Shown here: piece after piece, positions 1 to 64,000 of the stretch
How positions within the stretch are numbered: the stretch's first letter is position 1
How the letters are laid out: each line of letters starts with the position of its first letter
From: Shigella phage ESh24
Length of the DNA stretch: 64,000 nucleotides
Sequence record: ON528734
Strand: one strand, 5' to 3'
Position numbers and translations under genes: made by a program
Notes under the pieces: model-generated
What the model was told of the DNA's origin: nothing
Databases searched by the model: none
What the model saw: the letters and a program-made list of their open reading frames with translations, nothing else

Positions 1-1
1 A

Positions 2-340
2 ATAGATAAGACCACAACTGAATATGGTTCGCGTGAAAAACTCGGTGATATGTCTATTGTTTTTAAACATAAACCTAATGGTTTTGGCATATGTTATAAC
101 TTGTATACGCAATACGAACCAGGTCCTAATCTTGATTATGGTGCTTTAGTAAACTGTATGATAGAATTAAATCTACAGGCAGAAACCCTTTTGTTTAAAC
201 CGATAATTTACATTCCACGCATAGGTTGTGGTATTGCTGGCGGCGATTGGGATAAAGTTTCTAAATTAATCGACATGTTTACTCCTGATATTGATTTAAT
301 AGTGGTGGATTATGAAAGTACATTACCCGCATCCGTTTGA
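2..340 (+). CDS. hypothetical protein, probably 5'-truncated by window edge (frame open from position 2; first ATG at 50)
   Basis: Open frame to window start; motif PRIGCGIAGGDWD is faintly macro-domain-like; lies upstream of tk. Confidence 0.45.
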   Translation: MDKTTTEYGSREKLGDMSIVFKHKPNGFGICYNLYTQYEPGPNLDYGALVNCMIELNLQAETLLFKPIIYIPRIGCGIAGGDWDKVSKLIDMFTPDIDLIVVDYESTLPASV

Positions 341-524
341 TCCTAAAAACAAAGCAGTAATTATTCGTCAATGGGAACGCATTTGCCGTACTAAATGTCC
401 AATTAATAGTCCACATGATGTAGATAAAGACTACATTGGAACATTCGTTGAATATACCTTTATTGATAAGAAAGGTCGTAAACAACATGTAGAAGAATAT
501 TGCTTAAAGGTTACATGGTTATGA
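312..524 (+). CDS. hypothetical protein (70 aa)
   Basis: ORF overlapping upstream gene end, co-oriented in early-gene array. Confidence 0.45.
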   Translation: MKVHYPHPFDPKNKAVIIRQWERICRTKCPINSPHDVDKDYIGTFVEYTFIDKKGRKQHVEEYCLKVTWL

Positions 525-727
525 GCCAAACTAATATTCTTAAAAATGCCCACTGTGAAAAGTGTAAGTGGCCGGTTGTTTTTGCTTTATGCAACGATGA
601 AATGGCTTGTGATTTCGATTATTGGTGCTATTGTTCTAATAAAGGATGCATCAATCATAAAGGTGAAGGATTTTATTCAGGATTTTATCCTTATCCTGAT
701 TTCGTTAAAGAAGGTAAACCAAAATGA
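521..727 (+). CDS. hypothetical Cys-rich small protein (68 aa)
   Basis: ATGA stop/start overlap with upstream ORF; CxxC and multiple Cys (CEKCKW...CNDEMACDFDYWCYCSNKGC) suggest metal binding. Confidence 0.5.
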   Translation: MSQTNILKNAHCEKCKWPVVFALCNDEMACDFDYWCYCSNKGCINHKGEGFYSGFYPYPDFVKEGKPK

Positions 728-897
728 ATAGTTTTGAGTTACAATACGAAGTGTTACGTGAGCTTGATAATTTAATTGAACTCGCTGTTAATAAAGGTTT
801 TGCCATTGGAATCGGTCAAAAAGATACTGGTCATTTAACTATGGAAATATTTAAGCAAAAGCGAATTATTTTAAAACTCCTGGAAATTAATATATGA
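724..897 (+). CDS. hypothetical protein (57 aa)
   Basis: ATGA overlap with upstream ORF; not in ORF track because <60 aa. Confidence 0.4.
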   Translation: MNSFELQYEVLRELDNLIELAVNKGFAIGIGQKDTGHLTMEIFKQKRIILKLLEINI

Positions 898-1079
898 GTC
901 TGAGTAAAGAACAAAAAGATAAATTGTTTGAGCTTATTCATGAACTTCTAGATGAGCATATAGAAGCAAACACCTTTTATGATGAATACGGCCCGCTATC
1001 TCCAGAACAGCAGGAAGAATTTGCTGATCGGTTTGATAAGAAAGAAAACGAATTAATAGCTTATGTGAATACGCTTTAA
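894..1079 (+). CDS. hypothetical acidic small protein (61 aa)
   Basis: ORF with overlapping start; immediately upstream of tk. Confidence 0.5.
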   Translation: MSLSKEQKDKLFELIHELLDEHIEANTFYDEYGPLSPEQQEEFADRFDKKENELIAYVNTL

Positions 1080-1088
1080 GAAGGTGAT

Positions 1089-1670
1089 ATGGCGAGTTTA
1101 ATTTTTACTTATGCAGCAATGAATGCTGGAAAATCTGCTTCTCTTTTGACTGCTGCACATAATTATAAAGAGCGTGGAATGAGTGTATTAGTTCTTAAGC
1201 CTGCTATTGATACTCGCGATTCTGTCTGTGAAGTCGTTTCTCGCATTGGAATTAAGCAGGAAGCGAATATTATTACAGATGATATGGACATTTTCGAATT
1301 CTATAAATGGGCTGAAGCACAAAAAGATATTCATTGCGTATTTGTAGATGAAGCTCAGTTTTTAAAAACTGAACAGGTGCACCAATTAAGCCGAATTGTT
1401 GATACATATAATGTTCCTGTTATGGCTTATGGATTAAGGACTGATTTCGCTGGAAAATTGTTTGAAGGTTCTAAAGAACTTTTAGCGATTGCAGATAAAC
1501 TTATTGAACTAAAGGCAGTTTGTCATTGCGGCAAAAAAGCGATTATGACAGCTCGATTAATGGAAGATGGAACACCAGTTAAAGAAGGTAATCAAATCTG
1601 TATTGGTGATGAAATTTATGTTTCTTTGTGTAGAAAACATTGGAATGAATTAACTAAAAAGCTTGGTTAG
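1089..1670 (+). CDS. tk: thymidine kinase
   Basis: 193 aa, P-loop NAGKSASLL, VDEAQF Walker B, C-terminal Cys pairs; matches T4 Tk. Confidence 0.93.
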   Translation: MASLIFTYAAMNAGKSASLLTAAHNYKERGMSVLVLKPAIDTRDSVCEVVSRIGIKQEANIITDDMDIFEFYKWAEAQKDIHCVFVDEAQFLKTEQVHQLSRIVDTYNVPVMAYGLRTDFAGKLFEGSKELLAIADKLIELKAVCHCGKKAIMTARLMEDGTPVKEGNQICIGDEIYVSLCRKHWNELTKKLG

Positions 1671-1712
1671 TGCAAAAGTTATAAATAGGTTTATCTAACT
1701 AAAGGGGTATAT

Positions 1713-1925
1713 ATGCTACAATTAACTGAAAAGCAACTTCGCAATCTTACTGTGCTTCAATTAGATGAAATTCGTAGGGAAGTTGGAAATATCATTTCAG
1801 CTTTGCGTCGAGAAGTATCACTCAACCAATCTCCGGCAGACTATACTAGATTGCGAAATTTTGAAAAATACCTTGATAAAGTTAAGGCCGTGCATCGGCA
1901 TAAAGTAAATACAGGACAAAAATGA
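1713..1925 (+). CDS. hypothetical protein (70 aa), rI.-1 position
   Basis: ORF with GGGG RBS; between tk and rI. Confidence 0.55.
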
Positions 1926-1937
1926 TAGGAGGCCTTT

Positions 1938-2231
1938 ATGGCCTTAAAAGCAACGGCACTATTTGCCATGCTAGGATTGTCATTTGTTTTATCTCCACCA
2001 ATTGAAGCGAATGTCGATCCTCATTTTGATAAATTTATGGAATCTGGTATTAGGCACGTTTATATGCTTTTTGAAAATAAAAGCGTAGAATCGTCTGAAC
2101 AATTCTATAGTTTTATGAGAACGACCTATAAAAATGACCCGTGCTCTTCTGATTTTGAATGTATAGAACGAGGCGCGGAGATGGCACAATCATACGCTAG
2201 AATTATGAACATTAAATTGGAGACTGAATGA
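1938..2231 (+). CDS. rI: lysis inhibition regulator rI (membrane/periplasmic)
   Basis: 97 aa, N-terminal signal-anchor MALKATALFAMLGLSFVLSPP; size and position as T4 rI. Confidence 0.85.
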   Translation: MALKATALFAMLGLSFVLSPPIEANVDPHFDKFMESGIRHVYMLFENKSVESSEQFYSFMRTTYKNDPCSSDFECIERGAEMAQSYARIMNIKLETE

Positions 2232-2614
2232 AATTCAGCGACTTTTCACAAAGTGGAAAACCTTCAAAGGCAGATGAATACTTAGGTTTATTAATGGCTG
2301 CACAAGCTTATTTTCATTCTGCACATTTTGAAACTAAAAGTTATGCTAGACACAAAGCATACGATTTTATTTTTTCTGAGTTACCAGATTTGATTGACAA
2401 ATTTGGTGAGCAATATTTGGGGTACTCTGGTAGAAAATACACACCTTCAATTCCAGATGCCAGTAAACTTCCTACCGACACAATTAAAATGATTGATCGC
2501 ATACTAGACCAATCTGACAGCATTTATAAAGAAATGCCTCCAGCCATCCAAAGCACGATAGATGATATTACTGGAATGTTTTACCAGAGTAAGTATCTTC
2601 TTTCCCTCGAATAA
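2228..2614 (+). CDS. hypothetical protein (128 aa), rI.1 position
   Basis: ATGA overlap with rI; followed by terminator. Confidence 0.6.
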
Positions 2615-2618
2615 CATT

Positions 2619-2642
2619 AGTCTCCTTCGGGAGACTTTTTTC
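2619..2642 (+). terminator. rho-independent terminator (GTCTCC-UUCG-GGAGAC + T run)
   Basis: Perfect 6-bp stem, UUCG tetraloop, T6 tract. Confidence 0.8.
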
Positions 2643-2651
2643 ATTTTACCG

Positions 2652-2683
2652 GTTTACTTTTCGTTTGAGCCGTGGTACTATAC
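2652..2683 (+). promoter_or_regulatory. T4-type early promoter
   Basis: GTTTAC (2652-2657), 18-nt spacer, TGGTACTATACAA extended -10. Confidence 0.7.
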
Positions 2684-2709
2684 AACCATCGGATAAAGAG
2701 GAGAACATC

Positions 2710-2898
2710 ATGAAAATTGAAGCACTCAATCAAGAAGGAAATATTTACGTCATCATTAATGGTGATTTTTTCGTCGACATGGATGAAGTTACTAGTGAAG
2801 AACTTGTAGAACTTCTTAAGAAACGTTATAATATGTGTGATGAAGTTGCAACTCACATGGCGTGTGCAATATTCTCTCTTTCATATGTGGTGGAATAA
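2710..2898 (+). CDS. hypothetical protein (62 aa)
   Basis: AGAGGAG RBS then ATG at 2710; ORF-track start 2665 lies inside the promoter. Confidence 0.5.
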
Positions 2899-3101
2899 TG
2901 ATTAGTATAGAGCAAGCAGATAAAATCAAGGAATTAGTGGCTTCAATTCGTAAAGCAGATGAGGAACTTAGTGACTTTGCTTGGTTTTCGTCAGGCATTG
3001 CAAATAAAGGTATTGATGAACTTGAAACTAAAGTTGATAATGCTTTAGAAGCGTTAGATATGTTTCTTGATGAAATTATCGATCATAATACGAGAGTTTA
3101 A
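2898..3101 (+). CDS. hypothetical protein (67 aa)
   Basis: TAATG overlap with upstream ORF. Confidence 0.5.
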   Translation: MISIEQADKIKELVASIRKADEELSDFAWFSSGIANKGIDELETKVDNALEALDMFLDEIIDHNTRV

Positions 3102-3103
3102 GT

Positions 3104-3298
3104 ATGCTAACACGCGAACAGTTTGAAAAAATCATTAAATTAGCACGTGATATTGAAATAGATTCATACCAATTAGCAGTTGAGCATTGTGAAGGATATT
3201 CATACGACGGTATAGAAACAGCTAAAAAGGATTTGGATAAATCTAAAGCTAAGTTAGTTCAATATCTTGAAATGATTAGGTGGAATAATGAAAACTGA
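3104..3298 (+). CDS. hypothetical protein (64 aa)
   Basis: ORF in tightly packed array. Confidence 0.5.
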   Translation: MLTREQFEKIIKLARDIEIDSYQLAVEHCEGYSYDGIETAKKDLDKSKAKLVQYLEMIRWNNEN

Positions 3299-3461
3299 AA
3301 AGCAGATGCTTTTAATGAAACTAATTGAAGAATATGCTAACGCAGTTTCTGACTATGAATGTTCTTCTCGGGAAAGAGGTACAGCTTTCGCCAAAGAAGA
3401 AATGAAAATCATGGTTGATGCTCATACAAAGCTTCAAAATTTTATTGAAAACGTCATTTAA
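3288..3461 (+). CDS. hypothetical protein (57 aa)
   Basis: ORF overlapping upstream stop; <60 aa so absent from track. Confidence 0.4.
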   Translation: MKTEKQMLLMKLIEEYANAVSDYECSSRERGTAFAKEEMKIMVDAHTKLQNFIENVI

Positions 3462-3463
3462 TG

Positions 3464-3495
3464 GTTTACAAGTTGGCAAGGTTATGGTATAGTAA
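3464..3495 (+). promoter_or_regulatory. T4-type early promoter
   Basis: GTTTAC (3464-3469) and TGGTATAGT -10. Confidence 0.65.
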
Positions 3496-3625
3496 TCTTG
3501 TCAACTGTTAAGGAGAAGAGAATGAAAGTTTTGTTTGTTGTGTATGTAATGATTCAATATAATCACCCAATGTTTACTTATAATCTGGTGAACAACATTA
3601 TTGATATTATTCAAAGGAGTATGTA

Positions 3626-3811
3626 ATGACAAGTGAGCAGGCTTTTAAATTAAGAGAATTAATTGAGACGTATAGTAAAGCTGTTCATACATCAACAATT
3701 ATTGATGAATCAGCTTTCTCCGGACATGCCAACAAGATTAAATACAAAACTCTTATGGAAGAAGCTAAAGTAAATCTTGATTCTTATATTGAAACTTTAA
3801 TTGGTGAATAA
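3626..3811 (+). CDS. hypothetical protein (61 aa)
   Basis: AGGAG RBS; ORF. Confidence 0.5.
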   Translation: MTSEQAFKLRELIETYSKAVHTSTIIDESAFSGHANKIKYKTLMEEAKVNLDSYIETLIGE

Positions 3812-3812
3812 C

Positions 3813-4079
3813 ATGGGCTTTCCTAAATTAGAAGTAGGTGATTTGGTCTTAACAAAATTATGGAATGATGTTCAATCAGTAGAAATCTGTCAATATCGTG
3901 GAGCAACAGGTAATTTGATGTACACGATTTATAATCCAGAAATTTTATTAGAGTGTCATTTGGAACGCTTTATAAAAGACACCGATAGTATGCCGTATAG
4001 TGTATCGATTGTACGTAAATCTGATACAAAGGAATACTCTAAAATTTTAGAACAAATCAGCGCAAATAAAAAGGATTAA
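3813..4079 (+). CDS. hypothetical protein (88 aa)
   Basis: ORF starting MGFPKLEV just after upstream stop. Confidence 0.5.
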   Translation: MGFPKLEVGDLVLTKLWNDVQSVEICQYRGATGNLMYTIYNPEILLECHLERFIKDTDSMPYSVSIVRKSDTKEYSKILEQISANKKD

Positions 4080-4080
4080 T

Positions 4081-4614
4081 ATGAAACGATTAGTATTAGA
4101 AGTTAGTCCACTTTTTGGTGAATTGGCTATAGAAAAAGTAAATAATATGTATCGTTTGACACAAGAAGACGATATGATGTATTTTACACCTAGTGAAATT
4201 ATTCATTTAACCCAAATTGAATATCCTTATACTGATAAAATAATAAGCATCAATGATGAGCACAAAATTCATTTTTATTCTTCATGCCCAGGATTTAATA
4301 TTAAAAGTGAGTCAATGTGTTTATCAGTTATCCATTGGGATAGTTTTATAGCCAAGATTAAATATTTTTATTATTCTAATGAAAGAAAACATAGTTTAAA
4401 ATGGCTCAAAAATTGTAATGCTATTATTACTAACGCTTGCAATCAGAATGATGAAACTCTTTTAAATGTATCAAAATGTTATGAAGAGGGAGATGTCTTA
4501 ACTATTCGTCAAATTGACGATTTTCGATCGCATATTGTCACATTTACCAAAGACGAAGCTATTGCACTAAAAGCTTATCTTGATTCTGTTATTCCAACTA
4601 TGATTTCAAAGTGA
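4081..4614 (+). CDS. hypothetical protein (177 aa), paralog of next gene
   Basis: C-terminal FTKDEAIALKAYLDSVIPTMISK matches LSKSEAEAMIKYLTTVTPSMKG of neighbour. Confidence 0.6.
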   Translation: MKRLVLEVSPLFGELAIEKVNNMYRLTQEDDMMYFTPSEIIHLTQIEYPYTDKIISINDEHKIHFYSSCPGFNIKSESMCLSVIHWDSFIAKIKYFYYSNERKHSLKWLKNCNAIITNACNQNDETLLNVSKCYEEGDVLTIRQIDDFRSHIVTFTKDEAIALKAYLDSVIPTMISK

Positions 4615-4620
4615 GGAAAT

Positions 4621-5142
4621 ATGTTTATTTCAAGTGAAAGTGGTTTAATTCGTGCTGAATTTAAAAATGACATCTTTCTTATTCAAGGAGATGATATTAT
4701 TAAAATGAGTTATGACGAAATCAAGAAAATTTGTCATGCTCTTGAAAGTCATGGAAAAGTGAACGCTGTTATTGATATTGGCGATTTATGGGTGACACTT
4801 TATGAAGTATCCGAAGGATTTAACATTGAAGATGAAAATAACATTTTAGCTATTGATAAAAGAAGTGATTTGTTTGATGTATTAAAAGTTTATGAACAGT
4901 CAAATGGCGGAAGAAAAGCTGTATTGATTTATCAAAAACCGCATTCATGTGGAACTGCTTCAATCATTTCAAATATTGAAGATGAAACTGATACTTATAT
5001 GTGTGTTTTAAAAGCTGGTGGTGACCGTCATCCGGATTTTATTTCTATTCGTCAAAACAATGGAGAAATTTCATTATCAAAATCAGAAGCTGAAGCGATG
5101 ATTAAGTATTTAACAACCGTTACGCCTTCAATGAAAGGATAA
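4621..5142 (+). CDS. hypothetical protein (173 aa), paralog of previous gene
   Basis: Shared C-terminal motif with 4081-4614. Confidence 0.6.
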   Translation: MFISSESGLIRAEFKNDIFLIQGDDIIKMSYDEIKKICHALESHGKVNAVIDIGDLWVTLYEVSEGFNIEDENNILAIDKRSDLFDVLKVYEQSNGGRKAVLIYQKPHSCGTASIISNIEDETDTYMCVLKAGGDRHPDFISIRQNNGEISLSKSEAEAMIKYLTTVTPSMKG

Positions 5143-5144
5143 TT

Positions 5145-5606
5145 ATGATTATTAATGAAAACTCTTGGCACTATAAATTATTCAAATTGTTTAACGATGA
5201 ATGGCAACGACCTAAGACACTATGTGCATACTTTTGGTCTATTGTTATCCCTACATTTTTCGTTTCTATTTTTGGGTGTACTATACTCGTAGGGCTAACA
5301 ATTATTTGTGCAGAAAGCCTACAACGTTGGCTTATTTTCGGTAGTTTATGGACTCTTCTTCCATTAGCATTTATACTTGCGCTTTTGGTTGTTTTACTTA
5401 TTATCGGTTCATTTGTTATTCCTGCACATTTGCGTGAAAAATATAAAGATTATAAATGGAAAAAGGATTATGCTTTACACGTAGAAAATATTGATAGGGC
5501 GTATAAAGGTTTACCTCCTATTCAACCCAAGAAATCTATTATCGTCGAATTTTTAAAAGCTCGTAAAGCTAAAGTATGTCCTGTTATTGAATATAAGGCT
5601 GAATGA
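5145..5606 (+). CDS. predicted integral membrane protein (153 aa)
   Basis: Three hydrophobic segments; ATGA-coupled to downstream NTase gene. Confidence 0.6.
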   Translation: MIINENSWHYKLFKLFNDEWQRPKTLCAYFWSIVIPTFFVSIFGCTILVGLTIICAESLQRWLIFGSLWTLLPLAFILALLVVLLIIGSFVIPAHLREKYKDYKWKKDYALHVENIDRAYKGLPPIQPKKSIIVEFLKARKAKVCPVIEYKAE

Positions 5607-6616
5607 TGAAAACAGTAATGAAAAGCTATTTTGGTAGTCATCTTTATGGAACTTCTACCCCAGAATCTGATGTAGATTTTAAAGAAATTTTTGTTCCTCC
5701 TGCTCGCGATATTCTTATCGGAAATGTTAAAGAGCATATGAGCAAAAACACTAACAACACATCATCTAAAAACACTAAAGATGATATTGACCATGAACTA
5801 TACAGTCTTAAGTATTTCTTTAAATTAGCAGCAGATGGTGAAACCGTAGCATTGGATATGCTTCACACTCCACCTGAACTAGTGGTTAAATCTGATTTGC
5901 CTGATGTGTGGAAGTTTATTCAAGACAACCGTTCTCGTTTTTATACGACTAACATGAAATCCTATTTAGGATATGTTCGCAAGCAAGCTTCTAAATACGG
6001 TGTCAAGGGTTCTCGTTTGGCTGCATTACGCGATGTATTGAAAGTAGTTAATCAAATCCCTGAGCAATGGGTTGATTACCAAGAAGATGGTTCTATTAAG
6101 CAGCGTCGTACTAAAGTTGAAGATATTAAGCATCGTCTTCCAGAAAACGAATTCTGTGAATGGGTGTTCCATAATCATGAGAAAACAGGTCCACAAACGT
6201 TCTATACTGTATTGGGTCGTAAATATCAGACAACTCTTTCTCTTATTGAGCTTAAGCAGTCACTGAACAAATTAGATGCTGAATATGGTGAACGTGCTCG
6301 TAAGGCCGAAGCCAATGAAGGTATTGACTGGAAAGCACTAAGTCATGCTTGTCGTGGTGGACTTCAACTATTGGAAATTTACAAAACTGGCGACTTAGTT
6401 TATCCACTCAAAGATGCTCCTTTTATTCTCGACGTGAAGTTGGGTAAGCATCCATTTAAAACGGTTCAAGAGTTTTTGGAAGATGTGGTCGATCAAGTAG
6501 AAGCAGCATCTACTGAAGCTTCTAAGAACGGTATGCAACAAAAAGTAGACATGAGTTTCTGGGATGACTTCCTTGAGAAGGTCTATCTTGAAAACCACCG
6601 AAATTATTATAAATGA
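5603..6616 (+). CDS. predicted Pol-beta-superfamily nucleotidyltransferase-fold protein (337 aa); nrdC.11 position
   Basis: Motif FGSHLYGTSTPESDVDF = hG[GS]-x(10)-D-h-D NTase signature; later hhDhh (VALDMLH). Confidence 0.65.
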   Translation: MMKTVMKSYFGSHLYGTSTPESDVDFKEIFVPPARDILIGNVKEHMSKNTNNTSSKNTKDDIDHELYSLKYFFKLAADGETVALDMLHTPPELVVKSDLPDVWKFIQDNRSRFYTTNMKSYLGYVRKQASKYGVKGSRLAALRDVLKVVNQIPEQWVDYQEDGSIKQRRTKVEDIKHRLPENEFCEWVFHNHEKTGPQTFYTVLGRKYQTTLSLIELKQSLNKLDAEYGERARKAEANEGIDWKALSHACRGGLQLLEIYKTGDLVYPLKDAPFILDVKLGKHPFKTVQEFLEDVVDQVEAASTEASKNGMQQKVDMSFWDDFLEKVYLENHRNYYK

Positions 6617-6618
6617 TA

Positions 6619-6643
6619 GGGAGCCTTCGGGCTCCCTTTTTTA
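6619..6643 (+). terminator. rho-independent terminator (GGGAGCC-UUCG-GGCTCCC + T run)
   Basis: 7-bp GC stem, UUCG loop, T6 tract. Confidence 0.85.
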
Positions 6644-6666
6644 TTTCAAAAATTTTTCACAAAGTT

Positions 6667-6698
6667 GTTTACAAGCATAAAGCTTTATGGTACTATAC
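6667..6698 (+). promoter_or_regulatory. T4-type early promoter with conserved leader cassette
   Basis: GTTTAC, TGGTACTATACAACTATCAACT core; A-rich upstream element. Confidence 0.75.
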
Positions 6699-6730
6699 AA
6701 CTATCAACTGATACGGATTTGGAGAATAAA

Positions 6731-7699
6731 ATGAAAACTGTAACTATCAATAAGGGTATCTACTTTGGCAAAGAAATCTCTGGAACTTTTGAACTCTTAG
6801 GTGAATGGTTCCCAGATAATGCTCCAGTAGATGCACAAGGAGATGGTAAAGTTTTTGTTGAAATTGACGGTAAACGTCGCGGTGTTTGGGTTTACAAATC
6901 AGACATTTCATATGATGGTGTAAAAGTTGAAGAAGTTAAAGAATCGTATGAAGATATGAAAACCCGCATTAATAAAAGATTTAATGTTATGGGAATGATG
7001 ACGAATGGTATTATTAACGGAAACATTCGTTCATTAATTATCTCTGGTGCGGCGGGTATTGGTAAAACGTATTCTTTAGATAAAGCTTTAAATAAAGCAA
7101 ATGATATTGGATACATTGAATATAAAAGCATTAACGGTAAAATCTCTGGTATCGGTCTTTATGAACAGCTTTGGAATAATCGTGAAGAGAATTCTGTCCT
7201 TTTGATTGATGATGTGGATGTTTTCTCTGATATGGACATTCTTAATCTTCTGAAAGCTGCTCTGGACACCGGAGAGACCCGTAAAGTCTGCTGGAGCACC
7301 GCATCTTCTTACTTAGAAGAAAAAGGCATTGAGCGTGAGTTTGAATTTAAAGGAACGATTGTTTTTATCACAAACGTTGACATTGACCGCGAATTAGACC
7401 GTGGTACTAAACTTGCTCCACATTTACAAGCATTAGTGTCCCGCTCAGTTTATTTGGATTTGGGTGTTCACACTAATGAAGAAATTATGGTCAGGGTTGA
7501 AGATGTTATTCTTTCAACTGACATGATGCAAAAGCGCGGTCTTTCTGATGAAGAAACTTATAAAGCATTATCATGGATGAAAGTCAATGTTAATCGTTTA
7601 CGCAATGTTTCACTGCGTACTGCACTTTATCTTGCTGACTTTATTATGACCGACAAAAATGGTTGGGAAGAAATTGCTGAGGTTACTCTTCTGAAATAA
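6731..7699 (+). CDS. predicted P-loop ATPase (AAA-like), 322 aa; nrdC.10 position
   Basis: Walker A GAAGIGKT, Walker B VLLIDDVD; ORF-track N-extension is leader, real start after GGAG RBS. Confidence 0.7.
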   Translation: MKTVTINKGIYFGKEISGTFELLGEWFPDNAPVDAQGDGKVFVEIDGKRRGVWVYKSDISYDGVKVEEVKESYEDMKTRINKRFNVMGMMTNGIINGNIRSLIISGAAGIGKTYSLDKALNKANDIGYIEYKSINGKISGIGLYEQLWNNREENSVLLIDDVDVFSDMDILNLLKAALDTGETRKVCWSTASSYLEEKGIEREFEFKGTIVFITNVDIDRELDRGTKLAPHLQALVSRSVYLDLGVHTNEEIMVRVEDVILSTDMMQKRGLSDEETYKALSWMKVNVNRLRNVSLRTALYLADFIMTDKNGWEEIAEVTLLK

Positions 7700-7797
7700 T
7701 TCATAAGAGGCCTTCTAAGATAAAAAGGCAGTTCAGAAATAGATTATATGGACTGCCATTAAAAAGATGACTAGAATTAAACTGGTAAATGGAGGTA

Positions 7798-8103
7798 ATG
7801 ATGTTATACTCAAAGGCTCGTGAAATTTACGAAACTAAAATTAAAGAAGCAGTATTTCAGTTCGCAACAACGATGCGATGGACAAATGATTGGGAATATT
7901 CAAAAAATCATAAGAAGCCCATGGTGACAAGAAAGGCTCATGTGTTAGTGTTAATAGACCGTGAGCAGATTAAAGCCCGAGAAGCCCTCCAGAATCATAA
8001 AAAGGCTGCCTTTGAATGGTTTATGGATAACACTGCTCCTGAGACTAAGAAAGCAGTGAGCGCTTGGTTCAGTGGAAAAAATTGTGAAAGAAGTTTCTTT
8101 TAG
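7798..8103 (+). CDS. hypothetical protein (~101 aa)
   Basis: GGAGG RBS 7791-7795; tandem ATGs at 7798/7801. Confidence 0.5.
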   Translation: MMLYSKAREIYETKIKEAVFQFATTMRWTNDWEYSKNHKKPMVTRKAHVLVLIDREQIKAREALQNHKKAAFEWFMDNTAPETKKAVSAWFSGKNCERSFF

Positions 8104-8105
8104 TT

Positions 8106-8137
8106 GTTTACAAGACAGTTCCTCTGTGGTACTATAC
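8106..8137 (+). promoter_or_regulatory. T4-type early promoter with conserved leader cassette
   Basis: GTTTAC, TGGTACTATACAACTATCAACTAC, GGAGGA RBS. Confidence 0.75.
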
Positions 8138-8163
8138 AACTATCAACTACGGAGGAACAGAAA

Positions 8164-8691
8164 ATGAATGCTAAAGATATTTTCAACTTGGTAAACTACA
8201 ATGATGGTAAATTTAAATCTGAAGCTCAAAGCAAGTTTTTTAATGATGTCTCAATCGGTGGTGAAATCACGGTTGATGGAGGACAAGTTTATAAATCTCG
8301 TTGGAATTGGATCGTTATTATCGATGAGATTGGTATTGTAGAAATTTACAAGAATACGAATAAAAATCGTACATTACACTGGTCTCGTGATACTAACGAA
8401 CAGTACAAAAAGGATAAAGCATCTAAATTATCTCGTGTAACTCAAGAAGATATTGAGTTCATCAAAAAGGATATTTTGATGTATGATAACTTAATTGCTG
8501 AAGAGCAAGCTGTTATTGATAAATTTGACGAGATTAAAGCTTCTCGTGAAATTCCTGATTTTATGAAAGAATCAGTAAATGAACGATACACTCTCATTTC
8601 AGAGCGTATTGAAACTTACAAAAAGCAAAGAGCTGAACGCCAGAACACTCTTCGGAAATTTGAAGAACGGTTAAAGACGGTACTCGCATAA
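8164..8691 (+). CDS. hypothetical protein (175 aa)
   Basis: Start after conserved leader; C-terminal charged helical region. Confidence 0.6.
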   Translation: MNAKDIFNLVNYNDGKFKSEAQSKFFNDVSIGGEITVDGGQVYKSRWNWIVIIDEIGIVEIYKNTNKNRTLHWSRDTNEQYKKDKASKLSRVTQEDIEFIKKDILMYDNLIAEEQAVIDKFDEIKASREIPDFMKESVNERYTLISERIETYKKQRAERQNTLRKFEERLKTVLA

Positions 8692-8715
8692 CCGCTTTAT
8701 ACCAAGGATGGTATA

Positions 8716-9150
8716 ATGGTTCTAAGCCCTTTAATTGAGAATATGAATATGAAACAGTTAATAATTAAAAGATTGAATTTATTGATATGTTGTTTATGTG
8801 TAATAGTTGCATATGGTTATTACGCAATTAATGATTATATGCATTATAAAGATTATGATGTTACTGTAGTTAATACCCTTACAGGAACTCAAGGAAAGGG
8901 ATCTAGTTTATCGTTTATTGCCGTATATGAACTCAAAGACGGTTATAGATTTAGTGAATATATTTCCCCAGAGATGTATTCATCAATAGAAAAAGGCGAT
9001 AATATTACTGTAAGTTTACGTCCTTTTGACGTAAAACAGACATGGTTTGATAATATTATTTGGTTCTTTGGAATGGCATTAGTTCAATCTATATGTGGTA
9101 CTTATATAGTATGTTCAATCTTATTCCGCATAATTGATAAAATTGAGTGA
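8716..9150 (+). CDS. predicted membrane protein (144 aa)
   Basis: N- and C-terminal hydrophobic segments. Confidence 0.5.
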   Translation: MVLSPLIENMNMKQLIIKRLNLLICCLCVIVAYGYYAINDYMHYKDYDVTVVNTLTGTQGKGSSLSFIAVYELKDGYRFSEYISPEMYSSIEKGDNITVSLRPFDVKQTWFDNIIWFFGMALVQSICGTYIVCSILFRIIDKIE

Positions 9151-9157
9151 GGAAAAT

Positions 9158-10048
9158 ATGTCAGTAGTAATTAATAATGTCAATGCAGTAATTAAATCTT
9201 TAGTTAATAAGAAAATGATGAATGAATGGACTGTACTTCGTCGTGGAGAGCCAGATAAATTTTTTCATAGATTTAACCCAACTTTGGATTTGAATGTTAT
9301 TGACAGAGATGTTCATGCAGAAATTTTAGATAAGTTTAAAGTTGATATTGGATTTGGATTAGAAAAACATTTACAGCGAACAAACGGGTCTGGAATGGGT
9401 TTATCTAATCGCATTATGAAAGCCCTTAATAAAATTGGAGCATTGTCTCGTATTAATGCAAGTGAAATTCTTCGCAATTATAATAAAGGCTATGATCTTT
9501 ATGGTCGATTAATGCCGAAATTATCATTTGACCAAATGATCGCGGATTTGTGGGAAAATCAACGACGATTATTAGCATTAGGCGCTCGATTAGCTAAAGG
9601 TCTAGATAAACAAATGATTTTTAAGACCAATAATACAGAAGACCTTAAATGCTTTAAATTTAGTACTCGTGGAGATGATTATTACATCAGAGCTCGCTCT
9701 ACTGATTATGCCAATATGGGTCATCATCTCTGTTTAGCTTTTGAAGTTTTAAAAGAAGCCGGAACATTAGAATATTCATCTGGTGCAAAATGCCCGATTG
9801 GTTCAAGTTGTATTTTAATTTATCGTCCGGATGAATCCAGTTCAACTAAATTGCCTACAAAACCTGTACCAGTTCGTAGTAATGAAAAACATTCTGAACA
9901 AATTGATTATTTTAATAAGCAAATTGAAGAGCTGAATATTTCTATTCAACAGTATGACGATGAAATTTTCAGACTATCTGGATTGAGTAGTAAAGCTAAA
10001 TCTGAGCGTGAAAAATTAATTAAAATTGTTGATTTACTTAAATCTTAA
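9158..10048 (+). CDS. hypothetical protein with C-terminal coiled coil (296 aa); member of tandem array
   Basis: GAGGAAA RBS; C-terminal heptad-rich segment. Confidence 0.6.
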   Translation: MSVVINNVNAVIKSLVNKKMMNEWTVLRRGEPDKFFHRFNPTLDLNVIDRDVHAEILDKFKVDIGFGLEKHLQRTNGSGMGLSNRIMKALNKIGALSRINASEILRNYNKGYDLYGRLMPKLSFDQMIADLWENQRRLLALGARLAKGLDKQMIFKTNNTEDLKCFKFSTRGDDYYIRARSTDYANMGHHLCLAFEVLKEAGTLEYSSGAKCPIGSSCILIYRPDESSSTKLPTKPVPVRSNEKHSEQIDYFNKQIEELNISIQQYDDEIFRLSGLSSKAKSEREKLIKIVDLLKS

Positions 10049-10056
10049 GGAACACC

Positions 10057-11079
10057 ATGAAAACTCGTTCTCAAATTGAAGATATGGTTCGTAATGCCAG
10101 CTATACTCGTGATGTTATGACATTTTTGTGCCAAAATAATTTAGACCCTGATAAAGTTAATCGTGTTATTCATCACTTTAAGTATACGAATAGCAGTGAA
10201 TGGGTGCGTAATTTTAGTAAAGCAGGGTATATTACGCAAATGACTGCTCGTGAACAGCTCACCGATTTCTGTAAAACTATTGATTATAAAAATCCTCTAT
10301 TTGTTCAAGGTGTTGGTCAAAGTAAGGTCGATTTATCATCTGGATTTTTCAATCCAAATCATTATCGTATTGAATGGAGATTTATTGCTCTATTCCGTAA
10401 ACAATTAAAGCAAATTTTGTCTACTGCTAGTCGATTAAAAGGTTCTGATATTAACTTAAAGAATCTGAAATTTGATGGTTATACTCTTCAGATGGAAGTA
10501 AGACCATTAAAAGAAAATAATAGAACTGCACGAATTAGCTTTAAACCTAATACAAAAAATTCTCTTTCAATTTGTGAATGCCTTAAATCACAGTTGACAG
10601 AAGCATTTAAGTATATGGATGTTGTTGCTGCTGTTCAATCTAAGATTTTACCTCGTTTTGAACGATTTAAGTTAGATACAACAACATATGAACTTGATAT
10701 GATTGTTTCATTTAAATACGATTTTTTGAGAAAGGACGAAGTCCCGCAAGAGAAAAAGCAGGAAGTGCAAGATACCTTAAATTCATCTAATTACTCATCA
10801 AACGATCCTAAATTTTGGATGTATAGCTCAAGCAATATAGATGCATGTAAACTTAATAAAGTGAGTTTTCTTCCTACTGAAAATTCAAATTTTAAACCTG
10901 TAGAAAAATGGCACGCTGACGCGATTGAGAAGTCTCTTAAGGCAGTAGATGATGAACTCGTTAAAGCGACCAATGAAGTGCTAGAAGCTGAAAAGGTGTT
11001 AGAACAAGCTCAGTCAAGGGTTCAAAATCTGACAAAGCAACGTTCTAAACTGAACAATGCACTAAATGCACTGAACTAG
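10057..11079 (+). CDS. hypothetical protein with C-terminal coiled coil (340 aa); member of tandem array
   Basis: Motif FRKQLKQILSTASRL resembles FKGQILKSASKL of next gene; C-terminal coiled coil. Confidence 0.6.
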   Translation: MKTRSQIEDMVRNASYTRDVMTFLCQNNLDPDKVNRVIHHFKYTNSSEWVRNFSKAGYITQMTAREQLTDFCKTIDYKNPLFVQGVGQSKVDLSSGFFNPNHYRIEWRFIALFRKQLKQILSTASRLKGSDINLKNLKFDGYTLQMEVRPLKENNRTARISFKPNTKNSLSICECLKSQLTEAFKYMDVVAAVQSKILPRFERFKLDTTTYELDMIVSFKYDFLRKDEVPQEKKQEVQDTLNSSNYSSNDPKFWMYSSSNIDACKLNKVSFLPTENSNFKPVEKWHADAIEKSLKAVDDELVKATNEVLEAEKVLEQAQSRVQNLTKQRSKLNNALNALN

Positions 11080-11110
11080 TTTACTTTGCCACAAGGATGT
11101 GGTATAATGT
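11079..11110 (+). promoter_or_regulatory. T4-type early promoter (GTTTACTTTGCCACAAGGATGTGGTATAAT)
   Basis: Near-identical 30-mer also at 55657-55686. Confidence 0.75.
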
Positions 11111-11136
11111 TCTTACTTTCTACTGAGGAGATTAAT

Positions 11137-12138
11137 ATGACTCGTAACGAATATATCAAATCATTCAATAGCGTTATTGATGATAAAGCTATACCGATGT
11201 TTGGCCAAAATAGCGTTCTTTCTATTATTAATCAATGGCTCAATAGTGTTGATGCAAGTATTGTTTCTTCTACTAAATTTATTCATGAAATTCGTAAAAT
11301 TTCTAGCCGTGTAGATAAAGATCTTATCAAGAAAACCTTTAAAGAGTCTCGTCTTCTTTCATATTTGGTTAATCGGGATATTCTTGGTAATTTTGGGAAA
11401 GAAATTAAACGAACCAAAGATGTAGTAGGATATAATTGGTTCGGTGATGTTAATTCTTATCATCTTAATAATAAAGAAGACCCTGAGAATATTTTTACTC
11501 GTCGTTGGATTAGTAATTTCAGACTTTTCAAAGGACAAATTCTAAAATCAGCTTCTAAATTATGTTATGGCGATTATCGTCAAATTCATCCTTTGGCTTC
11601 TGATATGATTATCGTAAAAGAATATGAGCTTGATGAAAATAAAGTAGCTATTTTTGTGAATTATGGATTTTTTACACCAAACGCTAACCAAAAGAATATT
11701 AATAAATTTTTCTCAATTGCTAGCACTATAACTCGTCAGTTAGAGACTGCATTACTTTGTATGGAAACAGTAGAAAATATTCATACATATCCTTTTAAGA
11801 ATATATGCGGATGGGAAGGATATAAAATTGTAATTAGTCTTCGTGAAGTGAAATGTGCTTATTCACCTACTGATAAAGAAATTTACCAACAAAAATGCGA
11901 AGAAATTGTGAATACTCCTAAAGAAGAAACTACCCTTGAGGAACTAATGGATAATCTTGATGATTCGCCTGAACCGGTAGAAATTCGTCCAGAAGTTATT
12001 GCGTTAGAAAAAGCTTATAAAGAAGTTCTAGAAATTTCTAATAAAGCACAGAAAGAATATGAGCAGGCTAAAAGGATTTGGGAAGAATCTGTTAATCGTC
12101 TTGATCGTTTGGAACAAGCTTTACAGTTAATTAAGTAA
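11137..12138 (+). CDS. hypothetical protein with C-terminal coiled coil (333 aa); member of tandem array
   Basis: GAGGAG RBS; shares internal motif with 10057 gene. Confidence 0.6.
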   Translation: MTRNEYIKSFNSVIDDKAIPMFGQNSVLSIINQWLNSVDASIVSSTKFIHEIRKISSRVDKDLIKKTFKESRLLSYLVNRDILGNFGKEIKRTKDVVGYNWFGDVNSYHLNNKEDPENIFTRRWISNFRLFKGQILKSASKLCYGDYRQIHPLASDMIIVKEYELDENKVAIFVNYGFFTPNANQKNINKFFSIASTITRQLETALLCMETVENIHTYPFKNICGWEGYKIVISLREVKCAYSPTDKEIYQQKCEEIVNTPKEETTLEELMDNLDDSPEPVEIRPEVIALEKAYKEVLEISNKAQKEYEQAKRIWEESVNRLDRLEQALQLIK

Positions 12139-12190
12139 TTTAAAGCCAAGGATGGCTCGGAGTATAAACCATTAACCAAGTGAGAAGAAT

Positions 12191-13117
12191 ATGAAAACTC
12201 GTAAACATTATATTGATTATTTTGACAGTCTTATTACTAAACATCGTGATTATCAGATAGGACACAGAACAGTAGTTAATAATATTCTTCGTGATTTTTT
12301 AGACTATATTGGATGGGAAAACCATATTTGTAAAGATACACAAAATGCGTATTCACATTCTCTTGGTTCTTTGCTAGGGTGGTTCAAACGTTCCCGATTA
12401 CTATCTTCTGTGATAGCTGTTAATAATGTTAAAAAATTTATGTATCCAAGCTATATTGAGACTAATGTATCAAATGCTAATGTTGTTACATTTAATATTA
12501 TTAATGACGTGAAAAGAACTTATTTAGAAGAATGGTTTTCTAAAAATAGTAAAGAAAAATTTGCTAGTGAGTTTTCACACGAATTTAATAATAATGTGAA
12601 TATGCTTTTTAAGCATTCTCGTAGACTGTTTTGTCATGGCGATGACCGTACTATTAATGTAAATGTAAAAGATTGGGTTACGGCTAAATTCATTCCATCA
12701 TCACAGAATGGACCATTTGAATTGTCAATTATTGTTTGTGCTCCACATGAAATATATAAAAATCTTCCATATATGAAACCATGTGAAGCTAATAAACATA
12801 ATAAAACGATTCGTTCTTTGACTTATAATCTTCGTACGTTATTGTCTAAAATGGACGTAGTTGAATCCTTTGATGATAATACGAATTATGGTCTTTCACT
12901 GTTTGAAACTAAAGTTGTTATTAAGTTAAAGGACCCTAGTAAATTTAAACCTACGCCAAAATCCAATCATGAAAATGATACTATGAAAGAAGAACGCGAA
13001 TATCTCAATGCTCGTTTGATTGAAGTTGAAGCCCAAATTGCAGAACACACCAAATTGTTAAAAGCTCTTAATGCAAAAGCAAATGGTTTACGTAATGCTA
13101 TTGAGGTATTGAAATGA
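12191..13117 (+). CDS. hypothetical protein with C-terminal coiled coil (308 aa); member of tandem array
   Basis: Same architecture as three upstream genes. Confidence 0.6.
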   Translation: MKTRKHYIDYFDSLITKHRDYQIGHRTVVNNILRDFLDYIGWENHICKDTQNAYSHSLGSLLGWFKRSRLLSSVIAVNNVKKFMYPSYIETNVSNANVVTFNIINDVKRTYLEEWFSKNSKEKFASEFSHEFNNNVNMLFKHSRRLFCHGDDRTINVNVKDWVTAKFIPSSQNGPFELSIIVCAPHEIYKNLPYMKPCEANKHNKTIRSLTYNLRTLLSKMDVVESFDDNTNYGLSLFETKVVIKLKDPSKFKPTPKSNHENDTMKEEREYLNARLIEVEAQIAEHTKLLKALNAKANGLRNAIEVLK

Positions 13118-13431
13118 AAAAGCGTCTATTAGAAGACATTGCAGCTTCAAGTAATTCTAGTCTAATTAAAATTATTATGGCTGGTGAAGAAGACGATCTG
13201 GAAATGCGTGGAAAGATTCATGGTTGTGACGATTTAGATTTTAAACCGCCAGCCTGGGACGCTATTATGGTTATGGTTGAACGTCGCGAAAGGGCTTCTA
13301 AAAACGTTCCTAATTGCCCTGAATGCGGTACTGAACAGGTGCAATTGGTCCATTGGCAGACTAGTAATCTTCGTTATAAATGTCGCCATTGTAAACACCG
13401 ATTTGACCGAGAAGAAAATGACCAAGCGTAA
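13114..13431 (+). CDS. hypothetical zinc-ribbon protein (105 aa)
   Basis: CPECG...CRHCKH four-Cys motif. Confidence 0.55.
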
Positions 13432-13660
13432 AGAATATATGGAGGCTGCTGAAAAGGCAGTCCGTGAATTAGCAATAGCTTATTATAATGAACATGGTAA
13501 ATTTCCTGATAGATACAGCGTGCTTAAATCTGCTTTAACTCGTTCATATAAAAATATGCTATCAGAAGTAAGTGATATTATATACAAACATAAAGAACAA
13601 ACAGGCCAAAGTCTTGATTACGACGAGACTTTTAAACAAGTACTAGGAATTAAGGAATAA
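13418..13660 (+). CDS. hypothetical protein (80 aa)
   Basis: ATG overlapping end of upstream ORF. Confidence 0.5.
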
Positions 13661-13661
13661 T

Positions 13662-13925
13662 ATGTTTAAAGTATATGGTTATGATAGCAACATCCATAAA
13701 TGCGTGTATTGTGATAATGCAAAACGTCTTTTGACCGTGAAGAAACAGCCATTTGAATTTATCAACATTATGCCGGAAAAAGGTGTTTTTGATGATGAGA
13801 AAATTGCTGAGCTTCTGACTAAACTAGGTCGTGATACTCAAATTGGATTGACAATGCCGCAGGTATTCGCTCCAGATGGAAGTCATATTGGTGGATTTGA
13901 CCAATTGCGGGAATATTTTAAATGA
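13662..13925 (+). CDS. nrdC: thioredoxin/glutaredoxin NrdC
   Basis: 87 aa, CVYC redox motif; matches T4 thioredoxin. Confidence 0.9.
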   Translation: MFKVYGYDSNIHKCVYCDNAKRLLTVKKQPFEFINIMPEKGVFDDEKIAELLTKLGRDTQIGLTMPQVFAPDGSHIGGFDQLREYFK

Positions 13926-14137
13926 TGCTTGAAGGAACTGATTATATCCATGACTACCGCGGAAGCGCGGTATATGTAGGTGATGAAGTTGCAGTTTACT
14001 ACGGGTATGGAACTTTGATGACAGCTAAGGTTATTCAAATTAAAAATAATCGTGCTAAACTCGAAGTTTATTATTCTAATGGTGAAAAGTCTATTTCTAA
14101 ATGGAAATATGGCGATTGCATGGTTAAACTGGGGTAA
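13922..14137 (+). CDS. hypothetical protein (71 aa)
   Basis: ATGA overlap with nrdC. Confidence 0.5.
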   Translation: MMLEGTDYIHDYRGSAVYVGDEVAVYYGYGTLMTAKVIQIKNNRAKLEVYYSNGEKSISKWKYGDCMVKLG

Positions 14138-14139
14138 AT

Positions 14140-14310
14140 ATGATTTACGATATTAGTGTATCAAGAACTCCGTCAATGGTTACTATTCCAGCTGAAGAAT
14201 TAGATCGTCTTCATAAAATTGAAGAACTTCTTTGGGAAATTGAATGTGACCTGCCATCAGGACTAGAATCCTGGATTGAATATGAAGAACTTAATAAGCT
14301 TCGGGATTAA
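14140..14310 (+). CDS. hypothetical protein (56 aa)
   Basis: ORF following upstream stop; <60 aa. Confidence 0.4.
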   Translation: MIYDISVSRTPSMVTIPAEELDRLHKIEELLWEIECDLPSGLESWIEYEELNKLRD

Positions 14311-14432
14311 ACCTTGGTGGGCGGCTAGATGGGAAACTGTAGAGCCAGAGCCGGAAGAACCGGTTTACACAGATGAAGAAATAGTATATAATGAACCAAC
14401 AATAAATGACTTAATTGATATGGAGATGGGAC

Positions 14433-14879
14433 ATGATTACAGTAAATAAATGGTTTAGAATTAATCGTGCTGATAATGGTCTTTGTACATACTGGCCAGA
14501 ACTCAATGTAGGCACCGTCTTTAAAGTTCGTCAAATTGCATGTGAAGATCTTGATAGTATAGAATCTGATACTGGAATTATTGAAATTGAACTTTCTGAC
14601 GGAAAGATTATTAATATCTACGATAAGCCAATTACTTACTGGTGTTTGTGGAATAACGAATCTGTCGAAAATGGCGAAATTGAAGAAGTTGTAGAACGAA
14701 TTGATCAAGTTCTTCATAAACCCAAAGCTGAATTCCAAGGTGAACGTATTTCTTATGCTCTAGCTAAATTAGCTGGGCAAGAGAATAATGATGGTTATGA
14801 AGGTAACCTGATGCAAGCTGCGGCAGAATATATTGAATGGCTTGAAACTCAAAAATCTTTTTCTGACCGAGCGTTTTAA
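14433..14879 (+). CDS. hypothetical protein (148 aa); possibly pin (protease inhibitor) by position
   Basis: Position between nrdC and 49; identity not verifiable from sequence alone. Confidence 0.45.
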   Translation: MITVNKWFRINRADNGLCTYWPELNVGTVFKVRQIACEDLDSIESDTGIIEIELSDGKIINIYDKPITYWCLWNNESVENGEIEEVVERIDQVLHKPKAEFQGERISYALAKLAGQENNDGYEGNLMQAAAEYIEWLETQKSFSDRAF

Positions 14880-15055
14880 TGAAAACTGAACTGATTTATA
14901 CAGAAAAACTGAATGGCGGCAAGGTCTGGAAACTTTTTATTAAAGGAAGTCCTGTCGATCCCAATATGACTACTTGTGTAGGAACTTATTCCCGTCCTAC
15001 TAAAAAGATGATTCGACAATATAAGCGATTGCATCGTGCATTTTACAATACTTGA
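14879..15055 (+). CDS. hypothetical basic small protein (58 aa)
   Basis: ATGA overlap with upstream ORF. Confidence 0.4.
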   Translation: MKTELIYTEKLNGGKVWKLFIKGSPVDPNMTTCVGTYSRPTKKMIRQYKRLHRAFYNT

Positions 15056-15096
15056 AAATAATAAATACCCTTATCTATTTAAGGTAAGGGTTTATT

Positions 15097-15570
15097 ATGT
15101 TATTGACTGGCAAATTATACAAAGAAGAAAAACAGAAATTTTATGATGCACAAAATGGTAAATGTTTAATTTGCCAGCGAGAACTAAATCCTGATGTTCA
15201 AGCTAATCATCTTGATCATGACCATGAATTAAATGGACCAAAAGCAGGAAAGGTACGTGGATTGCTTTGTAATCTCTGCAATGCCGCAGAAGGTCAAATG
15301 AAACATAAATTTAATCGTTCTGGCTTAAAGGGGCAAGGTGTTGATTATCTTGAATGGTTAGAAAATTTACTTACTTATTTAAAATCCGATTACACCCAAA
15401 ATAATATTCACCCTAACTTTGTTGGAGATAAATCAAAGGAATTTTCTCGTTTAGGAAAAGATGAAATGATGGCTGAGATGCTTCAAAGAGGATTTGAATA
15501 TAATGAATCTGACACTAAAACACAGTTAATAGCTTCATTTAAGAAGCAGCTTAGAAAGAGTTTAAAATGA
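15097..15570 (+). CDS. 49: endonuclease VII (Holliday junction resolvase)
   Basis: 157 aa; CLICQ...HLDHDHELNG...CNLCN His-Cys box typical of T4 EndoVII. Confidence 0.9.
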   Translation: MLLTGKLYKEEKQKFYDAQNGKCLICQRELNPDVQANHLDHDHELNGPKAGKVRGLLCNLCNAAEGQMKHKFNRSGLKGQGVDYLEWLENLLTYLKSDYTQNNIHPNFVGDKSKEFSRLGKDEMMAEMLQRGFEYNESDTKTQLIASFKKQLRKSLK

Positions 15571-17384
15571 CAATTGAAAAAGAAATTGAAGGATTGATTC
15601 ATAAAACTAATAAAGACCTTTTGAACGAGAATGCTAATAAAGATTCTCGTGTTTTTCCAACTCAACGGGACCTTATGGCTGGTATTGTGTCTAAACACAT
15701 TGCCAAAAATATGGTCCCGTCTTTTATTATGAAAGCGCATGAAAGCGGAATTATTCATTTCCATGATATTGATTATTCCCCTGCTCTTCCATTTACTAAT
15801 TGTTGTTTAGTAGATTTAAAAGGAATGCTTGAAAACGGATTTAAGCTTGGTAATGCACAGATTGAAACTCCTAAATCAATTGGAGTTGCTACTGCAATTA
15901 TGGCACAAATTACTGCGCAAGTTGCTTCTCACCAATACGGCGGAACGACCTTTGCGAATGTAGATAAAGTACTTTCTCCTTATGTTAAACGCACCTATGC
16001 AAAACATATTGAGGATGCAGAAAAATGGCAAATCGCCGATGCGTTGAATTATGCTCAATCTAAAACAGAAAAAGATGTATACGATGCATTCCAAGCTTAT
16101 GAATATGAAGTAAATACTCTCTTTAGTTCAAACGGACAGACTCCTTTTGTAACAATTACATTTGGTACGGGAACTGACTGGACTGAACGAATGATTCAGA
16201 AAGCAATTCTGAAAAATCGTATTAAAGGTCTTGGTCGTGATGGGATAACTCCTATTTTCCCTAAGCTTGTTATGTTCGTCGAAGAAGGTGTTAATCTTTA
16301 TAAAGACGATCCGAACTATGATATTAAGCAACTTGCTCTAGAGTGCGCAAGTAAAAGAATGTATCCTGATATTATTTCAGCTAAGAACAATAAAGCTATC
16401 ACTGGCTCATCTATTCCTGTTTCTCCAATGGGTTGTCGTAGTTTCTTGAGCATATGGAAAGATTCGACTGGTAATGAAATTCTTGATGGACGTAATAATC
16501 TTGGCGTTGTAACACTGAATCTTCCTCGTATCGCATTAGATTCTTATATTGGAACACAGTTCAATGAACAGAAATTTACTGAATTATTCAATGAACGAAT
16601 GGATTTATGTTTTGAAGCTTTGATGCGTAGAATTAGTTCCTTAAAAGGAGTTAAAGCTACTGTTGCTCCTATTCTTTACCAAGAAGGTGCATTCGGGGTT
16701 CGTCTTAAACCTGACGACGACATAATTGAGTTATTTAAAAACGGTAGAAGTTCAGTGTCTTTAGGATACATTGGTATTCACGAATTGAATATTCTTGCCG
16801 GTCGTGATATTGGACGAGAAATTTTAACTAAAATGAATGCTCGTCTTAAACAGTGGACTGAAAGAACTGGATTTGCTTTTAGTTTATATTCGACTCCTGC
16901 TGAAAACCTTTGTTATCGCTTCTGTAAACTTGATACTGAAAAATATGGAAGTGTAAAGGATGTTACCGATAAAGGCTGGTACACTAATAGTTTCCATGTT
17001 TCAGTAGAAGAAAATATTACTCCGTTTGAAAAGATTTCTCGTGAAGCGCCATATCATTTCATTGCGACAGGTGGTCACATTTCTTATGTTGAACTTCCTG
17101 ATATGAAAAATAACTTAAAGGGTCTTGAGGCTGTCTGGGATTATGCTGTGCAGCATTTAGATTATTTTGGTGTTAACATGCCAGTAGATAAGTGTTTTAC
17201 ATGCGGAAGTACCCATGAAATGACTCCTACTGAAAGCGGATTTGTTTGTTCTATTTGTGGAGAAAGTGATCCTAAAAAGATGAACACAATAAGAAGAACA
17301 TGTGGTTATTTGGGAAATCCGAACGAGCGCGGATTTAATCTTGGCAAAAATAAAGAAATCATGCATAGGGTTAAACACCAATGA
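15567..17384 (+). CDS. nrdD: anaerobic ribonucleoside-triphosphate reductase, intron-less
   Basis: 605 aa uninterrupted; glycyl-radical motif RRTCGYLG and C-terminal CFTCG...CSICG zinc site. Confidence 0.95.
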   Translation: MTIEKEIEGLIHKTNKDLLNENANKDSRVFPTQRDLMAGIVSKHIAKNMVPSFIMKAHESGIIHFHDIDYSPALPFTNCCLVDLKGMLENGFKLGNAQIETPKSIGVATAIMAQITAQVASHQYGGTTFANVDKVLSPYVKRTYAKHIEDAEKWQIADALNYAQSKTEKDVYDAFQAYEYEVNTLFSSNGQTPFVTITFGTGTDWTERMIQKAILKNRIKGLGRDGITPIFPKLVMFVEEGVNLYKDDPNYDIKQLALECASKRMYPDIISAKNNKAITGSSIPVSPMGCRSFLSIWKDSTGNEILDGRNNLGVVTLNLPRIALDSYIGTQFNEQKFTELFNERMDLCFEALMRRISSLKGVKATVAPILYQEGAFGVRLKPDDDIIELFKNGRSSVSLGYIGIHELNILAGRDIGREILTKMNARLKQWTERTGFAFSLYSTPAENLCYRFCKLDTEKYGSVKDVTDKGWYTNSFHVSVEENITPFEKISREAPYHFIATGGHISYVELPDMKNNLKGLEAVWDYAVQHLDYFGVNMPVDKCFTCGSTHEMTPTESGFVCSICGESDPKKMNTIRRTCGYLGNPNERGFNLGKNKEIMHRVKHQ

Positions 17385-17851
17385 ATTATGACAGAATATA
17401 CCCGTGCTGCTTTGTGAATGGCCCTGGATGCAGGACTGTTCTTTTCGTTACAGGTTGTTTGCATAAATGCGAAGGGTGTTATAATAAATCAACATGGAAT
17501 GCTAGAAATGGTATTCCATTCACTGGTGAAACACTAGAGCAATTAATTGAATGTTTGAATAATGATTATATAGAAGGATTAACTATAACTGGAGGAGACC
17601 CTCTCTATCCTGATAATCGAGATGTTATTCATTGCATTGTTCAAACAGTAAAAAATCTTTATCCCAATAAAAGCATTTGGTTGTGGACAGGATATAAATT
17701 TGAAGATATTAAACAACTAGAAATGCTTAAATATGTTGATGTTATTATTGATGGGAAGTATGAGAAAAATCTTCCGACTAAAAAGCTGTGGCGAGGATCA
17801 GATAATCAGCGACTTTGGTCAAATACCGATGGGGTGTGGAAACATGATTAA
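17381..17851 (+). CDS. nrdG: anaerobic RNR activating enzyme (radical SAM)
   Basis: 156 aa; CLHKCEGCYN radical-SAM Cys cluster; ATGA overlap with nrdD. Confidence 0.92.
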   Translation: MNYDRIYPCCFVNGPGCRTVLFVTGCLHKCEGCYNKSTWNARNGIPFTGETLEQLIECLNNDYIEGLTITGGDPLYPDNRDVIHCIVQTVKNLYPNKSIWLWTGYKFEDIKQLEMLKYVDVIIDGKYEKNLPTKKLWRGSDNQRLWSNTDGVWKHD

Positions 17852-17953
17852 ATTGAATTATATTATGGATACTATAAATGATATGATTTTTCATTTTGGT
17901 CCACAGTATAGTTTAGTGCTTATCAATGCTTGGTTAATTAATTAAGGGTAAAT

Positions 17954-18166
17954 ATGTATAAATTTCGTAAAGGTTTAGCTGATTTTCTTACAACTGTAAC
18001 ATTCTTTCTGTTTATGGCAGTTGGAGCTATTTTCCTTATTCCTTTTATTGCTATATTTTTCGTGATTAGTTTAATTTCTCCAGAAAAGGGCTTATCTTCT
18101 AGTGAGTTTAATGAGCGTCTGGATAAAATTACTAACAAGCTGAATGCTGCTCTTAGTAAGGAATAG
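17954..18166 (+). CDS. small membrane protein (70 aa)
   Basis: Long hydrophobic stretch FFLFMAVGAIFLIPFIAIFFVISLI. Confidence 0.5.
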   Translation: MYKFRKGLADFLTTVTFFLFMAVGAIFLIPFIAIFFVISLISPEKGLSSSEFNERLDKITNKLNAALSKE

Positions 18167-18168
18167 TT

Positions 18169-18477
18169 GTGAAACAAAATAAGATTGAAGTCTATGGAAT
18201 TCCAGATGAAGTAGGTCGTTGTCCTGGATGTCAATCAGTTACAAAACTTCTAAAGGAGCTCAATGCTCCTTTTACTTTCTATAAAGTTCTTACAAATAAC
18301 GGTAAGATTGAGTATGATCGTCCGCTGATTGTATCTCTTGCTAAACGCGCTGGATTCACATCTCTTAACATTCGTTATCCAGTCATTTTCATTAATGATT
18401 CTAGACAAAAGAACATTAAACACTTCAAAGAAACTCTCATTTCACTTGGATATGATAGAGATATCATAGAAGACTAA
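18169..18477 (+). CDS. nrdH: glutaredoxin-like protein NrdH (GTG start)
   Basis: 102 aa; CPGC redox motif; position after nrdG. Confidence 0.75.
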   Translation: MKQNKIEVYGIPDEVGRCPGCQSVTKLLKELNAPFTFYKVLTNNGKIEYDRPLIVSLAKRAGFTSLNIRYPVIFINDSRQKNIKHFKETLISLGYDRDIIED

Positions 18478-18478
18478 G

Positions 18479-18503
18479 ACGGGCCCTCTGGGCCTTTCTT
18501 TCT
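18479..18503 (+). terminator. terminator-like GC hairpin with T-rich tail
   Basis: GGGCCC-TCTG-GGCC hairpin then TTTCTTTC. Confidence 0.55.
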
Positions 18504-18575
18504 TACATTCTGTATATTACCATTCTAAGCTATCGTTCCATTCTTATCATTCCCTAAAATAATTTTCACAAAGTT

Positions 18576-18607
18576 GTTTACAACAAGTTCAAACTGTGGT
18601 ATTATTA
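18576..18607 (+). promoter_or_regulatory. T4-type early promoter
   Basis: TTTTCACAAAGTTGTTTACA...TGGTATTAT. Confidence 0.7.
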
Positions 18608-18635
18608 ACACATGAATTGCCTTTGAGGAATTGAT

Positions 18636-18818
18636 ATGGTTGTGGTTGATAAAGAAATTAAAAAGGGACAGTATTATCTTATTAATGGTAATGCTGTTCG
18701 CGTTACTTACGTAAATGGTTATGATGTTTATTATCTTATACTTAAGTTACATAAACACATGATTTGTGACCGTGCTGTATTTAGTTCAGTTGCTAAGGAA
18801 ATTAAACTCCATGGGTAA
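18636..18818 (+). CDS. hypothetical protein (60 aa)
   Basis: ORF downstream of promoter. Confidence 0.45.
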   Translation: MVVVDKEIKKGQYYLINGNAVRVTYVNGYDVYYLILKLHKHMICDRAVFSSVAKEIKLHG

Positions 18819-19104
18819 AACGTATCGTCGTAAAGACTTAAAAGTGCGTGATTATGACTATTTCGGAAAGCGTAAAGCTCCTGACGGTGTTAGCCACAAA
18901 GACATGGTTGAAAACATTTTCCGCTCAGATAAATGGAAACGTATGAAAGGCGTTGATTCTGAAGTCAAGAACGAAATGAATCGACAACTCCGCAAAGAAG
19001 TTCGTAAGTTGAAAAAAGATGTTTACAGTAAAGAAGAGTATGATTATAATACTTCTCATACTGAAGCCAAACGTAAAGCTAACGAATGTTATCGTTACAG
19101 TTGA
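18811..19104 (+). CDS. hypothetical highly basic protein (97 aa)
   Basis: Lys/Arg-rich throughout; possible nucleic-acid binder. Confidence 0.5.
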   Translation: MGKTYRRKDLKVRDYDYFGKRKAPDGVSHKDMVENIFRSDKWKRMKGVDSEVKNEMNRQLRKEVRKLKKDVYSKEEYDYNTSHTEAKRKANECYRYS

Positions 19105-19243
19105 GGAAAATATGAATATCAAACGCTGGCTTTTTAAGCAAGGGTTCTACACTTTAAATTCTGCTCCAAAAGGCGATACAACTAAGTGGTCAGTAAATGA
19201 CTGGATTAAATTCATTGATGAAAATGGTAATTGGAAAATTTAA

Positions 19244-19444
19244 ATGAATCCTGAATCTAAATTATCGCAACGAATTGCTGAAGCTCGTCGCCAGTTCTTT
19301 GAAAATATGATAGCCCAAGGTATTGATGACGAAGTTTTTCTAAACTGGTTTTGGAATCACAAATATTCAAGTTGCTCAGGAGCAATATTAATATCAGCCG
19401 CAATGATGTACGAAGGCTGGAAGGGTGCCAAACAGTTTAGCTAA
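19244..19444 (+). CDS. hypothetical protein (66 aa)
   Basis: ORF followed by terminator. Confidence 0.5.
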   Translation: MNPESKLSQRIAEARRQFFENMIAQGIDDEVFLNWFWNHKYSSCSGAILISAAMMYEGWKGAKQFS

Positions 19445-19462
19445 GGGCTTCGGCCCTTTTTG
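19444..19462 (+). terminator. rho-independent terminator (GGGC-UUCG-GCCC + T5)
   Basis: UUCG tetraloop hairpin and T run. Confidence 0.8.
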
Positions 19463-19496
19463 GATAATAAAATTTTAATGCAATTGAGGATAATGT

Positions 19497-19823
19497 ATGA
19501 CTATTCAAATTAAAAACGCCATCAATTCTTACGCATATGATAAAGTAGTTTCTTTGCTAGAAAAAGGCGATATTGTAACTCCTCAAATTTTGGATAAATG
19601 GGAAAAAGAGCTTCATCAGACGATGAAACAGAATGATCAGAAGATTGGACGCAATACTGTCCGTGAATTGTTGGTTCAATATATCTTGTCAGAATTTGAT
19701 GTTAAAGCTTTTGGTGTAGAATCTAAAGCTTATCAAAAGCATGAAATTTCCGATAAGACTATTCGTCGCATGAAAAATCAACGCAAGAAAAAATTTGCAG
19801 ACCTGAAAATTACTAAGGTATAA
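19497..19823 (+). CDS. hypothetical protein (108 aa)
   Basis: GAGGA RBS; basic C-terminus. Confidence 0.5.
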   Translation: MTIQIKNAINSYAYDKVVSLLEKGDIVTPQILDKWEKELHQTMKQNDQKIGRNTVRELLVQYILSEFDVKAFGVESKAYQKHEISDKTIRRMKNQRKKKFADLKITKV

Positions 19824-19825
19824 TT

Positions 19826-20041
19826 ATGAACGAAGCTCTTATTAACGATTTACGTCTTGCCGGATATGAAGTAAATACAAACGGCAATGGTTTAACTCAA
19901 ATTGAAGGAAATGGATTCATCCTTGAGTATGAATTTAGCCAATGGTGGTTATATGCTAATTACGGCGAATTAATTAAATATGTTGACCAATTTGATTCAC
20001 TAGATGCAGCTCTTGGAGCGGCTAAGCTAATGAATGCTTGA
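19826..20041 (+). CDS. hypothetical protein (71 aa)
   Basis: ORF. Confidence 0.5.
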   Translation: MNEALINDLRLAGYEVNTNGNGLTQIEGNGFILEYEFSQWWLYANYGELIKYVDQFDSLDAALGAAKLMNA

Positions 20042-20123
20042 AATTGATTCATCCTCTATGCTTTAAGATAGATCTTCAAATATTATGATATAATAGATCT
20101 ATGAATTGAGCTAAGAGGTGAAA

Positions 20124-20681
20124 ATGTCAGAAACTAAGCCTAAATATAATTACGTAAACAATAAAGAGCTTTTACAAGCTATTATTGATTGGAAAACAGA
20201 ATTAGCAAATAATAAAGACCCAAATAAAGTAGTTCGTCAGAATGATACTATCGGATTAGCCATTATGCTTATTGCAGAAGGCTTATCTAAACGTTTCAAC
20301 TTTTCAGGATACACCCAGTCTTGGAAACAAGAAATGATTGCAGATGGTATAGAAGCTTCTATTAAGGGGCTTCATAATTTTGATGAAACGAAATATAAAA
20401 ACCCACATGCATATATAACTCAAGCTTGTTTTAATGCATTCGTCCAGCGTATTAAAAAAGAACGTAAGGAAGTTGCAAAGAAATATAGTTACTTCGTTCA
20501 CAATGTCTATGACAGTCGTGACGACGATATGGTTGCGTTAGTAGATGAAACTTTTATTCAAGACATCTATGATAAAATGACGCATTACGAAGAATCAACC
20601 TATAGAACACCGGGGGCTGAAAAGAAAAGTGTTGTAGACGATTCTCCTAGTTTGGATTTTTTATATGAGGCTAACGATTAA
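20124..20681 (+). CDS. 55: late-transcription sigma factor gp55
   Basis: 185 aa starting [20 protein letters not shown]; matches T4 gp55. Confidence 0.92.
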
Positions 20682-20883
20682 CCTCTCCGGATTCTTGGAA
20701 GAAATACCTGAAGTTGAAGCTATTCCCTATTTACTTAAAATGTATCTCAGGGAAGTTTTAGCTCTTGACATTGATATTGATCCAGAAAATCCGTATGATA
20801 CCGCTTTTAAATCTAATGGTGTAGAATTAAACTATCGGTATCATTTAACAGATGATGATTTTTATTTTATATTAGAGAAATAA
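20665..20883 (+). CDS. hypothetical protein (72 aa)
   Basis: ORF overlapping 55 end. Confidence 0.5.
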
Positions 20884-20884
20884 T

Positions 20885-21202
20885 ATGACTGATAAACCCG
20901 AAATTAATGATGAAGTGGAAAAGCTTATTTCTTCTATTGAAGAAAAGAACCGTCTTGAAGCAGAAAGAAAAGCAAATAAGTTATTGTCTAAAAACAAACG
21001 CGAACTGAATCGTCTTTATAAGCACGCTCAGATCGCAGCTGAAAATAATAATTTTGCTCAATACGAATATGCTATCAAGAAAAGTCGGGATATTCTAAAA
21101 CAGCCATATAACGATGAACTCATCAGTATTCTTTGGAAGACTACTAGATCGCAAATTGAGGATATGATTGATGCTTACACACGTAAAATTCAAGCGTCTT
21201 AA
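20885..21202 (+). CDS. hypothetical protein (105 aa)
   Basis: Helical, charged. Confidence 0.5.
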   Translation: MTDKPEINDEVEKLISSIEEKNRLEAERKANKLLSKNKRELNRLYKHAQIAAENNNFAQYEYAIKKSRDILKQPYNDELISILWKTTRSQIEDMIDAYTRKIQAS

Positions 21203-21374
21203 AATTAATGCAGGATTTACTGAATCTTTGAATGGTCATCTTTGTGTGAAAATTTCTGAAAAAGAATACCATGATAGTTCAATTAAAGAAGTTAATCCTC
21301 CTATTGTAAGAGCAGACCCTAATATGAAAGTGTGGGTTGATTCCTATCAAGTCAAAAAATGGTGGCAACTGTGA
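21168..21374 (+). CDS. hypothetical protein (68 aa)
   Basis: ORF; overlap with upstream gene makes start uncertain. Confidence 0.4.
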   Translation: MMLTHVKFKRLKINAGFTESLNGHLCVKISEKEYHDSSIKEVNPPIVRADPNMKVWVDSYQVKKWWQL

Positions 21375-21377
21375 AAG

Positions 21378-21551
21378 ATGAACGCCCAGACTTGTGAAAT
21401 AGATTATAATAAAATTCGTTCCTCTAAAGTAGAAATGATGAGACGCTTTAAAGAGTCTCATGATAAAGCTAAAGCAGAAGGAACTATAAAATATAAGCGC
21501 ATAAAATTTAAAAGTTCTAACGAGCCTCTGTATGGCGTATTATGCGGATAG
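21378..21551 (+). CDS. hypothetical protein (57 aa)
   Basis: ORF ending at hairpin. Confidence 0.4.
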   Translation: MNAQTCEIDYNKIRSSKVEMMRRFKESHDKAKAEGTIKYKRIKFKSSNEPLYGVLCG

Positions 21552-21570
21552 GAGCTTCGGCTCCTATATT
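21549..21570 (+). terminator. RNA hairpin / terminator (GGAGC-UUCG-GCTCC)
   Basis: UUCG tetraloop hairpin; weak T tract. Confidence 0.55.
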
Positions 21571-21617
21571 GCTTTATAAATTTTTGGTAAAATAAACCAA
21601 AACAAAGAGGATATTAA

Positions 21618-22820
21618 ATGAAAGTATGTATTTTTATGGCTCGAGGTCTTGAAGGTTGTGGTGTAACAAAATTCTCACTCGAGCAACGTGATTGGTTTAT
21701 TAAAAATGGTCATGAAGTAACTTTGGTTTATGCTAAAGATAAATCATTTACTCGTAATTGTGCGCATGATTATAAGTCATTTTCAATTCCGGTTTTATTG
21801 GCAAAAGAATATGATAAAACACTTAAGCTGGTAAATGATTGTGATATTCTAATTATCAATTCAGTTCCTGCTACTTCGGTTGAAGAAGACACTATTAATA
21901 ACTATAAAAAAATTATTGATAACATTAAACCTTCTGTTCGTGTTGTAGTTTATCAGCATGACCATTCTTCTCTTTCTTTGCGCCGAAATTTGGGATTAGA
22001 AGAAACTGTTCGTCGAGCTGATGTTATTTTTAGCCATTCTGATAATGGTGATTTTAATAAAGTTCTGATGAAAGAATGGTATCCAGAAACTGTTTCTCTG
22101 TTTGATGATATTGAAGAAGCACCGACCGTATACAACTTTCAGCCTCCGATGGATATTGCTAAGGTTCGGTCAACCTACTGGAAAGATGTTTCTGAAATTA
22201 ACATGAATATTAACCGTTGGATTGGTCGTACGACTACATGGAAAGGTTTTTATCAGATGTTTGATTTTCACGAAAAACATCTTAAACCTGCAGGACTAAG
22301 TACTATTATGGAAGGTCTGGAACGTTCTCCAGCGTTCATTCCTATTAAAGAAAAAGGAATTCCATACGAGTATTATCGTCTTCATCAAGTAGACCAAATT
22401 AAAATTGCTCCTAATTTGCCAACGCAAATTCTTGACCGTTATGTAAATAGCGAAATGCTTGAACGCATGAGTAAATCCGGTTTTGGTTATCAGCTGAGTA
22501 AATTAGATAAAAAATATCTACAACGTTCTTTAGAATATACTCATCTCGAGCTTGGTGCATGTGGAACAATTCCGGTATTTTGGAAATCTACTGGCGAAAA
22601 TTTAAAATTCCGTGTTGATAATACTCCTTTGACCTCGCATGATAGCGGTATCATTTGGTTTGATGAAAATGACATGGAATCAACATTTGAACGTATTAAA
22701 GAACTGTCATCTGACCGAACTCTTTATGACCGCGAACGCGAAAAAGCTTATGAATTTTTGTATCAGCATCAAGATTCAAGCTTCTGCTTTAAAGAACAGT
22801 TTGACATTATTACAAAATAA
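21618..22820 (+). CDS. a-gt: DNA alpha-glucosyltransferase
   Basis: 400 aa; position between 55 and 47; matches T4 AGT N-terminus MKVCIFMARGLEGCGVTKFSLEQ. Confidence 0.9.
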   Translation: MKVCIFMARGLEGCGVTKFSLEQRDWFIKNGHEVTLVYAKDKSFTRNCAHDYKSFSIPVLLAKEYDKTLKLVNDCDILIINSVPATSVEEDTINNYKKIIDNIKPSVRVVVYQHDHSSLSLRRNLGLEETVRRADVIFSHSDNGDFNKVLMKEWYPETVSLFDDIEEAPTVYNFQPPMDIAKVRSTYWKDVSEINMNINRWIGRTTTWKGFYQMFDFHEKHLKPAGLSTIMEGLERSPAFIPIKEKGIPYEYYRLHQVDQIKIAPNLPTQILDRYVNSEMLERMSKSGFGYQLSKLDKKYLQRSLEYTHLELGACGTIPVFWKSTGENLKFRVDNTPLTSHDSGIIWFDENDMESTFERIKELSSDRTLYDREREKAYEFLYQHQDSSFCFKEQFDIITK

Positions 22821-22844
22821 AGGGCTTCGGCCCTTTAGCTTTAT
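22821..22844 (+). terminator. RNA hairpin / terminator (AGGGC-UUCG-GCCCT)
   Basis: UUCG tetraloop hairpin, T-rich tail. Confidence 0.65.
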
Positions 22845-22859
22845 ACGGAGTTTGATATA

Positions 22860-23000
22860 ATGATATTTCTTGGATATGTGGTACTTTTTCTTGCATTTTA
22901 TCTATTCACTAGAGCATGTTGGATTGGATTCTTTAGCACACCAGATGGGTTTATTTCAATAATTTTATTTTGCATTTCAATGACGGTTCTTGATATATGA
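22860..23000 (+). CDS. small hydrophobic protein (46 aa)
   Basis: ATGA overlap with gene 47. Confidence 0.4.
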   Translation: MIFLGYVVLFLAFYLFTRACWIGFFSTPDGFISIILFCISMTVLDI

Positions 23001-24016
23001 AAATTTTAAATTTAGGTGATTGGCATTTAGGCGTTAAAGCTGATGATGAGTGGATTCGCGGTATTCAAATTGATGGAATTAAGCAAGCGATAGAATATTC
23101 TAAGAAAAATGGAATTACGGTATGGATTCAATACGGTGATATTTTTGATGTGCGAAAAGCGATCACGCATAAAACTATGGAGTTTGCCCGTGAAATAGTT
23201 CAAATGCTTGATGGTGCTGGAATCACATTACATACTATTGTAGGAAATCACGATCTCCACTACAAAAATGTAATGCATCCAAATGCCTCTACTGAGCTTT
23301 TGGCTAAATATCCTAATGTTAAAGTATATGATAAGCCTACTACAGTAGATTTTGACGGATGTTTGATTGATTTAATTCCTTGGATGTGTGAAGAAAATAC
23401 TGGTGAAATTCTTGAACACATCAAAACTTCATCTGCTTCTTTTTGTGTTGGTCACTGGGAGCTGAATGGATTTTATTTTTATAAAGGAATGAAATCTCAC
23501 GGTCTTGAACCTGATTTCCTTAAGACTTATAAAGAAGTGTGGTCTGGTCACTTCCATACTATCTCTGAGGCTGCTAACGTCAGATATATTGGGACACCAT
23601 GGACACTAACTGCAGGTGACGAGAATGACCCTCGTGGGTTCTGGATGTTTGATACAGAAACAGAACGAATGGAATTTATTCCAAACAATACTACCTGGCA
23701 TCGTAGAATTCATTATCCATTTAAAGGAAAAATTGACTATAAAGATTTTACAAATCTATCAGTACGTGTTATAGTAACTGAAGTAGACAAAAATCTGACG
23801 AAGTTCGAATCTGAACTAGAAAAAGTTGTGCATTCATTACGAGTTGTGTCAAAAATTGATAACTCTGTCGAGTCAGATGAAAGTGAAGAAGTTGAAGTTC
23901 AATCTCTTCAGACGTTGATGGAAGAATACATCAATGCAATTCCAGACATCACTGATTCTGACCGTGAAGCACTTATTCAATATGCAAATCAGCTATATGT
24001 AGAGGCAACACAATGA
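22997..24016 (+). CDS. 47: recombination nuclease subunit gp47 (Mre11-like)
   Basis: 339 aa; phosphoesterase motifs LGDWHLG and GNHD. Confidence 0.93.
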   Translation: MKILNLGDWHLGVKADDEWIRGIQIDGIKQAIEYSKKNGITVWIQYGDIFDVRKAITHKTMEFAREIVQMLDGAGITLHTIVGNHDLHYKNVMHPNASTELLAKYPNVKVYDKPTTVDFDGCLIDLIPWMCEENTGEILEHIKTSSASFCVGHWELNGFYFYKGMKSHGLEPDFLKTYKEVWSGHFHTISEAANVRYIGTPWTLTAGDENDPRGFWMFDTETERMEFIPNNTTWHRRIHYPFKGKIDYKDFTNLSVRVIVTEVDKNLTKFESELEKVVHSLRVVSKIDNSVESDESEEVEVQSLQTLMEEYINAIPDITDSDREALIQYANQLYVEATQ

Positions 24017-24276
24017 CTTTTGATGAATTTAAAAATGTTATGATGAGTCAGCATTTTGAATGCGAAGTAAAAGATGATATTGGTCATAAAGAAATTATTG
24101 AATATTGGTTTGAACCGCTAGAGGTTGAAGATAATTGTATTAAAAAGGTTACAGTCTGCACTGACTGGGCTGTATCTTTTAACTTCAACATTTTAGATAA
24201 TGACACACCTAAATCATTACGAGATATGGCTGTATCTTGTATTAAGGATGCATACTGTGAAGTTTTCGACATTTGA
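24013..24276 (+). CDS. hypothetical protein (87 aa)
   Basis: ATGA overlap with 47. Confidence 0.5.
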   Translation: MTFDEFKNVMMSQHFECEVKDDIGHKEIIEYWFEPLEVEDNCIKKVTVCTDWAVSFNFNILDNDTPKSLRDMAVSCIKDAYCEVFDI

Positions 24277-24463
24277 CGTTAACGATGAATTCATAGCAAA
24301 TATTGATTATACCGAAGAAGATTCTAGATATGTTGGAATAATTTATATTACATCAAAAACAGCACAAGGTGTTGTTTGCATGGCTGAATTTGATGAATAC
24401 TTTTTAGATTATGATGATATGATAGAATGGTCTAAAAGATACATTAAAAGGAATCTTTTGTGA
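24200..24463 (+). CDS. hypothetical protein (start uncertain; overlaps upstream ORF by 77 nt)
   Basis: ORF ending at 46 start. Confidence 0.4.
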   Translation: MTHLNHYEIWLYLVLRMHTVKFSTFDVNDEFIANIDYTEEDSRYVGIIYITSKTAQGVVCMAEFDEYFLDYDDMIEWSKRYIKRNLL

Positions 24464-26142
24464 AGAATTTTAAACTAAACCGAGTTAGGTATCAAAATAT
24501 AATGTCAGTAGGTGGAAATCCTATTGACATTCAATTAGATAAGGTTCAAAAAACTCTTATTACTGGACGAAATGGCGGTGGTAAGTCTACTATGTTAGAA
24601 GCCATCACATTTGGGCTTTTTGGCAAGCCATTTCGTGATGTAAAGAAAGGTCAATTAATAAACAGCACAAATAAGAAAGAACTTTTAGTTGAACTGTGGA
24701 TGGAATATGATGAGAAAAAGTACTATATCAAAAGAGGACAAAAACCAAACGTTTTCGAAATCACCGTTAACGGTACACGTCTTAATGAATCTGCCAGCAG
24801 TAAAGATTTCCAAGCAGAATTTGAACAGCTTATCGGAATGTCATATGCCAGTTTCAAGCAGATTGTTGTCCTTGGTACAGCAGGGTATACCCCTTTCATG
24901 GGTTTGTCGACCCCTGCACGAAGAAAGCTTGTGGAAGACCTGCTTGAGGTAGGAACATTAGCTGAAATGGATAAGCTTAATAAAGCACTAATACGTGAAT
25001 TAAATTCACAAAACCAAGTGCTTGATGTTAAAAAAGATAGTATTATCCAACAAATTAAAATATATAATGATAATGTTGAACGTCAGAAAAAATTAACGGG
25101 TGACAACCTTACTCGTCTTCAAAATATGTATGATGATTTGGCAAAAGAAGCTAGAACGCTAAAATCGGAAATAGAAGAAGCTAATGAAAGATTAGTTAAT
25201 ATTGTTTTGGATGAAGACCCGACTGATGCATTTAATAAAATCGGTCAAGAAGCATTTTTAATTAAATCAAAAATTGACTCGTATAATAAAGTCATTAACA
25301 TGTATCACGAAGGTGGATTATGTCCAACCTGCTTGTCACAATTAAGTTCCGGTGATAAAGTTGTTTCTAAAATTAAAGATAAAGTTTCTGAATGTACGCA
25401 TTCATTTGAACAGCTTTCAACACACCGTGATAATTTAAAAGTTCTTGTTGACGAATACCGAGATAATATTAAAACCCAGCAGTCGTTGGCAAATGATATT
25501 CGCAATAAAAAGCAATCTCTAATCACGACGGTAGATAAAGCTAAAAAAGTTAAAGCAGCTATAGAAAAAGCATCTTCTGAGTTTATTGACCATGCTGATG
25601 AAATAGCACTGCTTCAAGAAGAACTTGATAAAATTGTTAAGACAAAAACTAATTTAGTAATGGAAAAATACCACCGAGGAATTTTGACTGATATGCTCAA
25701 AGATTCTGGTATTAAAGGTGCTATTATTAAAAAGTACATTCCATTATTTAATAAGCAGATTAACCATTATCTTAAAATAATGGAAGCGGATTATGTGTTT
25801 ACATTAGATGAAGAATTTAATGAGACAATTAAATCCCGTGGTCGTGAAGATTTTAGTTATGCTTCATTTAGTGAAGGCGAAAAAGCGCGAATTGATATTG
25901 CTCTTTTATTTACTTGGCGTGATATTGCTTCTATTGTATCTGGTGTTAGTATTAGTACATTAATACTCGATGAAGTGTTTGATGGGTCATTTGATGCCGA
26001 AGGTATTAAAGGTGTAGCTAATATTATAAATTCAATGAAAAACACTAATGTTTTTATAATTTCGCATAAAGACCATGACCCGCAAGAATATGGTCAGCAT
26101 CTTCAAATGAAGAAAGTTGGTCGATTTACTGTAATGGTTTAA
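24460..26142 (+). CDS. 46: recombination ATPase subunit gp46 (Rad50/SbcC-like)
   Basis: 560 aa; Walker A GRNGGGKST, CPTC zinc hook in coiled coil, Walker B LILDEVFDG. Confidence 0.93.
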   Translation: MKNFKLNRVRYQNIMSVGGNPIDIQLDKVQKTLITGRNGGGKSTMLEAITFGLFGKPFRDVKKGQLINSTNKKELLVELWMEYDEKKYYIKRGQKPNVFEITVNGTRLNESASSKDFQAEFEQLIGMSYASFKQIVVLGTAGYTPFMGLSTPARRKLVEDLLEVGTLAEMDKLNKALIRELNSQNQVLDVKKDSIIQQIKIYNDNVERQKKLTGDNLTRLQNMYDDLAKEARTLKSEIEEANERLVNIVLDEDPTDAFNKIGQEAFLIKSKIDSYNKVINMYHEGGLCPTCLSQLSSGDKVVSKIKDKVSECTHSFEQLSTHRDNLKVLVDEYRDNIKTQQSLANDIRNKKQSLITTVDKAKKVKAAIEKASSEFIDHADEIALLQEELDKIVKTKTNLVMEKYHRGILTDMLKDSGIKGAIIKKYIPLFNKQINHYLKIMEADYVFTLDEEFNETIKSRGREDFSYASFSEGEKARIDIALLFTWRDIASIVSGVSISTLILDEVFDGSFDAEGIKGVANIINSMKNTNVFIISHKDHDPQEYGQHLQMKKVGRFTVMV

Positions 26143-26197
26143 TTTATAAGAGATTATGCTTTAATTTATTAGAGTATAATCTCTGTGGAGGAAAAAC

Positions 26198-26386
26198 ATG
26201 GAATATTCAACTGGACAGCATCTATTAACTTTTCCTGAAATAAAACGATATATTCTGAGAAATAATTTTTCTAATGAAGAGCATATAGTTACTGAATCTA
26301 TGCTTAGGAATGCATTTAAAGCAGAATATACAAAAATAATGTCCAATAGAAATGAAGCTTGGACTGTTACTGATTATTATGACTAA
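26198..26386 (+). CDS. hypothetical protein (62 aa)
   Basis: GGAGG RBS. Confidence 0.5.
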   Translation: MEYSTGQHLLTFPEIKRYILRNNFSNEEHIVTESMLRNAFKAEYTKIMSNRNEAWTVTDYYD

Positions 26387-26395
26387 AGGTGTATT

Positions 26396-26785
26396 ATGAC
26401 TAAAATTACCGTGAATTATACTGTTGATGTAAAAGATATTCAGCCAAAACACGTGCGTTCTGAATCAAATCCACAAAACCAAAATAAAATTCGTCGAGCA
26501 TGGGTTTTGTCTCTTTCTGATAACGCAATGGAAGTTATTCAGAACAAAATTAAATCTGCACCTGCTCGTCATGCGTATTATGAAGCTATCGATCGTGAAG
26601 TAAGTAATAAATGGATTGAACTAATGCGCAAACATACTACAGAATCCCTAAACGCTGGTGCTAAATTTATTATGACTTCATGCGGTGAACGTCTTGAAGA
26701 TGATTATTGCGGTAATGCAGATGAACGTCTAATTGTTGCTGCTCAAATTGTTGCGGAAACAATTGTGGCCGAGTTTAATAAATGA
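26396..26785 (+). CDS. rpbA: RNA polymerase binding protein RpbA
   Basis: 129 aa; position between 46 and 45. Confidence 0.8.
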
Positions 26786-27670
26786 ATTTAGTATATCTTA
26801 TTAGCTTTCCAGAGCGGGAAGCTAAAAATATTTTTCCGTGTTATTATATAGGTTCAAAAATTAACGCAATTTTCGATGGAACAAATATAATTGATTCAGC
26901 TGGAAAGATTTATACTGGAAGCGTGTCATCGAGTTATAGTGATGAATATTTTGAGCTTATTAAAACCACTAAATATACCGTCAAAATTTTAGCTGAAACT
27001 ATATTAGATCCAAGAAAATTGGAAAGATTTTTTTCAATTAAAAGTTAAAGCAAAAAGCAATATAAAATATTTTAATAAAGCATACGCAGATGAAAATACT
27101 TTAATTGGCGCTAAAGGATATGGAACATATAAAAATGTTTTAACTGGAAAAATTGTAAAGCTTTCGCAATCTGAAATTACGCCCGATTATGTTGGTATTC
27201 GTAAAGGTTACAAACATAGTTCTGACGTAAAATATAAAATATCTAATTCAATGAAGAATCACTGGACCGATGAGAAAAAGCTTAAACTTTCAAATAAGAT
27301 GAAATTGAAATATCTTGATTGTAGTTATGCTAAAAAGTTTAGTGATATAATGAATTCAGAAAGTGTAAGATCAAAAATTTCTAAATCTCAAAAAGAGTTA
27401 TGGAATAATGCTGAAAGAAGACAGAGAGCTTCAATTCAAGCAACTGTTAGAAATAATTTACCGGAATTCAAATCAAAATTTAGAAAATCTAAAGCTAGAG
27501 GAACTTGGATTGAACATGAAGATGAATTAAAAACTTTATGGCATGCTTACGGAAAACCGAGTTATAATAAATTTCGTAAAATTGCAGTAGCTAATGGGTT
27601 TAACGACGAATCTTATCAGGGTGCTGTACGGTCCTGGTCTAACTATTATGTAAATAGGAAATTGAAATGA
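26782..27670 (+). pseudogene. seg-like GIY-YIG homing endonuclease gene split by a +1 frame change (parts 26782-27048 and 27008-27670)
   Basis: N part VYLIS...YYIGS (GIY-YIG-like); downstream frame has three NUMOD3-like repeats (GYKHSSDVKYKIS, TDEKKLKLSNKMK, SESVRSKISKSQKELW); frames meet at T7 run 27028-27034. Confidence 0.5.
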
Positions 27671-28353
27671 AATTATCTAAAGACACACTGAATATTTTGA
27701 AAAATTTCGCTACTATTAACTCCGGTATTATGCTTAAATCTGGTCAATTTATTATGACTCGCGCAGTTAATGGTACAACTTATGCGGAAGCAAATATTTC
27801 TGACGTTATTGATTTTGATGTAGCAATTTACGATTTGAACGGTTTTCTCGGTATTCTGTCTTTAGTTAATGATGATGCAGAAATTTCCCAGTCAGAAGAT
27901 GGAAATATTAAAATTGCTGATGCCCGCTCAACAATTTTTTGGCCAGCAGCCGATCCGAGTACAGTAGTTGCTCCTAATAAACCAATTCCATTCCCGGTAG
28001 CATCTGTTGTTACTGAAATTAAAGCTGAAGACCTTCAACAGCTGTTGCGTGTATCTCGTGGTCTGCAGATTGATACAATTGCTATCACGGTAAAAGAAGG
28101 TAAAATCGTAATTAACGGTTTTAATAAAGTAGAAGATTCTGCTCTGACCCGCGTTAAATATTCTTTGACTCTTGGTGATTATGATGGTGAAAATACATTT
28201 AATTTCATTATCAATATGGCAAATATGAAAATGCAACCAGGAAATTATAAACTTCTGCTCTGGGCAAAAGGTAAACAAGGTGCTGCTAAATTTGAAGGTG
28301 AACACGCGAATTATGTAGTAGCTCTTGAAGCTGATTCTACCCACGATTTTTAA
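27667..28353 (+). CDS. 45: sliding clamp gp45
   Basis: 228 aa; matches T4 gp45 (MKLSKDTLNILKNFATINSGIML...). Confidence 0.95.
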   Translation: MKLSKDTLNILKNFATINSGIMLKSGQFIMTRAVNGTTYAEANISDVIDFDVAIYDLNGFLGILSLVNDDAEISQSEDGNIKIADARSTIFWPAADPSTVVAPNKPIPFPVASVVTEIKAEDLQQLLRVSRGLQIDTIAITVKEGKIVINGFNKVEDSALTRVKYSLTLGDYDGENTFNFIINMANMKMQPGNYKLLLWAKGKQGAAKFEGEHANYVVALEADSTHDF

Positions 28354-28355
28354 TA

Positions 28356-28376
28356 GAGGGCTTCGGCCCTTTATAA
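28356..28376 (+). terminator. RNA hairpin / terminator (AGGGC-UUCG-GCCCT)
   Basis: UUCG tetraloop hairpin. Confidence 0.65.
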
Positions 28377-28404
28377 TTTACACTAAAACTTGAATGAGGA
28401 AATT

Positions 28405-29364
28405 ATGATTACCGTAAATGAAAAAGAACACATTCTTGAACAGAAATATCGTCCATCTACTATCGATGAATGTATTCTTCCCGCCTTTGATAAAGAAACC
28501 TTTAAATCTATTACAAGTAAAGGTAAAATTCCACATATTATTCTTCATTCTCCTTCTCCAGGAACAGGTAAAACAACTGTAGCGAAAGCATTGTGTCATG
28601 ATGTAAATGCTGATATGATGTTTGTGAATGGATCAGATTGTAAAATTGATTTCGTTCGTGGTCCTTTGACTAATTTTGCCAGCGCCGCTTCATTTGATGG
28701 TCGTCAAAAAGTAATCGTTATTGATGAATTTGACCGCTCAGGATTAGCAGAGTCTCAGCGACATCTTCGCTCCTTTATGGAAGCTTATAGTTCAAACTGT
28801 AGTATTATTATTACTGCTAACAATATTGATGGTATTATTAAACCACTTCAGTCACGCTGTCGAGTTATTACATTCGGTCAACCGACCGATGAAGATAAAA
28901 TTGAAATGATGAAGCAGATGATTCGTCGATTGACTGAAATCTGTAAACATGAAGGTATTGCTATAGCTGATATGAAAGTTGTAGCAGCTTTGGTTAAAAA
29001 GAATTTTCCTGATTTTCGTAAAACTATTGGCGAGCTCGATAGTTATTCATCTAAAGGTGTTTTGGATGCTGGTATTTTATCACTGGTTACTAACGATCGT
29101 GGTGCTATTGATGATGTTCTTGAGTCTCTCAAAAATAAAGATGTTAAACAACTCAGAGCTTTAGCACCAAAATATGCAGCCGATTATTCGTGGTTCGTTG
29201 GTAAACTTGCCGAAGAAATCTATACACGTGTAACACCACAGAGTATTATTCGTATGTACGAAATTGTCGGCGAAAATAATCAGTATCATGGTATTGCAGC
29301 TAATATTGAATTGCATCTAGCTTATCTTTTCATTCAGTTAGCATGTGAAATGCAGTGGAAGTGA
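28405..29364 (+). CDS. 44: clamp loader large subunit gp44
   Basis: 319 aa; Walker [11 protein letters not shown], Walker [12 protein letters not shown] motif. Confidence 0.95.
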
Positions 29365-29365
29365 T

Positions 29366-29929
29366 ATGAGCTTATTTGAAGATGATATTCAATTAAACGA
29401 GCATCAAGTTGCTTGGTATTCTAAAGATTGGACAGCTGTCCAATCCGCTGCTGATTCTTTTAAAGAAAAAGCTGAAAATGAGTTTTTTGAAATAATTGGA
29501 GCTATTAATAATAAAACTAAATGCTCTATTGCTCAAAAAGATTATTCAAAATACATGGTTGAAAATGCATTATCACAATTTCCAGAGTGCATGCCAGCTG
29601 TATATGCTATGAATTTAATTGGATCAGGCTTAAGTGATGAAGCCCATTTTAATTATCTAATGGCTGCAGTTCCTCGTGGTAAAAGATATGGTAAATGGGC
29701 AAAACTAGTTGAAGATTCCACCGAAGTATTGATTATTAAGTTACTTGCTAAACGGTATCAAGTTAATACAAATGATGCAATTAACTATAAATCAATTCTT
29801 ACTAAAAATGGAAAACTTCCTTTAGTATTAAAAGAACTAAAAGGTTTAGTCACGGATGATTTTTTGAAAGAAGTGACTAAGAACGTAAAAGAACAGAAAC
29901 AACTCAAAAAACTAGCATTGGAATGGTAA
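29366..29929 (+). CDS. 62: clamp loader small subunit gp62
   Basis: 187 aa; adjacent to 44. Confidence 0.9.
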
Positions 29930-29930
29930 A

Positions 29931-30299
29931 ATGATTGAAATTACTCTTAAAAAACCTGAAGATTTTCTGAAAGTAAAAGAAACTTTGACTCGTATGGGAA
30001 TTGCTAATAATAAAGATAAAGTTCTGTATCAGTCCTGTCATATTCTTCAGAAAAAAGGACTATACTATATCGTTCATTTTAAAGAAATGCTTCGTATGGA
30101 TGGCCGTCAAGTTGAAATGACAGAAGAAGATGAAGTTCGTCGTGATTCGATTGCATGGCTGTTAGAAGATTGGGGGCTGATTGAAATCGTTCCTGGACAA
30201 AGAACTTTTATGAAAGATTTAACTAATAACTTCCGAGTTATTTCTTTTAAACAAAAACATGAATGGAAACTCGTTCCTAAATATACGATTGGTAATTAA
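29931..30299 (+). CDS. regA: translational repressor RegA
   Basis: 122 aa; matches T4 RegA. Confidence 0.95.
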   Translation: MIEITLKKPEDFLKVKETLTRMGIANNKDKVLYQSCHILQKKGLYYIVHFKEMLRMDGRQVEMTEEDEVRRDSIAWLLEDWGLIEIVPGQRTFMKDLTNNFRVISFKQKHEWKLVPKYTIGN

Positions 30300-30301
30300 G
30301 C

Positions 30302-30324
30302 AAGGGGCTTCGGCCCCTTATTTG
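30302..30324 (+). terminator. RNA hairpin / terminator (AGGGGC-UUCG-GCCCCT)
   Basis: UUCG tetraloop hairpin. Confidence 0.7.
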
Positions 30325-30377
30325 GAGTATAATATATCAAGAGCCTAATAACTCGGGCTATAAACTAAGGAATATCT

Positions 30378-33074
30378 ATGAAAGAATTTTATATCTCTAT
30401 CGAAACAGTCGGAAATAACATTGTTGAACGTTATATTGATGAAAACGGAAAGGAACGTACTCGTGAAGTAGAATATCTTCCAACTATGTTTAGGCATTGT
30501 AAGGAAGAGTCAAAGTACAAAGACATCTATGGCAAAAATTGTGCTCCTCAAAAATTTCCATCAATGAAAGATGCTCGAGATTGGATGAAACGAATGGAAG
30601 ACATCGGTCTCGAAGCTCTCGGTATGAACGATTTTAAACTCGCTTATATCAGTGATACATACGGTTCAGAAATTGTTTATGACCGAAAATTTGTTCGTGT
30701 AGCTAACTGTGACATTGAGGTTACTGGCGATAAATTTCCTGACCCAATGAAAGCTGAATATGAAATTGATGCTATTACTCATTACGATTCAATTGATGAT
30801 CGTTTTTATGTTTTCGACCTTTTGAATTCAATGTATGGTTCAGTATCAAAATGGGATGCAAAGTTAGCTGCTAAGCTTGACTGTGAAGGTGGTGATGAAG
30901 TTCCTCAAGAAATTCTTGACCGAGTAATTTATATGCCATTCGATAATGAGCGTGATATGCTCATGGAATATATCAATCTCTGGGAACAGAAACGACCTGC
31001 TATTTTTACTGGTTGGAATATTGAGGGATTTGACGTTCCGTATATCATGAATCGCGTTAAAATGGTTCTCGGTGAACGTAGTATGAAACGCTTCTCTCCA
31101 ATCGGTCGAGTAAAATCTAAACTTATCCAAAATATGTACGGTAGCAAAGAAATTTATTCTATTGATGGCGTATCTGTTCTTGATTATTTAGATTTGTATA
31201 AGAAATTCGCATTTACTAATTTGCCGTCATTCTCTTTGGAATCAGTTGCTCAACATGAAACCAAAAAAGGTAAATTACCATACGATGGTCCTATTAATAA
31301 ACTTCGTGAGACTAATCATCAACGATATATCAGTTATAACATCATTGACGTAGAATCAGTTCAAGCAATTGATAAAATTCGCGGGTTTATCGATCTAGTT
31401 TTAAGTATGTCTTATTACGCTAAAATGCCTTTTTCCGGTGTAATGAGTCCTATTAAAACCTGGGATGCTATTATTTTTAACTCATTGAAAGGTGAACATA
31501 AGGTTATTCCTCAACAAGGTTCGCATGTTAAACAGAGTTTTCCGGGTGCATTTGTGTTTGAACCTAAACCAATTGCTCGTCGATATATTATGAGTTTTGA
31601 CTTGACGTCTCTGTATCCGAGCATTATTCGTCAGGTTAACATTAGTCCTGAGACTATTCGTGGTCAGTTTAAAGTTCATCCAATTCATGAATATATTGCA
31701 GGAACAGCTCCTAAACCGAGTGATGAATATTCTTGTTCTCCGAATGGATGGATGTATGATAAGCATCAAGAAGGTATCATTCCAAAGGAAATCGCTAAAG
31801 TATTTTTCCAGCGTAAAGACTGGAAAAAGAAAATGTTCGCTGAAGAAATGAATGCCGAAGCTATTAAAAAGATTATTATGAAAGGCGCAGGATCTTGTTC
31901 AACTAAACCAGAAGTTGAACGATATGTTAAGTTCAGTGATGATTTCTTAAATGAACTATCGAATTATACTGAATCTGTTCTCAATAGTTTGATTGAAGAG
32001 TGTGAAAAAGCAGCTACACTTGCTAACACAAATCAGCTGAACCGTAAAATTCTTATTAACAGTCTTTACGGTGCTCTTGGTAATATTCATTTCCGTTACT
32101 ATGATTTGCGAAATGCTACTGCTATCACAATTTTCGGCCAAGTTGGTATTCAGTGGATTGCTCGTAAAATTAATGAATATCTGAATAAAGTATGCGGAAC
32201 TAATGGCGAAGATTTCATTGCAGCAGGTGATACTGATTCGGTATATGTTTGTGTAGATAAAGTTATTGAAAAAGTCGGTCTTGACCGATTCAAAGAGCAG
32301 AACGATTTGGTTGAATTTATGAATCAGTTCGGTAAGAAAAAGATGGAACCTATGATTGATGTTGCATATCGTGAGTTATGTGATTATATGAATAACCGCG
32401 AGCATCTGATGCATATGGATCGTGAAGCTATTTCTTGCCCTCCGCTTGGTTCAAAGGGTGTTGGTGGATTTTGGAAAGCGAAAAAGCGTTATGCTCTGAA
32501 CGTTTATGATATGGAAGATAAGCGATTTGCTGAACCGCATCTAAAAATCATGGGTATGGAAACTCAGCAAAGTTCAACGCCTAAAGCGGTCCAAGAAGCT
32601 CTTGAAGAAAGTATCCGTCGTATTCTTCAAGAAGGCGAAGAGTCTGTTCAAGAATATTATAAGAACTTTGAGAAAGAATATCGTCAACTTGACTATAAAG
32701 TTATTGCTGAAGTAAAAACTGCGAACGATATAGCGAAATATGATGATAAAGGTTGGCCAGGATTTAAATGTCCGTTCCATATTCGTGGTGTGCTAACTTA
32801 TCGTCGAGCTGTTAGCGGTTTAGGTGTAGCTCCAATTTTGGATGGAAATAAAGTAATGGTTCTTCCATTACGTGAAGGAAATCCATTTGGTGACAAATGC
32901 ATTGCTTGGCCGTCGGGCACAGAACTTCCAAAAGAAATTCGTTCTGACGTACTGTCTTGGATTGACTACTCAACCTTGTTCCAAAAATCGTTTGTTAAAC
33001 CGCTTGCAGGCATGTGTGAATCGGCTGGTATGGACTATGAAGAAAAAGCTTCGTTAGACTTCCTGTTTGGCTGA
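30378..33074 (+). CDS. 43: DNA polymerase gp43 (family B, with 3'-5' exonuclease)
   Basis: 898 aa; exo motif CDIEV, pol motifs DLTSLYPS and YGDTDS-like AAGDTDS. Confidence 0.97.
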   Translation: MKEFYISIETVGNNIVERYIDENGKERTREVEYLPTMFRHCKEESKYKDIYGKNCAPQKFPSMKDARDWMKRMEDIGLEALGMNDFKLAYISDTYGSEIVYDRKFVRVANCDIEVTGDKFPDPMKAEYEIDAITHYDSIDDRFYVFDLLNSMYGSVSKWDAKLAAKLDCEGGDEVPQEILDRVIYMPFDNERDMLMEYINLWEQKRPAIFTGWNIEGFDVPYIMNRVKMVLGERSMKRFSPIGRVKSKLIQNMYGSKEIYSIDGVSVLDYLDLYKKFAFTNLPSFSLESVAQHETKKGKLPYDGPINKLRETNHQRYISYNIIDVESVQAIDKIRGFIDLVLSMSYYAKMPFSGVMSPIKTWDAIIFNSLKGEHKVIPQQGSHVKQSFPGAFVFEPKPIARRYIMSFDLTSLYPSIIRQVNISPETIRGQFKVHPIHEYIAGTAPKPSDEYSCSPNGWMYDKHQEGIIPKEIAKVFFQRKDWKKKMFAEEMNAEAIKKIIMKGAGSCSTKPEVERYVKFSDDFLNELSNYTESVLNSLIEECEKAATLANTNQLNRKILINSLYGALGNIHFRYYDLRNATAITIFGQVGIQWIARKINEYLNKVCGTNGEDFIAAGDTDSVYVCVDKVIEKVGLDRFKEQNDLVEFMNQFGKKKMEPMIDVAYRELCDYMNNREHLMHMDREAISCPPLGSKGVGGFWKAKKRYALNVYDMEDKRFAEPHLKIMGMETQQSSTPKAVQEALEESIRRILQEGEESVQEYYKNFEKEYRQLDYKVIAEVKTANDIAKYDDKGWPGFKCPFHIRGVLTYRRAVSGLGVAPILDGNKVMVLPLREGNPFGDKCIAWPSGTELPKEIRSDVLSWIDYSTLFQKSFVKPLAGMCESAGMDYEEKASLDFLFG

Positions 33075-33086
33075 TAGAATAAATCT

Positions 33087-33109
33087 AGGGACCTCCGGGT
33101 CCCTTTTTC
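33087..33109 (+). terminator. rho-independent terminator (GGGACC-UCCG-GGUCCC + T5)
   Basis: 6-bp GC stem + T run. Confidence 0.85.
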
Positions 33110-33190
33110 ATACAAGTAATATAAATCTATACTTAGGAAAAATAGATGATTCTGGACCCTTTGGATTCATTAAAAATTTTTCACAAAACT

Positions 33191-33222
33191 GTTTACATCC
33201 CTGTTCTTCCATGGTACTATAC
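33191..33222 (+). promoter_or_regulatory. T4-type early promoter with conserved leader cassette
   Basis: TTTTCACAAAACTGTTTACA...TGGTACTATACAACTATCAACTACTGATACAGATTTGGAGAATGAAATG. Confidence 0.75.
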
Positions 33223-33257
33223 AACTATCAACTACTGATACAGATTTGGAGAATGAA

Positions 33258-33638
33258 ATGAAAATCACTATTTTGGTTATTGCATTAGGTCTTACTGGTT
33301 GTGTAGCTCAAGGACCGGTAGTAAATCAGTCTGATGTAGGAAAAATTGTAAATTGTTCAAGTAAATTTTATAATCCTAATGTCAAGTGTTATAAAGAAGC
33401 TCCAAAGCAAACAGTAGAACAAATGCAGGCGAATTTTGACGAAGCTATTCGTCCAGATGAATCTGCTCAAGCATATCGTAATTCGGATGTAATTACACGC
33501 GAAGAAAAAATTGAAAACTACTGCGCCGAGCTTTGGGCTAATTGGGCTAATAATTACCAATGGCGTACTGGTAAAAATGCTCCGATGGAGTATGTAGTGA
33601 ATTCTTATAATTCATGTGTAAAAAATTTGACTAAGTGA
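33258..33638 (+). CDS. predicted lipoprotein (126 aa)
   Basis: Signal peptide with lipobox LTGC. Confidence 0.6.
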   Translation: MKITILVIALGLTGCVAQGPVVNQSDVGKIVNCSSKFYNPNVKCYKEAPKQTVEQMQANFDEAIRPDESAQAYRNSDVITREEKIENYCAELWANWANNYQWRTGKNAPMEYVVNSYNSCVKNLTK

Positions 33639-33645
33639 GGAAAAC

Positions 33646-33897
33646 ATGGAAACTTTAGTAGCAGGTTCAATTTTTATGGTTTTAGTTTCAGGTGTGTTGG
33701 CTATTATTATATACATGCTTCCATGGTTTATCGCCTTGATGCGTGGGTCAAAATCGACAGTAGGAATCTTTTTCACATCTTTACTGTTTAACTGGTCAAT
33801 TATTGGTTGGTTTATTACATTTATTTGGTCAATTGCGGGTGAAACTAAAAAGTCTGCACAACCAAATCAGGTAATTATCATCAGAGAGAAGGAATGA
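33646..33897 (+). CDS. imm: immunity (superinfection exclusion) membrane protein
   Basis: 83 aa, two TM segments; position between 43 and 42. Confidence 0.88.
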   Translation: METLVAGSIFMVLVSGVLAIIIYMLPWFIALMRGSKSTVGIFFTSLLFNWSIIGWFITFIWSIAGETKKSAQPNQVIIIREKE

Positions 33898-34043
33898 AAA
33901 GCAAAATTATAACAGTGTTGCTTTTAATCTTGATGATTATAATAAGTATATACTATAGTGTAACGGTTCCTCTTATGATTCCAACTATTATTTTAGGTTG
34001 GGGTTTATTACTGTTACAAGTTAAATATGAATGTATCAATTGA
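33894..34043 (+). CDS. small membrane protein (49 aa)
   Basis: ATGA overlap with imm; hydrophobic. Confidence 0.4.
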   Translation: MKSKIITVLLLILMIIISIYYSVTVPLMIPTIILGWGLLLLQVKYECIN

Positions 34044-34050
34044 GGTTTAA

Positions 34051-34791
34051 ATGATTAGTGACTCTATGACAGTTGAAGAAATCCGTCTTCATTTAGGGCT
34101 TGCATTAAAAGAAAAAGATTTCGTAGTTGATAAAACTGGTGTTAAAACTATTGAAATTATTGGCGCATCATTTGTAGCAGATGAACCGTTTATTTTTGGC
34201 GCTCTTAATGATGAATACATTCAGCGTGAACTTGAATGGTATAAATCTAAGAGTTTGTTTGTTAAAGATATTCCAGGTGAAACACCAAAGATTTGGCAGC
34301 AGGTAGCATCTTCTAAAGGTGAAATTAACTCGAATTATGGTTGGGCTATCTGGTCAGAAGATAACTATGCTCAATATGACATGTGTTTAGCTGAACTTGG
34401 TCAAAATCCTGATTCTCGACGTGGTATCATGATTTATACTCGTCCATCCATGCAATTTGACTACAATAAAGATGGTATGTCAGATTTCATGTGTACTAAT
34501 ACAGTACAGTACCTGATTCGTGATAAGAAAGTCAATGCAGTAGTAAGCATGCGCTCAAATGACGTGGTCTTCGGATTCCGTAATGATTATGCATGGCAAA
34601 AATACGTATTAGATAAATTAGTATCTGATTTGAATGCAGGCGATTCAACTCGTCAGTATAAAGCAGGTTCTATTATATGGAATGTCGGAAGTCTTCATGT
34701 ATATTCTCGTCATTTTTACTTGGTTGATCATTGGTGGAATACTGGCGAAACTCATATTGTGAAAAAAGACTATAAAGGTGAGTGGAAATGA
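34051..34791 (+). CDS. 42: dCMP hydroxymethylase gp42
   Basis: 246 aa; thymidylate-synthase-like; matches T4 gp42. Confidence 0.93.
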   Translation: MISDSMTVEEIRLHLGLALKEKDFVVDKTGVKTIEIIGASFVADEPFIFGALNDEYIQRELEWYKSKSLFVKDIPGETPKIWQQVASSKGEINSNYGWAIWSEDNYAQYDMCLAELGQNPDSRRGIMIYTRPSMQFDYNKDGMSDFMCTNTVQYLIRDKKVNAVVSMRSNDVVFGFRNDYAWQKYVLDKLVSDLNAGDSTRQYKAGSIIWNVGSLHVYSRHFYLVDHWWNTGETHIVKKDYKGEWK

Positions 34792-35630
34792 TTCAATTCG
34801 TAATTCCAAGCTATCAACGTGTAGGGGCAGTTTCTGCCATTGATATGTTTCCGACTGATTATGAACCTCATATTGTAGTGCGTGAACACGAAGAAAAAGC
34901 TTATTATGATGCCTATGGGTCTAAAGCTAAAATTATAACTATTCCTGATGATGTAAACGGAATTGCCGGTACTCGTAAAGCAATTACTGATATGTATGCA
35001 GGTCAACGAATCTGGATGATTGACGATGATACTACTATTCGTATGAGTTCAATGCGAAAAAGAGATGACCGTCGTTGTGTAGATAAAGTCAATCAATTAA
35101 CCCGTGAACAGTTCTATGAATTGATTCAATACGTTGAAGATGCCATGGATTGCGGGTATTATCACGGTCATGCTCGGCTACCAATTTTTAAAATTACTTC
35201 ATCTTGGGGTAATTATCGTGAAAATTCATATGGATTCACGAATACATGGTATGACCTTGGAAAACTTACGACAGAACAAATTGGGTATGGAAAAATTGAT
35301 TTATGCGAAGATATGTATGCATTTCTCAATTTAATTAATCAAGGTTATCCGCATTTGGCCTTGTTCAAATATCTTGTTGTATCCGGAAAAGCACAGGCTC
35401 CTGGCGGGTGCAGTTCAATTCGTAGTAATTCTAAACATAATAGAGCGCTTGAGCAGATTAATAGAGAGTTTCCAGAGCAAGCTCGTTGGAAAACTTCTAA
35501 TATTGAAAAACGAAAATCGTTGGGTGAAGAAGATGAACCATTAAAGGTTCTTCGCATGTGTGTTTCGCGCAAAGAAAAATCAGAAGCATTTCATAAGTTT
35601 AATGCTATTCATCCGATAGCAGTTGATTAA
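34788..35630 (+). CDS. GT-A-type glycosyltransferase with DxD motif; likely T2/T6-type beta-glucosyl-HMC-alpha-glucosyltransferase
   Basis: 280 aa; IWMIDDDTTI DxD motif; sits where T4 has beta-gt, which it does not resemble. Confidence 0.65.
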   Translation: MIQFVIPSYQRVGAVSAIDMFPTDYEPHIVVREHEEKAYYDAYGSKAKIITIPDDVNGIAGTRKAITDMYAGQRIWMIDDDTTIRMSSMRKRDDRRCVDKVNQLTREQFYELIQYVEDAMDCGYYHGHARLPIFKITSSWGNYRENSYGFTNTWYDLGKLTTEQIGYGKIDLCEDMYAFLNLINQGYPHLALFKYLVVSGKAQAPGGCSSIRSNSKHNRALEQINREFPEQARWKTSNIEKRKSLGEEDEPLKVLRMCVSRKEKSEAFHKFNAIHPIAVD

Positions 35631-35707
35631 TGCCTAAATTTATTGTGTTATAATTACTCTATCTTTAACCAGTGAGGAAAATATAATGATGCCTATGGAA
35701 AAAATGA

Positions 35708-36889
35708 ATGTCTATTGCAGATTTAAAATCCCGTTTGATTAAAGCTTCCACTTCTAAAATGACTGCTGAACTGACTACATCTAAATTCTTTAATGAAAAG
35801 GATGTAATCCGTACAAAAATCCCAATGCTTAATATTGCTATTTCTGGTGCGATTGATGGCGGTATGCAGTCTGGTTTAACTATTTTCGCAGGGCCTTCTA
35901 AACACTTTAAATCAAATATGTCTTTGACTATGGTTGCGGCATATTTGAACAAATATCCTGACGCGGTTTGTCTATTCTATGATAGTGAATTTGGTATTAC
36001 TCCAGCTTATTTGCGATCTATGGGAGTTGACCCGGAACGAGTAATTCATACACCAATCCAGTCAGTTGAACAGCTGAAAATTGATATGGTGAACCAGCTT
36101 GAAGCTATTGAGCGTGGTGAAAAAGTTATTGTATTCATCGACTCAATTGGTAATATGGCTTCCAAGAAAGAAACGGAAGATGCCTTGAATGAAAAATCTG
36201 TGGCAGATATGACTCGTGCTAAATCACTGAAGTCATTATTCCGTATTGTTACTCCTTATTTTAGTATTAAAAATATCCCATGTGTTGCGGTTAACCATAC
36301 AATTGAAACAATTGAAATGTTTAGTAAAACCGTGATGACAGGTGGTACAGGCGTAATGTATTCGGCTGATACCGTATTCATTATCGGTAAACGTCAGATT
36401 AAAGATGGTTCTGATCTTCAAGGGTATCAATTTGTTCTAAATGTAGAAAAATCTCGTACCGTTAAAGAAAAAAGTAAATTCTTTATTGATGTTAAATTTG
36501 ACGGCGGTATCGATCCTTATTCTGGATTGTTAGATATGGCTCTAGAATTAGGATTCGTGGTAAAACCTAAAAATGGTTGGTATGCTCGTGAATTTCTTGA
36601 TGAAGAAACCGGCGAGATGATTCGCGAAGAAAAATCTTGGCGTGCAAAAGATACTAATTGCACTACATTCTGGGGTCCTTTATTTAAGCATCAACCATTC
36701 CGAGATGCTATTAAACGTGCTTATCAGTTAGGTGCTATTGATAGTAATGAAATTGTTGAAGCTGAAGTTGATGAATTAATTAACTCAAAAGTTGAAAAAT
36801 TTAAATCTCCAGAAAGTAAAAGTAAATCAGCTGCTGATTTAGAAACTGACCTAGATCAGCTAAGTGATATGGAAGAATTTAATGAATAA
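35708..36889 (+). CDS. uvsX: recombinase UvsX (RecA-like)
   Basis: 393 aa; Walker A GPSKHFKS; matches T4 UvsX. Confidence 0.95.
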   Translation: MSIADLKSRLIKASTSKMTAELTTSKFFNEKDVIRTKIPMLNIAISGAIDGGMQSGLTIFAGPSKHFKSNMSLTMVAAYLNKYPDAVCLFYDSEFGITPAYLRSMGVDPERVIHTPIQSVEQLKIDMVNQLEAIERGEKVIVFIDSIGNMASKKETEDALNEKSVADMTRAKSLKSLFRIVTPYFSIKNIPCVAVNHTIETIEMFSKTVMTGGTGVMYSADTVFIIGKRQIKDGSDLQGYQFVLNVEKSRTVKEKSKFFIDVKFDGGIDPYSGLLDMALELGFVVKPKNGWYAREFLDEETGEMIREEKSWRAKDTNCTTFWGPLFKHQPFRDAIKRAYQLGAIDSNEIVEAEVDELINSKVEKFKSPESKSKSAADLETDLDQLSDMEEFNE

Positions 36890-37226
36890 AGATGATTTAG
36901 ACTTAGATCTAGAAATTATCGATGAATCCCCCTCTTCGGAGGGGGAAGAAGAAAGAAAAGAACGTCTTTTTAATGAATCTCTTAAGATAATTAAATCTGC
37001 CATGGAAAATGTTATCCAGGAGATTGTCATTAAACTAGAAGATGGTTCTACACACATTGTGTATGTGACAAAATTAGATTGGGTTGATGGAAAAGTCGTA
37101 ATGGACTTTGCTGTTCTTGACCAAGAAAGAAAAGCTGAGTTAGCTCCTCATGTAGAAAAATGTATTACAATGCAACTACAAGATGCATTTAATAAAAGGT
37201 CAAAGAAAAAGTTTAAATTCTTTTAA
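36882..37226 (+). CDS. 40: head vertex assembly chaperone gp40
   Basis: 114 aa; position between uvsX and 41. Confidence 0.8.
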   Translation: MNKDDLDLDLEIIDESPSSEGEEERKERLFNESLKIIKSAMENVIQEIVIKLEDGSTHIVYVTKLDWVDGKVVMDFAVLDQERKAELAPHVEKCITMQLQDAFNKRSKKKFKFF

Positions 37227-37235
37227 GGAGTAAGT

Positions 37236-38663
37236 GTGGTAGAAATTATTCTTTCTCATCTTATATTTGATCAAGCTTATTTTTCAAAAGTTTGGCCATA
37301 TATGGATTCAGAATATTTTGAAAGTGGTCCAGCTAAAAATACATTCAAATTAATTAAATCTCATGTTAATGAGTATCATAGCGTTCCATCTATCAATGCG
37401 TTAAATGTTGCATTAGAAAATAGTTCATTTACTGAAACAGAATATTCTGGTGTAAAAACACTTATTTCAAAACTGGCTGATTCTCCAGAAGACCACAGTT
37501 GGTTAGTAAAAGAAACAGAAAAATATGTTCAGCAAAGGGCGATGTTTAATGCTACGTCTAAAATAATCGAAATTCAAACTAATGCTGAGCTTCCTCCGGA
37601 AAAACGAAATAAGAAAATGCCGGATGTTGGTGCTATTCCTGACATCATGCGGCAAGCATTATCTATTTCATTTGATAGTTACGTTGGTCATGATTGGATG
37701 GATGACTATGAAGCACGTTGGCTATCTTATATGAATAAAGCTCGTAAAGTTCCATTTAAACTCAGAATTCTAAACAAAATTACTAAAGGCGGAGCTGAAA
37801 CAGGAACACTGAACGTTTTAATGGCTGGCGTTAACGTTGGTAAATCATTAGGACTTTGTTCATTAGCAGCAGATTATTTGCAGCTTGGTCATAACGTTCT
37901 TTATATCTCCATGGAAATGGCAGAAGAAGTCTGCGCTAAACGTATTGATGCTAATATGCTCGATGTTTCTCTTGACGATATTGATGATGGACATATTTCT
38001 TACGCTGAGTATAAAGGAAAAATGGAAAAATGGCGTGAGAAATCTACTCTCGGTCGTTTAATCGTTAAACAGTATCCTACTGGTGGAGCAGACGCTAATA
38101 CATTCAGGTCTCTCTTGAACGAATTGAAGCTCAAAAAGAATTTTGTTCCAACAATCATTATTGTCGACTATCTAGGTATTTGTAAATCTTGCCGCATTAG
38201 AGTTTATTCAGAAAATAGTTACACAACTGTTAAAGCTATTGCAGAGGAATTGCGTGCTCTGGCTGTTGAAACCGAAACTGTTCTTTGGACTGCAGCACAG
38301 GTCGGTAAACAAGCTTGGGACTCTTCTGATGTTAACATGAGCGATATTGCAGAATCTGCCGGTCTTCCAGCAACGGCTGATTTTATGCTTGCGGTCATTG
38401 AAACCGAGGAGCTAGCAGCTGCTGAACAACAACTCATTAAGCAAATCAAATCACGATATGGTGATAAGAATAAGTGGAATAAGTTTTTGATGGGTGTTCA
38501 AAAAGGAAATCAAAAATGGGTAGAAATTGAACAAGATTCTACTCCAAGTGAAGTGAGTGAGGTAGCAGGTTCACAACAGATTCAGGCTGAACAGAATCGC
38601 TATCAAAGAAACGAATCGACTCGAGCTCAGTTAGATGCTTTGGCAAATGAATTAAAATTTTAA
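37236..38663 (+). CDS. 41: replicative DNA helicase gp41 (DnaB-like), GTG start
   Basis: 475 aa; Walker A GVNVGKS; AGGAG RBS before GTG. Confidence 0.95.
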   Translation: MVEIILSHLIFDQAYFSKVWPYMDSEYFESGPAKNTFKLIKSHVNEYHSVPSINALNVALENSSFTETEYSGVKTLISKLADSPEDHSWLVKETEKYVQQRAMFNATSKIIEIQTNAELPPEKRNKKMPDVGAIPDIMRQALSISFDSYVGHDWMDDYEARWLSYMNKARKVPFKLRILNKITKGGAETGTLNVLMAGVNVGKSLGLCSLAADYLQLGHNVLYISMEMAEEVCAKRIDANMLDVSLDDIDDGHISYAEYKGKMEKWREKSTLGRLIVKQYPTGGADANTFRSLLNELKLKKNFVPTIIIVDYLGICKSCRIRVYSENSYTTVKAIAEELRALAVETETVLWTAAQVGKQAWDSSDVNMSDIAESAGLPATADFMLAVIETEELAAAEQQLIKQIKSRYGDKNKWNKFLMGVQKGNQKWVEIEQDSTPSEVSEVAGSQQIQAEQNRYQRNESTRAQLDALANELKF

Positions 38664-38694
38664 TTTACAAGCTGACAAGACTATGGTATAGTAG
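38663..38694 (+). promoter_or_regulatory. T4-type early promoter
   Basis: ATTTACAAGCTGACAAGACTATGGTATAGT. Confidence 0.65.
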
Positions 38695-38721
38695 TCTTGT
38701 TGGTTAAATGAGGAGATTGTT

Positions 38722-38904
38722 ATGGAATTGGTAAAGGTAGTTTTTATGGGGTGGTTTAAGAATGAAAGCATGTTTACTAAAGAAATCACAATGATGAAAG
38801 ATGACGTTCAATGGGCTACTACTCAATATGCTGAAGTTAATAAAGCATTAGTTAAAGCTTTCATTGATGACAAGAAAGTATGTGAAGTAGATTGCCGAGG
38901 ATAA
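38722..38904 (+). CDS. dmd: Dmd antitoxin (inhibitor of host RnlA/LsoA)
   Basis: 60 aa; position immediately after 41 as in T4. Confidence 0.85.
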   Translation: MELVKVVFMGWFKNESMFTKEITMMKDDVQWATTQYAEVNKALVKAFIDDKKVCEVDCRG

Positions 38905-38905
38905 T

Positions 38906-39163
38906 ATGCATATTGTTTTATTTAAACCTACTTCGTATAACGTCAGGAAAAATACGCAATTCAAAGCACTTATTGCAGATACATGGGAATTGGTGTTAGA
39001 TATTCCAGCAGAAGAAAGTCCTCCATTTGGTCGAGTGGAATTTATTAAGTTTGCTGTACGTCCTACGAAGAGGCAGATTCGTCAGTGTAAAAGGTATTTT
39101 CGTAAGATCGTTAAGCTAGAAAAACAGTTTGTAACATGTGATTACACAGAAGTTTTAAAATAA
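38906..39163 (+). CDS. hypothetical protein (85 aa), 61.4 position
   Basis: ORF between dmd and sp. Confidence 0.5.
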   Translation: MHIVLFKPTSYNVRKNTQFKALIADTWELVLDIPAEESPPFGRVEFIKFAVRPTKRQIRQCKRYFRKIVKLEKQFVTCDYTEVLK

Positions 39164-39223
39164 CTATTTACTTTTGTTGGAAATTGAGATACTATATAAA
39201 CATAAACTACTGAGGAGATTATC

Positions 39224-39517
39224 ATGAAAAAATTTATCTTTGCCACAATTTTTGCTTTAGCTTCTTGTGCTGCTCAGCCTGCTATGGCAGGTTATGATAA
39301 AGATTTGTGCGAATGGTCTATGACTGCTGATCAGACTGAGGTTGAAACTCAAATTGAAGCAGATATTATGAATATCGTTGAGCGCGATCGCCCTGAAATG
39401 AAAGCTGAAGTGCAAAAACAGCTTAAGTCTGGTGGTGTAATGCAGTATAATTATGTTCTGTATTGCGATAAAAACTTTAATAATAAAAATATCATCGCTG
39501 AAGTGGTAGGTGAGTAA
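39224..39517 (+). CDS. sp: spackle periplasmic protein
   Basis: 97 aa with signal peptide MKKFIFATIFALASCAAQPAMA. Confidence 0.8.
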   Translation: MKKFIFATIFALASCAAQPAMAGYDKDLCEWSMTADQTEVETQIEADIMNIVERDRPEMKAEVQKQLKSGGVMQYNYVLYCDKNFNNKNIIAEVVGE

Positions 39518-39530
39518 TTAGAGGTTAAGT

Positions 39531-39887
39531 ATGTATAGTTCTGAATTTTCATATTTAAAAATGGAAAAAATTTCATACGATTTTATAGATGAAAAGGTTT
39601 ATTATAGTTTCCATGAACCACGTTTTAATAGTGAGGTTGGGTTTATTGTAGTAAAAGACAATTTTATTTTAAAAATATATTCAGCATTAAAGGATTTTCA
39701 TTACGAAAATATTAACCTAAAATTTAATAAAGAAAACGTTCGTAATTGCGCAGTAACAATTACAGGAAATAAAGGTACATGTGTTATGCTATCTGATGAA
39801 ATTAATGATTTGCTAAATGATGCAGAAAATATTACTGCGCCATCTATTGATGACCAAATTTTTAATGCTTTTATGAATAGAGGTTAA
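39531..39887 (+). CDS. hypothetical protein (118 aa), 61.2 position
   Basis: ORF; T4 61.2 has been reported as an anti-defense factor (from memory, unverified). Confidence 0.5.
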   Translation: MYSSEFSYLKMEKISYDFIDEKVYYSFHEPRFNSEVGFIVVKDNFILKIYSALKDFHYENINLKFNKENVRNCAVTITGNKGTCVMLSDEINDLLNDAENITAPSIDDQIFNAFMNRG

Positions 39888-39888
39888 T

Positions 39889-40053
39889 ATGAAAACATAT
39901 AAAGAATTTATCAAAGAAGATATGGTCGCTGGAGATTCAGGTGGTAATCCTGAAAATATCTCTACTGGAACAACATCAGGTGCTGTAGTAAATAAAGGTC
40001 CTGAACAGATTCCTAAAAAGAAAAAAGAGGAATCTAAAGAAAAAGAAGAGTAA
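39889..40053 (+). CDS. hypothetical Gly/Lys-rich small protein (54 aa)
   Basis: ORF between 61.2-like gene and 61. Confidence 0.4.
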   Translation: MKTYKEFIKEDMVAGDSGGNPENISTGTTSGAVVNKGPEQIPKKKKEESKEKEE

Positions 40054-40055
40054 AA

Positions 40056-41084
40056 ATGTCATCAATACCTTGGATTGATAATGAGTTTGCATACCGTGCA
40101 TTAGCTCATTTACCTAAATTCACACAAGTAAATAATAGTTCAACTTTTAAATTGCGGTTTAGATGCCCAGTGTGTGGAGATTCAAAAACCGACCAGAATA
40201 AAGCTCGTGGATGGTATTATGGTGATAATAATGAAGGAAACATTCATTGTTATAACTGTAACTATCATGCACCAATCGGAATATATTTAAAGGAGTTTGA
40301 ACCTGATTTATATCGTGAGTATATCTTTGAAATAAGAAAAGAAAAAGGTAAAAGTCGTCCAGTAGAAAAACCTAAAGAACTTCCTAAACAACCTGAGAAG
40401 AAAATAATTAAATCTCTTCCGTCATGTGTTCGATTAGATAAACTGGCGGAAGACCATCCAATTATAAAATATGTAAAAGCTCGTTGTATTCCAAAGGATA
40501 AATGGAAATATCTTTGGTTTACAACCGAATGGCCTAAATTAGTTAATAGCATAGCACCGGGAACATATAAAAAGGAAATTTCTGAGCCTCGTCTTGTTAT
40601 TCCAATTTATAATGCTAATGGAAAAGCTGAGTCTTTTCAAGGACGTGCATTAAAGAAAGATGCTCCTCAAAAATATATCACCATCAAAGCTTATCCTGAG
40701 GCAACAAAAATCTATGGAGTCGAACGAGTTAAAGATGGTGATGTATATGTTCTAGAAGGACCTATAGATTCGCTTTTTATTGAAAATGGTATAGCTATTA
40801 CGGGTGGTCAATTAGACCTAGAAATTGTTCCATTTAAAGATAGACGTGTGTGGGTTTTAGATAATGAACCTCGTCATCCTGACACTATTAAGCGAATGAC
40901 TAAATTAGTTGATGCAGGAGAAAGGGTTATGTTTTGGGATAAATCTCCCTGGAAATCAAAAGATGTTAATGATATGATTAGAAAGGAAGGTGCAACCCCT
41001 GAACAAATTATGGAATATATGAAAAATAATATTGCCCAGGGGTTAATGGCTAAAATGCGGTTATCTAAATATGCTAAGATTTAA
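40056..41084 (+). CDS. 61: DNA primase gp61
   Basis: 342 aa; zinc ribbon CPVCG...CYNC, Toprim EGPIDSLF. Confidence 0.95.
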   Translation: MSSIPWIDNEFAYRALAHLPKFTQVNNSSTFKLRFRCPVCGDSKTDQNKARGWYYGDNNEGNIHCYNCNYHAPIGIYLKEFEPDLYREYIFEIRKEKGKSRPVEKPKELPKQPEKKIIKSLPSCVRLDKLAEDHPIIKYVKARCIPKDKWKYLWFTTEWPKLVNSIAPGTYKKEISEPRLVIPIYNANGKAESFQGRALKKDAPQKYITIKAYPEATKIYGVERVKDGDVYVLEGPIDSLFIENGIAITGGQLDLEIVPFKDRRVWVLDNEPRHPDTIKRMTKLVDAGERVMFWDKSPWKSKDVNDMIRKEGATPEQIMEYMKNNIAQGLMAKMRLSKYAKI

Positions 41085-41281
41085 ATTAACCCAACTAAAG
41101 CAAATGCTAAATCTACGAATGTATCAAGAGTAACTACTGGAATACTAACGCCATGAGCAATAGCAACTGGCGATAAAACAAAATTCCAAAGTAAAATTCC
41201 TATCATAGCAGAAATAGTAAAAGCTATACGTTTCTTATTACCTTTTATGGCATTAACAAGTGCCATTAATTTTTGTACCAT
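41081..41281 (-). CDS. antisense small membrane protein (66 aa), convergent with gene 61
   Basis: Only intergenic minus-strand ORF; strong RBS AAAGGAGG 6 nt before ATG on minus strand; two hydrophobic helices. Confidence 0.6.
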   Translation of the reverse strand: MVQKLMALVNAIKGNKKRIAFTISAMIGILLWNFVLSPVAIAHGVSIPVVTLDTFVDLAFALVGLI

Positions 41282-41316
41282 ATGTCCTCCTTTAAATTAA
41301 TATTTATCATAAATTT

Positions 41317-41348
41317 GTTTACTTTCTCAGCTTGTTATGGTATTATAA
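41317..41348 (+). promoter_or_regulatory. T4-type early promoter upstream of nuclease-like ORF
   Basis: GTTTAC (41317-41322) and TGGTATTAT -10. Confidence 0.65.
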
Positions 41349-41371
41349 AATAAATTGCTGAGGATGATATA

Positions 41372-42711
<1,340 letters not shown>

Positions 42712-42771
42712 TTGCTTACATATTCAAATGATATAATTATTTAACTTATTAATGAATTGAAAGGAAAAATA

Positions 42772-43290
42772 ATGGCTCACTTTAATGAATGTTCACAACT
42801 GATCGAAGGCGCTGATAAAGCTCAAAATGAATATTGGGATATTCTCGGTGATGAAAAAGACCCGCTGCAGGTTATGCTTGACATGCAGAAATCTTTGCAG
42901 GTTCGTTTAGCTAAAGATAAACCTGAATATAACCGTCATCCTGATGATTTGGCTACTGCAGGTGAAGTTGTTGATTGGCTGCGTAATCAGAAAGATTATA
43001 TTGACGATGAATTCCGTGAACTTCTGACTTCTCTTGGTGGTATGAGTAATGGTGAAAAAGACGCATCTGCTGTATGGAAACCTTGGAAGTCGCAGCATGG
43101 TGAACGTCGTGAAACTCTGATTACTGATTTGTCTCCACAGGACCAGTTAGAAATCAAATTCGAAATGATTGATATTCTCCATTTTGTTCTGAACATGTTT
43201 CAAGGTCTTGGTCTTACAGCAGAAGAAATCTTTAAACTTTATTATCTGAAAAATGCTGAAAATTTCGCTCGTCAAGACCGAGGTTATTAA
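42772..43290 (+). CDS. 56: dCTP/dCDP pyrophosphatase gp56
   Basis: 172 aa starting MAHFNECSQL; MazG-like. Confidence 0.9.
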   Translation: MAHFNECSQLIEGADKAQNEYWDILGDEKDPLQVMLDMQKSLQVRLAKDKPEYNRHPDDLATAGEVVDWLRNQKDYIDDEFRELLTSLGGMSNGEKDASAVWKPWKSQHGERRETLITDLSPQDQLEIKFEMIDILHFVLNMFQGLGLTAEEIFKLYYLKNAENFARQDRGY

Positions 43291-43330
43291 CAGCTCGTCT
43301 TAAAAGCCGCGAGAATTTATTATAAATAAT

Positions 43331-43338
43331 CATGTAAT
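43331..43338 (+). promoter_or_regulatory. T4 late promoter TATAAATA upstream of soc
   Basis: Exact TATAAATA 21 nt before soc ATG. Confidence 0.7.
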
Positions 43339-43358
43339 TTAAATAAAAGGAGAATTAC

Positions 43359-43604
43359 ATGGCTAGTACTCGCGGTTATGTTAATATCAAAACATTTGAG
43401 CAGAAATTAGATGGAAATAAGAAAATTGAAGGAAAGGAAATTTCAGTAGCTTTCCCTCTTTATTCTGACGTTCACAAAATTTCTGGTGCTCATTACCAGA
43501 CGTTCCCTTCAGAAAAAGCAGCATATACTACTGTATATGAAGAAAATCAGCGTACTGAATGGATTGCTGCAAACGAAGATTTGTGGAAAGTAACTGGTGG
43601 TTAA
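43359..43604 (+). CDS. soc: small outer capsid protein
   Basis: 81 aa; matches T4 Soc. Confidence 0.9.
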   Translation: MASTRGYVNIKTFEQKLDGNKKIEGKEISVAFPLYSDVHKISGAHYQTFPSEKAAYTTVYEENQRTEWIAANEDLWKVTGG

Positions 43605-43611
43605 TAATTCA

Positions 43612-43636
43612 AGGACTCCTTCGGGAGTCCTTTTTC
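43612..43636 (+). terminator. rho-independent terminator (GGACTCC-UUCG-GGAGTCC + T5)
   Basis: 7-bp stem, UUCG loop, T run. Confidence 0.85.
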
Positions 43637-43645
43637 ATTTAAACG

Positions 43646-43677
43646 GTTTACTTTCCAAAATGAGTATGGTATAATAA
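43646..43677 (+). promoter_or_regulatory. T4-type early promoter
   Basis: GTTTAC and TGGTATAAT. Confidence 0.7.
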
Positions 43678-43701
43678 AATTATCTTATAGAGGAGAGCAC
43701 T

Positions 43702-43914
43702 ATGTTAAATCGTTGGATTAAACCAAATGAAGACCTCCAGAAGGTTCTTGATAAAGCTATCTCTGATAAATGGGGTATGAAAAGCTGGGATTGCGATGTC
43801 GTTACGCATTCATTCATGATGCATGCAGATGGTTCAGTCGAGTTCAATGCTGAAATGCGATACACTGACTGGGGTGGATTTCAAAGAGTCGAATTTCAAA
43901 GAGGCTTTTTGTAA
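43702..43914 (+). CDS. hypothetical protein (70 aa)
   Basis: GAGGAG RBS. Confidence 0.5.
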   Translation: MLNRWIKPNEDLQKVLDKAISDKWGMKSWDCDVVTHSFMMHADGSVEFNAEMRYTDWGGFQRVEFQRGFL

Positions 43915-44252
43915 TGTTTATCTTTAATTGGTTTAAAAGTTTCTTTACGGATTTTTTCTCTACGACTCCTGGGGAAGGTGTAGTTCCTATTTCAAATGAC
44001 TACCTTCCTTTAACTGTAGTTGAGTATGTTTATATGGGAGATGGAACAGTAGAAGAAGTTACTATGACTTATGAAGAAGCCCAAGAATATTATAAAAATC
44101 CTTGGCGCTGGTCAGTACCTACATCATCTAACACACAGAATACACAGTCTAGTTCTGATTCATATGATACTAATGTTCCTGTTCATGTATGGGCGGGTGA
44201 TTCATGCGGAAGTTCTTGTGATTCTGGCTGTTCATCTACATCTTGTGATTGA
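43914..44252 (+). CDS. hypothetical protein with Cys/Ser-rich C-terminal tail (112 aa)
   Basis: C-terminus [18 protein letters not shown]. Confidence 0.5.
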
Positions 44253-44260
44253 GGAAAATT

Positions 44261-44746
44261 ATGGAAGCGATTTTGTTTGAAATGTATATTAGCAGTAATA
44301 GCATGTCGTTTGCTAAAGATGTTCCAATTACTGTAGCCGTAATGATTGATAAGGGTTATTGTGACCCAATGTATCTCGTAGAAAATTTCGTTTCAATGCC
44401 AGTTCCAGAAGATGCTGAAATAAAACTTAAAAAGATCGGAATTATTGAAACTGTGCCAAATATTCCGTTTAGAGCAATTGAAGCATTTACTAAATCCGAA
44501 TACATTAATGTTAACACAGAAAAATATAATGATAAACCTTTATCTTTCTATTCATATGATTCAGTATATAGTTGGAAAATAGATAAAGGAAATAAATTTA
44601 TAATTGTGAGTGAAGACGCTTTATCATACTTTATTTCTTCTGTATGGAATATTTTAAATCCAAATTTGCTAAAAATTCATGAATTTGACGGTGTCCATAC
44701 TATTGTTTTAGGTAAAATAAATGAAAGCTCTCAAGAAGATTCTTGA
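44261..44746 (+). CDS. hypothetical protein (161 aa)
   Basis: GAGGAAA RBS. Confidence 0.5.
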
Positions 44747-44924
44747 ATGGTTCAATAGACCAAACTCAATGTATATTGATGATGGTTGGGTTGAACAGGC
44801 AAATAAAGAAATGCAGAATGAATCGGAAGAATGGATGAAATCAATGATTAGTGCTGAGAAAGAAAAGAAATTAGAGCGCTCAGCGCTTAAATTGATGAGA
44901 GACATCTATGGGGATAAATCGTGA
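44721..44924 (+). CDS. hypothetical protein (67 aa)
   Basis: ORF. Confidence 0.45.
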
Positions 44925-44932
44925 ACAAAGAT

Positions 44933-45085
44933 ATGACGTTAGAAGAGGCTAAAGCAAAAGCAAATGAAGCAATGGATTTGCTTCTTAAAATCGGCAGTAA
45001 AATGATGGAAGAAAATGAGAAATATATCCAGGAAAACAAAATTCCCGATGGTCCATTAGTAGGCAAAAGGAAATCACATGATTGA
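44933..45085 (+). CDS. hypothetical protein (50 aa; alternative GTG start 44921)
   Basis: Small ORF bridging neighbours. Confidence 0.35.
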
Positions 45086-45548
45086 AGTAGCAAAATTATA
45101 TTCAATAGAATTTATGTCTAAAGAAGGTAAATCAGTAAATACACTTGATAAAAAATGCTCATTAATTATTCCTTTAGCAGAAAATCCGGATATTTTAATT
45201 AAAGATATAAAAGAAAGAAAATATCCAGAAAATGTTATTCTAATTATAAAGCATACTGAAGATATTTTGCAAAATACAGATTCACCATTTTCTTCTTCTG
45301 AAGCTTTAACTATTAAAGGCTATAAAAGAGCTCATGAATATGGTCTTTTTGACATGTTTGAAGACGATAAAGTTAAATTAGCGAGTCAACCTTCTAAAAG
45401 TAAAACATTCATTATTGAAGATATTAAAGATATAAATGCATTTGTTAGGATGGTCTGGGCTCATTTTGATGTTGGACTACGCTGGAGAATGTCCGAAGAA
45501 GAAAGAAAGATTGTTGAAGCTAATCGTCAATTTGGTTTTTATCGCTAG
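45078..45548 (+). CDS. hypothetical protein (156 aa)
   Basis: ORF. Confidence 0.5.
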
Positions 45549-45556
45549 GAATTAAT

Positions 45557-45739
45557 ATGGATTTATTTGAGATGTTAGAAGATAATCATTCTACGAATAA
45601 CCAGAATGATTCTAGTGATTATAAGAAAGAGTACCGTATAGTATTACAGAATTATGGAATTGAAGCCCCAGATGCTCTTCTAGAAGAACTAGCTTCATAC
45701 CATCTTGACCCTCCGCCTTGGGCTCCCTGGGCAAAATAA
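45557..45739 (+). CDS. hypothetical protein (60 aa)
   Basis: ORF. Confidence 0.45.
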   Translation: MDLFEMLEDNHSTNNQNDSSDYKKEYRIVLQNYGIEAPDALLEELASYHLDPPPWAPWAK

Positions 45740-45750
45740 TTCAAAAAGTT

Positions 45751-45782
45751 GTTTACTTTCCTTTCTAACGATGATATGATAG
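45751..45782 (+). promoter_or_regulatory. T4-type early promoter
   Basis: AAAAAGTTGTTTAC...GATATGAT. Confidence 0.65.
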
Positions 45783-45806
45783 CTTCTGAAGTATACGGAG
45801 GCTATC

Positions 45807-46430
45807 ATGATTATTAATCCTGCAGATGTTGAACAGTTATCTATAAAAGCTGAAAGCGTTGATTTTCAATATGATATGTATAAAAAAGTCTGTGAAAAAT
45901 TTACTGACTTTGAGCAGTCTGTTCTTTGGCAATGTATGGAAGCCAAAAAGAATGAAGCTCTTCACAGACAGTTGAATAAAATCATTAAAAAGCATTTAAC
46001 TAAATCGCCATATCAGTTATATCGTGGTATATCAAAATCGACAAAAGAGCTCATTAAAGATTTACAAGTTGGAGAAGTGTTTTCAACGAACAGAGTAGAT
46101 TCATTTACTACTAGTTTGCACACAGCATGCGGTTTTTCTTATGTTGAGTATTTCACTGAAATAATATTTCGCTTAAAAACTGATAAAGCTTTTAATTACT
46201 CTGACCATATCAGCGATATTATACTTTCTTCTCCTAATACTGAGTTTAAGTACACGTATGAAGATACTGATGGGTTAGATTCAGAAAGAACTGATAACTT
46301 AATGATGATTGTGCGTGAACAAGAATGGATGATTCCAATTGGAAAGTATAAAATAACTTCTATTTCAAAAGAAAAATTACACGATTCATTTGGAACATTT
46401 AAAGTGTATGATATTGAGGTAGTTGAATGA
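45807..46430 (+). CDS. modB: ADP-ribosyltransferase ModB
   Basis: 207 aa; ART signature R (YRGIS), S-x-S (FTTS), E-x-E (EQEWMIP). Confidence 0.8.
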   Translation: MIINPADVEQLSIKAESVDFQYDMYKKVCEKFTDFEQSVLWQCMEAKKNEALHRQLNKIIKKHLTKSPYQLYRGISKSTKELIKDLQVGEVFSTNRVDSFTTSLHTACGFSYVEYFTEIIFRLKTDKAFNYSDHISDIILSSPNTEFKYTYEDTDGLDSERTDNLMMIVREQEWMIPIGKYKITSISKEKLHDSFGTFKVYDIEVVE

Positions 46431-47029
46431 AATACTCAGTAATGCAATTAAAAGATTTTAAAATAAAATCAATGGATGCATCGGTGCGTGCTTCTATTCG
46501 TGAAGAATTACTTTCTGAAGGGTTTAATTTATCTGAAATTGAACTTTTAATTCATTGTATTACCAACAAACCAGATGACCATACTTGGTTAAATGAAATA
46601 ATTAAATCTCGTTTGGTTCCAAACGATAAACCTCTTTGGAGAGGTGTTCCAGCTGAGACTAAGCAGGTGTTAAATCAAGGAATTGATATTATTACATTTG
46701 ATAAAGTCGTATCAGCTTCATATGATAAAAATATAGCTCTACATTTTGCTTCCGGTTTAGAGTATAACACACAGGTTATTTTTGAATTCAAAGCTCCTAT
46801 GGTATTCAATTTCCAGGAGTATGCTATAAAAGCTCTACGCTGTAAAGAATACAATCCAAACTTTAAGTTTCCGGATAGCCATCGTTATCGTAATATGGAA
46901 TTAGTTTCAGATGAACAAGAAGTAATGATACCAGCTGGAAGTGTATTTAGAATTGCAGATAGATATGAGTATAAAAAGTATTCAACATACACTATCTATA
47001 CTCTTGATTTTGAAGGATTTAATCTATAA
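46427..47029 (+). CDS. modA: ADP-ribosyltransferase ModA
   Basis: 200 aa; paralog of ModB with WRGV, SASY, EQEVMIP. Confidence 0.8.
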   Translation: MKYSVMQLKDFKIKSMDASVRASIREELLSEGFNLSEIELLIHCITNKPDDHTWLNEIIKSRLVPNDKPLWRGVPAETKQVLNQGIDIITFDKVVSASYDKNIALHFASGLEYNTQVIFEFKAPMVFNFQEYAIKALRCKEYNPNFKFPDSHRYRNMELVSDEQEVMIPAGSVFRIADRYEYKKYSTYTIYTLDFEGFNL

Positions 47030-47085
47030 TGGAAGGACTTAGATTCATTATACCACGAAAGTTTTAAAGCATTTTACATAAAGTT

Positions 47086-47117
47086 GTTTACAAGTTAAAG
47101 TAAAAATGTTATAGTAT
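47086..47117 (+). promoter_or_regulatory. T4-type early promoter
   Basis: AAAGTTGTTTACA...GTTATAGTATAGT. Confidence 0.65.
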
Positions 47118-47151
47118 AGTAGTCAAACCGTCCGTAAGATGTGAGAAAAAT

Positions 47152-47898
47152 ATGAAACTGTCTAATAATCAAATTCGTAAAATTAAACGTCGTTTAGAGC
47201 ATACTCAGGCATCTGCTAAAAGACGTTCTAAAGATTTTAACTTAGACTTCAATTACATTAAGAACATTTTAGACCAAAAAGTTTGCGCTTACTCGGGAGA
47301 ACCTTTTGATAATCGTATTGAAGGAGAGAAATTATCATTAGAACGTTTTGATAATAACATTGGATACATTAAAGGGAATGTTATTGCAGTAAAGAAAAAG
47401 TATAATACATTTCGTTCTGATTATACTTTAGAAGAGTTGATTGAAAAACGGGATTTATTTGCTTTGCGAATTGGTCGTTCATCTGCGAAAAAAGTTCATA
47501 AACTAAATTTAGATGAAAAGAAATGGGCTAAAATCAAAAAGACTTATAATCAAATTAAAGCTATACAGAAAAAACGTGAAAACCGAATTGAACACATTTC
47601 TCAGCTTTCTAAATCAAAACAAACCGCTGATATTAAATTAACTATTGTAGCACTTAAAGCTCGTATTGATGGTTCTCGTATAGCAGAAGGCGCTGAAGTT
47701 GTTAAATTGAACGTTCTTCTTAAAGGCTCGGATTGGAAAATTGTGAAAAAGTTGTCAGAAGCAGAAATGCAATATGACATGTGTGATAAAATTATTCAAG
47801 GTGTAGAGCGGTATCAAAACTTGTCTTTTATTGATAAACTTAAACTGAAAAGAGGATACCCGCTAAATTGTTCAATTTTTAAACTTATCCGAGGATAA
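47152..47898 (+). CDS. hypothetical protein (248 aa); Srd-like by position and size
   Basis: Position between modA and dda.1; identity from gene order only. Confidence 0.55.
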   Translation: MKLSNNQIRKIKRRLEHTQASAKRRSKDFNLDFNYIKNILDQKVCAYSGEPFDNRIEGEKLSLERFDNNIGYIKGNVIAVKKKYNTFRSDYTLEELIEKRDLFALRIGRSSAKKVHKLNLDEKKWAKIKKTYNQIKAIQKKRENRIEHISQLSKSKQTADIKLTIVALKARIDGSRIAEGAEVVKLNVLLKGSDWKIVKKLSEAEMQYDMCDKIIQGVERYQNLSFIDKLKLKRGYPLNCSIFKLIRG

Positions 47899-47899
47899 T

Positions 47900-48211
47900 A
47901 TGGTTTATGTATATGCGATAGTGTATAGAGATAAGGATGGATTTACGGCACCAGTTCCACTTGATGAACATCGTCCTGCTGTATTTTTTGAATGGAATAT
48001 TGCTGATAAAGTATTTACCACTCTTAAAGAGCAGTATCAACTAGCTTTAGGTAAGGGAATTCCAAGATTAGTTGAGACTCCACGTAAATTTTGGTTTAAT
48101 AAAATAGAAGTTAAACATGTTAAGCCTGATGTAGACACACAAAGATTATATCAGCGAATTTTAGATACTGGGCGTATTGTTAGTATTCCAATTGCAGGGA
48201 CTTTCCGATGA
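47900..48211 (+). CDS. hypothetical protein (103 aa), dda.1 position
   Basis: ORF. Confidence 0.55.
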   Translation: MVYVYAIVYRDKDGFTAPVPLDEHRPAVFFEWNIADKVFTTLKEQYQLALGKGIPRLVETPRKFWFNKIEVKHVKPDVDTQRLYQRILDTGRIVSIPIAGTFR

Positions 48212-49527
48212 CATTTGATGATTTGACCGAAGGCCAGAAAAATGCCTTTAACATTGTTATGAGGGCTATTAAAGAAAAGAAACATCATGTAACTATTAAT
48301 GGACCTGCTGGTACTGGTAAGACTACTCTTACTAAGTTCATCATTGAAGCTTTAATATCTACGGGTGAAACTGGTATTATTTTAGCAGCTCCTACTCATG
48401 CAGCTAAAAAGATTCTTTCAAAACTGTCGGGGAAAGAAGCGAGTACTATTCACAGTATTCTTAAAATTAACCCAGTAACATATGAAGAAAATGTTCTTTT
48501 TGAACAGAAGGAAGTGCCAGATTTAGCTAAATGTAGGGTATTAATCTGCGACGAAGTGTCAATGTATGATAGAAAGCTATTTAAAATTCTGCTTTCAACT
48601 ATCCCGCCGTGGTGTACTATAATTGGAATAGGTGATAATAAGCAAATTAGACCTGTTGACCCAGGAGAAAACACTGCTTATATCAGTCCATTCTTTACAC
48701 ACAAAGATTTTTATCAGTGTGAACTTACTGAAGTTAAACGCAGTAATGCTCCTATTATTGATGTAGCTACTGATGTTCGCAACGGTAAGTGGATTTATGA
48801 TAAAGTTGTTGACGGTCATGGAGTACGTGGATTTACTGGTGATACCGCTTTACGTGATTTTATGGTAAATTATTTTTCAATCGTCAAATCACTAGATGAT
48901 TTGTTTGAAAATCGCGTAATGGCATTTACGAATAAATCTGTTGATAAGTTAAATAGCATTATTCGTAAAAAGATTTTTGAAACTGATAAAGATTTTATTG
49001 TCGGTGAAATTATTGTAATGCAGGAACCATTAATTAAAACATATAAAATTGATGGAAAGCCTGTATCAGAAATTATTTTTAATAACGGACAATTAGTTCG
49101 TATTATAGAAGCAGAGTATACATCAACATTTGTTAAAGCTCGTGGTGTTCCTGGAGAATATCTAATTCGTCATTGGGATTTAACAGTAGAAACTTACGGC
49201 GATGATGAATATTATCGTGAAAAGATTAAAATAATTTCATCTGATGAAGAGCTGTATAAGTTTAACTTATTTTTAGGTAAAACAGCAGAAACTTATAAGA
49301 ACTGGAATAAAGGCGGAAAAGCTCCGTGGAGTGATTTTTGGGATGCTAAATCACAGTTCAGTAAAGTGAAAGCACTTCCTGCATCAACATTCCATAAAGC
49401 GCAGGGCATGTCTGTAGACCGTGCTTTCATTTATACGCCTTGTATTCATTATGCAGATGCTGAATTGGCTCAACAACTTCTTTATGTTGGTGTTACCCGT
49501 GGTCGTTATGATGTGTTTTATGTATGA
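48208..49527 (+). CDS. dda: DNA helicase Dda (SF1B)
   Basis: 439 aa; Walker A GPAGTGKTT, Walker B LICDEVSM. Confidence 0.95.
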   Translation: MTFDDLTEGQKNAFNIVMRAIKEKKHHVTINGPAGTGKTTLTKFIIEALISTGETGIILAAPTHAAKKILSKLSGKEASTIHSILKINPVTYEENVLFEQKEVPDLAKCRVLICDEVSMYDRKLFKILLSTIPPWCTIIGIGDNKQIRPVDPGENTAYISPFFTHKDFYQCELTEVKRSNAPIIDVATDVRNGKWIYDKVVDGHGVRGFTGDTALRDFMVNYFSIVKSLDDLFENRVMAFTNKSVDKLNSIIRKKIFETDKDFIVGEIIVMQEPLIKTYKIDGKPVSEIIFNNGQLVRIIEAEYTSTFVKARGVPGEYLIRHWDLTVETYGDDEYYREKIKIISSDEELYKFNLFLGKTAETYKNWNKGGKAPWSDFWDAKSQFSKVKALPASTFHKAQGMSVDRAFIYTPCIHYADAELAQQLLYVGVTRGRYDVFYV

Positions 49528-49548
49528 TTAAATTTGAGGAAGCTATTC

Positions 49549-49794
49549 GTGGAAATAACTAAAGACCAGTTTTATCTACTTCAAGATAAAGTGAGCGAAA
49601 TATATGAAATAGCTTATAGTAAAAATTATAGAAATGTAAAAATTGAATCAGGCAAGTTAATGCTTCAATTGGAAGAAATTGAACGAGATTTGATTGCGTT
49701 AGAATTCTTTTGTGGTGAAGTGAAAACTGTTACAATCAGTGATTACATTTTAGGTGAAATTAGCCATCTTTATAAGGTGATTATTAATGTTTGA
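49549..49794 (+). CDS. hypothetical protein (~81 aa; non-ATG start likely)
   Basis: GAGGA RBS then GTG at 49549; track start at 49534 is TTG. Confidence 0.4.
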   Translation: MEITKDQFYLLQDKVSEIYEIAYSKNYRNVKIESGKLMLQLEEIERDLIALEFFCGEVKTVTISDYILGEISHLYKVIINV

Positions 49795-50470
49795 TTTTAT
49801 TATAGATTTTGAAACAATGGGAAGTGGTGAAAAAGCAGCTGTTATTGATTTGGCTGTTATTGCCTTTGACCCTAATCCAGAGGTAGTTGAAACATTTGAT
49901 GAATTAGTTTCGCGCGGCATTAAAATCAAATTTGATTTAAAAAGCCAAAAAGGACATCGTCTTTTTACTAAAAGCACTATTGAATGGTGGAAAAATCAGT
50001 CTCCTGAAGCTCGAAAAAATATTGCACAATCAGATGAAGATGTAAGCACTATCGATGGTATTGTAAAATTTAATGATTACATCAATGCACATAACATCGA
50101 TCCCTGGAAATCTCAGGGTTGGTGCCGTGGAATGTCGTTTGATTTTCCAATTTTAGTCGATCTCATTCGCGATATTCAACGTCTTAACGGCGTTTCCGAG
50201 AATGAGCTTGATACGTTTAAGTTAGAACCTTGTAAATTCTGGAATCAGCGTGATATTCGTACCAGAATTGAAGCACTTCTCCTTGTTCGTGATATGACCA
50301 CGTGTCCTCTTCCAAAGGGAACTTTAGATGGATTCGTTGCGCATAATTCTATTCATGACTGTGCGAAAGACATTCTGATGATGAAGTATGCTTTGCGATA
50401 TGCTATGGGTCTTGAAGATGCTCCATCAGAGGAAGAGTGCGATCCTCTGTCTCTTCCAACAAAACGATAA
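49787..50470 (+). CDS. dexA: exonuclease A (DEDD 3'-5' exonuclease)
   Basis: 227 aa; FIIDFETMG exo motif. Confidence 0.88.
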   Translation: MFDFIIDFETMGSGEKAAVIDLAVIAFDPNPEVVETFDELVSRGIKIKFDLKSQKGHRLFTKSTIEWWKNQSPEARKNIAQSDEDVSTIDGIVKFNDYINAHNIDPWKSQGWCRGMSFDFPILVDLIRDIQRLNGVSENELDTFKLEPCKFWNQRDIRTRIEALLLVRDMTTCPLPKGTLDGFVAHNSIHDCAKDILMMKYALRYAMGLEDAPSEEECDPLSLPTKR

Positions 50471-50476
50471 AAAGTT

Positions 50477-50508
50477 GTTTACTTCCTCGGTTAGTTGTGG
50501 TATTATAA
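50477..50508 (+). promoter_or_regulatory. T4-type early promoter
   Basis: GTTTAC and TGGTATTATAACA. Confidence 0.7.
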
Positions 50509-50533
50509 CACCATAGCTACTGAGGATAATAAA

Positions 50534-51031
50534 ATGAAAATTTATCGTGTTGAATCATCGTTTAGTATTCTTGATTATGAAGATGCTATAACAATACGTC
50601 GAAATCTTTGTGTTCAAATAACGCCGTACAGGAGTATAATAGATTCATGGAGCGAAGAGTGGCTATTACACGTAGGTTATGACAGACCTAATTTTATGCA
50701 TCATAGCGATAATAAAAGAATTCCTTTACCACACGAAGATAAACTATTAGTTAAAAACGCTAATATAGTAATTAATACTAAGTTCAAGAAAGATTATGTT
50801 GGAGTAGAATATCATATTCCAGGATGGTTTATAGCTCTTTATCATTTTGCTTTCGCTAGTGAATATGATATGATGAGATGGTTCACACGAGAAGAGAGGG
50901 AAGAATTATCTTCTAAAGGATTTTATCTTGCTGTATACGAAGTTCCTGAAGATGAAGTTATCATTGGTGGGCACCAAGTAATGTTCCGCAAATCGCATGC
51001 TGAACTTGTAGATTTTATTGAAATGAGATAA
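50534..51031 (+). CDS. hypothetical protein (165 aa)
   Basis: GAGGA RBS. Confidence 0.55.
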   Translation: MKIYRVESSFSILDYEDAITIRRNLCVQITPYRSIIDSWSEEWLLHVGYDRPNFMHHSDNKRIPLPHEDKLLVKNANIVINTKFKKDYVGVEYHIPGWFIALYHFAFASEYDMMRWFTREEREELSSKGFYLAVYEVPEDEVIIGGHQVMFRKSHAELVDFIEMR

Positions 51032-51033
51032 TT

Positions 51034-51579
51034 ATGAAATTTAATTATAATCCTGAATGCATACCAAATCCGGTAGCTAAACTGATTGATTTTGATGTTG
51101 TAAGCACTTATGTATGCCCTGTTAAACCACTGGAAATTAAGGAACCTACTATGACTACCGCTATTGAAATCGGCAAAACCTACAAACTGGTTGAACCTAA
51201 AATTAAAACTAATGCCTTGATTTCTGGTCATAAAACTCTGACTGATGTTTTTGGCGAAGGCGAATTTATTGTTGAAGAATTTGCCAAAAGTGAGTGGTTT
51301 AACAAATCTTACGTCATCCACGGTCGCCGGTTAGATAATAACAAAATAAAGAAAAACCTGGTTTATGAAGATGAGTTCATCCTGTTCCAAGAAGTTGAAG
51401 AACAAGACCCTACAGACCTGTTGTGTGCTGCTGTGTCTATCCGTCGTCCTTTTGATAATCCTATCTGTGGTTGGGTAACAGACCAGTGGATTGAAGATGG
51501 TGTTGAGCTTCTGAACGTTGTCCATGCAGGAGATTTTAGTGTAGTACCTCGTAGTGCGGTGGTAGCTATTTTGAATTAA
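51034..51579 (+). CDS. hypothetical protein (181 aa), paralog of downstream MotB-like gene
   Basis: Shared C-terminal motif CGWVTDQWIEDGVELLNVV vs CGYITDQWVEDGVKLYNVV. Confidence 0.55.
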   Translation: MKFNYNPECIPNPVAKLIDFDVVSTYVCPVKPLEIKEPTMTTAIEIGKTYKLVEPKIKTNALISGHKTLTDVFGEGEFIVEEFAKSEWFNKSYVIHGRRLDNNKIKKNLVYEDEFILFQEVEEQDPTDLLCAAVSIRRPFDNPICGWVTDQWIEDGVELLNVVHAGDFSVVPRSAVVAILN

Positions 51580-51582
51580 TAG

Positions 51583-51613
51583 TTTACAAACTCTTGGGAC
51601 CAGAGTATAATGG
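51583..51613 (+). promoter_or_regulatory. T4-type early promoter
   Basis: GTTTACAAACTCTTGGGACCAGAGTATAAT. Confidence 0.7.
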
Positions 51614-51656
51614 TCCTGTGGAGTATAAAAATCTTTTTAACAAGTGAGAGATAACT

Positions 51657-52145
51657 ATGATTATTAATATTGGTGAAATTGCTCGTGTATCTGATAAATC
51701 CCGTTCTAAAGCAGCAGGAAAATTGGTCGAAATTGTAAGCATTCAGCTTAAACACGGCGTTAAAGATGAAGATTCTGAAGTAAAAGTGCGTATCATTCCT
51801 AAAGATGGAAAGTCTAAACCTCAGTTTGGTTATGTTCGTGCGAAATTTCTTGAATCTGCGTTTTTGAAAGCTGTTCCCGCTAAAGGAATTGAAACGATTG
51901 ATACTTCGCATGTAGGTGTAGACTTTAAGTGGAAACTCGGTCAAGCTATTAAGTTCATTGCTCCTTGTGAATTTAAATTTATCAAAGATGATGGAAAGGC
52001 TGCTTATACTCGCGCTATGTGTGGATACATTACCGATCAATGGGTAGAAGATGGCGTTAAGTTGTACAACGTGGTATTTTTAGGAACATACAAAGTCATT
52101 CCTGAAAGTTGGATTAAACACTATAGCAATGCTCTCTATGCATAA
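51657..52145 (+). CDS. motB: MotB-like protein (162 aa)
   Basis: Size and position between dexA and 39 consistent with T4 MotB; symbol tentative. Confidence 0.5.
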   Translation: MIINIGEIARVSDKSRSKAAGKLVEIVSIQLKHGVKDEDSEVKVRIIPKDGKSKPQFGYVRAKFLESAFLKAVPAKGIETIDTSHVGVDFKWKLGQAIKFIAPCEFKFIKDDGKAAYTRAMCGYITDQWVEDGVKLYNVVFLGTYKVIPESWIKHYSNALYA

Positions 52146-52175
52146 AGTTTAAAATTTTTTCATAAAACTATATAC

Positions 52176-52218
52176 ATCAGTAGTTGATTATGGTACTATA
52201 TCAATATCAACTACTGAT
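52176..52218 (+). repeat. 13-bp perfect inverted repeat (ATCAGTAGTTGAT / ATCAACTACTGAT) flanking a -10-like TGGTACTATA
   Basis: Arms 52176-52188 and 52206-52218, 17-nt spacer. Confidence 0.8.
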
Positions 52219-52317
52219 ATAGAAAACAACTTGGAGAATAAAATGGATAATTCGTTAAAGGTGCTGATACTCTTCTGAAACGCATCGCTCCAATGTTCAA
52301 TTAATGAGGAAATTGTA

Positions 52318-52533
52318 ATGAAACGTAAAATTGTTCAGAACTGCACTAATGACGAATTTGAAGATGTATTATTTGATCCAGATTTGGTAGTGGTTCAAAA
52401 GGAACACACTATTAAGTTTACTCACTTGACTTCTGTTTATGTGTATGAGAAAGTCGGTGATAAACAGCCAATTTACGGTGTATTTCGTGAAATTACTGAA
52501 GACGGCACAACTTACTGGAAGGAAATTTATTAA
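52318..52533 (+). CDS. hypothetical protein (71 aa); Cef-like by size and position
   Basis: GAGGAAA RBS; assignment by position only. Confidence 0.45.
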
Positions 52534-52952
52534 TGGCTATTAAATTTGAAGTTAATAAATGGTATCAATTTAAAAATAAACAAGCTCAAGAAAATTTTAT
52601 TAAAGACCATACTGATAACGGAATCTATGCACGACGTTTAGGTATGGAGCCTTTTAAAATTTTAGATGCTGATTATCTTGGGCGTCCTACTAAAATTATG
52701 ACATCTATAGGTGTACTCAAACGTTGTGCCGGCGGTGATATCCTTGACGAAAACTTTATCTGGCTCTCTACTAACGAAGCTGGGTTCTTTGATGAAGTTG
52801 AAAATCCATATCAGGCTGCTGAAGAACAAGAGCAGGAAGAGCAAGAACAAATAGAAGATTTCATAGAATTCCCGGTAATGAAAGTTACTATTGAAAATAA
52901 TGAACAAGCATGGTCCTTGTATCAGATGTTGAAAGCTCACTTTAAGGAATAA
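52533..52952 (+). CDS. hypothetical acidic protein (139 aa); goF-like by position
   Basis: TAATG overlap; Glu/Gln-rich segment [10 protein letters not shown]. Confidence 0.45.
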
Positions 52953-52954
52953 TT

Positions 52955-53131
52955 ATGCCAATGTATGATTATAAATGCCAATCCGAAGATTGCGGGCATG
53001 AATATGAAAAAATTAAAAAGATTTCTGAACGAGAAAATGATGTTTGCCCTAAATGTCATCGTTTGTCTACTCGTCGGCCTTCTGCTCCTAAGCATGTGAA
53101 TGGTGGTTTTTACGACTTACTTAAAGGGTGA
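52955..53131 (+). CDS. zinc-ribbon small protein (58 aa)
   Basis: CQSEDCGH...CPKCH four-Cys motif. Confidence 0.45.
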   Translation: MPMYDYKCQSEDCGHEYEKIKKISERENDVCPKCHRLSTRRPSAPKHVNGGFYDLLKG

Positions 53132-53133
53132 TT

Positions 53134-53505
53134 ATGTTTAAAATCGGTAAGAAATATCGTATTCGCGAAGGCGAAGAAAAGAAATATCTAATGTCTGCTA
53201 TTTATAGGAATGGTTCTATTAATGCTGTAATATCTACAAGCGAATTTATCGTTGAAGATATGAAAGGTAATAATGTTACAATGATTAGTACAGCATCTGG
53301 AAATGATGGAAAAATTCTTCACAGTTTTCAGAGTAATGTTCTAATTTATGATGAAGAATTTGACTTCTTCGAAGAAGTTCCTGAAGATTTTGATTTTGAA
53401 TGCACCATCACTATGAAATCTGGTGACCCTCTTTCTTTTACAGTTAAAGATGAAAGAAGCCGTTTAAGAATTATTAGTCTCCTTCAAGCCATTAAATTTG
53501 AGTGA
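53134..53505 (+). CDS. hypothetical protein (123 aa)
   Basis: ORF. Confidence 0.5.
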   Translation: MFKIGKKYRIREGEEKKYLMSAIYRNGSINAVISTSEFIVEDMKGNNVTMISTASGNDGKILHSFQSNVLIYDEEFDFFEEVPEDFDFECTITMKSGDPLSFTVKDERSRLRIISLLQAIKFE

Positions 53506-53509
53506 AATT

Positions 53510-53770
53510 ATGAAATATGTTAATCGTTCTATCGCGGCATTAGTATTAGCAGTATCTTTAGTAGGATGTACTGATGCTGATAATGCAACCAAAGTTTTGT
53601 CTTCAAGTGGTTTTACTAATATTGAAATCACTGGATACAATTGGTTCGGTTGTTCTGAAAATGATTTCCAACATACTGGATTTCGTGCTATTGGACCTAC
53701 TGGGCAGAAAGTAGAAGGAACAGTATGTTCTGGTCTGTTCTTTAAGGATTCAACTATTCGTTTTAAATAA
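53510..53770 (+). CDS. predicted lipoprotein (86 aa)
   Basis: Signal peptide with lipobox LVGC. Confidence 0.5.
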   Translation: MKYVNRSIAALVLAVSLVGCTDADNATKVLSSSGFTNIEITGYNWFGCSENDFQHTGFRAIGPTGQKVEGTVCSGLFFKDSTIRFK

Positions 53771-53795
53771 AAGGCCTTCGGGCCTTTAGCTTTAT
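53771..53795 (+). terminator. RNA hairpin / terminator (AAGGCC-UUCG-GGCCUU)
   Basis: UUCG tetraloop hairpin, T-rich tail. Confidence 0.7.
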
Positions 53796-53839
53796 GATTA
53801 CCGGAGTATAATATTCCCGAAACCAAACGAGGATAAGTG

Positions 53840-55657
53840 ATGATTAAGAATGAAATTAAAATTCTGAGCGATATTGAACATATCAAAAAGCGTAGTGGCA
53901 TGTATATTGGCTCTTCTGCTAATGAAATGCATGAGCGCTTTCTGTTTGGTAAATGGGAAAGTGTTCAGTATGTACCTGGTCTTGTTAAGCTTATTGATGA
54001 AATTATCGATAACTCAGTAGATGAAGGTATTCGTACTAAGTTTAAATTCGCGAATAAAATTAATGTTACCATTAAAAATAATCAGGTAACAGTTGAAGAT
54101 AACGGTCGCGGTATTCCACAAGCGATGGTTAAAACACCTACCGGTGAAGAAATTCCTGGTCCAGTTGCTGCTTGGACTATTCCAAAAGCAGGTGGTAACT
54201 TTGGCGATGATAAAGAACGTGTCACCGGTGGTATGAATGGTGTTGGTTCTAGTTTGACAAACATTTTTTCTGTGATGTTTGTCGGTGAAACTGGCGATGG
54301 TCAAAATAATATTGTAGTTCGTTGTTCAAATGGCATGGAAAATAAATCATGGGAAGATATTCCTGGAAAATGGAAAGGAACTCGTGTTACTTTCATTCCA
54401 GATTTTATGTCATTTGAAACTAATGAGCTGTCCCAAGTTTATCTTGACATTACACTGGATCGTCTCCAGACGCTTGCTGTAGTTTATCCTGATATTCAAT
54501 TTACCTTTAATGGTAAAAAGGTTCAGGGCAATTTTAAGAAATATGCACGACAGTATGATGAGCATGCTATTGTTCAAGAACAAGAAAATTGTTCTATTGC
54601 GGTTGGTCGTTCACCGGATGGATTTCGTCAATTAACTTACGTGAATAACATTCATACTAAGAATGGTGGCCATCACATTGATTGTGTTATGGATGATATT
54701 TGTGAAGACCTTATTCCACAAATCAAACGTAAGTTCAAAATTGATGTCACTAAAGCACGTGTCAAAGAATGTTTGACTATCGTTATGTTTGTCCGTGATA
54801 TGAAAAACATGCGATTTGACTCTCAAACTAAAGAACGACTTACTTCTCCATTTGGCGAAATTCGTAGTCATATTCAACTTGATGCTAAAAAGATTTCACG
54901 TGCTATTTTAAATAATGAAGCAATTTTAATGCCAATTATTGAAGCTGCTTTGGCTCGTAAATTGGCGGCAGAAAAAGCAGCAGAAACTAAAGCAGCTAAA
55001 AAGGCTTCTAAAGCTAAAGTTCATAAACATATTAAAGCGAATCTTTGTGGTAAAGATGCTGACACTACATTGTTCTTAACCGAGGGTGATTCAGCTATCG
55101 GATATCTTATTGATGTTCGCGATAAAGAACTTCATGGCGGTTATCCATTGCGTGGTAAAGTTCTTAATAGCTGGGGTATGTCATATGCCGATATGCTTAA
55201 AAACAAAGAACTATTTGATATTTGCGCAATCACTGGATTGGTTCTTGGTGAAAAAGCTGAAAACTTGAATTATCATAATATTGCTATTATGACCGATGCT
55301 GACCATGATGGTCTAGGAAGCATTTATCCTTCTCTTCTTGGATTTTTTAGTAATTGGCCAGAACTGTTTGAGCAAGGAAGAATTCGCTTTGTCAAAACTC
55401 CTGTAATCATCGCTCAGGTCGGTAAAAAACAAGAATGGTTTTATACAGTCGCTGAATATGAGAGTGCCAAAGATGCTCTACCTAAACATAGCATCCGTTA
55501 TATTAAGGGACTTGGCTCTTTGGAAAAATCTGAATATCGTGAGATGATTCAGAACCCAGTATATGATGTTGTTAAACTTCCTGAGAACTGGAAAGAGCTT
55601 TTTGAAATGCTCATGGGAGATAATGCTGACCTTCGTAAAGAATGGATGAGCCAGTAG
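53840..55657 (+). CDS. 39: DNA topoisomerase II large subunit (GyrB-like), single uninterrupted gene
   Basis: 605 aa; GHKL ATPase EDNGRGIP and Toprim LTEGDSA in one ORF, versus split 39 + 60 in T4. Confidence 0.93.
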   Translation: MIKNEIKILSDIEHIKKRSGMYIGSSANEMHERFLFGKWESVQYVPGLVKLIDEIIDNSVDEGIRTKFKFANKINVTIKNNQVTVEDNGRGIPQAMVKTPTGEEIPGPVAAWTIPKAGGNFGDDKERVTGGMNGVGSSLTNIFSVMFVGETGDGQNNIVVRCSNGMENKSWEDIPGKWKGTRVTFIPDFMSFETNELSQVYLDITLDRLQTLAVVYPDIQFTFNGKKVQGNFKKYARQYDEHAIVQEQENCSIAVGRSPDGFRQLTYVNNIHTKNGGHHIDCVMDDICEDLIPQIKRKFKIDVTKARVKECLTIVMFVRDMKNMRFDSQTKERLTSPFGEIRSHIQLDAKKISRAILNNEAILMPIIEAALARKLAAEKAAETKAAKKASKAKVHKHIKANLCGKDADTTLFLTEGDSAIGYLIDVRDKELHGGYPLRGKVLNSWGMSYADMLKNKELFDICAITGLVLGEKAENLNYHNIAIMTDADHDGLGSIYPSLLGFFSNWPELFEQGRIRFVKTPVIIAQVGKKQEWFYTVAEYESAKDALPKHSIRYIKGLGSLEKSEYREMIQNPVYDVVKLPENWKELFEMLMGDNADLRKEWMSQ

Positions 55658-55688
55658 TTTACTTTACCACAAGGATGTGGTATAATTA
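55657..55688 (+). promoter_or_regulatory. T4-type early promoter (GTTTACTTTACCACAAGGATGTGGTATAAT)
   Basis: Overlaps gene 39 stop; near-identical to promoter at 11079. Confidence 0.75.
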
Positions 55689-55712
55689 ATTTGGGCAAAT
55701 GAGGATATTGAA

Positions 55713-55916
55713 ATGAAATCATATAAAGTAAATTTAGAACTTTTTGATAAAGCAGTTCATCGAGAATATAGAATCATTCAACGCTTTTTCGATATGGGAG
55801 AAGCCGAAGAATTTAAAAACCGCTTTAAAGATATTAGAGATAAAATTCAATCCGACACCGCAACTAAAGATGAATTACTAGAAGTTGCTGAAGTTATTAA
55901 GCGTAATATGAATTAA
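55713..55916 (+). CDS. hypothetical protein (67 aa)
   Basis: ORF upstream of rIIA. Confidence 0.5.
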
Positions 55917-55926
55917 TGAGGAAATT

Positions 55927-58104
55927 ATGATTATCACCACTGAAAAAGAAACAATTCTTGGTAATGGTTCTAAATCAAAAGCATTTAGCATCACAGCATC
56001 TCCTAAAGTATTTAAAATTCTGTCATCTGATTTATATACAAACAAAATTCGCGCAGTAGTCCGTGAATTGATTACCAACATGATTGATGCCCATGCTCTC
56101 AATGGAAATCCTGAAAAATTTATCATTCAAGTTCCTGGACGTTTAGATCCACGATTTGTTTGCCGAGATTTTGGTCCAGGTATGAGTGATTTTGATATTC
56201 AGGGTGATGATAATTCTCCTGGTTTGTATAATTCATACTTCAGTTCATCTAAGGCTGAATCTAACGATTTCATTGGCGGATTTGGTTTAGGTTCTAAATC
56301 TCCGTTTAGTTATACTGATACATTTAGTATTACTTCATATCATAAAGGCGAAATTCGTGGTTATGTAGCTTACATGGATGGTGATGGTCCGCAAATTAAA
56401 CCTACATTCGTAAAAGAAATGGGTCCAGACGATAAAACTGGTATTGAAATCGTAGTTCCAGTTGAAGAAAAAGATTTTAGAAACTTTGCTTATGAAGTTT
56501 CTTATATCATGCGACCATTCAAAGATTTGGCTATCATTAATGGCCTTGACCGCGAAATTGATTATTTTCCGGATTTTGATGACTATTACGGTGTAAATCC
56601 AGAAAGATACTGGCCTGATCGCGGCGGATTATATGCTATCTATGGCGGTATTGTTTATCCTATCGATGGTGTTATTAGAGACCGTAATTGGCTAAGCATT
56701 CGCAATGAAGTGAATTACATTAAGTTTCCAATGGGTTCACTGGATATTGCTCCATCACGCGAAGCTCTTTCACTGGACGATCGCACTCGCAAAAATATTA
56801 TTGAACGAGTTAAAGAGCTTAGTGAAAAGGCATTCAATGAAGATGTAAAACGATTTAAAGAATCTACATCTCCTCGTCACACATATCGTGAATTGATGAA
56901 GATGGGGTATTCTGCTCGAGATTATATGATTAGTAATTCGGTCAAATTCACGACTAAAAATCTGTCATATAAAAAGATGCAGAGCATGTTTGAACCTGAC
57001 AGTAAGTTATGTAATGCAGGAGTTGTGTATGAAGTAAATCTTGACCCTCGACTGAAACGCATTAAGCAAAGTCATGAAACTTCAGCCGTTGCATCAAGTT
57101 ATCGTCTGTTTGGTATTAATACAACAAAAATTAATATCGTTATTGATAATATTAAAAATCGTGTTAATATTGTCCGTGGATTAGCACATGCGCTAGATGA
57201 TAGTGAATTTAATAACACTTTAAATATTCATCACAATGAGCGTCTTCTGTTTATTAATCCGGAAGTAGAATCGCAGATTGATTTACTACCTGATATTATG
57301 GCAATGTTTGAAAGTGATGAAGTTAACATTCATTATTTGTCAGAAATTGAAGCTTTAGTTAAAAGCTATATTCCAAAGGTAGTTAAAAGTAAAGCTCCTC
57401 GTCCTAAAGCTGCTACAGCATTTAAGTTTGAAATTAAAGATGGGCGTTGGGAAAAAGAGGAATTATTTACACTTACGTCAGAAGCAGATGAAATTACTGG
57501 TTATGTAGCGTATATGCATCGTTCTGATATTTTCTCTATGGATGGTACTACATCACTTTGTCATCCATCTATGAATATTTTGATTCGTATGGCTAATCTT
57601 ATTGGTATTAATGAATTTTATGTTATTCGTCCGCTTTTGCAGAAAAAGGTAAAAGAGCTTGGTCAGTGCCAATGTATTTTTGAAGCTTTACGTGATTTAT
57701 ATGTAGATGCTTTTGATGATGTAGATTATGATAAGTATGTAGGTTATTCAAGTTCAGCTCAACGATATATTGATAAAATTATCAAGTATCCTGAACTAGA
57801 TTTTATGATGAAGTACTTCAGTACAGATGAAGTTTCTGAAGAATATACACGACTTGGTAATATGGTTAGTTCATTACGCGGTGTGTATTTTAATGGTGGA
57901 AAAGATACCATCGGTCATGATATCTGGACAGTAACTAATCTCTTTGATGAATTATCACGTAATGCTTCAAAAAATAGTGATAAAATGGTTGCTGAGTTTA
58001 CCAAGAAATTCCGTATTGTTTCTGACTTCATCGGTTATCGCAGCTCTTTAAGTGATGATGAAGTTTCCCAAATCGCTAAAACTATGAAGGCCCTTGCGGC
58101 CTAA
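55927..58104 (+). CDS. rIIA: rIIA membrane-associated protein
   Basis: 725 aa; matches T4 rIIA. Confidence 0.95.
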
Positions 58105-58115
58105 TAAGGAAAATT

Positions 58116-59054
58116 ATGTACAATATTAAATGCCTGACCAAAAACGAACAAGCTGAAATTGTTAAATTGTATTCAAGCGGTAATTACACCCAACAGGAAT
58201 TGGCTGATTGGCAAGGTGTATCGGTTGATACAATCCGTCGTGTTTTGAAAAATGCTGAAGAAGTTAAACGCTCTAAAGTTACTATTAGCGGTGATATTAC
58301 AGTTAAAGTTAATAGTGATGTAGTTATTGCTCCAGTTGCTAAATCTGACATTATTTGGAATGCATCTAAAAAATTCATTTCGATTACTGTTGACGGTGTA
58401 ACTTATAACGCAACTCCTAATACTCATTCAAACTTCCAGGAAATTCTCAATCTGCTTGTAGCGGATAAGCTGGAAGAAGCGGCACAAAAAATTAATGTTC
58501 GTCGCGCTGTTGAAAAATATATTTCCGGCGATGTTCGAATTGAAGGTGGAAGCTTGTTCTATCAAAATATTGAATTGCGGTCTGGTTTGGTTGATCGTAT
58601 TCTTGACTCGATGGAAAAAGGCGAAAACTTTGAATTTTATTTTCCGTTCTTGGAAAATCTGCTGGAAAACCCAAGCCAAAAAGCGGTATCTCGACTCTTT
58701 GATTTCTTGGTAGCAAACGATATTGAAATTACAGAAGATGGTTACTTCTATGCTTGGAAAGTAGTTCGCAGCAATTACTTTGACTGTCACTCAAATACCT
58801 TTGATAACAGTCCGGGTAAAGTAGTTAAAATGCCGCGTACTCGCGTGAATGACGATGATACACAAACTTGTTCTCGTGGTCTGCATGTGTGTTCTAAATC
58901 TTATATTCGTCACTTCGGTGGTTCAACCAGCCGAGTTGTAAAAGTTAAAGTTCATCCTCGCGATGTAGTATCAATTCCGATTGATTACAACGATGCTAAA
59001 ATGCGTACCTGCCAATACGAAGTAGTTGAAGACGTTACTGAACAATTTAAATAA
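58116..59054 (+). CDS. rIIB: rIIB protein
   Basis: 312 aa; adjacent to rIIA. Confidence 0.93.
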   Translation: MYNIKCLTKNEQAEIVKLYSSGNYTQQELADWQGVSVDTIRRVLKNAEEVKRSKVTISGDITVKVNSDVVIAPVAKSDIIWNASKKFISITVDGVTYNATPNTHSNFQEILNLLVADKLEEAAQKINVRRAVEKYISGDVRIEGGSLFYQNIELRSGLVDRILDSMEKGENFEFYFPFLENLLENPSQKAVSRLFDFLVANDIEITEDGYFYAWKVVRSNYFDCHSNTFDNSPGKVVKMPRTRVNDDDTQTCSRGLHVCSKSYIRHFGGSTSRVVKVKVHPRDVVSIPIDYNDAKMRTCQYEVVEDVTEQFK

Positions 59055-59070
59055 GGGCTTCGGCCCTTAA
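59054..59070 (+). terminator. RNA hairpin (AAGGGC-UUCG-GCCCUU), no T tract
   Basis: UUCG tetraloop hairpin; possibly an RNA stability element rather than terminator. Confidence 0.5.
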
Positions 59071-59082
59071 CTAAGGAAAATT

Positions 59083-59277
59083 ATGTTAGGTTATCAAGCA
59101 CGAGTAAAAGAAGAATACGATCAATTAATGCTCAAAATTAATGCACTGAGCAAATTTTTAGAAAGCGCAAAGTTTCTAACGGTTAGTGCAGTTGAGCAAG
59201 AACTTCTACTTTCACAGTTCATCTCAATGAAATCTTACGCAGAGTGTTTAGAAAAAAGAATTGCACAATTCAAATAA
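59083..59277 (+). CDS. hypothetical protein (64 aa)
   Basis: ORF between two hairpins. Confidence 0.5.
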   Translation: MLGYQARVKEEYDQLMLKINALSKFLESAKFLTVSAVEQELLLSQFISMKSYAECLEKRIAQFK

Positions 59278-59281
59278 AATA

Positions 59282-59305
59282 AGGGGCTTCGGCCCTTTTG
59301 TTTTA
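59282..59305 (+). terminator. rho-independent terminator (GGGC-UUCG-GCCC + T run)
   Basis: UUCG hairpin then TTTTGTTTT. Confidence 0.75.
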
Positions 59306-59341
59306 AGAGAAATTATGATTCCGACATAAAGGAAAGTTTAA

Positions 59342-59899
59342 ATGCAGAAAACAAATCCGGGTTTGCAGAGACTATTTCAGATTCCGACATTTACCCTATC
59401 GAACAGTGACTTGACTAGTGAAATGAAGGTCAAAATTGCTGATACAGCAAGATACTCTTTAAAACAAAATCCAAATCAGGATAAGGCAGAAGTTATCGAA
59501 AGATGCCGTATCGCTGTGTACGCAGAGTTTTTTGTGGCAGATTGGCTAAGCGGATATGTCAATAAAGGCCAAGAAGATGTCGATGATCCGTACACATATG
59601 CATGGGATGTTTTAGCACATCCAAAATACTGTGGGCTCCGTGTAGAAGTTAAGACACATCAAACTGACTCGCGTTGGATTTCGGTAACAACGGGATGCAG
59701 CGGAGAGTATCCATATGGTTCTGGAATAAATCTAGGGCCCATTCTAAATCATCAAGTCGCTGACTGTATAATTATATTCAACACTAAAGAAATTCATCCA
59801 GGTGTCATCCAGTACACTCCGAAGTTCATCGGTGATAGAGAAGACCTTCGTAAGGTTGTAAGAAAAAGCAACTACAACGGATGGTATCTTTCCATTTAA
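59342..59899 (+). CDS. denB: endonuclease IV DenB
   Basis: 185 aa; position after rIIB as in T4. Confidence 0.8.
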   Translation: MQKTNPGLQRLFQIPTFTLSNSDLTSEMKVKIADTARYSLKQNPNQDKAEVIERCRIAVYAEFFVADWLSGYVNKGQEDVDDPYTYAWDVLAHPKYCGLRVEVKTHQTDSRWISVTTGCSGEYPYGSGINLGPILNHQVADCIIIFNTKEIHPGVIQYTPKFIGDREDLRKVVRKSNYNGWYLSI

Positions 59900-59915
59900 A
59901 AAATTTCACAAAACG

Positions 59916-59947
59916 GTTTACATACCACAAGGACCGTGGTACTATAC
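59916..59947 (+). promoter_or_regulatory. T4-type early promoter with conserved leader cassette
   Basis: GTTTACATACCACAAGGACCGTGGTACTATACAATTATCAACTACGGAGGAGCGGAAAATG. Confidence 0.75.
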
Positions 59948-59973
59948 AATTATCAACTACGGAGGAGCGGAAA

Positions 59974-60237
59974 ATGAAATTTAAATTTTATTACGCTAAA
60001 CATAAAATAACTGATGAATTCGTGTCAGTTGAATATTCTAGCGATGATGAAGGTATGATTTATACTCGCTTAGGATTATCGCATTGGGAGTCTGATACGC
60101 CTTATTTTTCAACTCCCGAAGAAATTACACGCTTAGTTAATGGTCATATGAATGACCACTGGGATGTAATTCTTTCAGATAGTCTTAAAGCGGCTATTAA
60201 TAGTAATGAAATGAAAATTGCTGAGATTGAACTATGA
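59974..60237 (+). CDS. hypothetical protein (87 aa)
   Basis: Start after conserved leader. Confidence 0.5.
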   Translation: MKFKFYYAKHKITDEFVSVEYSSDDEGMIYTRLGLSHWESDTPYFSTPEEITRLVNGHMNDHWDVILSDSLKAAINSNEMKIAEIEL

Positions 60238-60421
60238 GTTCATTATGGTGGTGTTTTGTTTGGTTAATTAGTATTCCAGTAATTTGTTTAACATTTACTT
60301 TTGTGATGAGGTTATTATGAAAATTATGAATTCTGTACTTATTGCTTGCGCGTGGTGGGTTGCACAGGTTTCAGCGGTAGTAGTTGGTATTCACATTTAT
60401 TACGAATATTTTTAAAAAGCT

Positions 60422-60453
60422 GTTTACAAGACTGTTCTTCCGTGGTACTATTA
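60422..60453 (+). promoter_or_regulatory. T4-type early promoter with conserved leader cassette (variant)
   Basis: GTTTACAAGACTGTTCTTCCGTGGTACTATTACCCTATCAACTACGGAGGAACAGAAAATG. Confidence 0.7.
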
Positions 60454-60479
60454 CCCTATCAACTACGGAGGAACAGAAA

Positions 60480-60593
60480 ATGAAAAAGATTATTAAAGCT
60501 ATATGGAATGTAGTTATAATACTAATAGTTTTGAGTATATTCCCAATCGTTTTAATGATTGATGTATTAAACGCTTACTTTGGATTTATGTGA
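60480..60593 (+). CDS. small membrane peptide (37 aa)
   Basis: Hydrophobic; start after conserved leader. Confidence 0.4.
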   Translation: MKKIIKAIWNVVIILIVLSIFPIVLMIDVLNAYFGFM

Positions 60594-60600
60594 GGAAAAT

Positions 60601-60798
60601 ATGAAGCGTAAACGCAGTGCTTTTACATTTATTGAATGGTTTTTCGATAATATTTTTCCGGCTTTATTCATTTTCATGCTGATTTTTGCCTTAGGTTCAG
60701 TTGTAGTTGGAATCTATTTGATGGCGGTAGTCGGAATGGATATTCATCAAAATGGTTTAAAATCCGTAGTTGAAACAATTTGGAATGGTGTAAAATGA
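60601..60798 (+). CDS. small membrane protein (65 aa)
   Basis: GAGGAAA RBS; two hydrophobic segments. Confidence 0.5.
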   Translation: MKRKRSAFTFIEWFFDNIFPALFIFMLIFALGSVVVGIYLMAVVGMDIHQNGLKSVVETIWNGVK

Positions 60799-60913
60799 TG
60801 AATTTGTTGAGCGGTTGGTTTTATATTCTTATGTTTTACATTGGTGCAAATTTTCCATATTGGATGGGATGGTCAACAACTGCATTTGGATTTTATACTC
60901 CTTGAGGTGAATT

Positions 60914-61129
60914 ATGAAAAGTTTTAAAGATGTAAAAGTTGGTGAAATTTTCTGTTTAGATAACGGTGATCAGTTAATTCGTATTTCACCTCTTAAGAGC
61001 ACTAGCGAGAAACCGACAGTTAATGCTACTTTAGCAAATAACAGTAACGAACGTTTCTGTATTGAAAGTGATACTGAAACTTATACTGTAGAAGAGTTTT
61101 GGGAATTGAGCGTCGCCTGCGACGATTAA
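60914..61129 (+). CDS. hypothetical protein (71 aa)
   Basis: GAGG RBS. Confidence 0.5.
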   Translation: MKSFKDVKVGEIFCLDNGDQLIRISPLKSTSEKPTVNATLANNSNERFCIESDTETYTVEEFWELSVACDD

Positions 61130-61189
61130 TTTAATGGCCGTGTGTATTCATGCGGCCTTGGAGTAGAAAATAATTTAGAGGAAATTAAT

Positions 61190-61648
61190 ATGAAATACAT
61201 GACTGTTACTGATCTGAATAATGCAGGCGCTACTGTTATTGGTACAATCAAGGGCGGTGAGTGGTTTTTGGGAACTCCGCATAAAGATATTTTATCTAAA
61301 CCTGGATTTTACTTTTTAGTGAGTAAATTAGATGGTCGTCCATTTAGTAATCCATGTGTGTCTGCACGATTTTATGTGGGTAATCAGCGTTCTAAGCAAG
61401 GATTCAGCGCAGTTCTAAGTCATATTCGTCAACGCCGGTCTCAACTTGCGCGTACTATTGCAAATAACAATGTTCCATACACAGTATTTTATCTGCCTGC
61501 TTCTAAGATGAAACCTCTGACGACGGGATTTGGTAAAGGTCAGTTAGCTTTAGCGTTTACTCGTAATCATCATTCTGAGTATCAAACACTTGAAGAAATG
61601 AACCGTATGTTGGCTGATAACTTTAAATTTGTTTTACAGGCATATTAA
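61190..61648 (+). CDS. ndd: nucleoid disruption protein Ndd
   Basis: 152 aa starting [14 protein letters not shown]; matches T4 Ndd. Confidence 0.85.
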
Positions 61649-61707
61649 TGAGTAATTTCCACAACGAACACGTGATGCAGTTCTATCGTAATAATTTTAA
61701 AACTAAA

Positions 61708-61723
61708 GGCGTCTTCGGACGCC
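61708..61723 (+). terminator. RNA hairpin (GGCGUC-UUCG-GACGCC), no T tract
   Basis: UUCG tetraloop hairpin. Confidence 0.5.
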
Positions 61724-62035
61724 AGTGAGGAAAATATGGTTATTCTGGTTTTTTATTGAACTTATTACGGCTATTGTCTGTTCGGTTTGCTTCTTTTTAG
61801 GCATGTGGACCCCAGGTTCAGTATTCTTAAGTTTTCTGTTTATTGCCTGGGTGCTTTCTACTTCTGTTGGCTTACTTAAGATGATTAAAAATGATTAAGA
61901 AAATCTTGGGCTATTCATTAGCCCTTGCTATTTTATTAATAGCGTTATATTATGGAGTAATGTTCGGATTAATTCAAGTCGTGCTTTTCATTTCTGATGT
62001 TATTATGGCACTACATTCACTAGTATGGTAAATTT

Positions 62036-63364
62036 ATGCAACTGAATAATCGCGATTTAAAAAGTATCATTGATAATGAAGCATTGGCTTATGCTATGTA
62101 CACGGTTGAAAATCGTGCTATCCCAAATATGATTGACGGATTTAAGCCAGTTCAACGATTTGTTATTGCTCGAGCTCTTGATTTGGCACGAGGAAATAAA
62201 GATAAGTTTCACAAACTCGCTTCTATTGCAGGTGGTGTAGCGGACCTTGGATATCATCATGGTGAAAACTCTGCGCAAGACGCAGGTGCTTTAATGGCTA
62301 ACACTTGGAATAATAACTTTCCTCTGTTAGATGGTCAAGGAAACTTTGGTTCTCGTACCGTCCAAAAAGCAGCAGCAAGTCGTTATATTTTTGCTCGTGT
62401 AAGTAAAAATTTCTATAACGTATATAAAGATACTGAATATGCTCCGGTACATCAAGATAAAGAACACATTCCGCCTGCTTTCTATTTGCCTATTATTCCT
62501 ACTGTTCTTCTTAATGGCGTTTCCGGTATTGCAACTGGTTATGCAACTTACATTCTTCCTCATAGTGTTTCTTCTGTCAAGAAAGCTGTACTACAAGCTC
62601 TTCAAGGAAAGAAAGTAACTAAACCGAAGGTAGAATTCCCAGAATTTCGTGGTAAAGTCGTTGAAATTGATGGGCAATATGAAATTCGTGGAACATATAA
62701 GTTTACTTCACGAACTCAAATGCATATCACTGAGATTCCGTATAAGTATGATCGTGAAACTTATGTGAGTAAAATCTTAGACCCACTTGAAGATAAAGGC
62801 TTCATTACATGGGATGATGCTTGTGGTGAGCACGGCTTCGGCTTTAAAGTTAAATTCCGTAAAGAATATTCTTTGAGCGATAATGAAGAAGAACGCCATG
62901 CAAAAATTATGAAAGACTTCGGGTTGATTGAGCGTCGTTCTCAGAATATTACGGTTATTAATGAGAAAGGAAAGCTACAAGTTTACGATAACGTAGTCGA
63001 TTTAATTAAAGACTTTGTTGAAGTTCGTAAAACTTATGTCAAAAAACGAATTGATAACAAAATCAAAGAAACTGAATCAGCTTTTCGTTTAGCCTTTGCC
63101 AAGGCACATTTCATTAAGAAAGTAATTTCAGGTGAAATTGTTGTACAAGGTAAAACTCGTAAAGAACTAACCGAAGAACTTTCTAAAATTGATATGTATT
63201 CTTCTTATGTTGATAAACTAGTCGGAATGAATATTTTTCATATGACTTCCGACGAAGCAAAGAAACTTGCTGAAGAAGCAAAAGCTAAAAAAGAAGAAAA
63301 CGAATATTGGAAAACTACTGATGTAGTTACAGAATACACCAAAGATTTAGAGGAAATCAAATGA
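62036..63364 (+). CDS. 52: DNA topoisomerase II medium subunit (GyrA-like) gp52
   Basis: 442 aa; matches T4 gp52. Confidence 0.95.
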   Translation: MQLNNRDLKSIIDNEALAYAMYTVENRAIPNMIDGFKPVQRFVIARALDLARGNKDKFHKLASIAGGVADLGYHHGENSAQDAGALMANTWNNNFPLLDGQGNFGSRTVQKAAASRYIFARVSKNFYNVYKDTEYAPVHQDKEHIPPAFYLPIIPTVLLNGVSGIATGYATYILPHSVSSVKKAVLQALQGKKVTKPKVEFPEFRGKVVEIDGQYEIRGTYKFTSRTQMHITEIPYKYDRETYVSKILDPLEDKGFITWDDACGEHGFGFKVKFRKEYSLSDNEEERHAKIMKDFGLIERRSQNITVINEKGKLQVYDNVVDLIKDFVEVRKTYVKKRIDNKIKETESAFRLAFAKAHFIKKVISGEIVVQGKTRKELTEELSKIDMYSSYVDKLVGMNIFHMTSDEAKKLAEEAKAKKEENEYWKTTDVVTEYTKDLEEIK

Positions 63365-63510
63365 GTCCATTCATAGGTATTACAAGCGCTGCATTAGTAT
63401 CTGGTAGCATTTTACTGGCGGGTTTAGGCGTTGTTCCAGCCGTAGCAGGAGGTCTTCTTGCGTTCGGAATTCAACGTGTTATCATGACAGTTATCACAGT
63501 CATGCAGTAA
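63361..63510 (+). CDS. small hydrophobic protein (49 aa); possibly ac-like
   Basis: ATGA overlap with 52; Gly/Ala/Val-rich membrane peptide. Confidence 0.45.
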   Translation: MSPFIGITSAALVSGSILLAGLGVVPAVAGGLLAFGIQRVIMTVITVMQ

Positions 63511-63514
63511 TTTT

Positions 63515-63543
63515 AGGGAGAGCCTCGGCTCTCCCTTTTTTAT
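63515..63543 (+). terminator. rho-independent terminator (GGGAGAGCC-UCG-GCTCTCCC + T run)
   Basis: 9-bp stem then T6. Confidence 0.85.
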
Positions 63544-63566
63544 TTTAAAATTTTTTTCACAAAACG

Positions 63567-63598
63567 GTTTACAACCAAAGCATACTGTGGTACTATAC
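63567..63598 (+). promoter_or_regulatory. T4-type early promoter with conserved leader cassette
   Basis: TTTTTCACAAAACGGTTTACA...TGGTACTATACAACTATCAACTACTGATACAGAATTACGGAG. Confidence 0.75.
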
Positions 63599-63637
63599 AA
63601 CTATCAACTACTGATACAGAATTACGGAGATTAGAAA

Positions 63638-64000
63638 ATGTCTAAAGTAACTTACATCATCAAAGCTTCTAACGATGTTCTGAATGAAAAAACTGCTGCG
63701 ATTTTAATTACTATTGCTAAGAAAGATTTCATTACAGCCGCAGAAGTTCGTGAGGTGCATCCAGATTTAGGTAACGCAGTAGTTAATAGTAATATTGGGG
63801 TGTTGATTAAAAAAGGCCTGGTGGAGAAATCTGGTGATGGATTAATCATTACTGGTGAAGCTCAGGATATTATTTCAAATGCAGCAACTTTATATGCACA
63901 AGAAAATGCTCCGGAACTGCTGAAAAAACGAGCAACTCGTAAAGCTCGCGAGATTACTTCCGATATGGAAGAAGATAAAGACTTCATGTTAAAACTTTTA
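63638..64000 (+). CDS. motA: middle-transcription activator MotA (3' end outside window)
   Basis: N-terminus MSKVTYIIKASNDVLNEKTAAILITIAKKDF matches T4 MotA; ORF runs off window. Confidence 0.9.
   Translation, partial: MSKVTYIIKASNDVLNEKTAAILITIAKKDFITAAEVREVHPDLGNAVVNSNIGVLIKKGLVEKSGDGLIITGEAQDIISNAATLYAQENAPELLKKRATRKAREITSDMEEDKDFMLKLL

Follow-up and report, generated by a model that had tools for sequence, protein, structure and literature searches.

The DNA analyzed here (i.e., the window) is a 64,000-nt part of the genome of Shigella phage ESh24 (record ON528734). It is a T4-like (Tequatrovirus) segment with a G+C content of ~35% and shares 96-97% identity with many phages of Escherichia, Shigella and Yersinia. 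The gene between 42 and uvsX is termed ba-gt, ggt, g-gt or TAGT; its position and parts are listed in Table 1 together with its neighbors and the other genes of the 5-hydroxymethylcytosine (hmC) pathway found in the window. The ORF called by program at this site (34782-35630) starts with GTG and has 282 aa. The ATG at 34788 gives the 280-aa protein and corresponds to the annotated start in T2, T6, QOTSP, TB37 and BGP. This ATG and the stop codon of the upstream gene 42 overlap as ATGA, and GGTGAGTGG is found immediately 5' of it; the overlap and the upstream GGTGAGTGG suggest translational coupling of ba-gt to gene 42. In a promoter/terminator scan of 33000-36000, no terminator was found between gene 42 and ba-gt, and the promoter-like sites numbered 15 vs. 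12.8 expected, so the scan carries little information. No Rfam family reached the gathering score across the whole window (1-64000). It is probable that ba-gt is expressed early and translated together with gene 42.

Table 1. Features of the ba-gt locus and of the hmC pathway in the window
Feature	Position	Strand	Assignment or role	Basis
ba-gt / ggt / TAGT	34788..35630	+	Predicted beta-glucosyl-HMC-alpha-glucosyltransferase; 280 aa plus stop	ORF, orthology, PF20691, PHROG 842
gene 42	34051..34791	+	dCMP hydroxymethylase, hmC precursor supply	Pfam PF00303 (thymidylate synthase family); gene 42 annotation in relatives
uvsX	35708-36889		Downstream of ba-gt	PF21134 (132.8 bits) and RecA
alpha-gt	21618..22820	+	DNA alpha-glucosyltransferase, makes the acceptor alpha-glucosyl-hmC	Pfam PF11440 (AGT), 786 bits
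gene 56	42772..43290	+	dCTPase/dUTPase, hmC pathway (context)	Pfam dUTPase_2; ATG at 42772
Cassette swapped relative to T4	34774..35719	.	946 bp here vs. 1941 bp in T4 (beta-gt and segA)	
R11 in N-terminal IPSYQR	34818..34820	+	GT2-like 'PxYNR' nucleotide-binding loop (putative role)	Invariant; aligns to IPTYNR of 9jma_A
DDD (D79-D80-D81)	35022..35030	+	DxD-type, expected metal and nucleotide-sugar binding	Family alignment; aligns to DDD of AvpGT 9jma_A
E174-D175	35307..35312	+	Candidate catalytic base of an inverting GT-A enzyme	D175 invariant
GGCSxxR segment (G206, G207, R212)	35403..35423	+	C-terminal to the Pfam domain	G207 invariant; Pfam match ends at G207

The stretch between gene 42 and uvsX is the one in which the window departs from T4, whose annotated gene order is 42, beta-gt, segA and uvsX. 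By blastn, the window and T4 are 96.7% identical up to 34773 (end of gene 42) and 93.2% identical from 35720 (start of uvsX), with no alignment between these two positions, whose T4 counterparts are 25497 and 23555, respectively. Given that the similarity to T4 ends at 34773 and resumes at 35720, the cassette between them replaces T4 beta-gt and segA. In BLASTP, the ba-gt protein did not resemble T4 beta-gt (best E = 2.2), and a tblastn search of the whole 64-kb window with T4 beta-gt returned nothing below E = 1.4. Nor does the ba-gt protein belong to the T4 beta-gt family (PF09198, GT-B), as PF20691 is the only Pfam family that it matches. The position of TAGT syntenic with T4 beta-gt has been stated explicitly before (PMC13390438), and in Tequatrovirus the combination of alpha-gt and TAGT is common, while that of alpha-gt and beta-gt, as in T4, is rare (6 of 753 genomes; PMC13216743).

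The ba-gt protein is 98.6% identical over 280 aa to the T2 and 97.9% identical over 280 aa to the T6 enzyme, both of which are annotated as beta-glucosyl-HMC-alpha-glucosyltransferase. It matches PHROG 842, which carries the same name, at 1.8e-88 over residues 1-275, and Pfam PF20691 (TAGT, TET-associated glycosyltransferase) with 38.4 bits vs. a cut-off of 27.5, the match covering residues 4-207 of the protein and positions 3-205 of the 205 in the profile; no NCBIfam family was matched by the protein. The likeness to T2 and T6 ba-gt extends to the length of the protein, the slot between genes 42 and uvsX, the ATGA overlap and the partner alpha-gt, and the order 42/ba-gt/uvsX is common to T2, T6, QOTSP, TB37, Solly, BGP, CP, EH2 and Some. 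The partner alpha-gt of the window aligns with the T4 alpha-gt of crystal structure 1XV5 over its full length with 857 bits. The product of gene 56 agrees in length and position with the annotated dCTP pyrophosphatase of phage BGP. These results bear out the preliminary description, which had recognized here a 280-aa protein between gene 42 and uvsX (the ORF, its ATG and both neighbors are confirmed), an occupant of the beta-gt slot without resemblance to T4 beta-gt, an alpha-gt elsewhere in the window, and a T2/T6-type ba-gt.

An identical protein has been deposited for Shigella phage ESh24 as URY13033.1 ('glucosyl transferase'), and its 90%-identity cluster has 485 members. By tblastn against 50,697 phage records, homologues were found in 688, of which 471 had at least 95% identity, a recurrence well beyond what chance would give. 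More distant homologues with 63-66% and 47% identity adjoin a dCMP hydroxymethylase gene in T4-like phages of Klebsiella, Enterobacter and Salmonella; the neighboring genes of the 47% identical homologue, from a Serratia phage, lack annotation. The TAGT family as a whole had 2136 cluster representatives at E <= 0.001 in an exhaustive profile search. The ba-gt gene of the window is thus a known gene in the arrangement usual for T4-like coliphages, and the feature itself was already known. The original cloning of the T2 and T6 genes was reportedly that of Winkler and Rueger in 1993 (Nucleic Acids Res 21:1500).

The ba-gt protein differs from the T2 enzyme at four residues, including residue 11 (R in the window and H in T2), and from the T6 enzyme at six positions, one of which is an amber codon in T6 record MH550421, in addition to L18I and R46K, which are private to the window. 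Judged from the sequences, nothing suggests that these differences confer another function. Like the other members of PF20691, the protein has the family-invariant R, D, D, G and G positions. It differs from the family at large in its partner for base modification, which here is a hydroxymethylase of the thymidylate synthase type acting on the nucleotide vs. a TET/JBP dioxygenase acting on DNA, and in its expected acceptor, which here is a base-linked sugar.

An alignment of 82 diverse homologues, in which the mean column identity was 24%, revealed that R11, D80, D175, G186 and G207 are invariant, and all five are kept in the window protein. At least 90% conserved in the same alignment are I6, P7, R63, D79, D81, L180, G206, R212 and P229, of which D79, D81, R63 and R212 were also confirmed in the window protein. 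The sequence IWMIDDDTTI, to which the preliminary description had drawn attention as a DxD motif of GT-A type, corresponds to residues 75-84 (35010-35039); its DDD is conserved in the family and, as judged from the alignment, is the central acidic motif of TAGT proteins.

A single-protein sequence search of the PDB found no meaningful solved homologue. The best hit of a profile search was AvpGT (9jma_A), a weak match with E = 0.43 in which IPSYQR was aligned with IPTYNR and DDD with DDD; E174-D175 pairs with the 'EED' of AvpGT in a sub-threshold alignment. The polycystin matches returned by the profile search were spurious and were rejected. Given that sequence searches yielded no solved homologue, fold comparison was needed. 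The AlphaFold2 model built from the 82-homologue alignment had a pLDDT of 94.8 and a pTM of 0.92, and its best structural matches were GT-A/GT2-like glycosyltransferases, with a single Rossmann-like alpha/beta/alpha domain that matches solved GT-A enzymes. The T6 TAGT has been modeled independently as a GT-A enzyme, sister to GT2 (2026; PMC13216743). The TAGT family has no solved structure and identity with the best PDB matches does not exceed 15%, so the catalytic residues are assigned by analogy. The inverting GT-A enzymes of the GT2 family (i.e., S. aureus TarS and TarP, AvpGT, SpsA and K4CP) resemble the ba-gt protein in predicted fold, in the N-terminal PxY(N/Q)R loop, in the DxD-type motif and in a later acidic ED motif. 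They differ from it in sequence (7-15% identity and no significant match, the best E being 0.43) and in acceptor, which for ba-gt is expected to be a DNA-bound sugar. The enzymes with the nearest solved structures have wall teichoic acid, polysaccharides or lipid-linked glycans as substrates, which gives fold-level support to the notion that the ba-gt protein is a GT2-type transferase acting on LPS, teichoic-acid-like polymers, protein or another non-DNA acceptor. As this notion is contradicted by the genetics of T6, we give it hardly any credence.

The genetics and chemistry of the orthologues point instead to DNA. Gentiobiosyl-hmC is the product of homologous ba-gt enzymes (PMC6024577, PMC13160076), and the DNA of a T6 delta-ba-gt mutant contains alpha-glucosyl-hmC only, presumably at ~75% of cytosines (PMC11078745). 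In Tequatrovirus phages of the Durham collection that have alpha-gt and TAGT without beta-gt, LC-MS detected 5-hmdC, alpha-glucosyl-hmdC and alpha-gentiobiosyl-hmdC (PMC13390438), and the enzymes of six of these phages are 2-4 residues away from the window protein. With orthology, family, predicted fold, motifs, synteny and the partner alpha-gt all observed in the window, and by analogy with the reaction reported for the orthologues, we are confident that ba-gt encodes a beta-glucosyl-HMC-alpha-glucosyltransferase of the T2/T6 type that would make gentiobiosyl-hmC from the product of alpha-gt.

The products of genes 42 and 56 would bring about the replacement of cytosine by hmC, and alpha-gt would then place an alpha-linked glucose on most hmC of the newly replicated DNA. 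The ba-gt protein would subsequently use UDP-glucose to attach another glucose to the first one through a beta-1,6 bond, giving gentiobiosyl-hmC. In this step the DDD motif would hold the UDP-sugar and a metal, and D175, by analogy with GT2 enzymes, is likely the catalytic base. That the enzyme needs a divalent metal and works by inversion is inferred from the DDD motif, its structural neighbors of GT2 type and the beta linkage of gentiobiose; conversion of UDP-alpha-glucose to a beta linkage by an inverting enzyme would be consistent with the beta-1,6 bond. The proposed reaction shares with that of T4 beta-glucosyltransferase (GT-B, GT63, PDB 1JG7) the donor UDP-glucose, the beta stereochemistry of the bond made and the general role in protecting hmC DNA, and the two genes share their genomic slot. 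The two enzymes differ, however, in sequence, in fold (GT-B vs. the predicted GT-A; also PMC13216743) and in acceptor, which is the hydroxyl of hmC for T4 beta-gt and would be the 6-OH of the first glucose for ba-gt.

The shared slot could also be taken to mean that bare hmC is the direct acceptor of the ba-gt protein, which would then be functionally equivalent to T4 beta-gt. Some phages have a solitary TAGT homologue and neither alpha-gt nor beta-gt (PMC13216743), so some members of the family may act on the unglucosylated base. For the enzyme of the window this is very improbable: T2 and T6 retain ~25% bare hmC despite their ba-gt, beta-glucosyl-hmC was undetected by LC-MS in the Durham phages with the same set of genes (PMC13390438), and deletion of ba-gt from T6 left alpha-glucosyl-hmC only, with no loss of a separate beta-glucosyl fraction (PMC11078745).

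Addition of a second glucose by ba-gt, the reading preferred here, leads to the question of its extent. Among phages with enzymes that are at least 97% identical, gentiobiosyl-hmC varies from 5% (T2) to ~70% (T6); with such variation among near-identical enzymes, the sequence does not fix the ratio of mono- to di-glucosylation. T2, with ~5% gentiobiosyl-hmC (PMC6024577, PMC13160076), has an allele with R11H and P251S. BGP, Geo and EL, in which hmC, alpha-glucosyl-hmC and gentiobiosyl-hmC occur at ~1:2:2, have an allele with I50V, M89I, R95K, C97R, V101I, A202S and Q203H; ba-gt of Geo is the same as that of BGP at the DNA level (L008:26198-27040 in BGP), and that of EL (L014:1-843) is 99.2% identical. 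T6, with ~72% gentiobiosyl-hmC, has neither the T2 nor the BGP-type changes, and the same is true of QOTSP, TB37, Solly, CP, EH2 and Some, which are six of the seven phages in the class with ~2/3 gentiobiosyl-hmC. The window allele has R11, none of the seven BGP-type changes, and the private substitutions L18I and R46K.

H11 is found in all seven T2 records (codon 11 of T2 PV648364 is L001:2531-2533) and in SV76, and only in these does H replace the R11 found in the window, T6, RB14 and nine other phages. The nearest allele, that of RB14, differs from T2 within a 130-bp stretch by codon 11 only (CGT vs. CAT), and no phage record beyond the seven T2 records and SV76 matched this T2 stretch exactly. 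Pattern scans of IMG/VR for the context of codon 11 gave few matches, five for R11 and none for H11.

It is conceivable, then, that the enzyme of the window works as poorly as that of T2, so that the phage DNA is essentially mono-alpha-glucosylated with a few percent of gentiobiosyl-hmC: the T2 enzyme is 98.6% identical to it, yet T2 has only ~5% gentiobiosyl-hmC (PMC6024577, PMC13160076), and L18I and R46K are private to the window. We regard such a defect as unlikely. The change in T2 is at a position invariant in the 82 homologues, whereas the window protein keeps R11 along with the remaining invariant residues; both private changes, L18I and R46K, are conservative, and family members vary at position 46. 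Moreover, the window protein is two residues away from the enzymes of three phages with ~2/3 gentiobiosyl-hmC in their DNA, TB37, Solly and EH2 (PMC13390438). A poorly working enzyme is not favored because R11 is intact.

From the sequences, R11H may explain the low (~5%) gentiobiosyl-hmC of T2. More broadly, natural ba-gt alleles might set the ratio of mono- to di-glucosylation, with R11H responsible in T2 (~5% vs. ~72% in T6) and the seven-substitution allele responsible for the 1:2:2 ratio in BGP, Geo and EL. We put this forward tentatively, as a possibility less probable than its negation, given that the correlation between allele and ratio is confounded by relatedness and is drawn from ba-gt alleles only; the idea was not found stated in the literature cited here. 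If it is true, the window allele, with R11 and none of the seven changes, predicts T6-like, mostly di-glucosylated DNA.

By analogy with the orthologues, the DNA of ESh24 is expected to contain bare, mono-glucosylated and di-glucosylated hmC. We further infer, with low confidence, that it is T6-like, with at least ~2/3 of hmC di-glucosylated, little mono-glucosylated and the rest bare. Counting against this T6-like expectation, a dam gene and a 186-aa ORF of the window are also present in Durham phages of intermediate ratio.

Which host defenses can attack a T-even phage depends on the kind of sugar that its hmC carries. The glycosylase Brig1 excises alpha-glucosyl-hmC and degrades T6 delta-ba-gt DNA in vitro, while gentiobiosyl-rich T6 DNA is not degraded (PMC11078745). 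Likewise, the glucosidase BapA frees glucose from the DNA of T6 delta-g-gt; it is unable to remove gentiobiose, and wild-type T6 DNA yields no glucose (PMC13160076). GmrSD-type enzymes still attack both glucosylated forms (PMC11078745, PMC13160076, PMC13216743). By analogy, ba-gt would be expected to alter the sensitivity of ESh24 to such defenses. The preliminary description had predicted both mono- and di-glucosylated hmC and a change in the restriction systems evaded, with no expected extent of di-glucosylation. The former agrees with the LC-MS results for phages whose enzymes are 2-4 residues away (PMC13390438), and the latter with the T6 deletions, which turn gentiobiosyl-hmC into alpha-glucosyl-hmC and alter the response to Brig1 and BapA (PMC11078745, PMC13160076); its interpretation as a whole is supported. 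The arabinosyl transferases of Mosigvirus (RB69, Bas46/47 and phage NP) similarly add a second sugar to a glycosylated cytosine derivative and alter sensitivity to defenses (PMC13390438, PMC13216743). As described, they are set apart by another sugar, another base precursor (5-hydroxy-dC) and other genes. Knowledge of the alpha-gt and ba-gt content helps predict host range against such defenses, for example in choosing therapeutic phages; for the ESh24 window, it amounts to routine annotation.

Several additional observations were made in the course of this study. Both public versions of T6 ba-gt carry lesions. In NC_054907/AP018814 (L002:2501-3340), one Asp of DDD is missing and the protein has 279 aa, and in MH550421 (L004:762-1604) codon 10 is an amber TAG and the annotated gene begins at a Met further downstream. 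Mutations of the stocks or errors of sequencing could account for these lesions. The 'DD' of NC_054907 was considered as a mark of T6-type vs. T2-type enzymes and rejected, as MH550421 and every other listed record have 204 bp rather than 201 bp at this site and hence DDD.

The 77-bp spacer between ba-gt and uvsX (35631-35707), from which T4 segA is missing, holds TGTTATAAT, an extended -10 with TATAAT at 35649-35654, and ATGCCTAA ~11 bp 5' of TGTTATAAT resembles the MotA box of T4 middle promoters; the TGTTATAAT site is not in the list returned by the sigma-70 scan. Upstream of gene 42, a very hydrophobic 49-aa ORF (33894-34043; phrog_3610) follows imm (33646-33897). Records of T2 and the Durham phages annotate this ORF, but the T4 reference record shows nothing annotated at this site. 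At 41372-42711, the 186-aa ORF (phrog_8706, no Pfam match) lies directly 5' of the gene for a Dam-type N6-adenine methyltransferase (PF02086, 174 bits). The pair is also found in BGP; in EH2, which lacks it, the primase gene almost directly precedes the dCTPase gene, with a small reverse-strand ORF between them.

Follow-up and report, generated by a model that had tools for sequence, protein, structure and literature searches.

The closest described system to the locus analyzed here is the 'anti-TA island' of T-even phages, which was proposed in 2022 to comprise dmd, tifA (61.4) and adfA (61.2), with the remaining genes regarded as attractive candidates (Srikant, Guegler and Laub, eLife; PMC9391042). 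In T4, an early promoter upstream of dmd drives dmd-61.4 (Srikant et al., PMC9391042). TifA functions as an inhibitor of ToxN (PMC9391042 and PMC10853763), and residues K55, R56 and R59 of its central basic cluster are required for RNA binding and ToxN inhibition (PMC10853763). AdfA, or anti-DarT factor A (T4 gp61.2 and RB69 AdfA), binds DarT1 (LeRoux et al. 2022, cited here through PMC11257639), where a His at AdfA residue 164 enables and an Arg prevents DarT1 binding and neutralization (PMC11257639). Phage T2, which carries the 118-aa gene described below, is treated by the LeRoux laboratory as lacking adfA, and its DarTG1 resistance is attributed to AdfN (PMC11257639).

Layout of the locus

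The window, a 64,000-nucleotide stretch of Shigella phage ESh24 DNA (ON528734), comes from a Tequatrovirus with 98.6% identity to phage slur07, and hundreds of Tequatrovirus genomes match the whole block studied here at 97-98.6% identity. Inspection of the interval between the gene 41 replicative helicase (37236..38663, plus strand; a 475-aa ORF that carries the gp41 helicase label in records of T4 and related phages) and the gene 61 primase (40056..41084, plus strand; a 342-aa ORF whose annotation in T4 and its relatives is DNA primase) confirms five plus-strand ORFs at the coordinates and sizes given in an earlier, sequence-only reading of this DNA. Each is preceded by a Shine-Dalgarno sequence, and all five have PHROG matches. 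The same reading had described the interval as one in which T4 concentrates host-defense countermeasures, in agreement with the anti-TA island of PMC9391042. The hotspot idea was already published in 2022, Dmd, TifA, Spackle and AdfA are published as well, and the locus is ordinary overall.

Comparison with the T4 island reveals the same place (genes 41/61), the same gene order and an early promoter upstream of dmd, with identities of 100% for Dmd, 96% for TifA, 99% for Sp and 96% for gp61.1. The difference is a 118-aa gene that fills the slot of T4's 208-aa adfA, which is the arrangement found in T2. Taken as a whole, including what is proposed below for the 118-aa protein and gp61.1, the interval is probably the T-even anti-TA island in its T2-type allele, which sits as an insertion between helicase 41 and the backbone formed by 61.1 and primase. 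Besides phage T2, about 140 other sequenced phages have this allele. In Aeromonas phage 31.2 and Vibrio phage KVP40 the order is helicase-61.1-primase, with none of dmd, tifA, sp or adfA; because this arrangement persists where the island is absent, 61.1 probably belongs to the backbone and not to the island cargo.

A promoter-like site of the early (sigma-70) type, TTTACA-17-TATAGT, lies at 38664..38692 on the plus strand, where it would serve the dmd-tifA operon. It has 10/12 matches with TG ahead of the -10 element (extended -10) and is the best such site of the region. The late promoter TATAAATA is absent from the locus, its closest plus-strand copies being at 1680 and 43321, and no Rfam families were found in 38000-42000. 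PADLOC and NCBIfam returned no match for the 85-, 118- or 54-aa proteins. These three had been put forward as anti-defense candidates for homology searching, an idea that holds in part: the 85-aa protein is the known TifA, the 54-aa protein resembles gp23 and an internal-protein leader and its sequence points to the prohead, and the 118-aa protein, as a distant AdfA relative, remains a candidate.

Dmd, TifA and Spackle resemble their T4 counterparts

Functions are experimentally known for three of the five genes, dmd, tifA and sp, and by sequence identity these would apply here. The dmd gene (61.5; 38722..38904, plus strand; 60 aa), recognized as such in the sequence-only reading, has a full-length Pfam match (PF17587, 1.6e-46 over 1-60/60) and a match in the PDB to 5HY3_B, 'Antitoxin Dmd' (1.8e-37). 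We infer that its product acts as an antitoxin-like inhibitor that binds and inhibits the RNase toxins RnlA and LsoA.

The tifA gene (61.4; 38906..39163, plus strand; 85 aa) follows directly downstream in the same operon, with its start codon 1 nt past the dmd stop. Its product had been listed as an unknown; it is TifA (gp61.4), a characterized protein that binds RNA and inhibits ToxN, the endoribonuclease of type III toxIN, by a published mechanism, as indicated by Pfam DUF7279 (2.2e-20), phrog_2375 (2.9e-38) and a difference from the T4 protein of three substitutions, P10S, A81T and I83V. K55, R56 and R59 of the central basic cluster are all kept, and residue 41 is Phe (F41), the weaker T4-type allele. 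By near-identity to T4 TifA, the protein is expected to bind ToxN and RNA, trapping ToxN in an inactive ribonucleoprotein.

The third gene, sp (61.3; 39224..39517, plus strand; 97 aa), encodes the periplasmic protein Spackle, as the earlier reading had it (Pfam T4_Spackle, PF25676, 1.3e-44 over the full length; PDB 6X6O at 8e-62). The mature chain of 7CN6 aligns to residues 23-97, which implies a signal peptide at residues 1-22. After its export to the periplasm, Spackle blocks the gp5 tail lysozyme of superinfecting phage. Its role is superinfection exclusion and not the countering of a host defense.

A probable half-size relative of AdfA in the 61.2 slot

The 118-aa protein of the T2-type gene 61.2 (39531..39887, plus strand) is 98% identical to T2 gp61.2 and matches phrog_4122 at 4.4e-72. 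The sequence-only reading had called it an unknown at the 61.2 position; it does occupy the slot of T4 AdfA, though it is T2-type gp61.2 and not AdfA. Alignment with T4 AdfA residues 109-208 gives 34% identity over 103 residues. The Pfam AdfA profile (PF23813) is matched at 32.2 bits, with a gathering cutoff of 27, over profile positions 113-211 only, and this match is gone once the last 14 residues are trimmed. The tail-trimmed protein retains a modest Smith-Waterman similarity to AdfA (z=4.5; 7/2000 shuffles reach the score), and hhalign gives P=0.0024 with a probability of only 12% from shallow profiles (Neff about 1.5-2). Conserved columns in the AdfA/118-aa alignment (A7) are Y-SF, VG-I-VKDN-I and F--EN. 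Residue 164 of AdfA (RB69 numbering) corresponds to Cys73 in helix 67-78, where T4 'NIINHIAS' is aligned to 'NVRNCAVT'.

Structure prediction was strongly dependent on the alignment supplied. From a single sequence, the AlphaFold2 model is unusable (pLDDT 44), whereas an alignment that includes AdfA sequences yields a pLDDT of 83 with a core above 90. In this model a globular core spans residues 8-100, and a C-terminal helix is tethered behind it. Foldseek of the model against BFVD retrieves two proteins, one of 145 aa (E 3.9e-4) and one of 212 aa (E 2.6e-5), the latter taken to be AdfA-type because of its length and its 28% identity. Against the PDB, Foldseek found nothing significant (best E about 0.1, acetate-kinase fragments, TM 0.33-0.37), and a profile search of PDB sequences gave no match. 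Word-indexed and exhaustive protein searches returned close relatives only (5 clusters, 3 true representatives), and the family does not extend beyond T4-like phages. On the combined alignment and model, we judge the globular domain to be a true but distant AdfA homologue.

The two proteins are alike in their locus (sp to 61.1), in an identical C-terminal tail and, as judged from modest scores, in a distant likeness of the globular part to AdfA 109-194, and presumably also in toxin binding as the mode of action. They differ in that the 118-aa protein is half the size, about 30% identical, and has Cys at the His/Arg site. The N-terminal half of AdfA (about 208-216 aa when complete) is missing, and residues 1-20 of the 118-aa protein are without an AdfA counterpart. 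The halves of AdfA are themselves weakly alike (hhalign P=3e-4, shuffle z=3.5), which is only suggestive of an internal duplication. Because the 118-aa gene and adfA coexist in many phages, the former is a paralogue of adfA and not an allele. Most likely as AdfA does, the candidate protein would bind a toxin stoichiometrically, either a DarT variant or another, with specificity set by the globular domain, including the helix of Cys73. Phages said to 'lack adfA' would still have a single-domain relative that ends in this tail, which offers a natural half-size construct for mapping AdfA-type toxin recognition and a candidate for the DarTG2 resistance of T-even phages, which is still without explanation.

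An invariant tail accompanies probable cassette turnover

The 3' end of the 118-aa gene (39843..39887, plus strand) comprises the DNA for the tail SIDDQIFNAFMNRG and the stop codon. Within this tail, DDQIFNAFM is invariant in all 18 aligned AdfA and 118-family proteins, where identity across families is otherwise 31-47%. Gapriverviruses carry 145-aa and 117-aa genes with the tail on both; beyond the tail, hhalign of the 145-aa protein with the 118-aa and AdfA families gives P 0.08-0.09 and so lends homology no support, in spite of the Foldseek E value of 3.9e-4. AlphaFold2 models the tail as a helix with low confidence (pLDDT 54-59). It may form a flexibly tethered amphipathic C-terminal helix that provides a common second contact in the AdfA, 118-aa and 145-aa families.

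The tail DNA also has features of its own. Its last three codons hold the GAGG Shine-Dalgarno sequence of the next gene in every copy, here the ribosome-binding site (RBS) of 61.1, and in phages where the 118-aa gene follows adfA as a tandem copy of the cassette the tail DNA is a direct repeat of ~50 bp. DNA homology to T4 stops right after the sp stop codon and returns 14 codons before the end of the 118-aa gene. Between the sp stop and the 118-aa gene lies a junction 'scar', TTAGAGGTTAAGT (39518..39530, plus strand). Compared with the adfA-to-118 joint of the tandem phage AV120, ...AATAAAGGTTAATATG, the scar appears to be a remnant of the tail/RBS/stop joint of a preceding tail-bearing cassette, a remnant that has since become the RBS of the 118-aa gene. 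Layouts among sequenced phages comprise the 118-aa gene only (about 140), adfA and the 118-aa gene in tandem (about 158) and adfA only (about 113); the corresponding junctions are found in 140 (118 only), 158 (tandem) and 271 (adfA adjoining 61.1) records. The tail DNA with its embedded RBS would act as a direct repeat for cassette gain and loss, leaving adfA only, the 118-aa gene only, or both, and such a repeat could account for the shuffling of counter-defense cassettes at this site.

Two other explanations bear on the gene and its tail. One holds that the 118-aa gene is a decaying, truncated, non-functional adfA remnant left by recombination, as might be suspected from its half AdfA length in the same slot, the tail-driven Pfam match and the upstream scar. 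Instead, the gene is under purifying selection (dN/dS 0.18-0.27 at divergences up to dS about 1.7-1.9), and Gapriverviruses, like other lineages, have intact 117-125-aa orthologues that are 41-47% identical. A tblastn search with the 118-aa protein finds 293 phage records at ≥90% identity, and of 336 matching records all but two (334) span 80% or more of the query. The gene is not a simple truncation because its DNA is unlike that of the adfA body, and the compact, confidently predicted fold and the coexistence with full-length adfA in about 158 genomes also argue against decay, which makes this explanation most improbable. The other concerns the conservation of SIDDQIFNAFMNRG, which could serve nucleic-acid functions, as an RBS for translational coupling or as a recombination linker, and not the peptide. 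The GAGG of the downstream gene in every copy speaks for this, as does a repeat that flanks exactly the segment present or absent among genomes. Against it, the nine DDQIFNAFM codons show synonymous variation at 5 positions from copy to copy, and the amino acids stay the same. When the window is compared with phage DK-13, moreover, the last 12 codons of the 118-aa gene differ by 5 synonymous and 1 non-synonymous changes, while whole-gene dN is 0.45 and the protein outside the tail has diverged to about 47% identity. We therefore regard a purely nucleic-acid explanation as unlikely; the tail is, to judge from its substitutions, selected as a peptide, and the peptide and nucleic-acid roles are not exclusive.

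A role for the tail as mimic of a cellular antitoxin was considered and rejected, as no copy of the exact motif turned up in the genomes of 185,579 species of bacteria and archaea; in IMG/VR it occurs in T4-like contigs only. In a comparison with T4 sliding-clamp-binding motifs, the gp43 and gp55 C-termini of the window include SLDFLFG, to which the SIDDQIF of the tail is only loosely alike.

gp61.1 resembles the N-terminus of gp23

The 54-aa product of gene 61.1 (39889..40053, plus strand) had been described as Gly/Lys-rich, and its composition bears this out (G 7, K 10, E 10 per 54 residues), with a Lys/Glu-rich C-terminus. It is found in 1,396 phage records of T4-like genomes, also where the other four genes are missing, with hosts from Escherichia to Acinetobacter, Aeromonas and Vibrio. 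From this distribution we infer that 61.1 is a conserved ancestral backbone gene of T4-like phages and not hypervariable island cargo.

The capsid-targeting sequence of the T4 internal proteins was reportedly described by Mullaney and Black in 1996. The gp61.1 leader MKTYKEFIKE matches MKTYQEFIAE of IPII/IPIII at 8/10 residues, with Y4, F7, I8 and E10 identical, and T4 gp61.1 has MKTFKEF in common with IPI. Critical positions of the capsid-targeting sequence are 4 and 7 for targeting and 8 and 10 for processing (PMC9026906). At the DNA level, 25/30 nt are identical to the capsid-targeting sequence and the flanks are at chance level. Unlike the internal proteins, gp61.1 has only 54 aa, is encoded next to primase with no late promoter of its own and is conserved far beyond the hypervariable internal-protein genes, and its packaging is predicted only. 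In other genera, a ~110-aa N-terminal domain takes the place of the 10-residue leader, and these long forms are without MKTY.

The likeness to gp23 extends further. Residues 2-38 of gp61.1 align with gp23 residues 57-93 at 16/37 identities (score 80, 0/2000 shuffles, z=12), a profile comparison of the gp61.1 family with gp23 gives P=6e-6, and the best match of gp61.1 in the whole PDB is gp23 (E=0.0085); a shuffle test against gp24 gave no similarity (z=0.1). The aligned segment covers the gp23 N-terminus from the end of the delta piece through the gp21 cleavage after Glu65 into the gp23* N-arm, with F-[LI]-x-E common at the cleavage site and GD-G---NI--G-TSGAV----GP common beyond this. In contrast to gp23, gp61.1 is without an HK97-fold body and ends in its Lys/Glu-rich tail. 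The candidate gp21 site of gp61.1 reads I-K-E then D, with Asp at P1' versus Ala/Ser in the internal-protein and gp23 sites. In all nine divergent family members inspected, P3 is hydrophobic and P1 is Glu, directly followed by DMVAGD or a closely similar stretch, and homologues carry L-N-E, M-N-E, V-D-E, L-F-E, V-E-E or L-Y-E in this position. The gp23 segment is so strongly conserved that it does not discriminate on lineage-specific co-variation between gp61.1 and the gp23 of the same phage. No virion or prohead proteomics support for gp61.1 was found in the searchable literature.

These resemblances suggest that gp61.1 of Tequatroviruses may combine, within one short peptide, a capsid-targeting leader and a prohead-protease site of the I-x-E type, and is probably delivered to the prohead. 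Cleavage after Glu10 by gp21 would probably leave a 44-residue mimic of the mature gp23 N-arm. A replisome accessory role with helicase 41 and primase 61, the leader and gp23 likenesses being incidental, would fit the location of the gene, which from T4 to KVP40 is either immediately ahead of primase or between primase and helicase, its early/middle transcription unit with no late promoter, and the basic C-terminus of its product. Early proteins may persist, however, and the missing late promoter therefore does not exclude packaging. A likeness to gp23 that is highly non-random (z=12, profile P=6e-6) and spans the maturation cleavage site would be hard to regard as incidental, as would a leader that fits the capsid-targeting sequence at 4/4 experimentally important positions and whose DNA match is confined to those 30 nt. 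We consider a replisome role unlikely. A primary function in anti-defense, for example as an injected or early-made capsid N-terminus decoy that blunts capsid-sensing immunity, would agree with the adjoining counter-defense island, the resemblance of the leader to that of the injected anti-restriction protein IPI and the mimicry of a gp23 segment, but conservation in about 1,400 genomes from diverse hosts is unlike fast-evolving anti-defense cargo, and we consider it very unlikely. The gp23 57-93 segment presumably does not include the Lit-activating Gol peptide, and a candidate role of gp61.1 as a Gol mimic was rejected, the likeness stopping at gp23 residue 93 or 94.

The 118-aa AdfA relative and gp61.1 are two modest new leads. 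A bolder combination, in which AdfA, the 118-aa and the 145-aa proteins are interchangeable toxin-binding cassettes with a shared 'handle' helix for a common partner and gp61.1 is a miniature internal head protein whose 44-residue product is built into or injected from the capsid, perhaps as a decoy against capsid-sensing immunity, strikes us as quite unlikely to hold in full. No function has been assigned to gp61.1 from at least 2006 onward, and its targeting to the prohead with processing by gp21 makes a testable hypothesis. Among the ORFs of the window, gp61.1 is the only one with a decapeptide that resembles the capsid-targeting sequence.

Gene content of the interval between helicase and primase

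The window genome is a Tequatrovirus (T4-like), and its 38600-40150 segment is 98.6% identical to Escherichia phage slur07, with 509 phage records matching. Between the gene 41 helicase (37236-38663) and the gene 61 primase (40056-41084), five small ORFs occupy the plus strand at 38722-40053, exactly where the sequence-only reading had placed them. These are dmd (38722-38904, 60 aa), tifA or 61.4 (38906-39163, 85 aa), sp (39224-39517, 97 aa), a 118-aa T2-type 61.2 gene between sp and 61.1 (39531-39887), and 61.1 (39889-40053, 54 aa), each preceded by a Shine-Dalgarno sequence. The best sigma-70-type promoter-like site in the region (TTTACA-17-TATAGT, extended -10) lies directly upstream of dmd at 38664-38692, consistent with published work in which an early promoter drives the dmd-61.4 operon of T4 (PMC9391042). 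Neither an Rfam RNA family nor the late promoter TATAAATA was found within the five-gene interval. Over 64 kb this octamer is present in three copies (1680, 43321, 53199), where shuffles predict 11.4 +/- 3.4 and 100 of 100 shuffles hold at least three; the low count fits avoidance of the octamer in the early/middle gene region.

The sequence-only reading took this interval for an anti-defense hotspot, an interpretation that is partly supported. The locus is real and was already described in 2022 under the name "anti-TA island" (PMC9391042), such that the finding as it was put is already known. Homology searches of the 85-, 118- and 54-aa proteins, proposed in the sequence-only reading as a check, identify them as TifA, an AdfA paralogue, and a peptide resembling both the IPII/IPIII leader and gp23, respectively. 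The remaining interest is modest and resides in the AdfA paralogue with its tail, together with a testable prohead hypothesis for gp61.1.

Dmd is 100% identical to T4 Dmd (Pfam Dmd, 1.6e-46) and matches the solved antitoxin chain 5HY3_B. On the strength of 96% identity to T4 gp61.4 and a match to Pfam DUF7279, the supposedly unknown 85-aa protein is the well-characterised TifA. Since 2022 gene 61.4 has been called tifA; its 85-residue product inhibits the ToxN endoribonuclease of type III toxIN. T4 evades plasmid-borne toxIN through dmd-tifA amplification, and the TifA homologues of T2, T4, T6 and RB69 all inhibit ToxN (PMC9391042). TifA binds ToxN and RNA, trapping ToxN in a ribonucleoprotein, where RNA binding needs K55, R56 and R59 and residue 41 tunes potency (PMC10853763). 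Window TifA has K55, R56 and R59, and carries F at residue 41, the weaker allele. In Escherichia phage DK-13 (locus L003, MT611523.1), an unannotated 73-aa ORF at 1811-2032 (+), between the 117-aa and 63-aa genes, encodes a paralogue that also belongs to the TifA family (DUF7279, E=3.3e-20, motif ARPTKRQIRKLKK), and the Gaprivervirus island therefore holds two TifA copies.

Sp is 99% identical to T4 Spackle (Pfam T4_Spackle, 1.3e-44), matches the solved structures 6X6O and 7CN6, and has a signal peptide at residues 1-22. Spackle blocks the lysozyme (gp5) in the tail of superinfecting phage, so that its action is directed at other phage rather than at host defence.

The 118-aa protein and AdfA

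The slot between sp and 61.1 is filled by the 118-aa protein in the window, whereas T4 carries gene 61.2 there, with a 208-aa product. T4 gp61.2 is the anti-DarT factor AdfA; it binds the ADP-ribosyltransferase DarT1, and its position 164, His versus Arg, determines neutralisation; T2 was described as naturally without adfA by the laboratory that discovered it (PMC11257639). The 118-aa protein is 98% identical to T2 gp61.2 and falls in phrog_4122. DNA homology between the window and T4 breaks right after the sp stop codon and returns only at the start of the last 14 codons of the 118-aa gene. Pfam AdfA scores 32.2 bits on the 118-aa protein (gathering score 27), across profile positions 113-211 only, and the match is lost upon trimming the last 14 residues, so that it is driven by the shared tail SIDDQIFNAFMNRG.

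Despite this tail-driven match, the globular parts of the two proteins appear to be distantly related. BLASTP aligns the two proteins at 34% identity over 103 residues, the local alignment score with both tails trimmed is reached by only 7 of 2000 shuffles (z=4.5), and hhalign gives P=0.0024 (probability 12%). Inspection of the joint alignment reveals the conserved columns Y-SF, VG-I-VKDN-I and F--EN, and the AlphaFold2 pLDDT of the 118-aa protein rises from 44 to 83 once AdfA sequences join the alignment, with the core at residues 8-100 above 90. The predicted fold comprises five strands, a helix, a strand and a helix. A PDB structure search with this fold gave no significant match; among predicted viral structures it matches a 118-aa relative as well as 157-aa, 212-aa and 145-aa proteins, of which we take the 212-aa protein to be AdfA-type. 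AdfA specificity residue 164 aligns to Cys73, in helix 67-78. The 118-aa gene is under purifying selection (dN/dS 0.18-0.27), and exhaustive searches placed its family in T4-like phages only.

We conclude that the 118-aa protein is a single-domain paralogue of the AdfA C-terminal half and not AdfA proper. It is the sole uncharacterised candidate counter-defence gene of the five. Toxin binding is the candidate mechanism that we tentatively favour, and DarT specifically is an improbable target. Within AdfA itself (T4 locus L001, 3633-4259, minus strand; homologues P0010-P0025), the N-terminal half weakly resembles the C-terminal half (hhalign P=3e-4, shuffle z=3.5), and both contain [FV]VK[DN]N-I. 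The domain that occurs singly in the 118-aa protein may thus be duplicated within AdfA.

An invariant tail shared by genes of a modular locus

Four layouts occur at this position: sp-adfA-61.1 in T4, sp-118-61.1 in the window and T2, a tandem sp-adfA-118-61.1 in AV120 and CAM-21, and sp-145-117-..-61.1 in Gaprivervirus. The adfA, 118-, 145- and 117-aa genes of all four end in [SV][IV]DDQIFNAFM[NK][RK][GD], and the last tail codons contain GAGG, the ribosome-binding site of the gene that follows. Because the genes share a tail with this embedded site, a ~50-bp direct repeat brackets the 118-aa gene in tandem phages. The window keeps TAGAGGTTAA, a scar of the tail/ribosome-binding-site joint, directly after the sp stop codon. 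Junction-specific megablast queries found the sp-to-118 junction of the window in 140 records, the tandem adfA-to-118 junction in 158, and adfA adjoining 61.1 in 271, tandem cases included, which leaves ~113 T4-type records.

DDQIFNAFM is invariant in 18/18 aligned proteins that otherwise share 31-47% identity across the two families, and its codons vary among copies at five synonymous positions with zero amino-acid change. Over the last 12 codons, the window and DK-13 differ by five synonymous changes and one non-synonymous change, for a whole-gene dN of 0.45. This codon pattern indicates that the tail is under selection as a peptide. AlphaFold2 models the tail of the 118-aa protein, at low confidence, as a detached amphipathic helix; the tail weakly resembles the termini through which gp43 and gp55 bind the gp45 clamp. 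In IMG/VR the motif is confined to T4-like contigs and to the AdfA, 118-aa and 145-aa families, and none was found in the 185,579 cellular genomes searched. We infer that the variable globular domains would set target specificity, while the tail would serve as a common interaction handle, doubling as a recombination joint.

Conservation and capsid-like features of gp61.1

The 54-aa gp61.1 is 96% identical to T4 gp61.1, and tblastn recovers it from 1,396 phage records with Escherichia, Klebsiella, Acinetobacter, Aeromonas and other hosts, a breadth that sets it apart from the other four genes. It was listed as a conserved ORF without function in 2006 (PMC1524935). In Aeromonas phage 31.2 and Vibrio phage KVP40, 61.1 sits between helicase and primase with dmd, tifA, sp and adfA all absent. 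Its distribution, including phages that lack these genes, thus points to an ancestral backbone gene upstream of which the island was inserted; gp61.1 itself seems not to be island cargo, contrary to its proposed place among the anti-defense candidates.

Family members are 154-158 aa long in Mosigvirus, Karamvirus, Acinetobacter phages and KVP40, where a conserved N-terminal domain of ~110 residues replaces the short leader. In the long forms at loci L009 865-1341, L010 877-1341, L028 898-1365, L029 892-1368 and L030 898-1503, this domain (~85-110 residues) follows the pattern Y--RF-RL----F-EW-A---IID--G--LKRP-T-EEK--YT-FH--VR--KR----VPG and corresponds to no Pfam family. By tblastn the domain is present in 618 phage records, whose range runs from Acinetobacter phages and Mosigvirus through KVP40 to Pelagibacter phage HTVC008M and Sinorhizobium phage phiM19; judged by this spread, it is a near-core domain of the T4 superfamily.

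The gp61.1 leader MKTYKEFIKE agrees at 8/10 positions with MKTYQEFIAE, the capsid-targeting sequence of T4 internal proteins IPII and IPIII, including those for targeting (4 and 7) and for gp21 processing (8 and 10). The likeness extends to the DNA (25/30 nt, flanks at chance level), and no other ORF of the window carries the leader pattern. Residues 2-38 of gp61.1 also align with residues 57-93 of the major capsid protein gp23, a stretch that runs from the end of the delta-piece across the cleavage site (after Glu65) into the N-arm of mature gp23*. None of 2000 shuffles attains the alignment score of 80 (z=12), gp23 is the top match across the whole PDB (E=0.0085), and a profile of the long forms aligns with gp23 residues 31-107 (hhalign P=6e-6). 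No similarity to gp24 was detected. A hydrophobic-x-Glu motif directly precedes DMVAGD or a close variant in 9/9 divergent family members inspected.

On the most economical reading, gp61.1 would be taken into the prohead and cleaved by the gp21 protease. Caveats to this reading are the lack of a late promoter near 61.1, an Asp as P1' residue, the absence of proteomic evidence in the literature searched, and a gp23 segment too conserved for its co-variation with gp61.1, phage by phage, to be informative.

In several GenBank records (e.g., MN895435.1, PQ657821.1, MW021756.1 and OP870145.1), the 51-62-aa gp61.1 ORF is labelled "major capsid protein" or "major capsid domain-containing protein". 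Both labels over-annotate the ORF on account of its 37-residue similarity to the gp23 N-terminus. Annotation pipelines have thus already picked up the similarity; no discussion of it was found.

ORFs downstream of the primase gene

A 66-aa hydrophobic ORF (41081-41281, minus strand; phrog_2024) lies at the T4 "61.-1" position, its 3' end overlapping the primase stop, and contains a terminator-like hairpin on the plus strand (41247-41266). A 186-aa ORF (41372-41932, plus strand) immediately precedes the gene for the Dam (GATC) methyltransferase, whose start it overlaps as ATGA at 41932; T4 has no ORF at this position and a 310-bp gap between 61 and dam. The 186-aa ORF is present in 163 phage records, T2 among them, and has no PDB sequence match. 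DpnII recognises GATC, like Dam. From its D...EIK (PD-(D/E)XK-like) motif and weak restriction-endonuclease matches (PADLOC REase_II 8.3e-5, Pfam DpnII 0.0045, BanI 0.01), the 186-aa ORF could be a candidate phage-borne nuclease paired with Dam.

Follow-up and report, generated by a model that had tools for sequence, protein, structure and literature searches.

Early promoters of bacteriophage T4 belong to a class built from an UP element, a -35 hexamer, and a TGn-extended -10 element, and delayed-early RNA that is made by read-through is central to T4 gene expression (PMC2988021). T4 expression relies on two sources of transcript for the same genes: initiation at the genes' own early promoters and read-through from upstream. 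According to reviews, neither the control of read-through RNA nor early shut-off is fully understood, and one says this of the mechanism that shuts off early promoters (PMC3014915).

Promoters combined with stem-loops have been described in phages of this kind. In promoter-early stem-loops, or PeSLs, the stem sits just upstream of an early promoter and acts as a terminator (Arbiol et al. 2010, PMC2839356; Comeau et al. 2014, PMC4122927). These are intergenic composites of promoter, stem-loop, and Shine-Dalgarno (SD) sequence that are repeated in the genome and tied to gene gain and loss. In a second arrangement, found at the T4 genes e, soc, 49, and I-TevI, the promoter lies within an inhibitory hairpin, so that transcripts from upstream contain both hairpin arms and the gene's own transcript lacks the 5' arm (PMC3014915). 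Those promoters are late promoters, and it is the SD sequence or the AUG that is sequestered. RNA structure can also protect against the endoribonuclease RegB (PMC3014915).

We analyzed a 64,000-nucleotide stretch of the genome of Shigella phage ESh24 (sequence record ON528734), referred to here as the window, and concentrated on an element between motB and cef that a preliminary description had singled out. Like T4 early promoters of the sigma-70 type, for example that of motA, this element has an UP-like tract, an 18-nt spacer, TGGTACTAT, ATCAACTACTGAT, and a GGAG ribosome-binding site. Unlike them, it has ATATAC in place of GTTTAC, a leader of 112 nt instead of about 20 to 35 nt, and a spacer that carries the exact complement of its own +1 to +13. 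It resembles the PeSLs in being an intergenic composite of early promoter, stem-loop, and SD sequence of a kind that is repeated in the genome, and its context is PeSL-like as well, with a 208-bp deletion adjoining it and a homologous gene placed elsewhere in Klebsiella phages. However, its arms lie inside the promoter (in the spacer and at +1 to +13), its loop contains the -10 element, and no U-tract follows. A stem at -30 to -18 and +1 to +13 does not fit the published definition, and we therefore rejected PeSL membership (PMC4122927). The likeness to e, soc, 49, and I-TevI is that transcripts from upstream would contain both arms and the local transcript would lack the 5' arm. It differs from those genes in having an early promoter and a main stem that stops 15 nt short of the SD sequence. 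The 3' arm does not sequester the SD sequence here; a weak and nonspecific pairing of the UP-like tract with it is predicted. Finally, the element shares with intrinsic terminators a stable hairpin soon after a stop codon, but it differs from them in an A/U-rich stem with no U-tract.

The element is a T4-type early promoter by sequence, with a weak -35

The window comes from a Tequatrovirus, a T4-like phage. Positions 51600 to 53000 are 97.6% identical to vB_EcoM_G8 and 95.5% identical to T4, in reversed orientation relative to the T4 map. By the T4 annotation, the gene upstream of the element is motB (51657-52145, + strand; stop codon at 52143-52145). The downstream gene, which had been called cef-like, is cef itself (phrog_1354, E = 3.5e-38). 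It occupies 52306-52533 on the + strand, with its SD sequence GAGGAAA at 52306-52312 and its coding sequence at 52318-52533, and is the first intact gene served by the promoter. It is followed by goF (52533-52952, T4 annotation), then 39.2, and further on gene 39. Comparison with the T4 locus, which the preliminary description had proposed, found the promoter and hairpin region identical, with the arms at positions 6624-6612 and 6594-6582 of AF158101.6. This location, about 6.6 kb on the T4 map and between motB and cef, rules out the replication origin oriA, which has been placed near soc (PMC3016281). A search of positions 51400 to 53200 with Rfam covariance models gave no match on either strand at E values up to 1, and we rejected a known RNA family for that reason. 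The literature that we searched contained no experimental start-site or 3'-end data for the motB-cef locus in T4.

The right arm of the repeat, ATCAACTACTGAT (52206-52218, + strand), is the usual motif at the start of the transcript. On the + strand, it recurs exactly at 33227 and 63603, each time directly after TGGTACTATAcaact, and the variant ATCAACTACGGAG takes the same place at 8142, 59952, and 60458. With up to two mismatches allowed, there are 15 matches to the motif, compared with 3.2 expected. These sister cassettes have an A/T tract, GTTTAC, and an 18-nt spacer upstream, and a GGAG ribosome-binding site and an ATG downstream. The copy at 63591 is the motA promoter, which the T4 GenBank record annotates with a -35 of GTTTACA and a -10 of TACTAT, and there too the right-arm motif follows. 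Therefore, the cassette is a T4 early promoter, and the preliminary description had correctly taken the right arm for its normal leader motif.

When aligned with the other cassettes position by position, the copy with its -10 at 52194 proved to have kept the UP-like tract, the 18-nt spacing, TGGTACTAT, and the leader motif. The A/T-rich UP-like tract, TTTAAAATTTTTTCATAAAACT (52148-52169, + strand), starts just 3' of the motB stop codon and aligns with AAAATTTTTTCACAAAAC of the other cassettes. At the -35 position is ATATAC (52170-52175, + strand), which agrees with GTTTAC at four of six bases, so the GTTTAC(A) typical of early promoters is absent; phage EC121 reads GTATAC at this position. The 18-nt spacer is followed by the TGn-extended -10 TGGTACTAT (52191-52199, + strand), with the hexamer TACTAT at 52194-52199. 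Both the spacing and the TGn extension are those of an early promoter. By analogy with the other cassettes, transcription would start at about 52206, 7 nt 3' of the -10. The left arm, ATCAGTAGTTGAT (52176-52188, + strand), had been thought to replace the -35 hexamer. The alignment instead puts it in the first 13 nt of the spacer, at inferred positions -30 to -18, with the right arm at inferred positions +1 to +13.

We scored the element with a weight matrix built from 17 reference early promoters, which themselves ranged from 2.4 to 49.4 in leave-one-out scoring. It reached 24.8 bits and ranked 18th among 127,872 positions. The sub-score of the UP-like tract was 11.9 (reference median, 14.3), and that of the -35 was 0.0 (reference median, 11.4; minimum, 6.8). 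The -35 hexamer was the only part to score zero. The word "degenerate," which had been applied to the whole cassette, holds for the -35 alone. A TGn-extended -10 can compensate for a weak -35, and here the weak -35 sits within an otherwise normally scoring early promoter. Apart from the -35, the sequence of the element agrees with T4-type early promoters in everything that was tested, and we infer that the promoter is active.

A perfect inverted repeat surrounds the -10 element

The arms ATCAGTAGTTGAT and ATCAACTACTGAT are exact reverse complements that flank TGGTACTATA, just as first reported. No other perfect inverted repeat of at least 13 bp with a loop of 3 to 30 nt exists in the 64 kb, and 30 Markov-1 simulations produced none. 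The inverted repeat is real and non-random. It continues as an imperfect palindrome, with 23-nt arms (52173-52195 and 52199-52221) that are 83% complementary and only 3 nt apart. The left-arm orientation of the motif has a single match in the window, the arm itself. Each arm has the internal form ATCA-N5-TGAT, so a direct and an inverted copy can be told apart by the central 5 nt only. The 13-bp core consists entirely of Watson-Crick pairs, with no G·U pairs, and is strand symmetric.

Folding of RNA that spans the region, another of the checks proposed at the outset, predicts a hairpin at 52168-52222 (+ strand) with an energy of -21.1 kcal/mol (z = -5.3 against shuffled sequences). This full read-through hairpin has a 5-bp lower stem (52168-52172 paired with 52218-52222), a bulge, the perfect stem of 12 to 13 bp, a 2x2 internal loop, a 5-bp top stem, and a CUA loop that derives from the -10. 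The antisense RNA folds about equally well (-20.9 kcal/mol), and the fold of the single-stranded DNA is -12.2 kcal/mol. For the leader made when transcription begins at this promoter, no significant fold was predicted (z = +0.4). A hairpin that occludes the -10 had been suggested. The hairpin is strong and does have the -10 in its loop, but nothing is occluded in duplex DNA, and in RNA the -10 simply forms part of the loop.

We also considered an intrinsic terminator. The stem is A/U-rich, the sequence after it is AUAUAGAAAAC/ATATAGAAAAC, a U-tract is absent on both strands, and a terminator scan found no site. With no U-tract after the hairpin, and with a negative scan, we rejected this candidate.

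The long leader contains the remains of a deleted gene

From the inferred start at 52206 to the cef ATG at 52318, the leader is 112 nt long, compared with 19 to 37 nt in most other cassettes. The preliminary description was right about this unusual length and about a mini-ORF within it, although the latter has 11 codons (MDNSLKVLILF; 52243-52278, + strand) and not 10. In vB_Eco_T-01 and many relatives, an 89-amino-acid gene lies between the promoter and cef, and its stop codon overlaps the cef ribosome-binding site. In the window, as in T4, Lutter, G8, and others, 208 bp of this gene are missing, the deletion falling between the near-repeats ATGGAAAA and ATGTAAAA inside it. The mini-ORF is an out-of-frame fusion created by the deletion, with the junction at about 52246-52250. 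Alignment with vB_Eco_T-01 shows the 3' remnant of the gene at 52250-52304 (+ strand), which in the original frame reads ..FVKGADTLLKRIAPMFN, with its TAA at 52302-52304. The SD sequence of the dead ORF, GGAGAATAAAA (52233-52243, + strand; GGAG at 52233-52236), is also a putative RegB site, since it agrees exactly with the consensus for strong sites of this kind, GG*AGRAYARAA (PMC3014915).

The 89-amino-acid gene belongs to phrog_3720 (E = 1.5e-45), a family whose function is unknown. With 95% identity as the minimum, an intact copy is present in about 261 phage records, about half of the relatives; T2 and RB5 are among them. Distant homologues (about 40% identity) are found in Klebsiella phages at another genomic position. 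On the strength of these alignments, the leader and its mini-ORF are a deletion remnant and not a regulatory device. We rejected a leader peptide or structured leader, because the promoter's own transcript lacks a significant fold and the mini-ORF is a frameshifted deletion scar. That the long T4 leader before cef is a dead gene corrects the reading of this locus. After the 208-bp deletion, the promoter of the 89-amino-acid gene would drive cef directly.

Stems straddling the -10 recur among the early promoters of the window

All early promoters of the window were folded. Stems that join the spacer to the downstream region were present at the promoters with their -10 at 3488, 8130, 38687, 50501, 51606, 52194, and 60446, and weaker ones were present at 2676, 41341, and 43670. 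As a null, each spacer was paired with the downstream region of every other promoter. Duplexes of -15 kcal/mol or stronger were found at 7 of 23 early promoters, compared with 4.3% in the null (binomial p = 3.9e-5). At a threshold of -10 kcal/mol, the count was 12 of 23, compared with 20% (p = 6e-4). Nine promoters had a duplex of -12 kcal/mol or stronger; over this set, the summed fold was -167.6 kcal/mol in the sense RNA and -111.4 kcal/mol in the antisense RNA, and there were 21 G·U pairs in sense but 4 in antisense. This asymmetry indicates that the stems, as a class, are sense-strand RNA structures and not DNA palindromes. The hairpin at 52194 is the exception within the class: taken alone, it has no signature of sense-strand RNA selection. 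In RB69, enrichment of the class was weak (3 of 17 promoters, p = 0.086).

The literature searched, which lacks key older T4 papers, yielded no account of early promoters with a stem across the -10. Tentatively, such stems might be a widespread and apparently undescribed class of RNA element in Tevenvirinae early promoters. The delayed-early copy of a message, made by read-through, and its immediate-early copy, started locally, would then have different structures, and they would differ as a result in stability, in translation, and in sensitivity to RegB. The class would include the motB-cef palindrome. This class-level pattern is of more interest than the single motB-cef copy.

Other genera have an analogous stem upstream of cef

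A promoter upstream of cef with a stem around its -10, made from different arms, was found in Mosigvirus (RB69), Gelderlandvirus (S16, a Proteus phage), and Tegunavirus, and likewise in an Erwinia phage and several IMG/VR contigs. Fifteen of these cef-upstream sequences align without gaps from the -35 onward, with their stems in one register. In seven of the 11 pairs, both partners change (for example, AGGGCTAT/ATAGCCCT versus AGGGTTAT/ATAACCCT). There were 33 compensatory cells, compared with 12.2 in shuffles, and none of 500 shuffles reached the observed covariation score. Because the structure was derived from the same 15 sequences, the relevant check is a control in which the partners are slid by 1 to 3 columns; pairing then dropped from 76% to 36 to 44%. 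The stems of these genera contain about five G·U pairs and no more than one C·A. In Yersinia phage vB_YenM_P8, a hairpin of this kind is kept without a recognisable promoter. The Jiaodavirus promoters of cef and of the phrog_3720 homologue are present but have no straddling stem. RB49-like phages and Acinetobacter relatives have a hairpin and T-run around the -35 upstream of cef, which is a terminator-type arrangement.

The sum of spacer position and downstream position, which defines the register, is 20 in the motB-cef copy and 15 in the other genera. Furthermore, the Tequatrovirus promoter belongs to the inserted phrog_3720 gene. Therefore, the motB-cef stem is analogous and not orthologous to the stems of the other genera, and orthology was excluded.

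Within Tequatrovirus, the 49 nt from 52171 to 52219 are invariant in six representatives, three of which came from the divergent tail of 527 matching records. The flanks vary in T-run length and at 52170, 52220, and 52225-52227. The lower-stem pair 52170/52220 is A-U in the window and G-C in EC121. It is an A·C mismatch in most Tequatroviruses, T4 among them. Klebsiella phage Phi_KR8 has ATCAGTAGT in the promoter spacer of the homologous gene, and two other Jiaodaviruses are without it. Given the Phi_KR8 match, the left arm may be old rather than recent.

A possible mark of read-through RNA, and its alternatives

The left arm precedes the start site, so as RNA the stem can form only in transcripts that began further upstream. 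RNA initiated at about 52206 would carry the right arm alone, and its leader is predicted to be unstructured. RNA that started upstream, for example at the motB promoter (51583-51611), would carry both arms if it read through. It could then form the hairpin of about -21 kcal/mol, which would begin 23 nt past the motB stop codon. The explanation that we favor, with doubt and belief about equally balanced, is that an RNA stem-loop occupies the positions that a T4-type early promoter leaves free, and that the hairpin forms in read-through RNA only. Counting against it are the strand symmetry of this particular core, its shifted register, the position of the SD sequence outside the main stem, the nonspecific SD occlusion, the A·C mismatch in the lower stem of most Tequatroviruses, the weak enrichment in RB69, and the stemless Jiaodavirus promoters.

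The most likely role of such a hairpin would be to mark read-through copies, and it might do so in two ways. If RNA is cut at the RegB-type site GGAGAATAAAA, which lies 15 nt downstream, the hairpin could act as a barrier to 3'-to-5' exonucleases and so shield the motB message. As a clamp, the hairpin could bring the U-rich RNA of the UP element against the purine-rich SD sequence, which would leave ribosomes and RegB with less access to read-through copies. If this is true, a device of a few late genes (e, soc, 49, and I-TevI) extends to the early class, and a simple, testable rule separates read-through from locally initiated messages.

The palindrome could also be a neutral by-product of cassette evolution. 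Recombination between early-promoter cassettes, with a crossover in the -10 that they share, or an intramolecular template switch that corrected a quasi-palindrome, would have placed a complementary copy of the leader motif in the spacer, where it would have persisted because of the youth of the group. Quasi-palindromes are known to be corrected by template switching, a mutational mechanism that was first described in T4 rIIB, and this counts in favor of such an origin. So does a standard Mosigvirus cassette (LF82-9, PSGBLB0006) that is identical, including the leader, the SD sequence, and ATGGATAAT, save for the -35, the spacer, and 5 nt after the -10. These differences are exactly the positions that form the palindrome, which fits one conversion or template-switch event. 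A core that is perfect, free of G·U pairs, and strand symmetric is what a recent single event should leave. The ATCA-N5-TGAT form of the arms, in which the central 5 nt alone separate the direct from the inverted copy, and a chimeric cassette at 33215, with its spacer and leader mismatched, point in the same direction. However, the same architecture is significantly enriched among early promoters, other genera keep a cef-upstream stem with compensatory change, and the 49-nt core does not vary in representatives from about 500 genomes, whereas neighboring sites do. The ATCAGTAGT of Phi_KR8 also speaks for an old left arm, although two other Jiaodaviruses lack it. An isolated footprint of inverted recombination, as originally suggested, does not account for the same layout at many early promoters or for the analogous, compensated stem of other genera. 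We regard a neutral origin as a serious possibility but doubt that it is the correct one.

It seems improbable that the palindrome works as duplex DNA. In its favor, it is perfect and centered on the -10, a distance of 30 bp or about three helical turns separates its half-site centers, the arms show the internal dyad symmetry ATCA-N5-TGAT, and the mechanism of early-promoter shut-off is described as only partly understood (PMC3014915). However, the left-arm orientation is found nowhere else in the window, and the other straddling stems are unrelated in sequence, so that the operator that had been proposed is not a common one. The G·U pairs on which the class relies (21 in sense, 4 in antisense) would be A·C mismatches on the other strand and are irrelevant to duplex DNA, so they point to RNA instead. 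A palindrome with 13-bp arms and a 17-nt spacer does not extrude well, its single-stranded DNA fold is only -12.2 kcal/mol, and the stems of other genera covary instead of conserving a binding site. We also think it unlikely that the element is a promoter-terminator composite of the PeSL type, in which the stem-loop would attenuate or terminate motB transcription and cef and goF would be expressed mainly from their own promoter. T4-type PeSLs are established as an early promoter plus a terminating stem-loop beside indels (PMC2839356, PMC4122927), the motB-cef cassette adjoins an indel, and the hairpin and T-run of the RB49-like and Acinetobacter relatives wrap the -35 upstream of cef. Against this, the stem is A/U-rich and is followed by AUAUAGAAAAC, with no U-tract on either strand and a negative terminator scan, and the stem-loops of published PeSLs are placed directly upstream of the promoter and do not surround the -10.

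Predicted access to the SD sequence

The clamp proposed for read-through RNA depends on how the SD sequence pairs. Its predicted unpaired probability was 0.54 in the promoter's own transcript and 0.13 in the read-through RNA, where the U-run of the UP tract pairs with GGAG. In a control with swapped upstream regions, the mean unpaired probability was 0.32, and 18% of the values were as low as the one observed. Because swapped upstream regions also lower accessibility, SD occlusion is not specific to the motB-cef promoter. The drop did not go beyond these controls, and we rejected specific sequestration of the SD sequence by the hairpin. The main stem ends at 52218-52222 without including the SD sequence, whose GGAG is at 52233-52236. 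Similarly, the right arms at 3488, 38687, and 51606 lack the ribosome-binding site, as does that at 52194. In contrast, the right arm includes the SD sequence at four promoters (-10 at 8130, 41341, 50501, and 60446), and these sister cassettes bury it as e, soc, 49, and I-TevI do.

Other early promoters with potential stems

Seven other early promoters in the window, with -10 elements at 3488, 8130, 38687, 41341, 50501, 51606, and 60446, have a spacer complementary to the sequence just 3' of the -10. Their stems show a strong sense-strand bias and contain many G·U pairs. At 8130, 41341, 50501, and 60446, the right arm includes the gene's own Shine-Dalgarno sequence. This means that the Shine-Dalgarno sequence would be buried in read-through RNA, which carries both arms, but free in the promoter's own RNA, which carries only the right one.

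The promoter at 33215 has a spacer of the 8130/60446 type (cctgttcttcc) and a leader of the other type (ACTACTGAT), so that the stem is lost. From its sequence, this cassette looks like a chimera that arose when cassettes recombined within their shared -10.

An identical mini-hairpin, CCACAaggaTGTGG, occurs at 11089-11104 and 55667-55682. All of it is spacer sequence, and it ends directly against the -10. Its presence at two promoters in the window compares with 0.01 matches expected, and it was also found in Klebsiella phages, at the cef promoters of two Jiaodavirus sequences (L045 and L046).

Sequences upstream of cef

Yersinia phage vB_YenM_P8 has kept a hairpin (GATAGGGTaattttGCCCTATC) upstream of cef (approximately 445-470 of comparison sequence L047), with no recognizable -35 or -10 beside it. 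This suggests that the stem can matter independently of a promoter. In an RB49-like phage (L020) and in Acinetobacter phage Melin (L048), the region upstream of cef has a stem-loop around the -35 instead (e.g., AGAGGTttacaagACCTCT), and the T-run that follows it is the promoter spacer. This arrangement of stem-loop and T-run at the -35, an overlapping terminator and promoter, is of the same kind as the promoter-early stem-loops (PeSLs) of T4-type phages.

In ESh24, the palindrome between motB and cef is centered on the -10. Because of this, the minus strand of 52191-52203 (TGATATAGT) resembles an extended -10 directed back into motB. TACTATA and TATAGTA, the two common -10 forms, are reverse complements of each other.

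Genes near the promoter

The stretch 52243-52304, downstream of the promoter, is what remains of an 89-amino-acid phrog_3720 gene, which is at 1144-1413 in comparison sequence L003. It has an internal 208-bp deletion, in T4 and ESh24 alike, flanked by the near-repeats ATGGAAAA and ATGTAAAA. Approximately 261 phage records, T2 and RB5 among them, carry an undeleted copy. The homologue found in Klebsiella phages is near tRNA genes instead.

At the motB.1 position, the window encodes a 181-amino-acid product (51034-51579). T4 has the 119-amino-acid motB.1 at this position, whereas phage Lutter has the long form. The C terminus of the 181-amino-acid product resembles that of MotB (..DQWIEDGVELLNVVH.. 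versus ..DQWVEDGVKLYNVVF..).

Follow-up and report, generated by a model that had tools for sequence, protein, structure and literature searches.

Absence of the T4 homing elements from a 64-kb segment of a T-even phage

Empty homing-endonuclease loci

The 64-kb stretch of Shigella phage ESh24 analysed here (record ON528734; the whole stretch is called the window) very probably, at about 0.95, comes from an ordinary T-even phage (Tequatrovirus) and carries uninvaded, "parental" alleles at all loci of the interval that are colonised by homing-endonuclease genes (HEGs) in T4. Of the seven T4 homing-endonuclease loci of this interval none is occupied (0/7), a count that covers 64 kb of a ~167-kb genome, the segB, segC, segD, segE, segG, mobE, I-TevI and I-TevIII loci lying outside. 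No trace of mobA, 60.1, segF, segA, mobB, mobC, I-TevII or mobD has been found in the window by DNA comparison, tblastn or HMM searches; in T4, as a positive control, the HMMs recovered mobA, mobB, mobC, mobD, segA, segF and I-TevII. The lack of T4 selfish elements proposed in a preliminary description of this DNA therefore extends to every T4 homing element of the interval.

The window runs from tk to gene 52, in reverse orientation to the T4 map, and shows ~95–97% identity to many database phages. In a whole-window comparison it is colinear with T4, T2 and T6, with a mean nucleotide identity of the aligned backbone of 95.4% to T2, 95.0% to T6 and 95.1% to T4. The term "T2/T6-like backbone" used previously is thus justified for how the genes are arranged at gene 39, nrdD and mobD, but not for overall similarity. 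In the alignment to these three phages the loci flagged beforehand differ from T4, and the T4 structure described for them is the one observed. The window also differs from T2 and T6, both of which carry an insert of ~860 bp between genes 46 and 46.1 that is missing here; the T6 insert contains an ORF with an HHxxP motif as in the T4 Mob proteins and no Pfam match. T6 also encodes a probable homing endonuclease of 244 aa between nrdD and nrdG (NUMOD3 and a sub-threshold match to the I-TevI DNA-binding domain), likewise missing from the window. Only the sequences of records AP018813 and AP018814 were used, their annotations being unreliable (nrdD, for example, bears the name "RNA ligase 1 and tail fiber attachment catalyst").

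Gene 39

53840–55657, plus strand: gene 39, unsplit topoisomerase II large subunit ("60plus39", the parental Topo2L allele), single ORF of 605 aa
55258–55321, plus strand: empty MobA site, parental segment of ~64 nt; T4 homology breaks at 55257 and 55322 (blastn)

The ORF extends from 53837 or 53840 to 55657, the 605 residues being counted from the ATG. Its product is recognised by Pfam HATPase_c, DNA_gyraseB, Toprim and TOPRIM_C and by PHROG 543, and GyrB-type profiles match residues 4–604 as one stretch; the GHKL ATPase, the GyrB transducer, the Toprim domain and the C-terminal region are all present in one full-length ORF. This unbroken match, together with an interval of ~65 nt in place of the T4 cassette, bears out the earlier statement that the gene split in T4 is here a single 605-aa ORF. 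T4 positions 2793–3911, comprising the end of 39, mobA, 60.1, the start of 60 and the 50-nt bypass, correspond by blastn to only that short piece of the window.

The amino acid sequence of gp39 is identical to that of T2 at 604/605 positions and to that of T6 at 603/605. The genes of T2, T6 and RB14 ("gp60plus39"; the RB14 record names it "60plus39") share with the window the single 605-aa ORF, the 64-nt segment and the flanking 39.1 and rIIA.1, and nothing substantial sets it apart from T2, only a single residue and a few synonymous changes. In T4 the same topoisomerase subunit is spread over 39, mobA, 60.1 and 60, and the sequences to either side of the insertion site match the window at 95–96% identity; missing from the window is the whole 1.1-kb cassette (Bonocora et al. 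2011; Manning & Atkins 2022), made of the gp39 C-terminal extension (CTE), mobA, the gp60 N-terminal extension (NTE)/homR and the bypass. The mobA of laboratory T4 is itself a pseudogene, and HY01 is an example of a phage with an intact copy.

The parental segment aligns with T2 and T6 and not with T4, and its one difference from T2 is synonymous. According to the published description, the MobA element deleted 55–75 nt and put a divergent homR in their place. The position of the empty site fits the published insertion window (nt 1399–1419 to D490/G491 plus 9 nt), and the segment fits the published 64-nt deletion (Topo2L nt ~1419–1482). Searches for the MobA cassette (an HNH mobA gene or its remnant, CTE/NTE, a 50-nt coding gap) by blastn, tblastn and HMMs gave no match, and alignment with T2, T6 and T4 was also negative. 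The whole topoisomerase II large subunit is encoded by gene 39 as a single polypeptide, which leaves gene 60, translational bypass and MobA unneeded. For annotation, a single gene 39 ("60plus39") with no gene 60 and no bypass is indicated.

nrdD

15567–17384, plus strand: nrdD, intronless, 605 aa; NCBIfam NrdD equivalog NF006732 at 905 bits (cutoff 657)
Between 16104 and 16105, plus strand: empty intron/I-TevII site in nrdD, located by comparison with T4

The gene has the same length (1818 nt) as in T2, T6 and spliced T4. In T4 the same host gene (sunY), with exons about 96% identical, is interrupted after the position equivalent to window base 16104 by an intron of 1033 nt with I-TevII, which the window lacks. 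An Rfam scan of the whole window for group I introns or other RNA families returned 0 matches, while the T4 nrdD intron was recovered as RF00028 at 105 bits in a positive control. The full-length ORF and this result agree with the previous account of a continuous nrdD lacking a group I intron and I-TevII. Around the insertion point the sequence equals that of T2/T6 over about 50 nt, whereas T4 shows 7 synonymous differences from the window, T2 and T6 within ~25 nt. The nrdD mRNA would be translated unspliced.

Remaining T4 homing-endonuclease sites

43291–43358, plus strand: spacer between gene 56 (stop at 43290) and soc (start at 43359), 68 bp; empty segF site
4621–5606, plus strand: mobD slot, with a y05I-like paralogue (4621–5142) and a membrane protein gene (5145–5606); T4 homology is lost over 4639–5602, opposite T4 mobD
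17381–17384, plus strand: empty mobC site, the overlap of the nrdD stop and the nrdG start (nrdG ORF 17381–17851); T4 42916–43519 (mobC) has no counterpart
21603–21626, plus strand: empty mobB site upstream of a-gt; T4 37817–38679 (mobB) corresponds to ~25 nt
34782–35630, plus strand: beta-glucosyl-HMC-alpha-glucosyltransferase gene of T2/T6 type, replacing T4 23555–25497 (beta-gt and segA)

The T4 genes segF, segA, mobB, mobC and mobD (Edgell, Gibb & Belfort 2010, Table 1) are all five missing in the window, and their neighbour genes and the gene order are conserved. The gene pairs 56/soc, nrdD/nrdG and a-gt.2/a-gt adjoin directly. Coordinates and T4 comparison both support the reported distance of 68 bp between gene 56 and soc without segF: T4 segF (T4 15606–16280) has no blastn counterpart in the window, and tblastn and HMM searches for a SegF trace at this junction were negative. 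T2 and T6 carry here a two-ORF insert of ~350 bp which the window lacks, although the last 33 nt of the spacer are the 3' end of one of these small ORFs and ~16 nt resemble the start of the second. Compact junctions are also present in phages Pinarejo (100% identity) and AR1, examples restricted to single-piece matches; the database count of 257/481 for this locus is not a count of compact junctions, as pieces up to ~630 nt apart were joined and T2-type inserts are included. Gene 56 itself is a third, mosaic allele; for a large part of the gene its nucleotide sequence is 20–45% divergent from T2/T6 and from T4 alike, and its last ~80 nt are identical or nearly so to T6 and T2.

The absence of an HNH mobD-type ORF after rI.1 was described correctly: the slot between rI.1 and nrdC.11 is filled, as in T2/T6, by two non-nuclease genes (Pfam T4_y05I_N/C; PHROG 1502 and 944), colinear with T2 and T6, and a six-frame HMM scan for an HNH gene was negative. 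The segA, mobB and mobC genes, unlisted in that description, are absent as well. No HNH match was obtained at the mobB site by tblastn or the HMM scan. The glucosyltransferase gene at the segA locus (PHROG 842 at E 6e-89, Pfam TAGT) is colinear with T2 and T6.

Nuclease genes present in the window

26782–27670, plus strand: seg-like GIY-YIG homing-endonuclease gene, frameshifted, between rpbA and gene 45
41372–41932, plus strand: ORF186, PD-(D/E)xK-like; its stop overlaps the start codon of dam (41932–42711)

The lineage is not generally free of homing elements, as one seg-like GIY-YIG gene is located at another site (rpbA/45). It lies in an 877-bp insert missing from T4, T2 and T6. Both halves have PHROG matches (7504 and 655, "homing endonuclease"), the GIY-YIG HMM matches at E 1e-12, and Pfam gives no match above threshold; the profile matches fit a GIY-YIG module at the N-terminus followed by a DNA-binding C-terminal region. 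Intact copies of 295 aa occupy the same site in Shigella phage SHBML-50-1 (YP_009288422) and Escherichia phage PaulHMueller (bas45_0164) at ~98% nucleotide identity, with ~16 differences in 888 aligned positions plus one extra T. This T, in the run 27028–27034 (seven residues versus six), causes a +1 frameshift and splits the gene into ORFs of 88 and 139 aa, in line with what had been noted before. The gene has been either recently inactivated by the single-base frameshift or mis-sequenced, as an extra base in such a homopolymer may be an error of sequencing. It is found in 24/424 records.

Among all window segments without T4 homology, Pfam and PHROGs searches for hidden HEGs revealed only this pseudogene. 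The other such segments encode a Phage_tudor protein, the y05I-like paralogue, the membrane protein, a goF/phrog_622-like protein and small unassigned ORFs. Nothing further was detected by tblastn, for which the queries were T4 HEG proteins and two T6 ORFs, or by six-frame hmmsearch with custom GIY-YIG and HNH profiles, which were built from four sequences each and are blind to unrelated nuclease families (e.g. LAGLIDADG, VSR-like). The seg-like gene and a dam-linked nuclease had been named as the only endonuclease-like genes; this stands for homing-type enzymes but not overall, because orthologues of gp49 endo VII, gp46/47, DenB and DexA, assigned by colinearity with the T4 annotation, are present.

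ORF186 lies in a 537-bp insert relative to T4 that is present in T2. The residues D72...E85-x-K87, placed on predicted strands E66–77 and E80–88, are invariant in 7–8 homologues. The Pfam DpnII profile (PF04556) matches at 16.8 bits (E 0.0045; T2 copy 15.7 bits), below its gathering score of 23, and no match was obtained among PDB sequences or in NCBIfam. The AlphaFold model (pLDDT 79) retrieves through Foldseek mostly PD-(D/E)xK nucleases as top PDB matches, at a TM of only 0.35–0.44; these include 1xmx (E 2.7e-4), 1y88, the R2 endonuclease domain, Bax1, Can2, McrC and Mus81. The invariant D...ExK motif and the fold class that dominates the Foldseek list are in keeping with the earlier designation of the ORF upstream of dam as nuclease-like. 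In the window, as in each of three divergent relatives examined, it adjoins dam or overlaps it; homologues with 48–63% identity keep the pairing with a downstream adjoining gene, a Dam-family methyltransferase in both cases with Pfam data. At a coverage of at least 80%, ORF186 is present in 146 (roughly 150) database Tequatrovirus records, T2 included; it is absent from T4, and both ORF186 and dam are absent from the T6 record used. Speculatively, and with rather low probability, ORF186 could encode a GATC-related PD-(D/E)xK endonuclease whose pairing with the phage Dam is conserved and probably involves translational coupling; the two would then make up a module for competitor exclusion or one resembling restriction-modification.

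Origin of the empty sites

The phage had been regarded as either naive to the T4 elements or purged of them. The sequence favours the former at gene 39 and nrdD, where the alleles appear never to have been invaded, because the parental segment deleted by MobA is kept and the intron site is of T2/T6 type; purging is disfavoured. If an ancestor had possessed the T4 elements and lost them by deletion, the clean junctions would be scars. The 56–soc spacer, with its two small-ORF ends, does resemble a deletion product, the seg-like gene at rpbA/45 is a HEG in decay, and lineages are known in which MobA was lost but the flanking extensions were kept (Manning & Atkins 2022). However, the deletion at 56–soc removed the T2/T6-type pair of small ORFs and not segF. 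Gene 39 lacks the CTE/NTE/homR that outlasts MobA loss in the documented cases, and its parental 64-nt segment could not be regenerated by simple deletion. The nrdD exon flanks are of T2/T6 type and not of the T4 type with its 7 synonymous changes, and HEG fragments, CTE/NTE remnants and T4-type exon flanks are absent at the sites. Purging by deletion is consequently very improbable. Loss through recombination with an uninvaded relative would give a product indistinguishable from a naive allele.

An equally slight chance is given to resistance, i.e. to targets diverged so far that the T4 endonucleases no longer cut and the phage is immune rather than naive. The third, 20–45% divergent allele of gene 56 shows variation of the kind expected around a SegF target, but the final ~80 nt of this gene match T6 and T2 completely or almost so. 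Against resistance at the other two loci, the gene 39 target region has a single synonymous difference from T2, which is a published MobA recipient (Bonocora et al. 2011, as given in a citing paper), and the nrdD site is that of T2/T6 over about 50 nt. Clean junctions produced by assembly collapse or by reference-guided assembly on a T2-like genome can be dismissed as a negligible prospect, as nothing specific speaks for such an artefact beyond the extra T of the seg-like gene, which may be a sequencing error, whereas the same junctions recur in hundreds of independently sequenced phages and all ORFs concerned are intact and of full length.

With never-invaded alleles, the phage would be the recipient and not the donor in a mixed infection with T4, judging by published T4 x T2 work. 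By the same analogy, MobA, SegF and I-TevII would presumably cleave its sites in gene 39, gene 56 and nrdD, with subsequent repair from the T4 copy; SegF sensitivity is particularly uncertain, because gene 56 is a third, mosaic allele. The description of these loci as classical marker-exclusion loci applies to SegF/56 and MobA/39, for which exclusion is documented, but not to nrdD, a case of intron homing, nor to mobD, for which neither activity nor target has been demonstrated (PMC2988022 Table 1; PMC2993671).

Prevalence and significance

The unsplit gene 39 junction is present in 472/515 database records and the T4 cassette in 43; the intronless nrdD junction is present in 619/691 and the intron in 27, the cassette and intron counts including several T4 records and partial T4 entries. 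An unsplit gene 39 and an intronless nrdD are the majority state of Tequatrovirus, and T4 is the exception. The richness of T4 in HEGs has been the subject of reviews since 2010 and of primary papers since the late 1980s, which also describe gene 39 as unsplit, nrdD as intronless and seg and mob genes as few or absent in T2, RB14, RB26 and most other relatives. The observation is real and already known, and the empty homing sites offer no new reading. The uneven HEG content of T-even phages was published in 2010, with 15 in T4, one in T2 and none in RB26 (T4 table: Edgell, Gibb & Belfort 2010, Table 1, PMC2988022).

A literature search on the ORF upstream of T2 dam gave nothing relevant, and the putative ORF186–dam nuclease is the sole part of the finding not found in the searchable literature; this pair is also the only item that might merit experimental work. 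The empty sites carry little weight as a discovery, and the phage would lend itself to experiments on homing or marker exclusion as the recipient genome.

Genomic context

The 64-kb window covers part of the genome of a T-even, T4-like phage (Tequatrovirus), in an orientation opposite to the T4 map. Its genes are arranged in the order tk (1089-1670), nrdC.x block, nrdD, nrdG, 55, a-gt and 47/46, followed by 45/44/62, 43, 42, uvsX, 41, 61, dam, 56 and soc, and then by dda, dexA, 39, rIIA, rIIB, denB, ndd and 52. Megablast with two sub-regions of the window found 95-97% identity to hundreds of phage records, JLBYU31 and ESh28 being the closest, with no identical record among these matches. The mean identity of the aligned backbone is 95.1% to T4, 95.4% to T2 and 95.0% to T6. 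The product names in the T2 (AP018813) and T6 (AP018814) records are unreliable and unfit as annotation evidence; they give nrdD, for instance, as 'RNA ligase 1 and tail fiber attachment catalyst' and rI as 'HNH homing endonuclease'.

Repeats of the form GTTTAC-N17-TGGTAcTAT, then ATCAACTAC..GGAG, about 40-95 nt each, occur at 2648, 6656, 8095, 18565, 33180, 41307, 45740, 50467, 52131, 59912, 60411 and 63528, with matches in several intergenic regions of T4 as well. They resemble early promoter/leader cassettes of the T4 type and appear ordinary among T-even phages.

Gene 39 and nrdD

Features of the two genes:
53840-55657, + strand, gene 39, a single ORF of 605 aa from ATG (606 from a GTG one codon upstream)
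15567-17384, + strand, nrdD, a continuous 605-aa ORF, above the NCBIfam NrdD equivalog cutoff
17381-17384, + strand, direct overlap of nrdD and nrdG, mobC missing

The preliminary description had reported gene 39 as a single ORF, against the split 39/60 of T4, and nrdD as free of the group I intron and I-TevII; both observations hold. The window gp39 is encoded as one polypeptide, in which the ATPase, transducer, Toprim and C-terminal domains were identified (Pfam/PHROG) and GyrB profiles match residues 4-604 in a single stretch. It is identical to T2 gp39 at 604/605 residues and to T6 gp39 at 603/605, gene 39 of both phages being likewise a single 1818-nt ORF; the RB14 annotation names the same gene '60plus39'. 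T4 homology stops at window position 55257 and restarts at 55322, while T4 holds between the corresponding points 1119 nt (T4 2793-3911) comprising the end of 39, the mobA pseudogene, 60.1, the start of 60 and the 50-nt coding gap. The MobA element has been described as 1097-1106 nt long, inserted between Topo2L nt 1399-1419 and D490/G491 with deletion of a 55-75-nt host segment, genomes with the unsplit gene being named 'parental' (Manning & Atkins 2022, bioRxiv 10.1101/2022.08.31.505936). The window break points, at gene nt 1418 and about 1483, agree with this description. The 64-nt parental segment is present and differs from T2 at a single position, and the aligned window gene is free of the extensions, derived from the element, that are retained in lineages known to have lost MobA.

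The T4 nrdD intron, of 1033 nt with I-TevII inside, would fall after window base 16104. The nrdD ORF runs through this site uninterrupted and requires no splicing; an Rfam search, shown by a control to detect the intron of T4 nrdD, found no group I intron in the entire window. The window, T2 and T6 share an identical stretch of about 50 nt around the insertion site, whereas T4 carries seven synonymous differences within about 25 nt.

The lineage had been proposed to be either naive to, or purged of, the T4 elements. Purging by deletion at gene 39 is unlikely, as deletion is unable to restore the parental 64-nt segment. Because this segment is kept, the extensions are missing and the nrdD site is of T2/T6 type, both genes look like never-invaded alleles or, indistinguishably, alleles re-acquired by recombination from never-invaded phages.

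Other homing loci

Features at these loci:
4621-5142, + strand, y05I-like paralogue, opposite T4 mobD
5145-5606, + strand, membrane protein gene, opposite T4 mobD
34782-35630, + strand, T2/T6-type beta-glucosyl-HMC-alpha-glucosyltransferase gene, replacing T4 beta-gt and segA
26782-27670, + strand, seg-like GIY-YIG homing endonuclease gene, an 877-bp insert between rpbA and gene 45

As previously noted, no HNH mobD-type ORF separates rI.1 from the nrdC.x block; two unrelated genes, the same as in T2 and T6, occupy the mobD slot. The first of them, a second y05I-like gene (mobD.1 paralogue), adjoins the mobD.1 orthologue (4081-4614) and is extra relative to T4, as is a Phage_tudor domain protein gene (3801-4079) in the rI-nrdC region. 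Comparison with T4 indicated that segA, mobB and mobC, not named earlier, are missing too, about 25 nt standing in place of mobB. None of the seven T4 homing endonuclease gene (HEG) loci of this interval is occupied (0/7). In six-frame hmmsearch, small GIY-YIG and HNH profiles picked up mobA, mobB, mobC, mobD, segA, segF and I-TevII in the T4 control, and gave a single match in the window, at the seg-like gene; tblastn of the T4 HEG proteins found no match in the window beyond a weak one there. Pfam/PHROG scans of all window segments lacking T4 homology revealed no further homing-type nuclease.

The insert with the seg-like gene is absent from T4, T2 and T6 and carried by 24 of 424 matching records; SHBML-50-1 and PaulHMueller hold an intact 295-aa copy, with homing endonuclease as its annotation. 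The window copy, about 98% identical to the intact ones, is frameshifted as reported: an extra T in the run at 27028-27034 (T7 against T6) splits its ORF. The extra base reflects either inactivation in the very recent past or a sequencing error in the homopolymer.

T6 encodes a 284-aa ORF between 46 and 46.1 (AP018814 24489-25343) with an HHxxP motif as in T4 Mob proteins and no Pfam match, and a 244-aa ORF between nrdD and nrdG (AP018814 32432-33166) that has a NUMOD3 motif and matches the I-TevI DNA-binding domain below threshold; in T2 the former exists in split form, around AP018813 24898-25750. The window lacks both, which leaves this interval emptier than in T2 and T6. At 14879-15055, between pin and gene 49, an insert of 138 bp that is missing in T4, T2 and T6 makes a small ORF (~58 aa) starting at the pin stop codon.

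The gene 56-soc and dam regions

Features of the region:
41372-41932, + strand, ORF186, a 186-aa reading frame between gene 61 and dam, its stop overlapping the dam ATG
41932-42711, + strand, dam, directly downstream
42772-43290, + strand, gene 56, a third, mosaic allele
43291-43358, + strand, 56-soc spacer, 68 bp, segF missing

The short gap without segF between the end of gene 56 (43290) and the start of soc (43359) was correctly described. T2 and T6 have a two-ORF insert at this place, and the spacer retains the final 33 nt (11 codons) of one of these small ORFs and a short stretch similar to the start of the other. It therefore appears to have arisen by deletion of ~350 bp of such a T2/T6-type insert rather than of segF. 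The compact junction is seen in other phages, e.g. Pinarejo (100% identical) and AR1. Gene 56 is T4-like over its first ~110 nt and identical or nearly identical to T6 and T2 over the last ~80 nt, with a middle part diverging by 20-45% from both types, far above the ~5% of the backbone.

ORF186 occurs in T2 and about 146 records, nearly always as 'hypothetical protein'; it is missing in T4, and missing together with dam in the T6 record. The proposal of a dam-linked nuclease is favoured, as a putative assignment, by D72, E85 and K87, invariant across homologues (D...ExK, the PD-(D/E)xK signature), a sub-threshold Pfam DpnII match, and an AlphaFold model (pLDDT 79) whose PDB matches are mainly PD-(D/E)xK nucleases at low TM scores. 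Metagenomic homologues of 63% and 57% identity lie directly against, or overlap, a gene for a Dam-family methyltransferase; a homologue of 48% likewise overlaps its downstream neighbour, a gene cut at the contig end, with no Pfam record. The statement that the seg-like and dam-linked genes are the only endonuclease-like ones stands for the homing type and fails in general, since colinearity with the T4 annotation places gp49, gp46/47, DenB and DexA, ordinary non-homing nucleases, in the window.

Prevalence and significance

With a 261-nt query spanning the gene 39 junction, counted at a coverage of at least 80%, the unsplit form was found in 472 of 515 matching records; 43 records hold the T4 cassette, several being T4 itself or partial T4 entries. 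The nrdD junction is uninterrupted in 619 of 691 and holds the intron in 27. Given these counts and the 56-soc examples, the unsplit, intronless, HEG-poor state is the norm and T4 the outlier. A published table lists the fifteen homing endonuclease genes of T4 with the sites of their insertion (Edgell, Gibb & Belfort 2010, PMC2988022), and HEG counts of 15 for T4, 11 for T6, 4 for RB32, 2 for RB14, 1 for T2 and 0 for RB26 are published (Petrov et al., PMC2993671). The empty loci are a well-documented, already known default of T4 relatives.

Comparison with T4, T2 and T6 shows that the loci differ from T4 and that the preliminary description was correct in every structural statement and essentially right in interpretation. 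Its term 'classical marker-exclusion loci' suits 56/segF and 39/mobA; it does not suit nrdD, a case of intron homing, or mobD, which has no demonstrated activity or target (PMC2988022).

Published T4 x T2 work suggests that, in cells co-infected with T4, this genome would receive the MobA cassette, segF and the nrdD intron. The conserved, putative nuclease-Dam pair of T-even phages may merit experiment.
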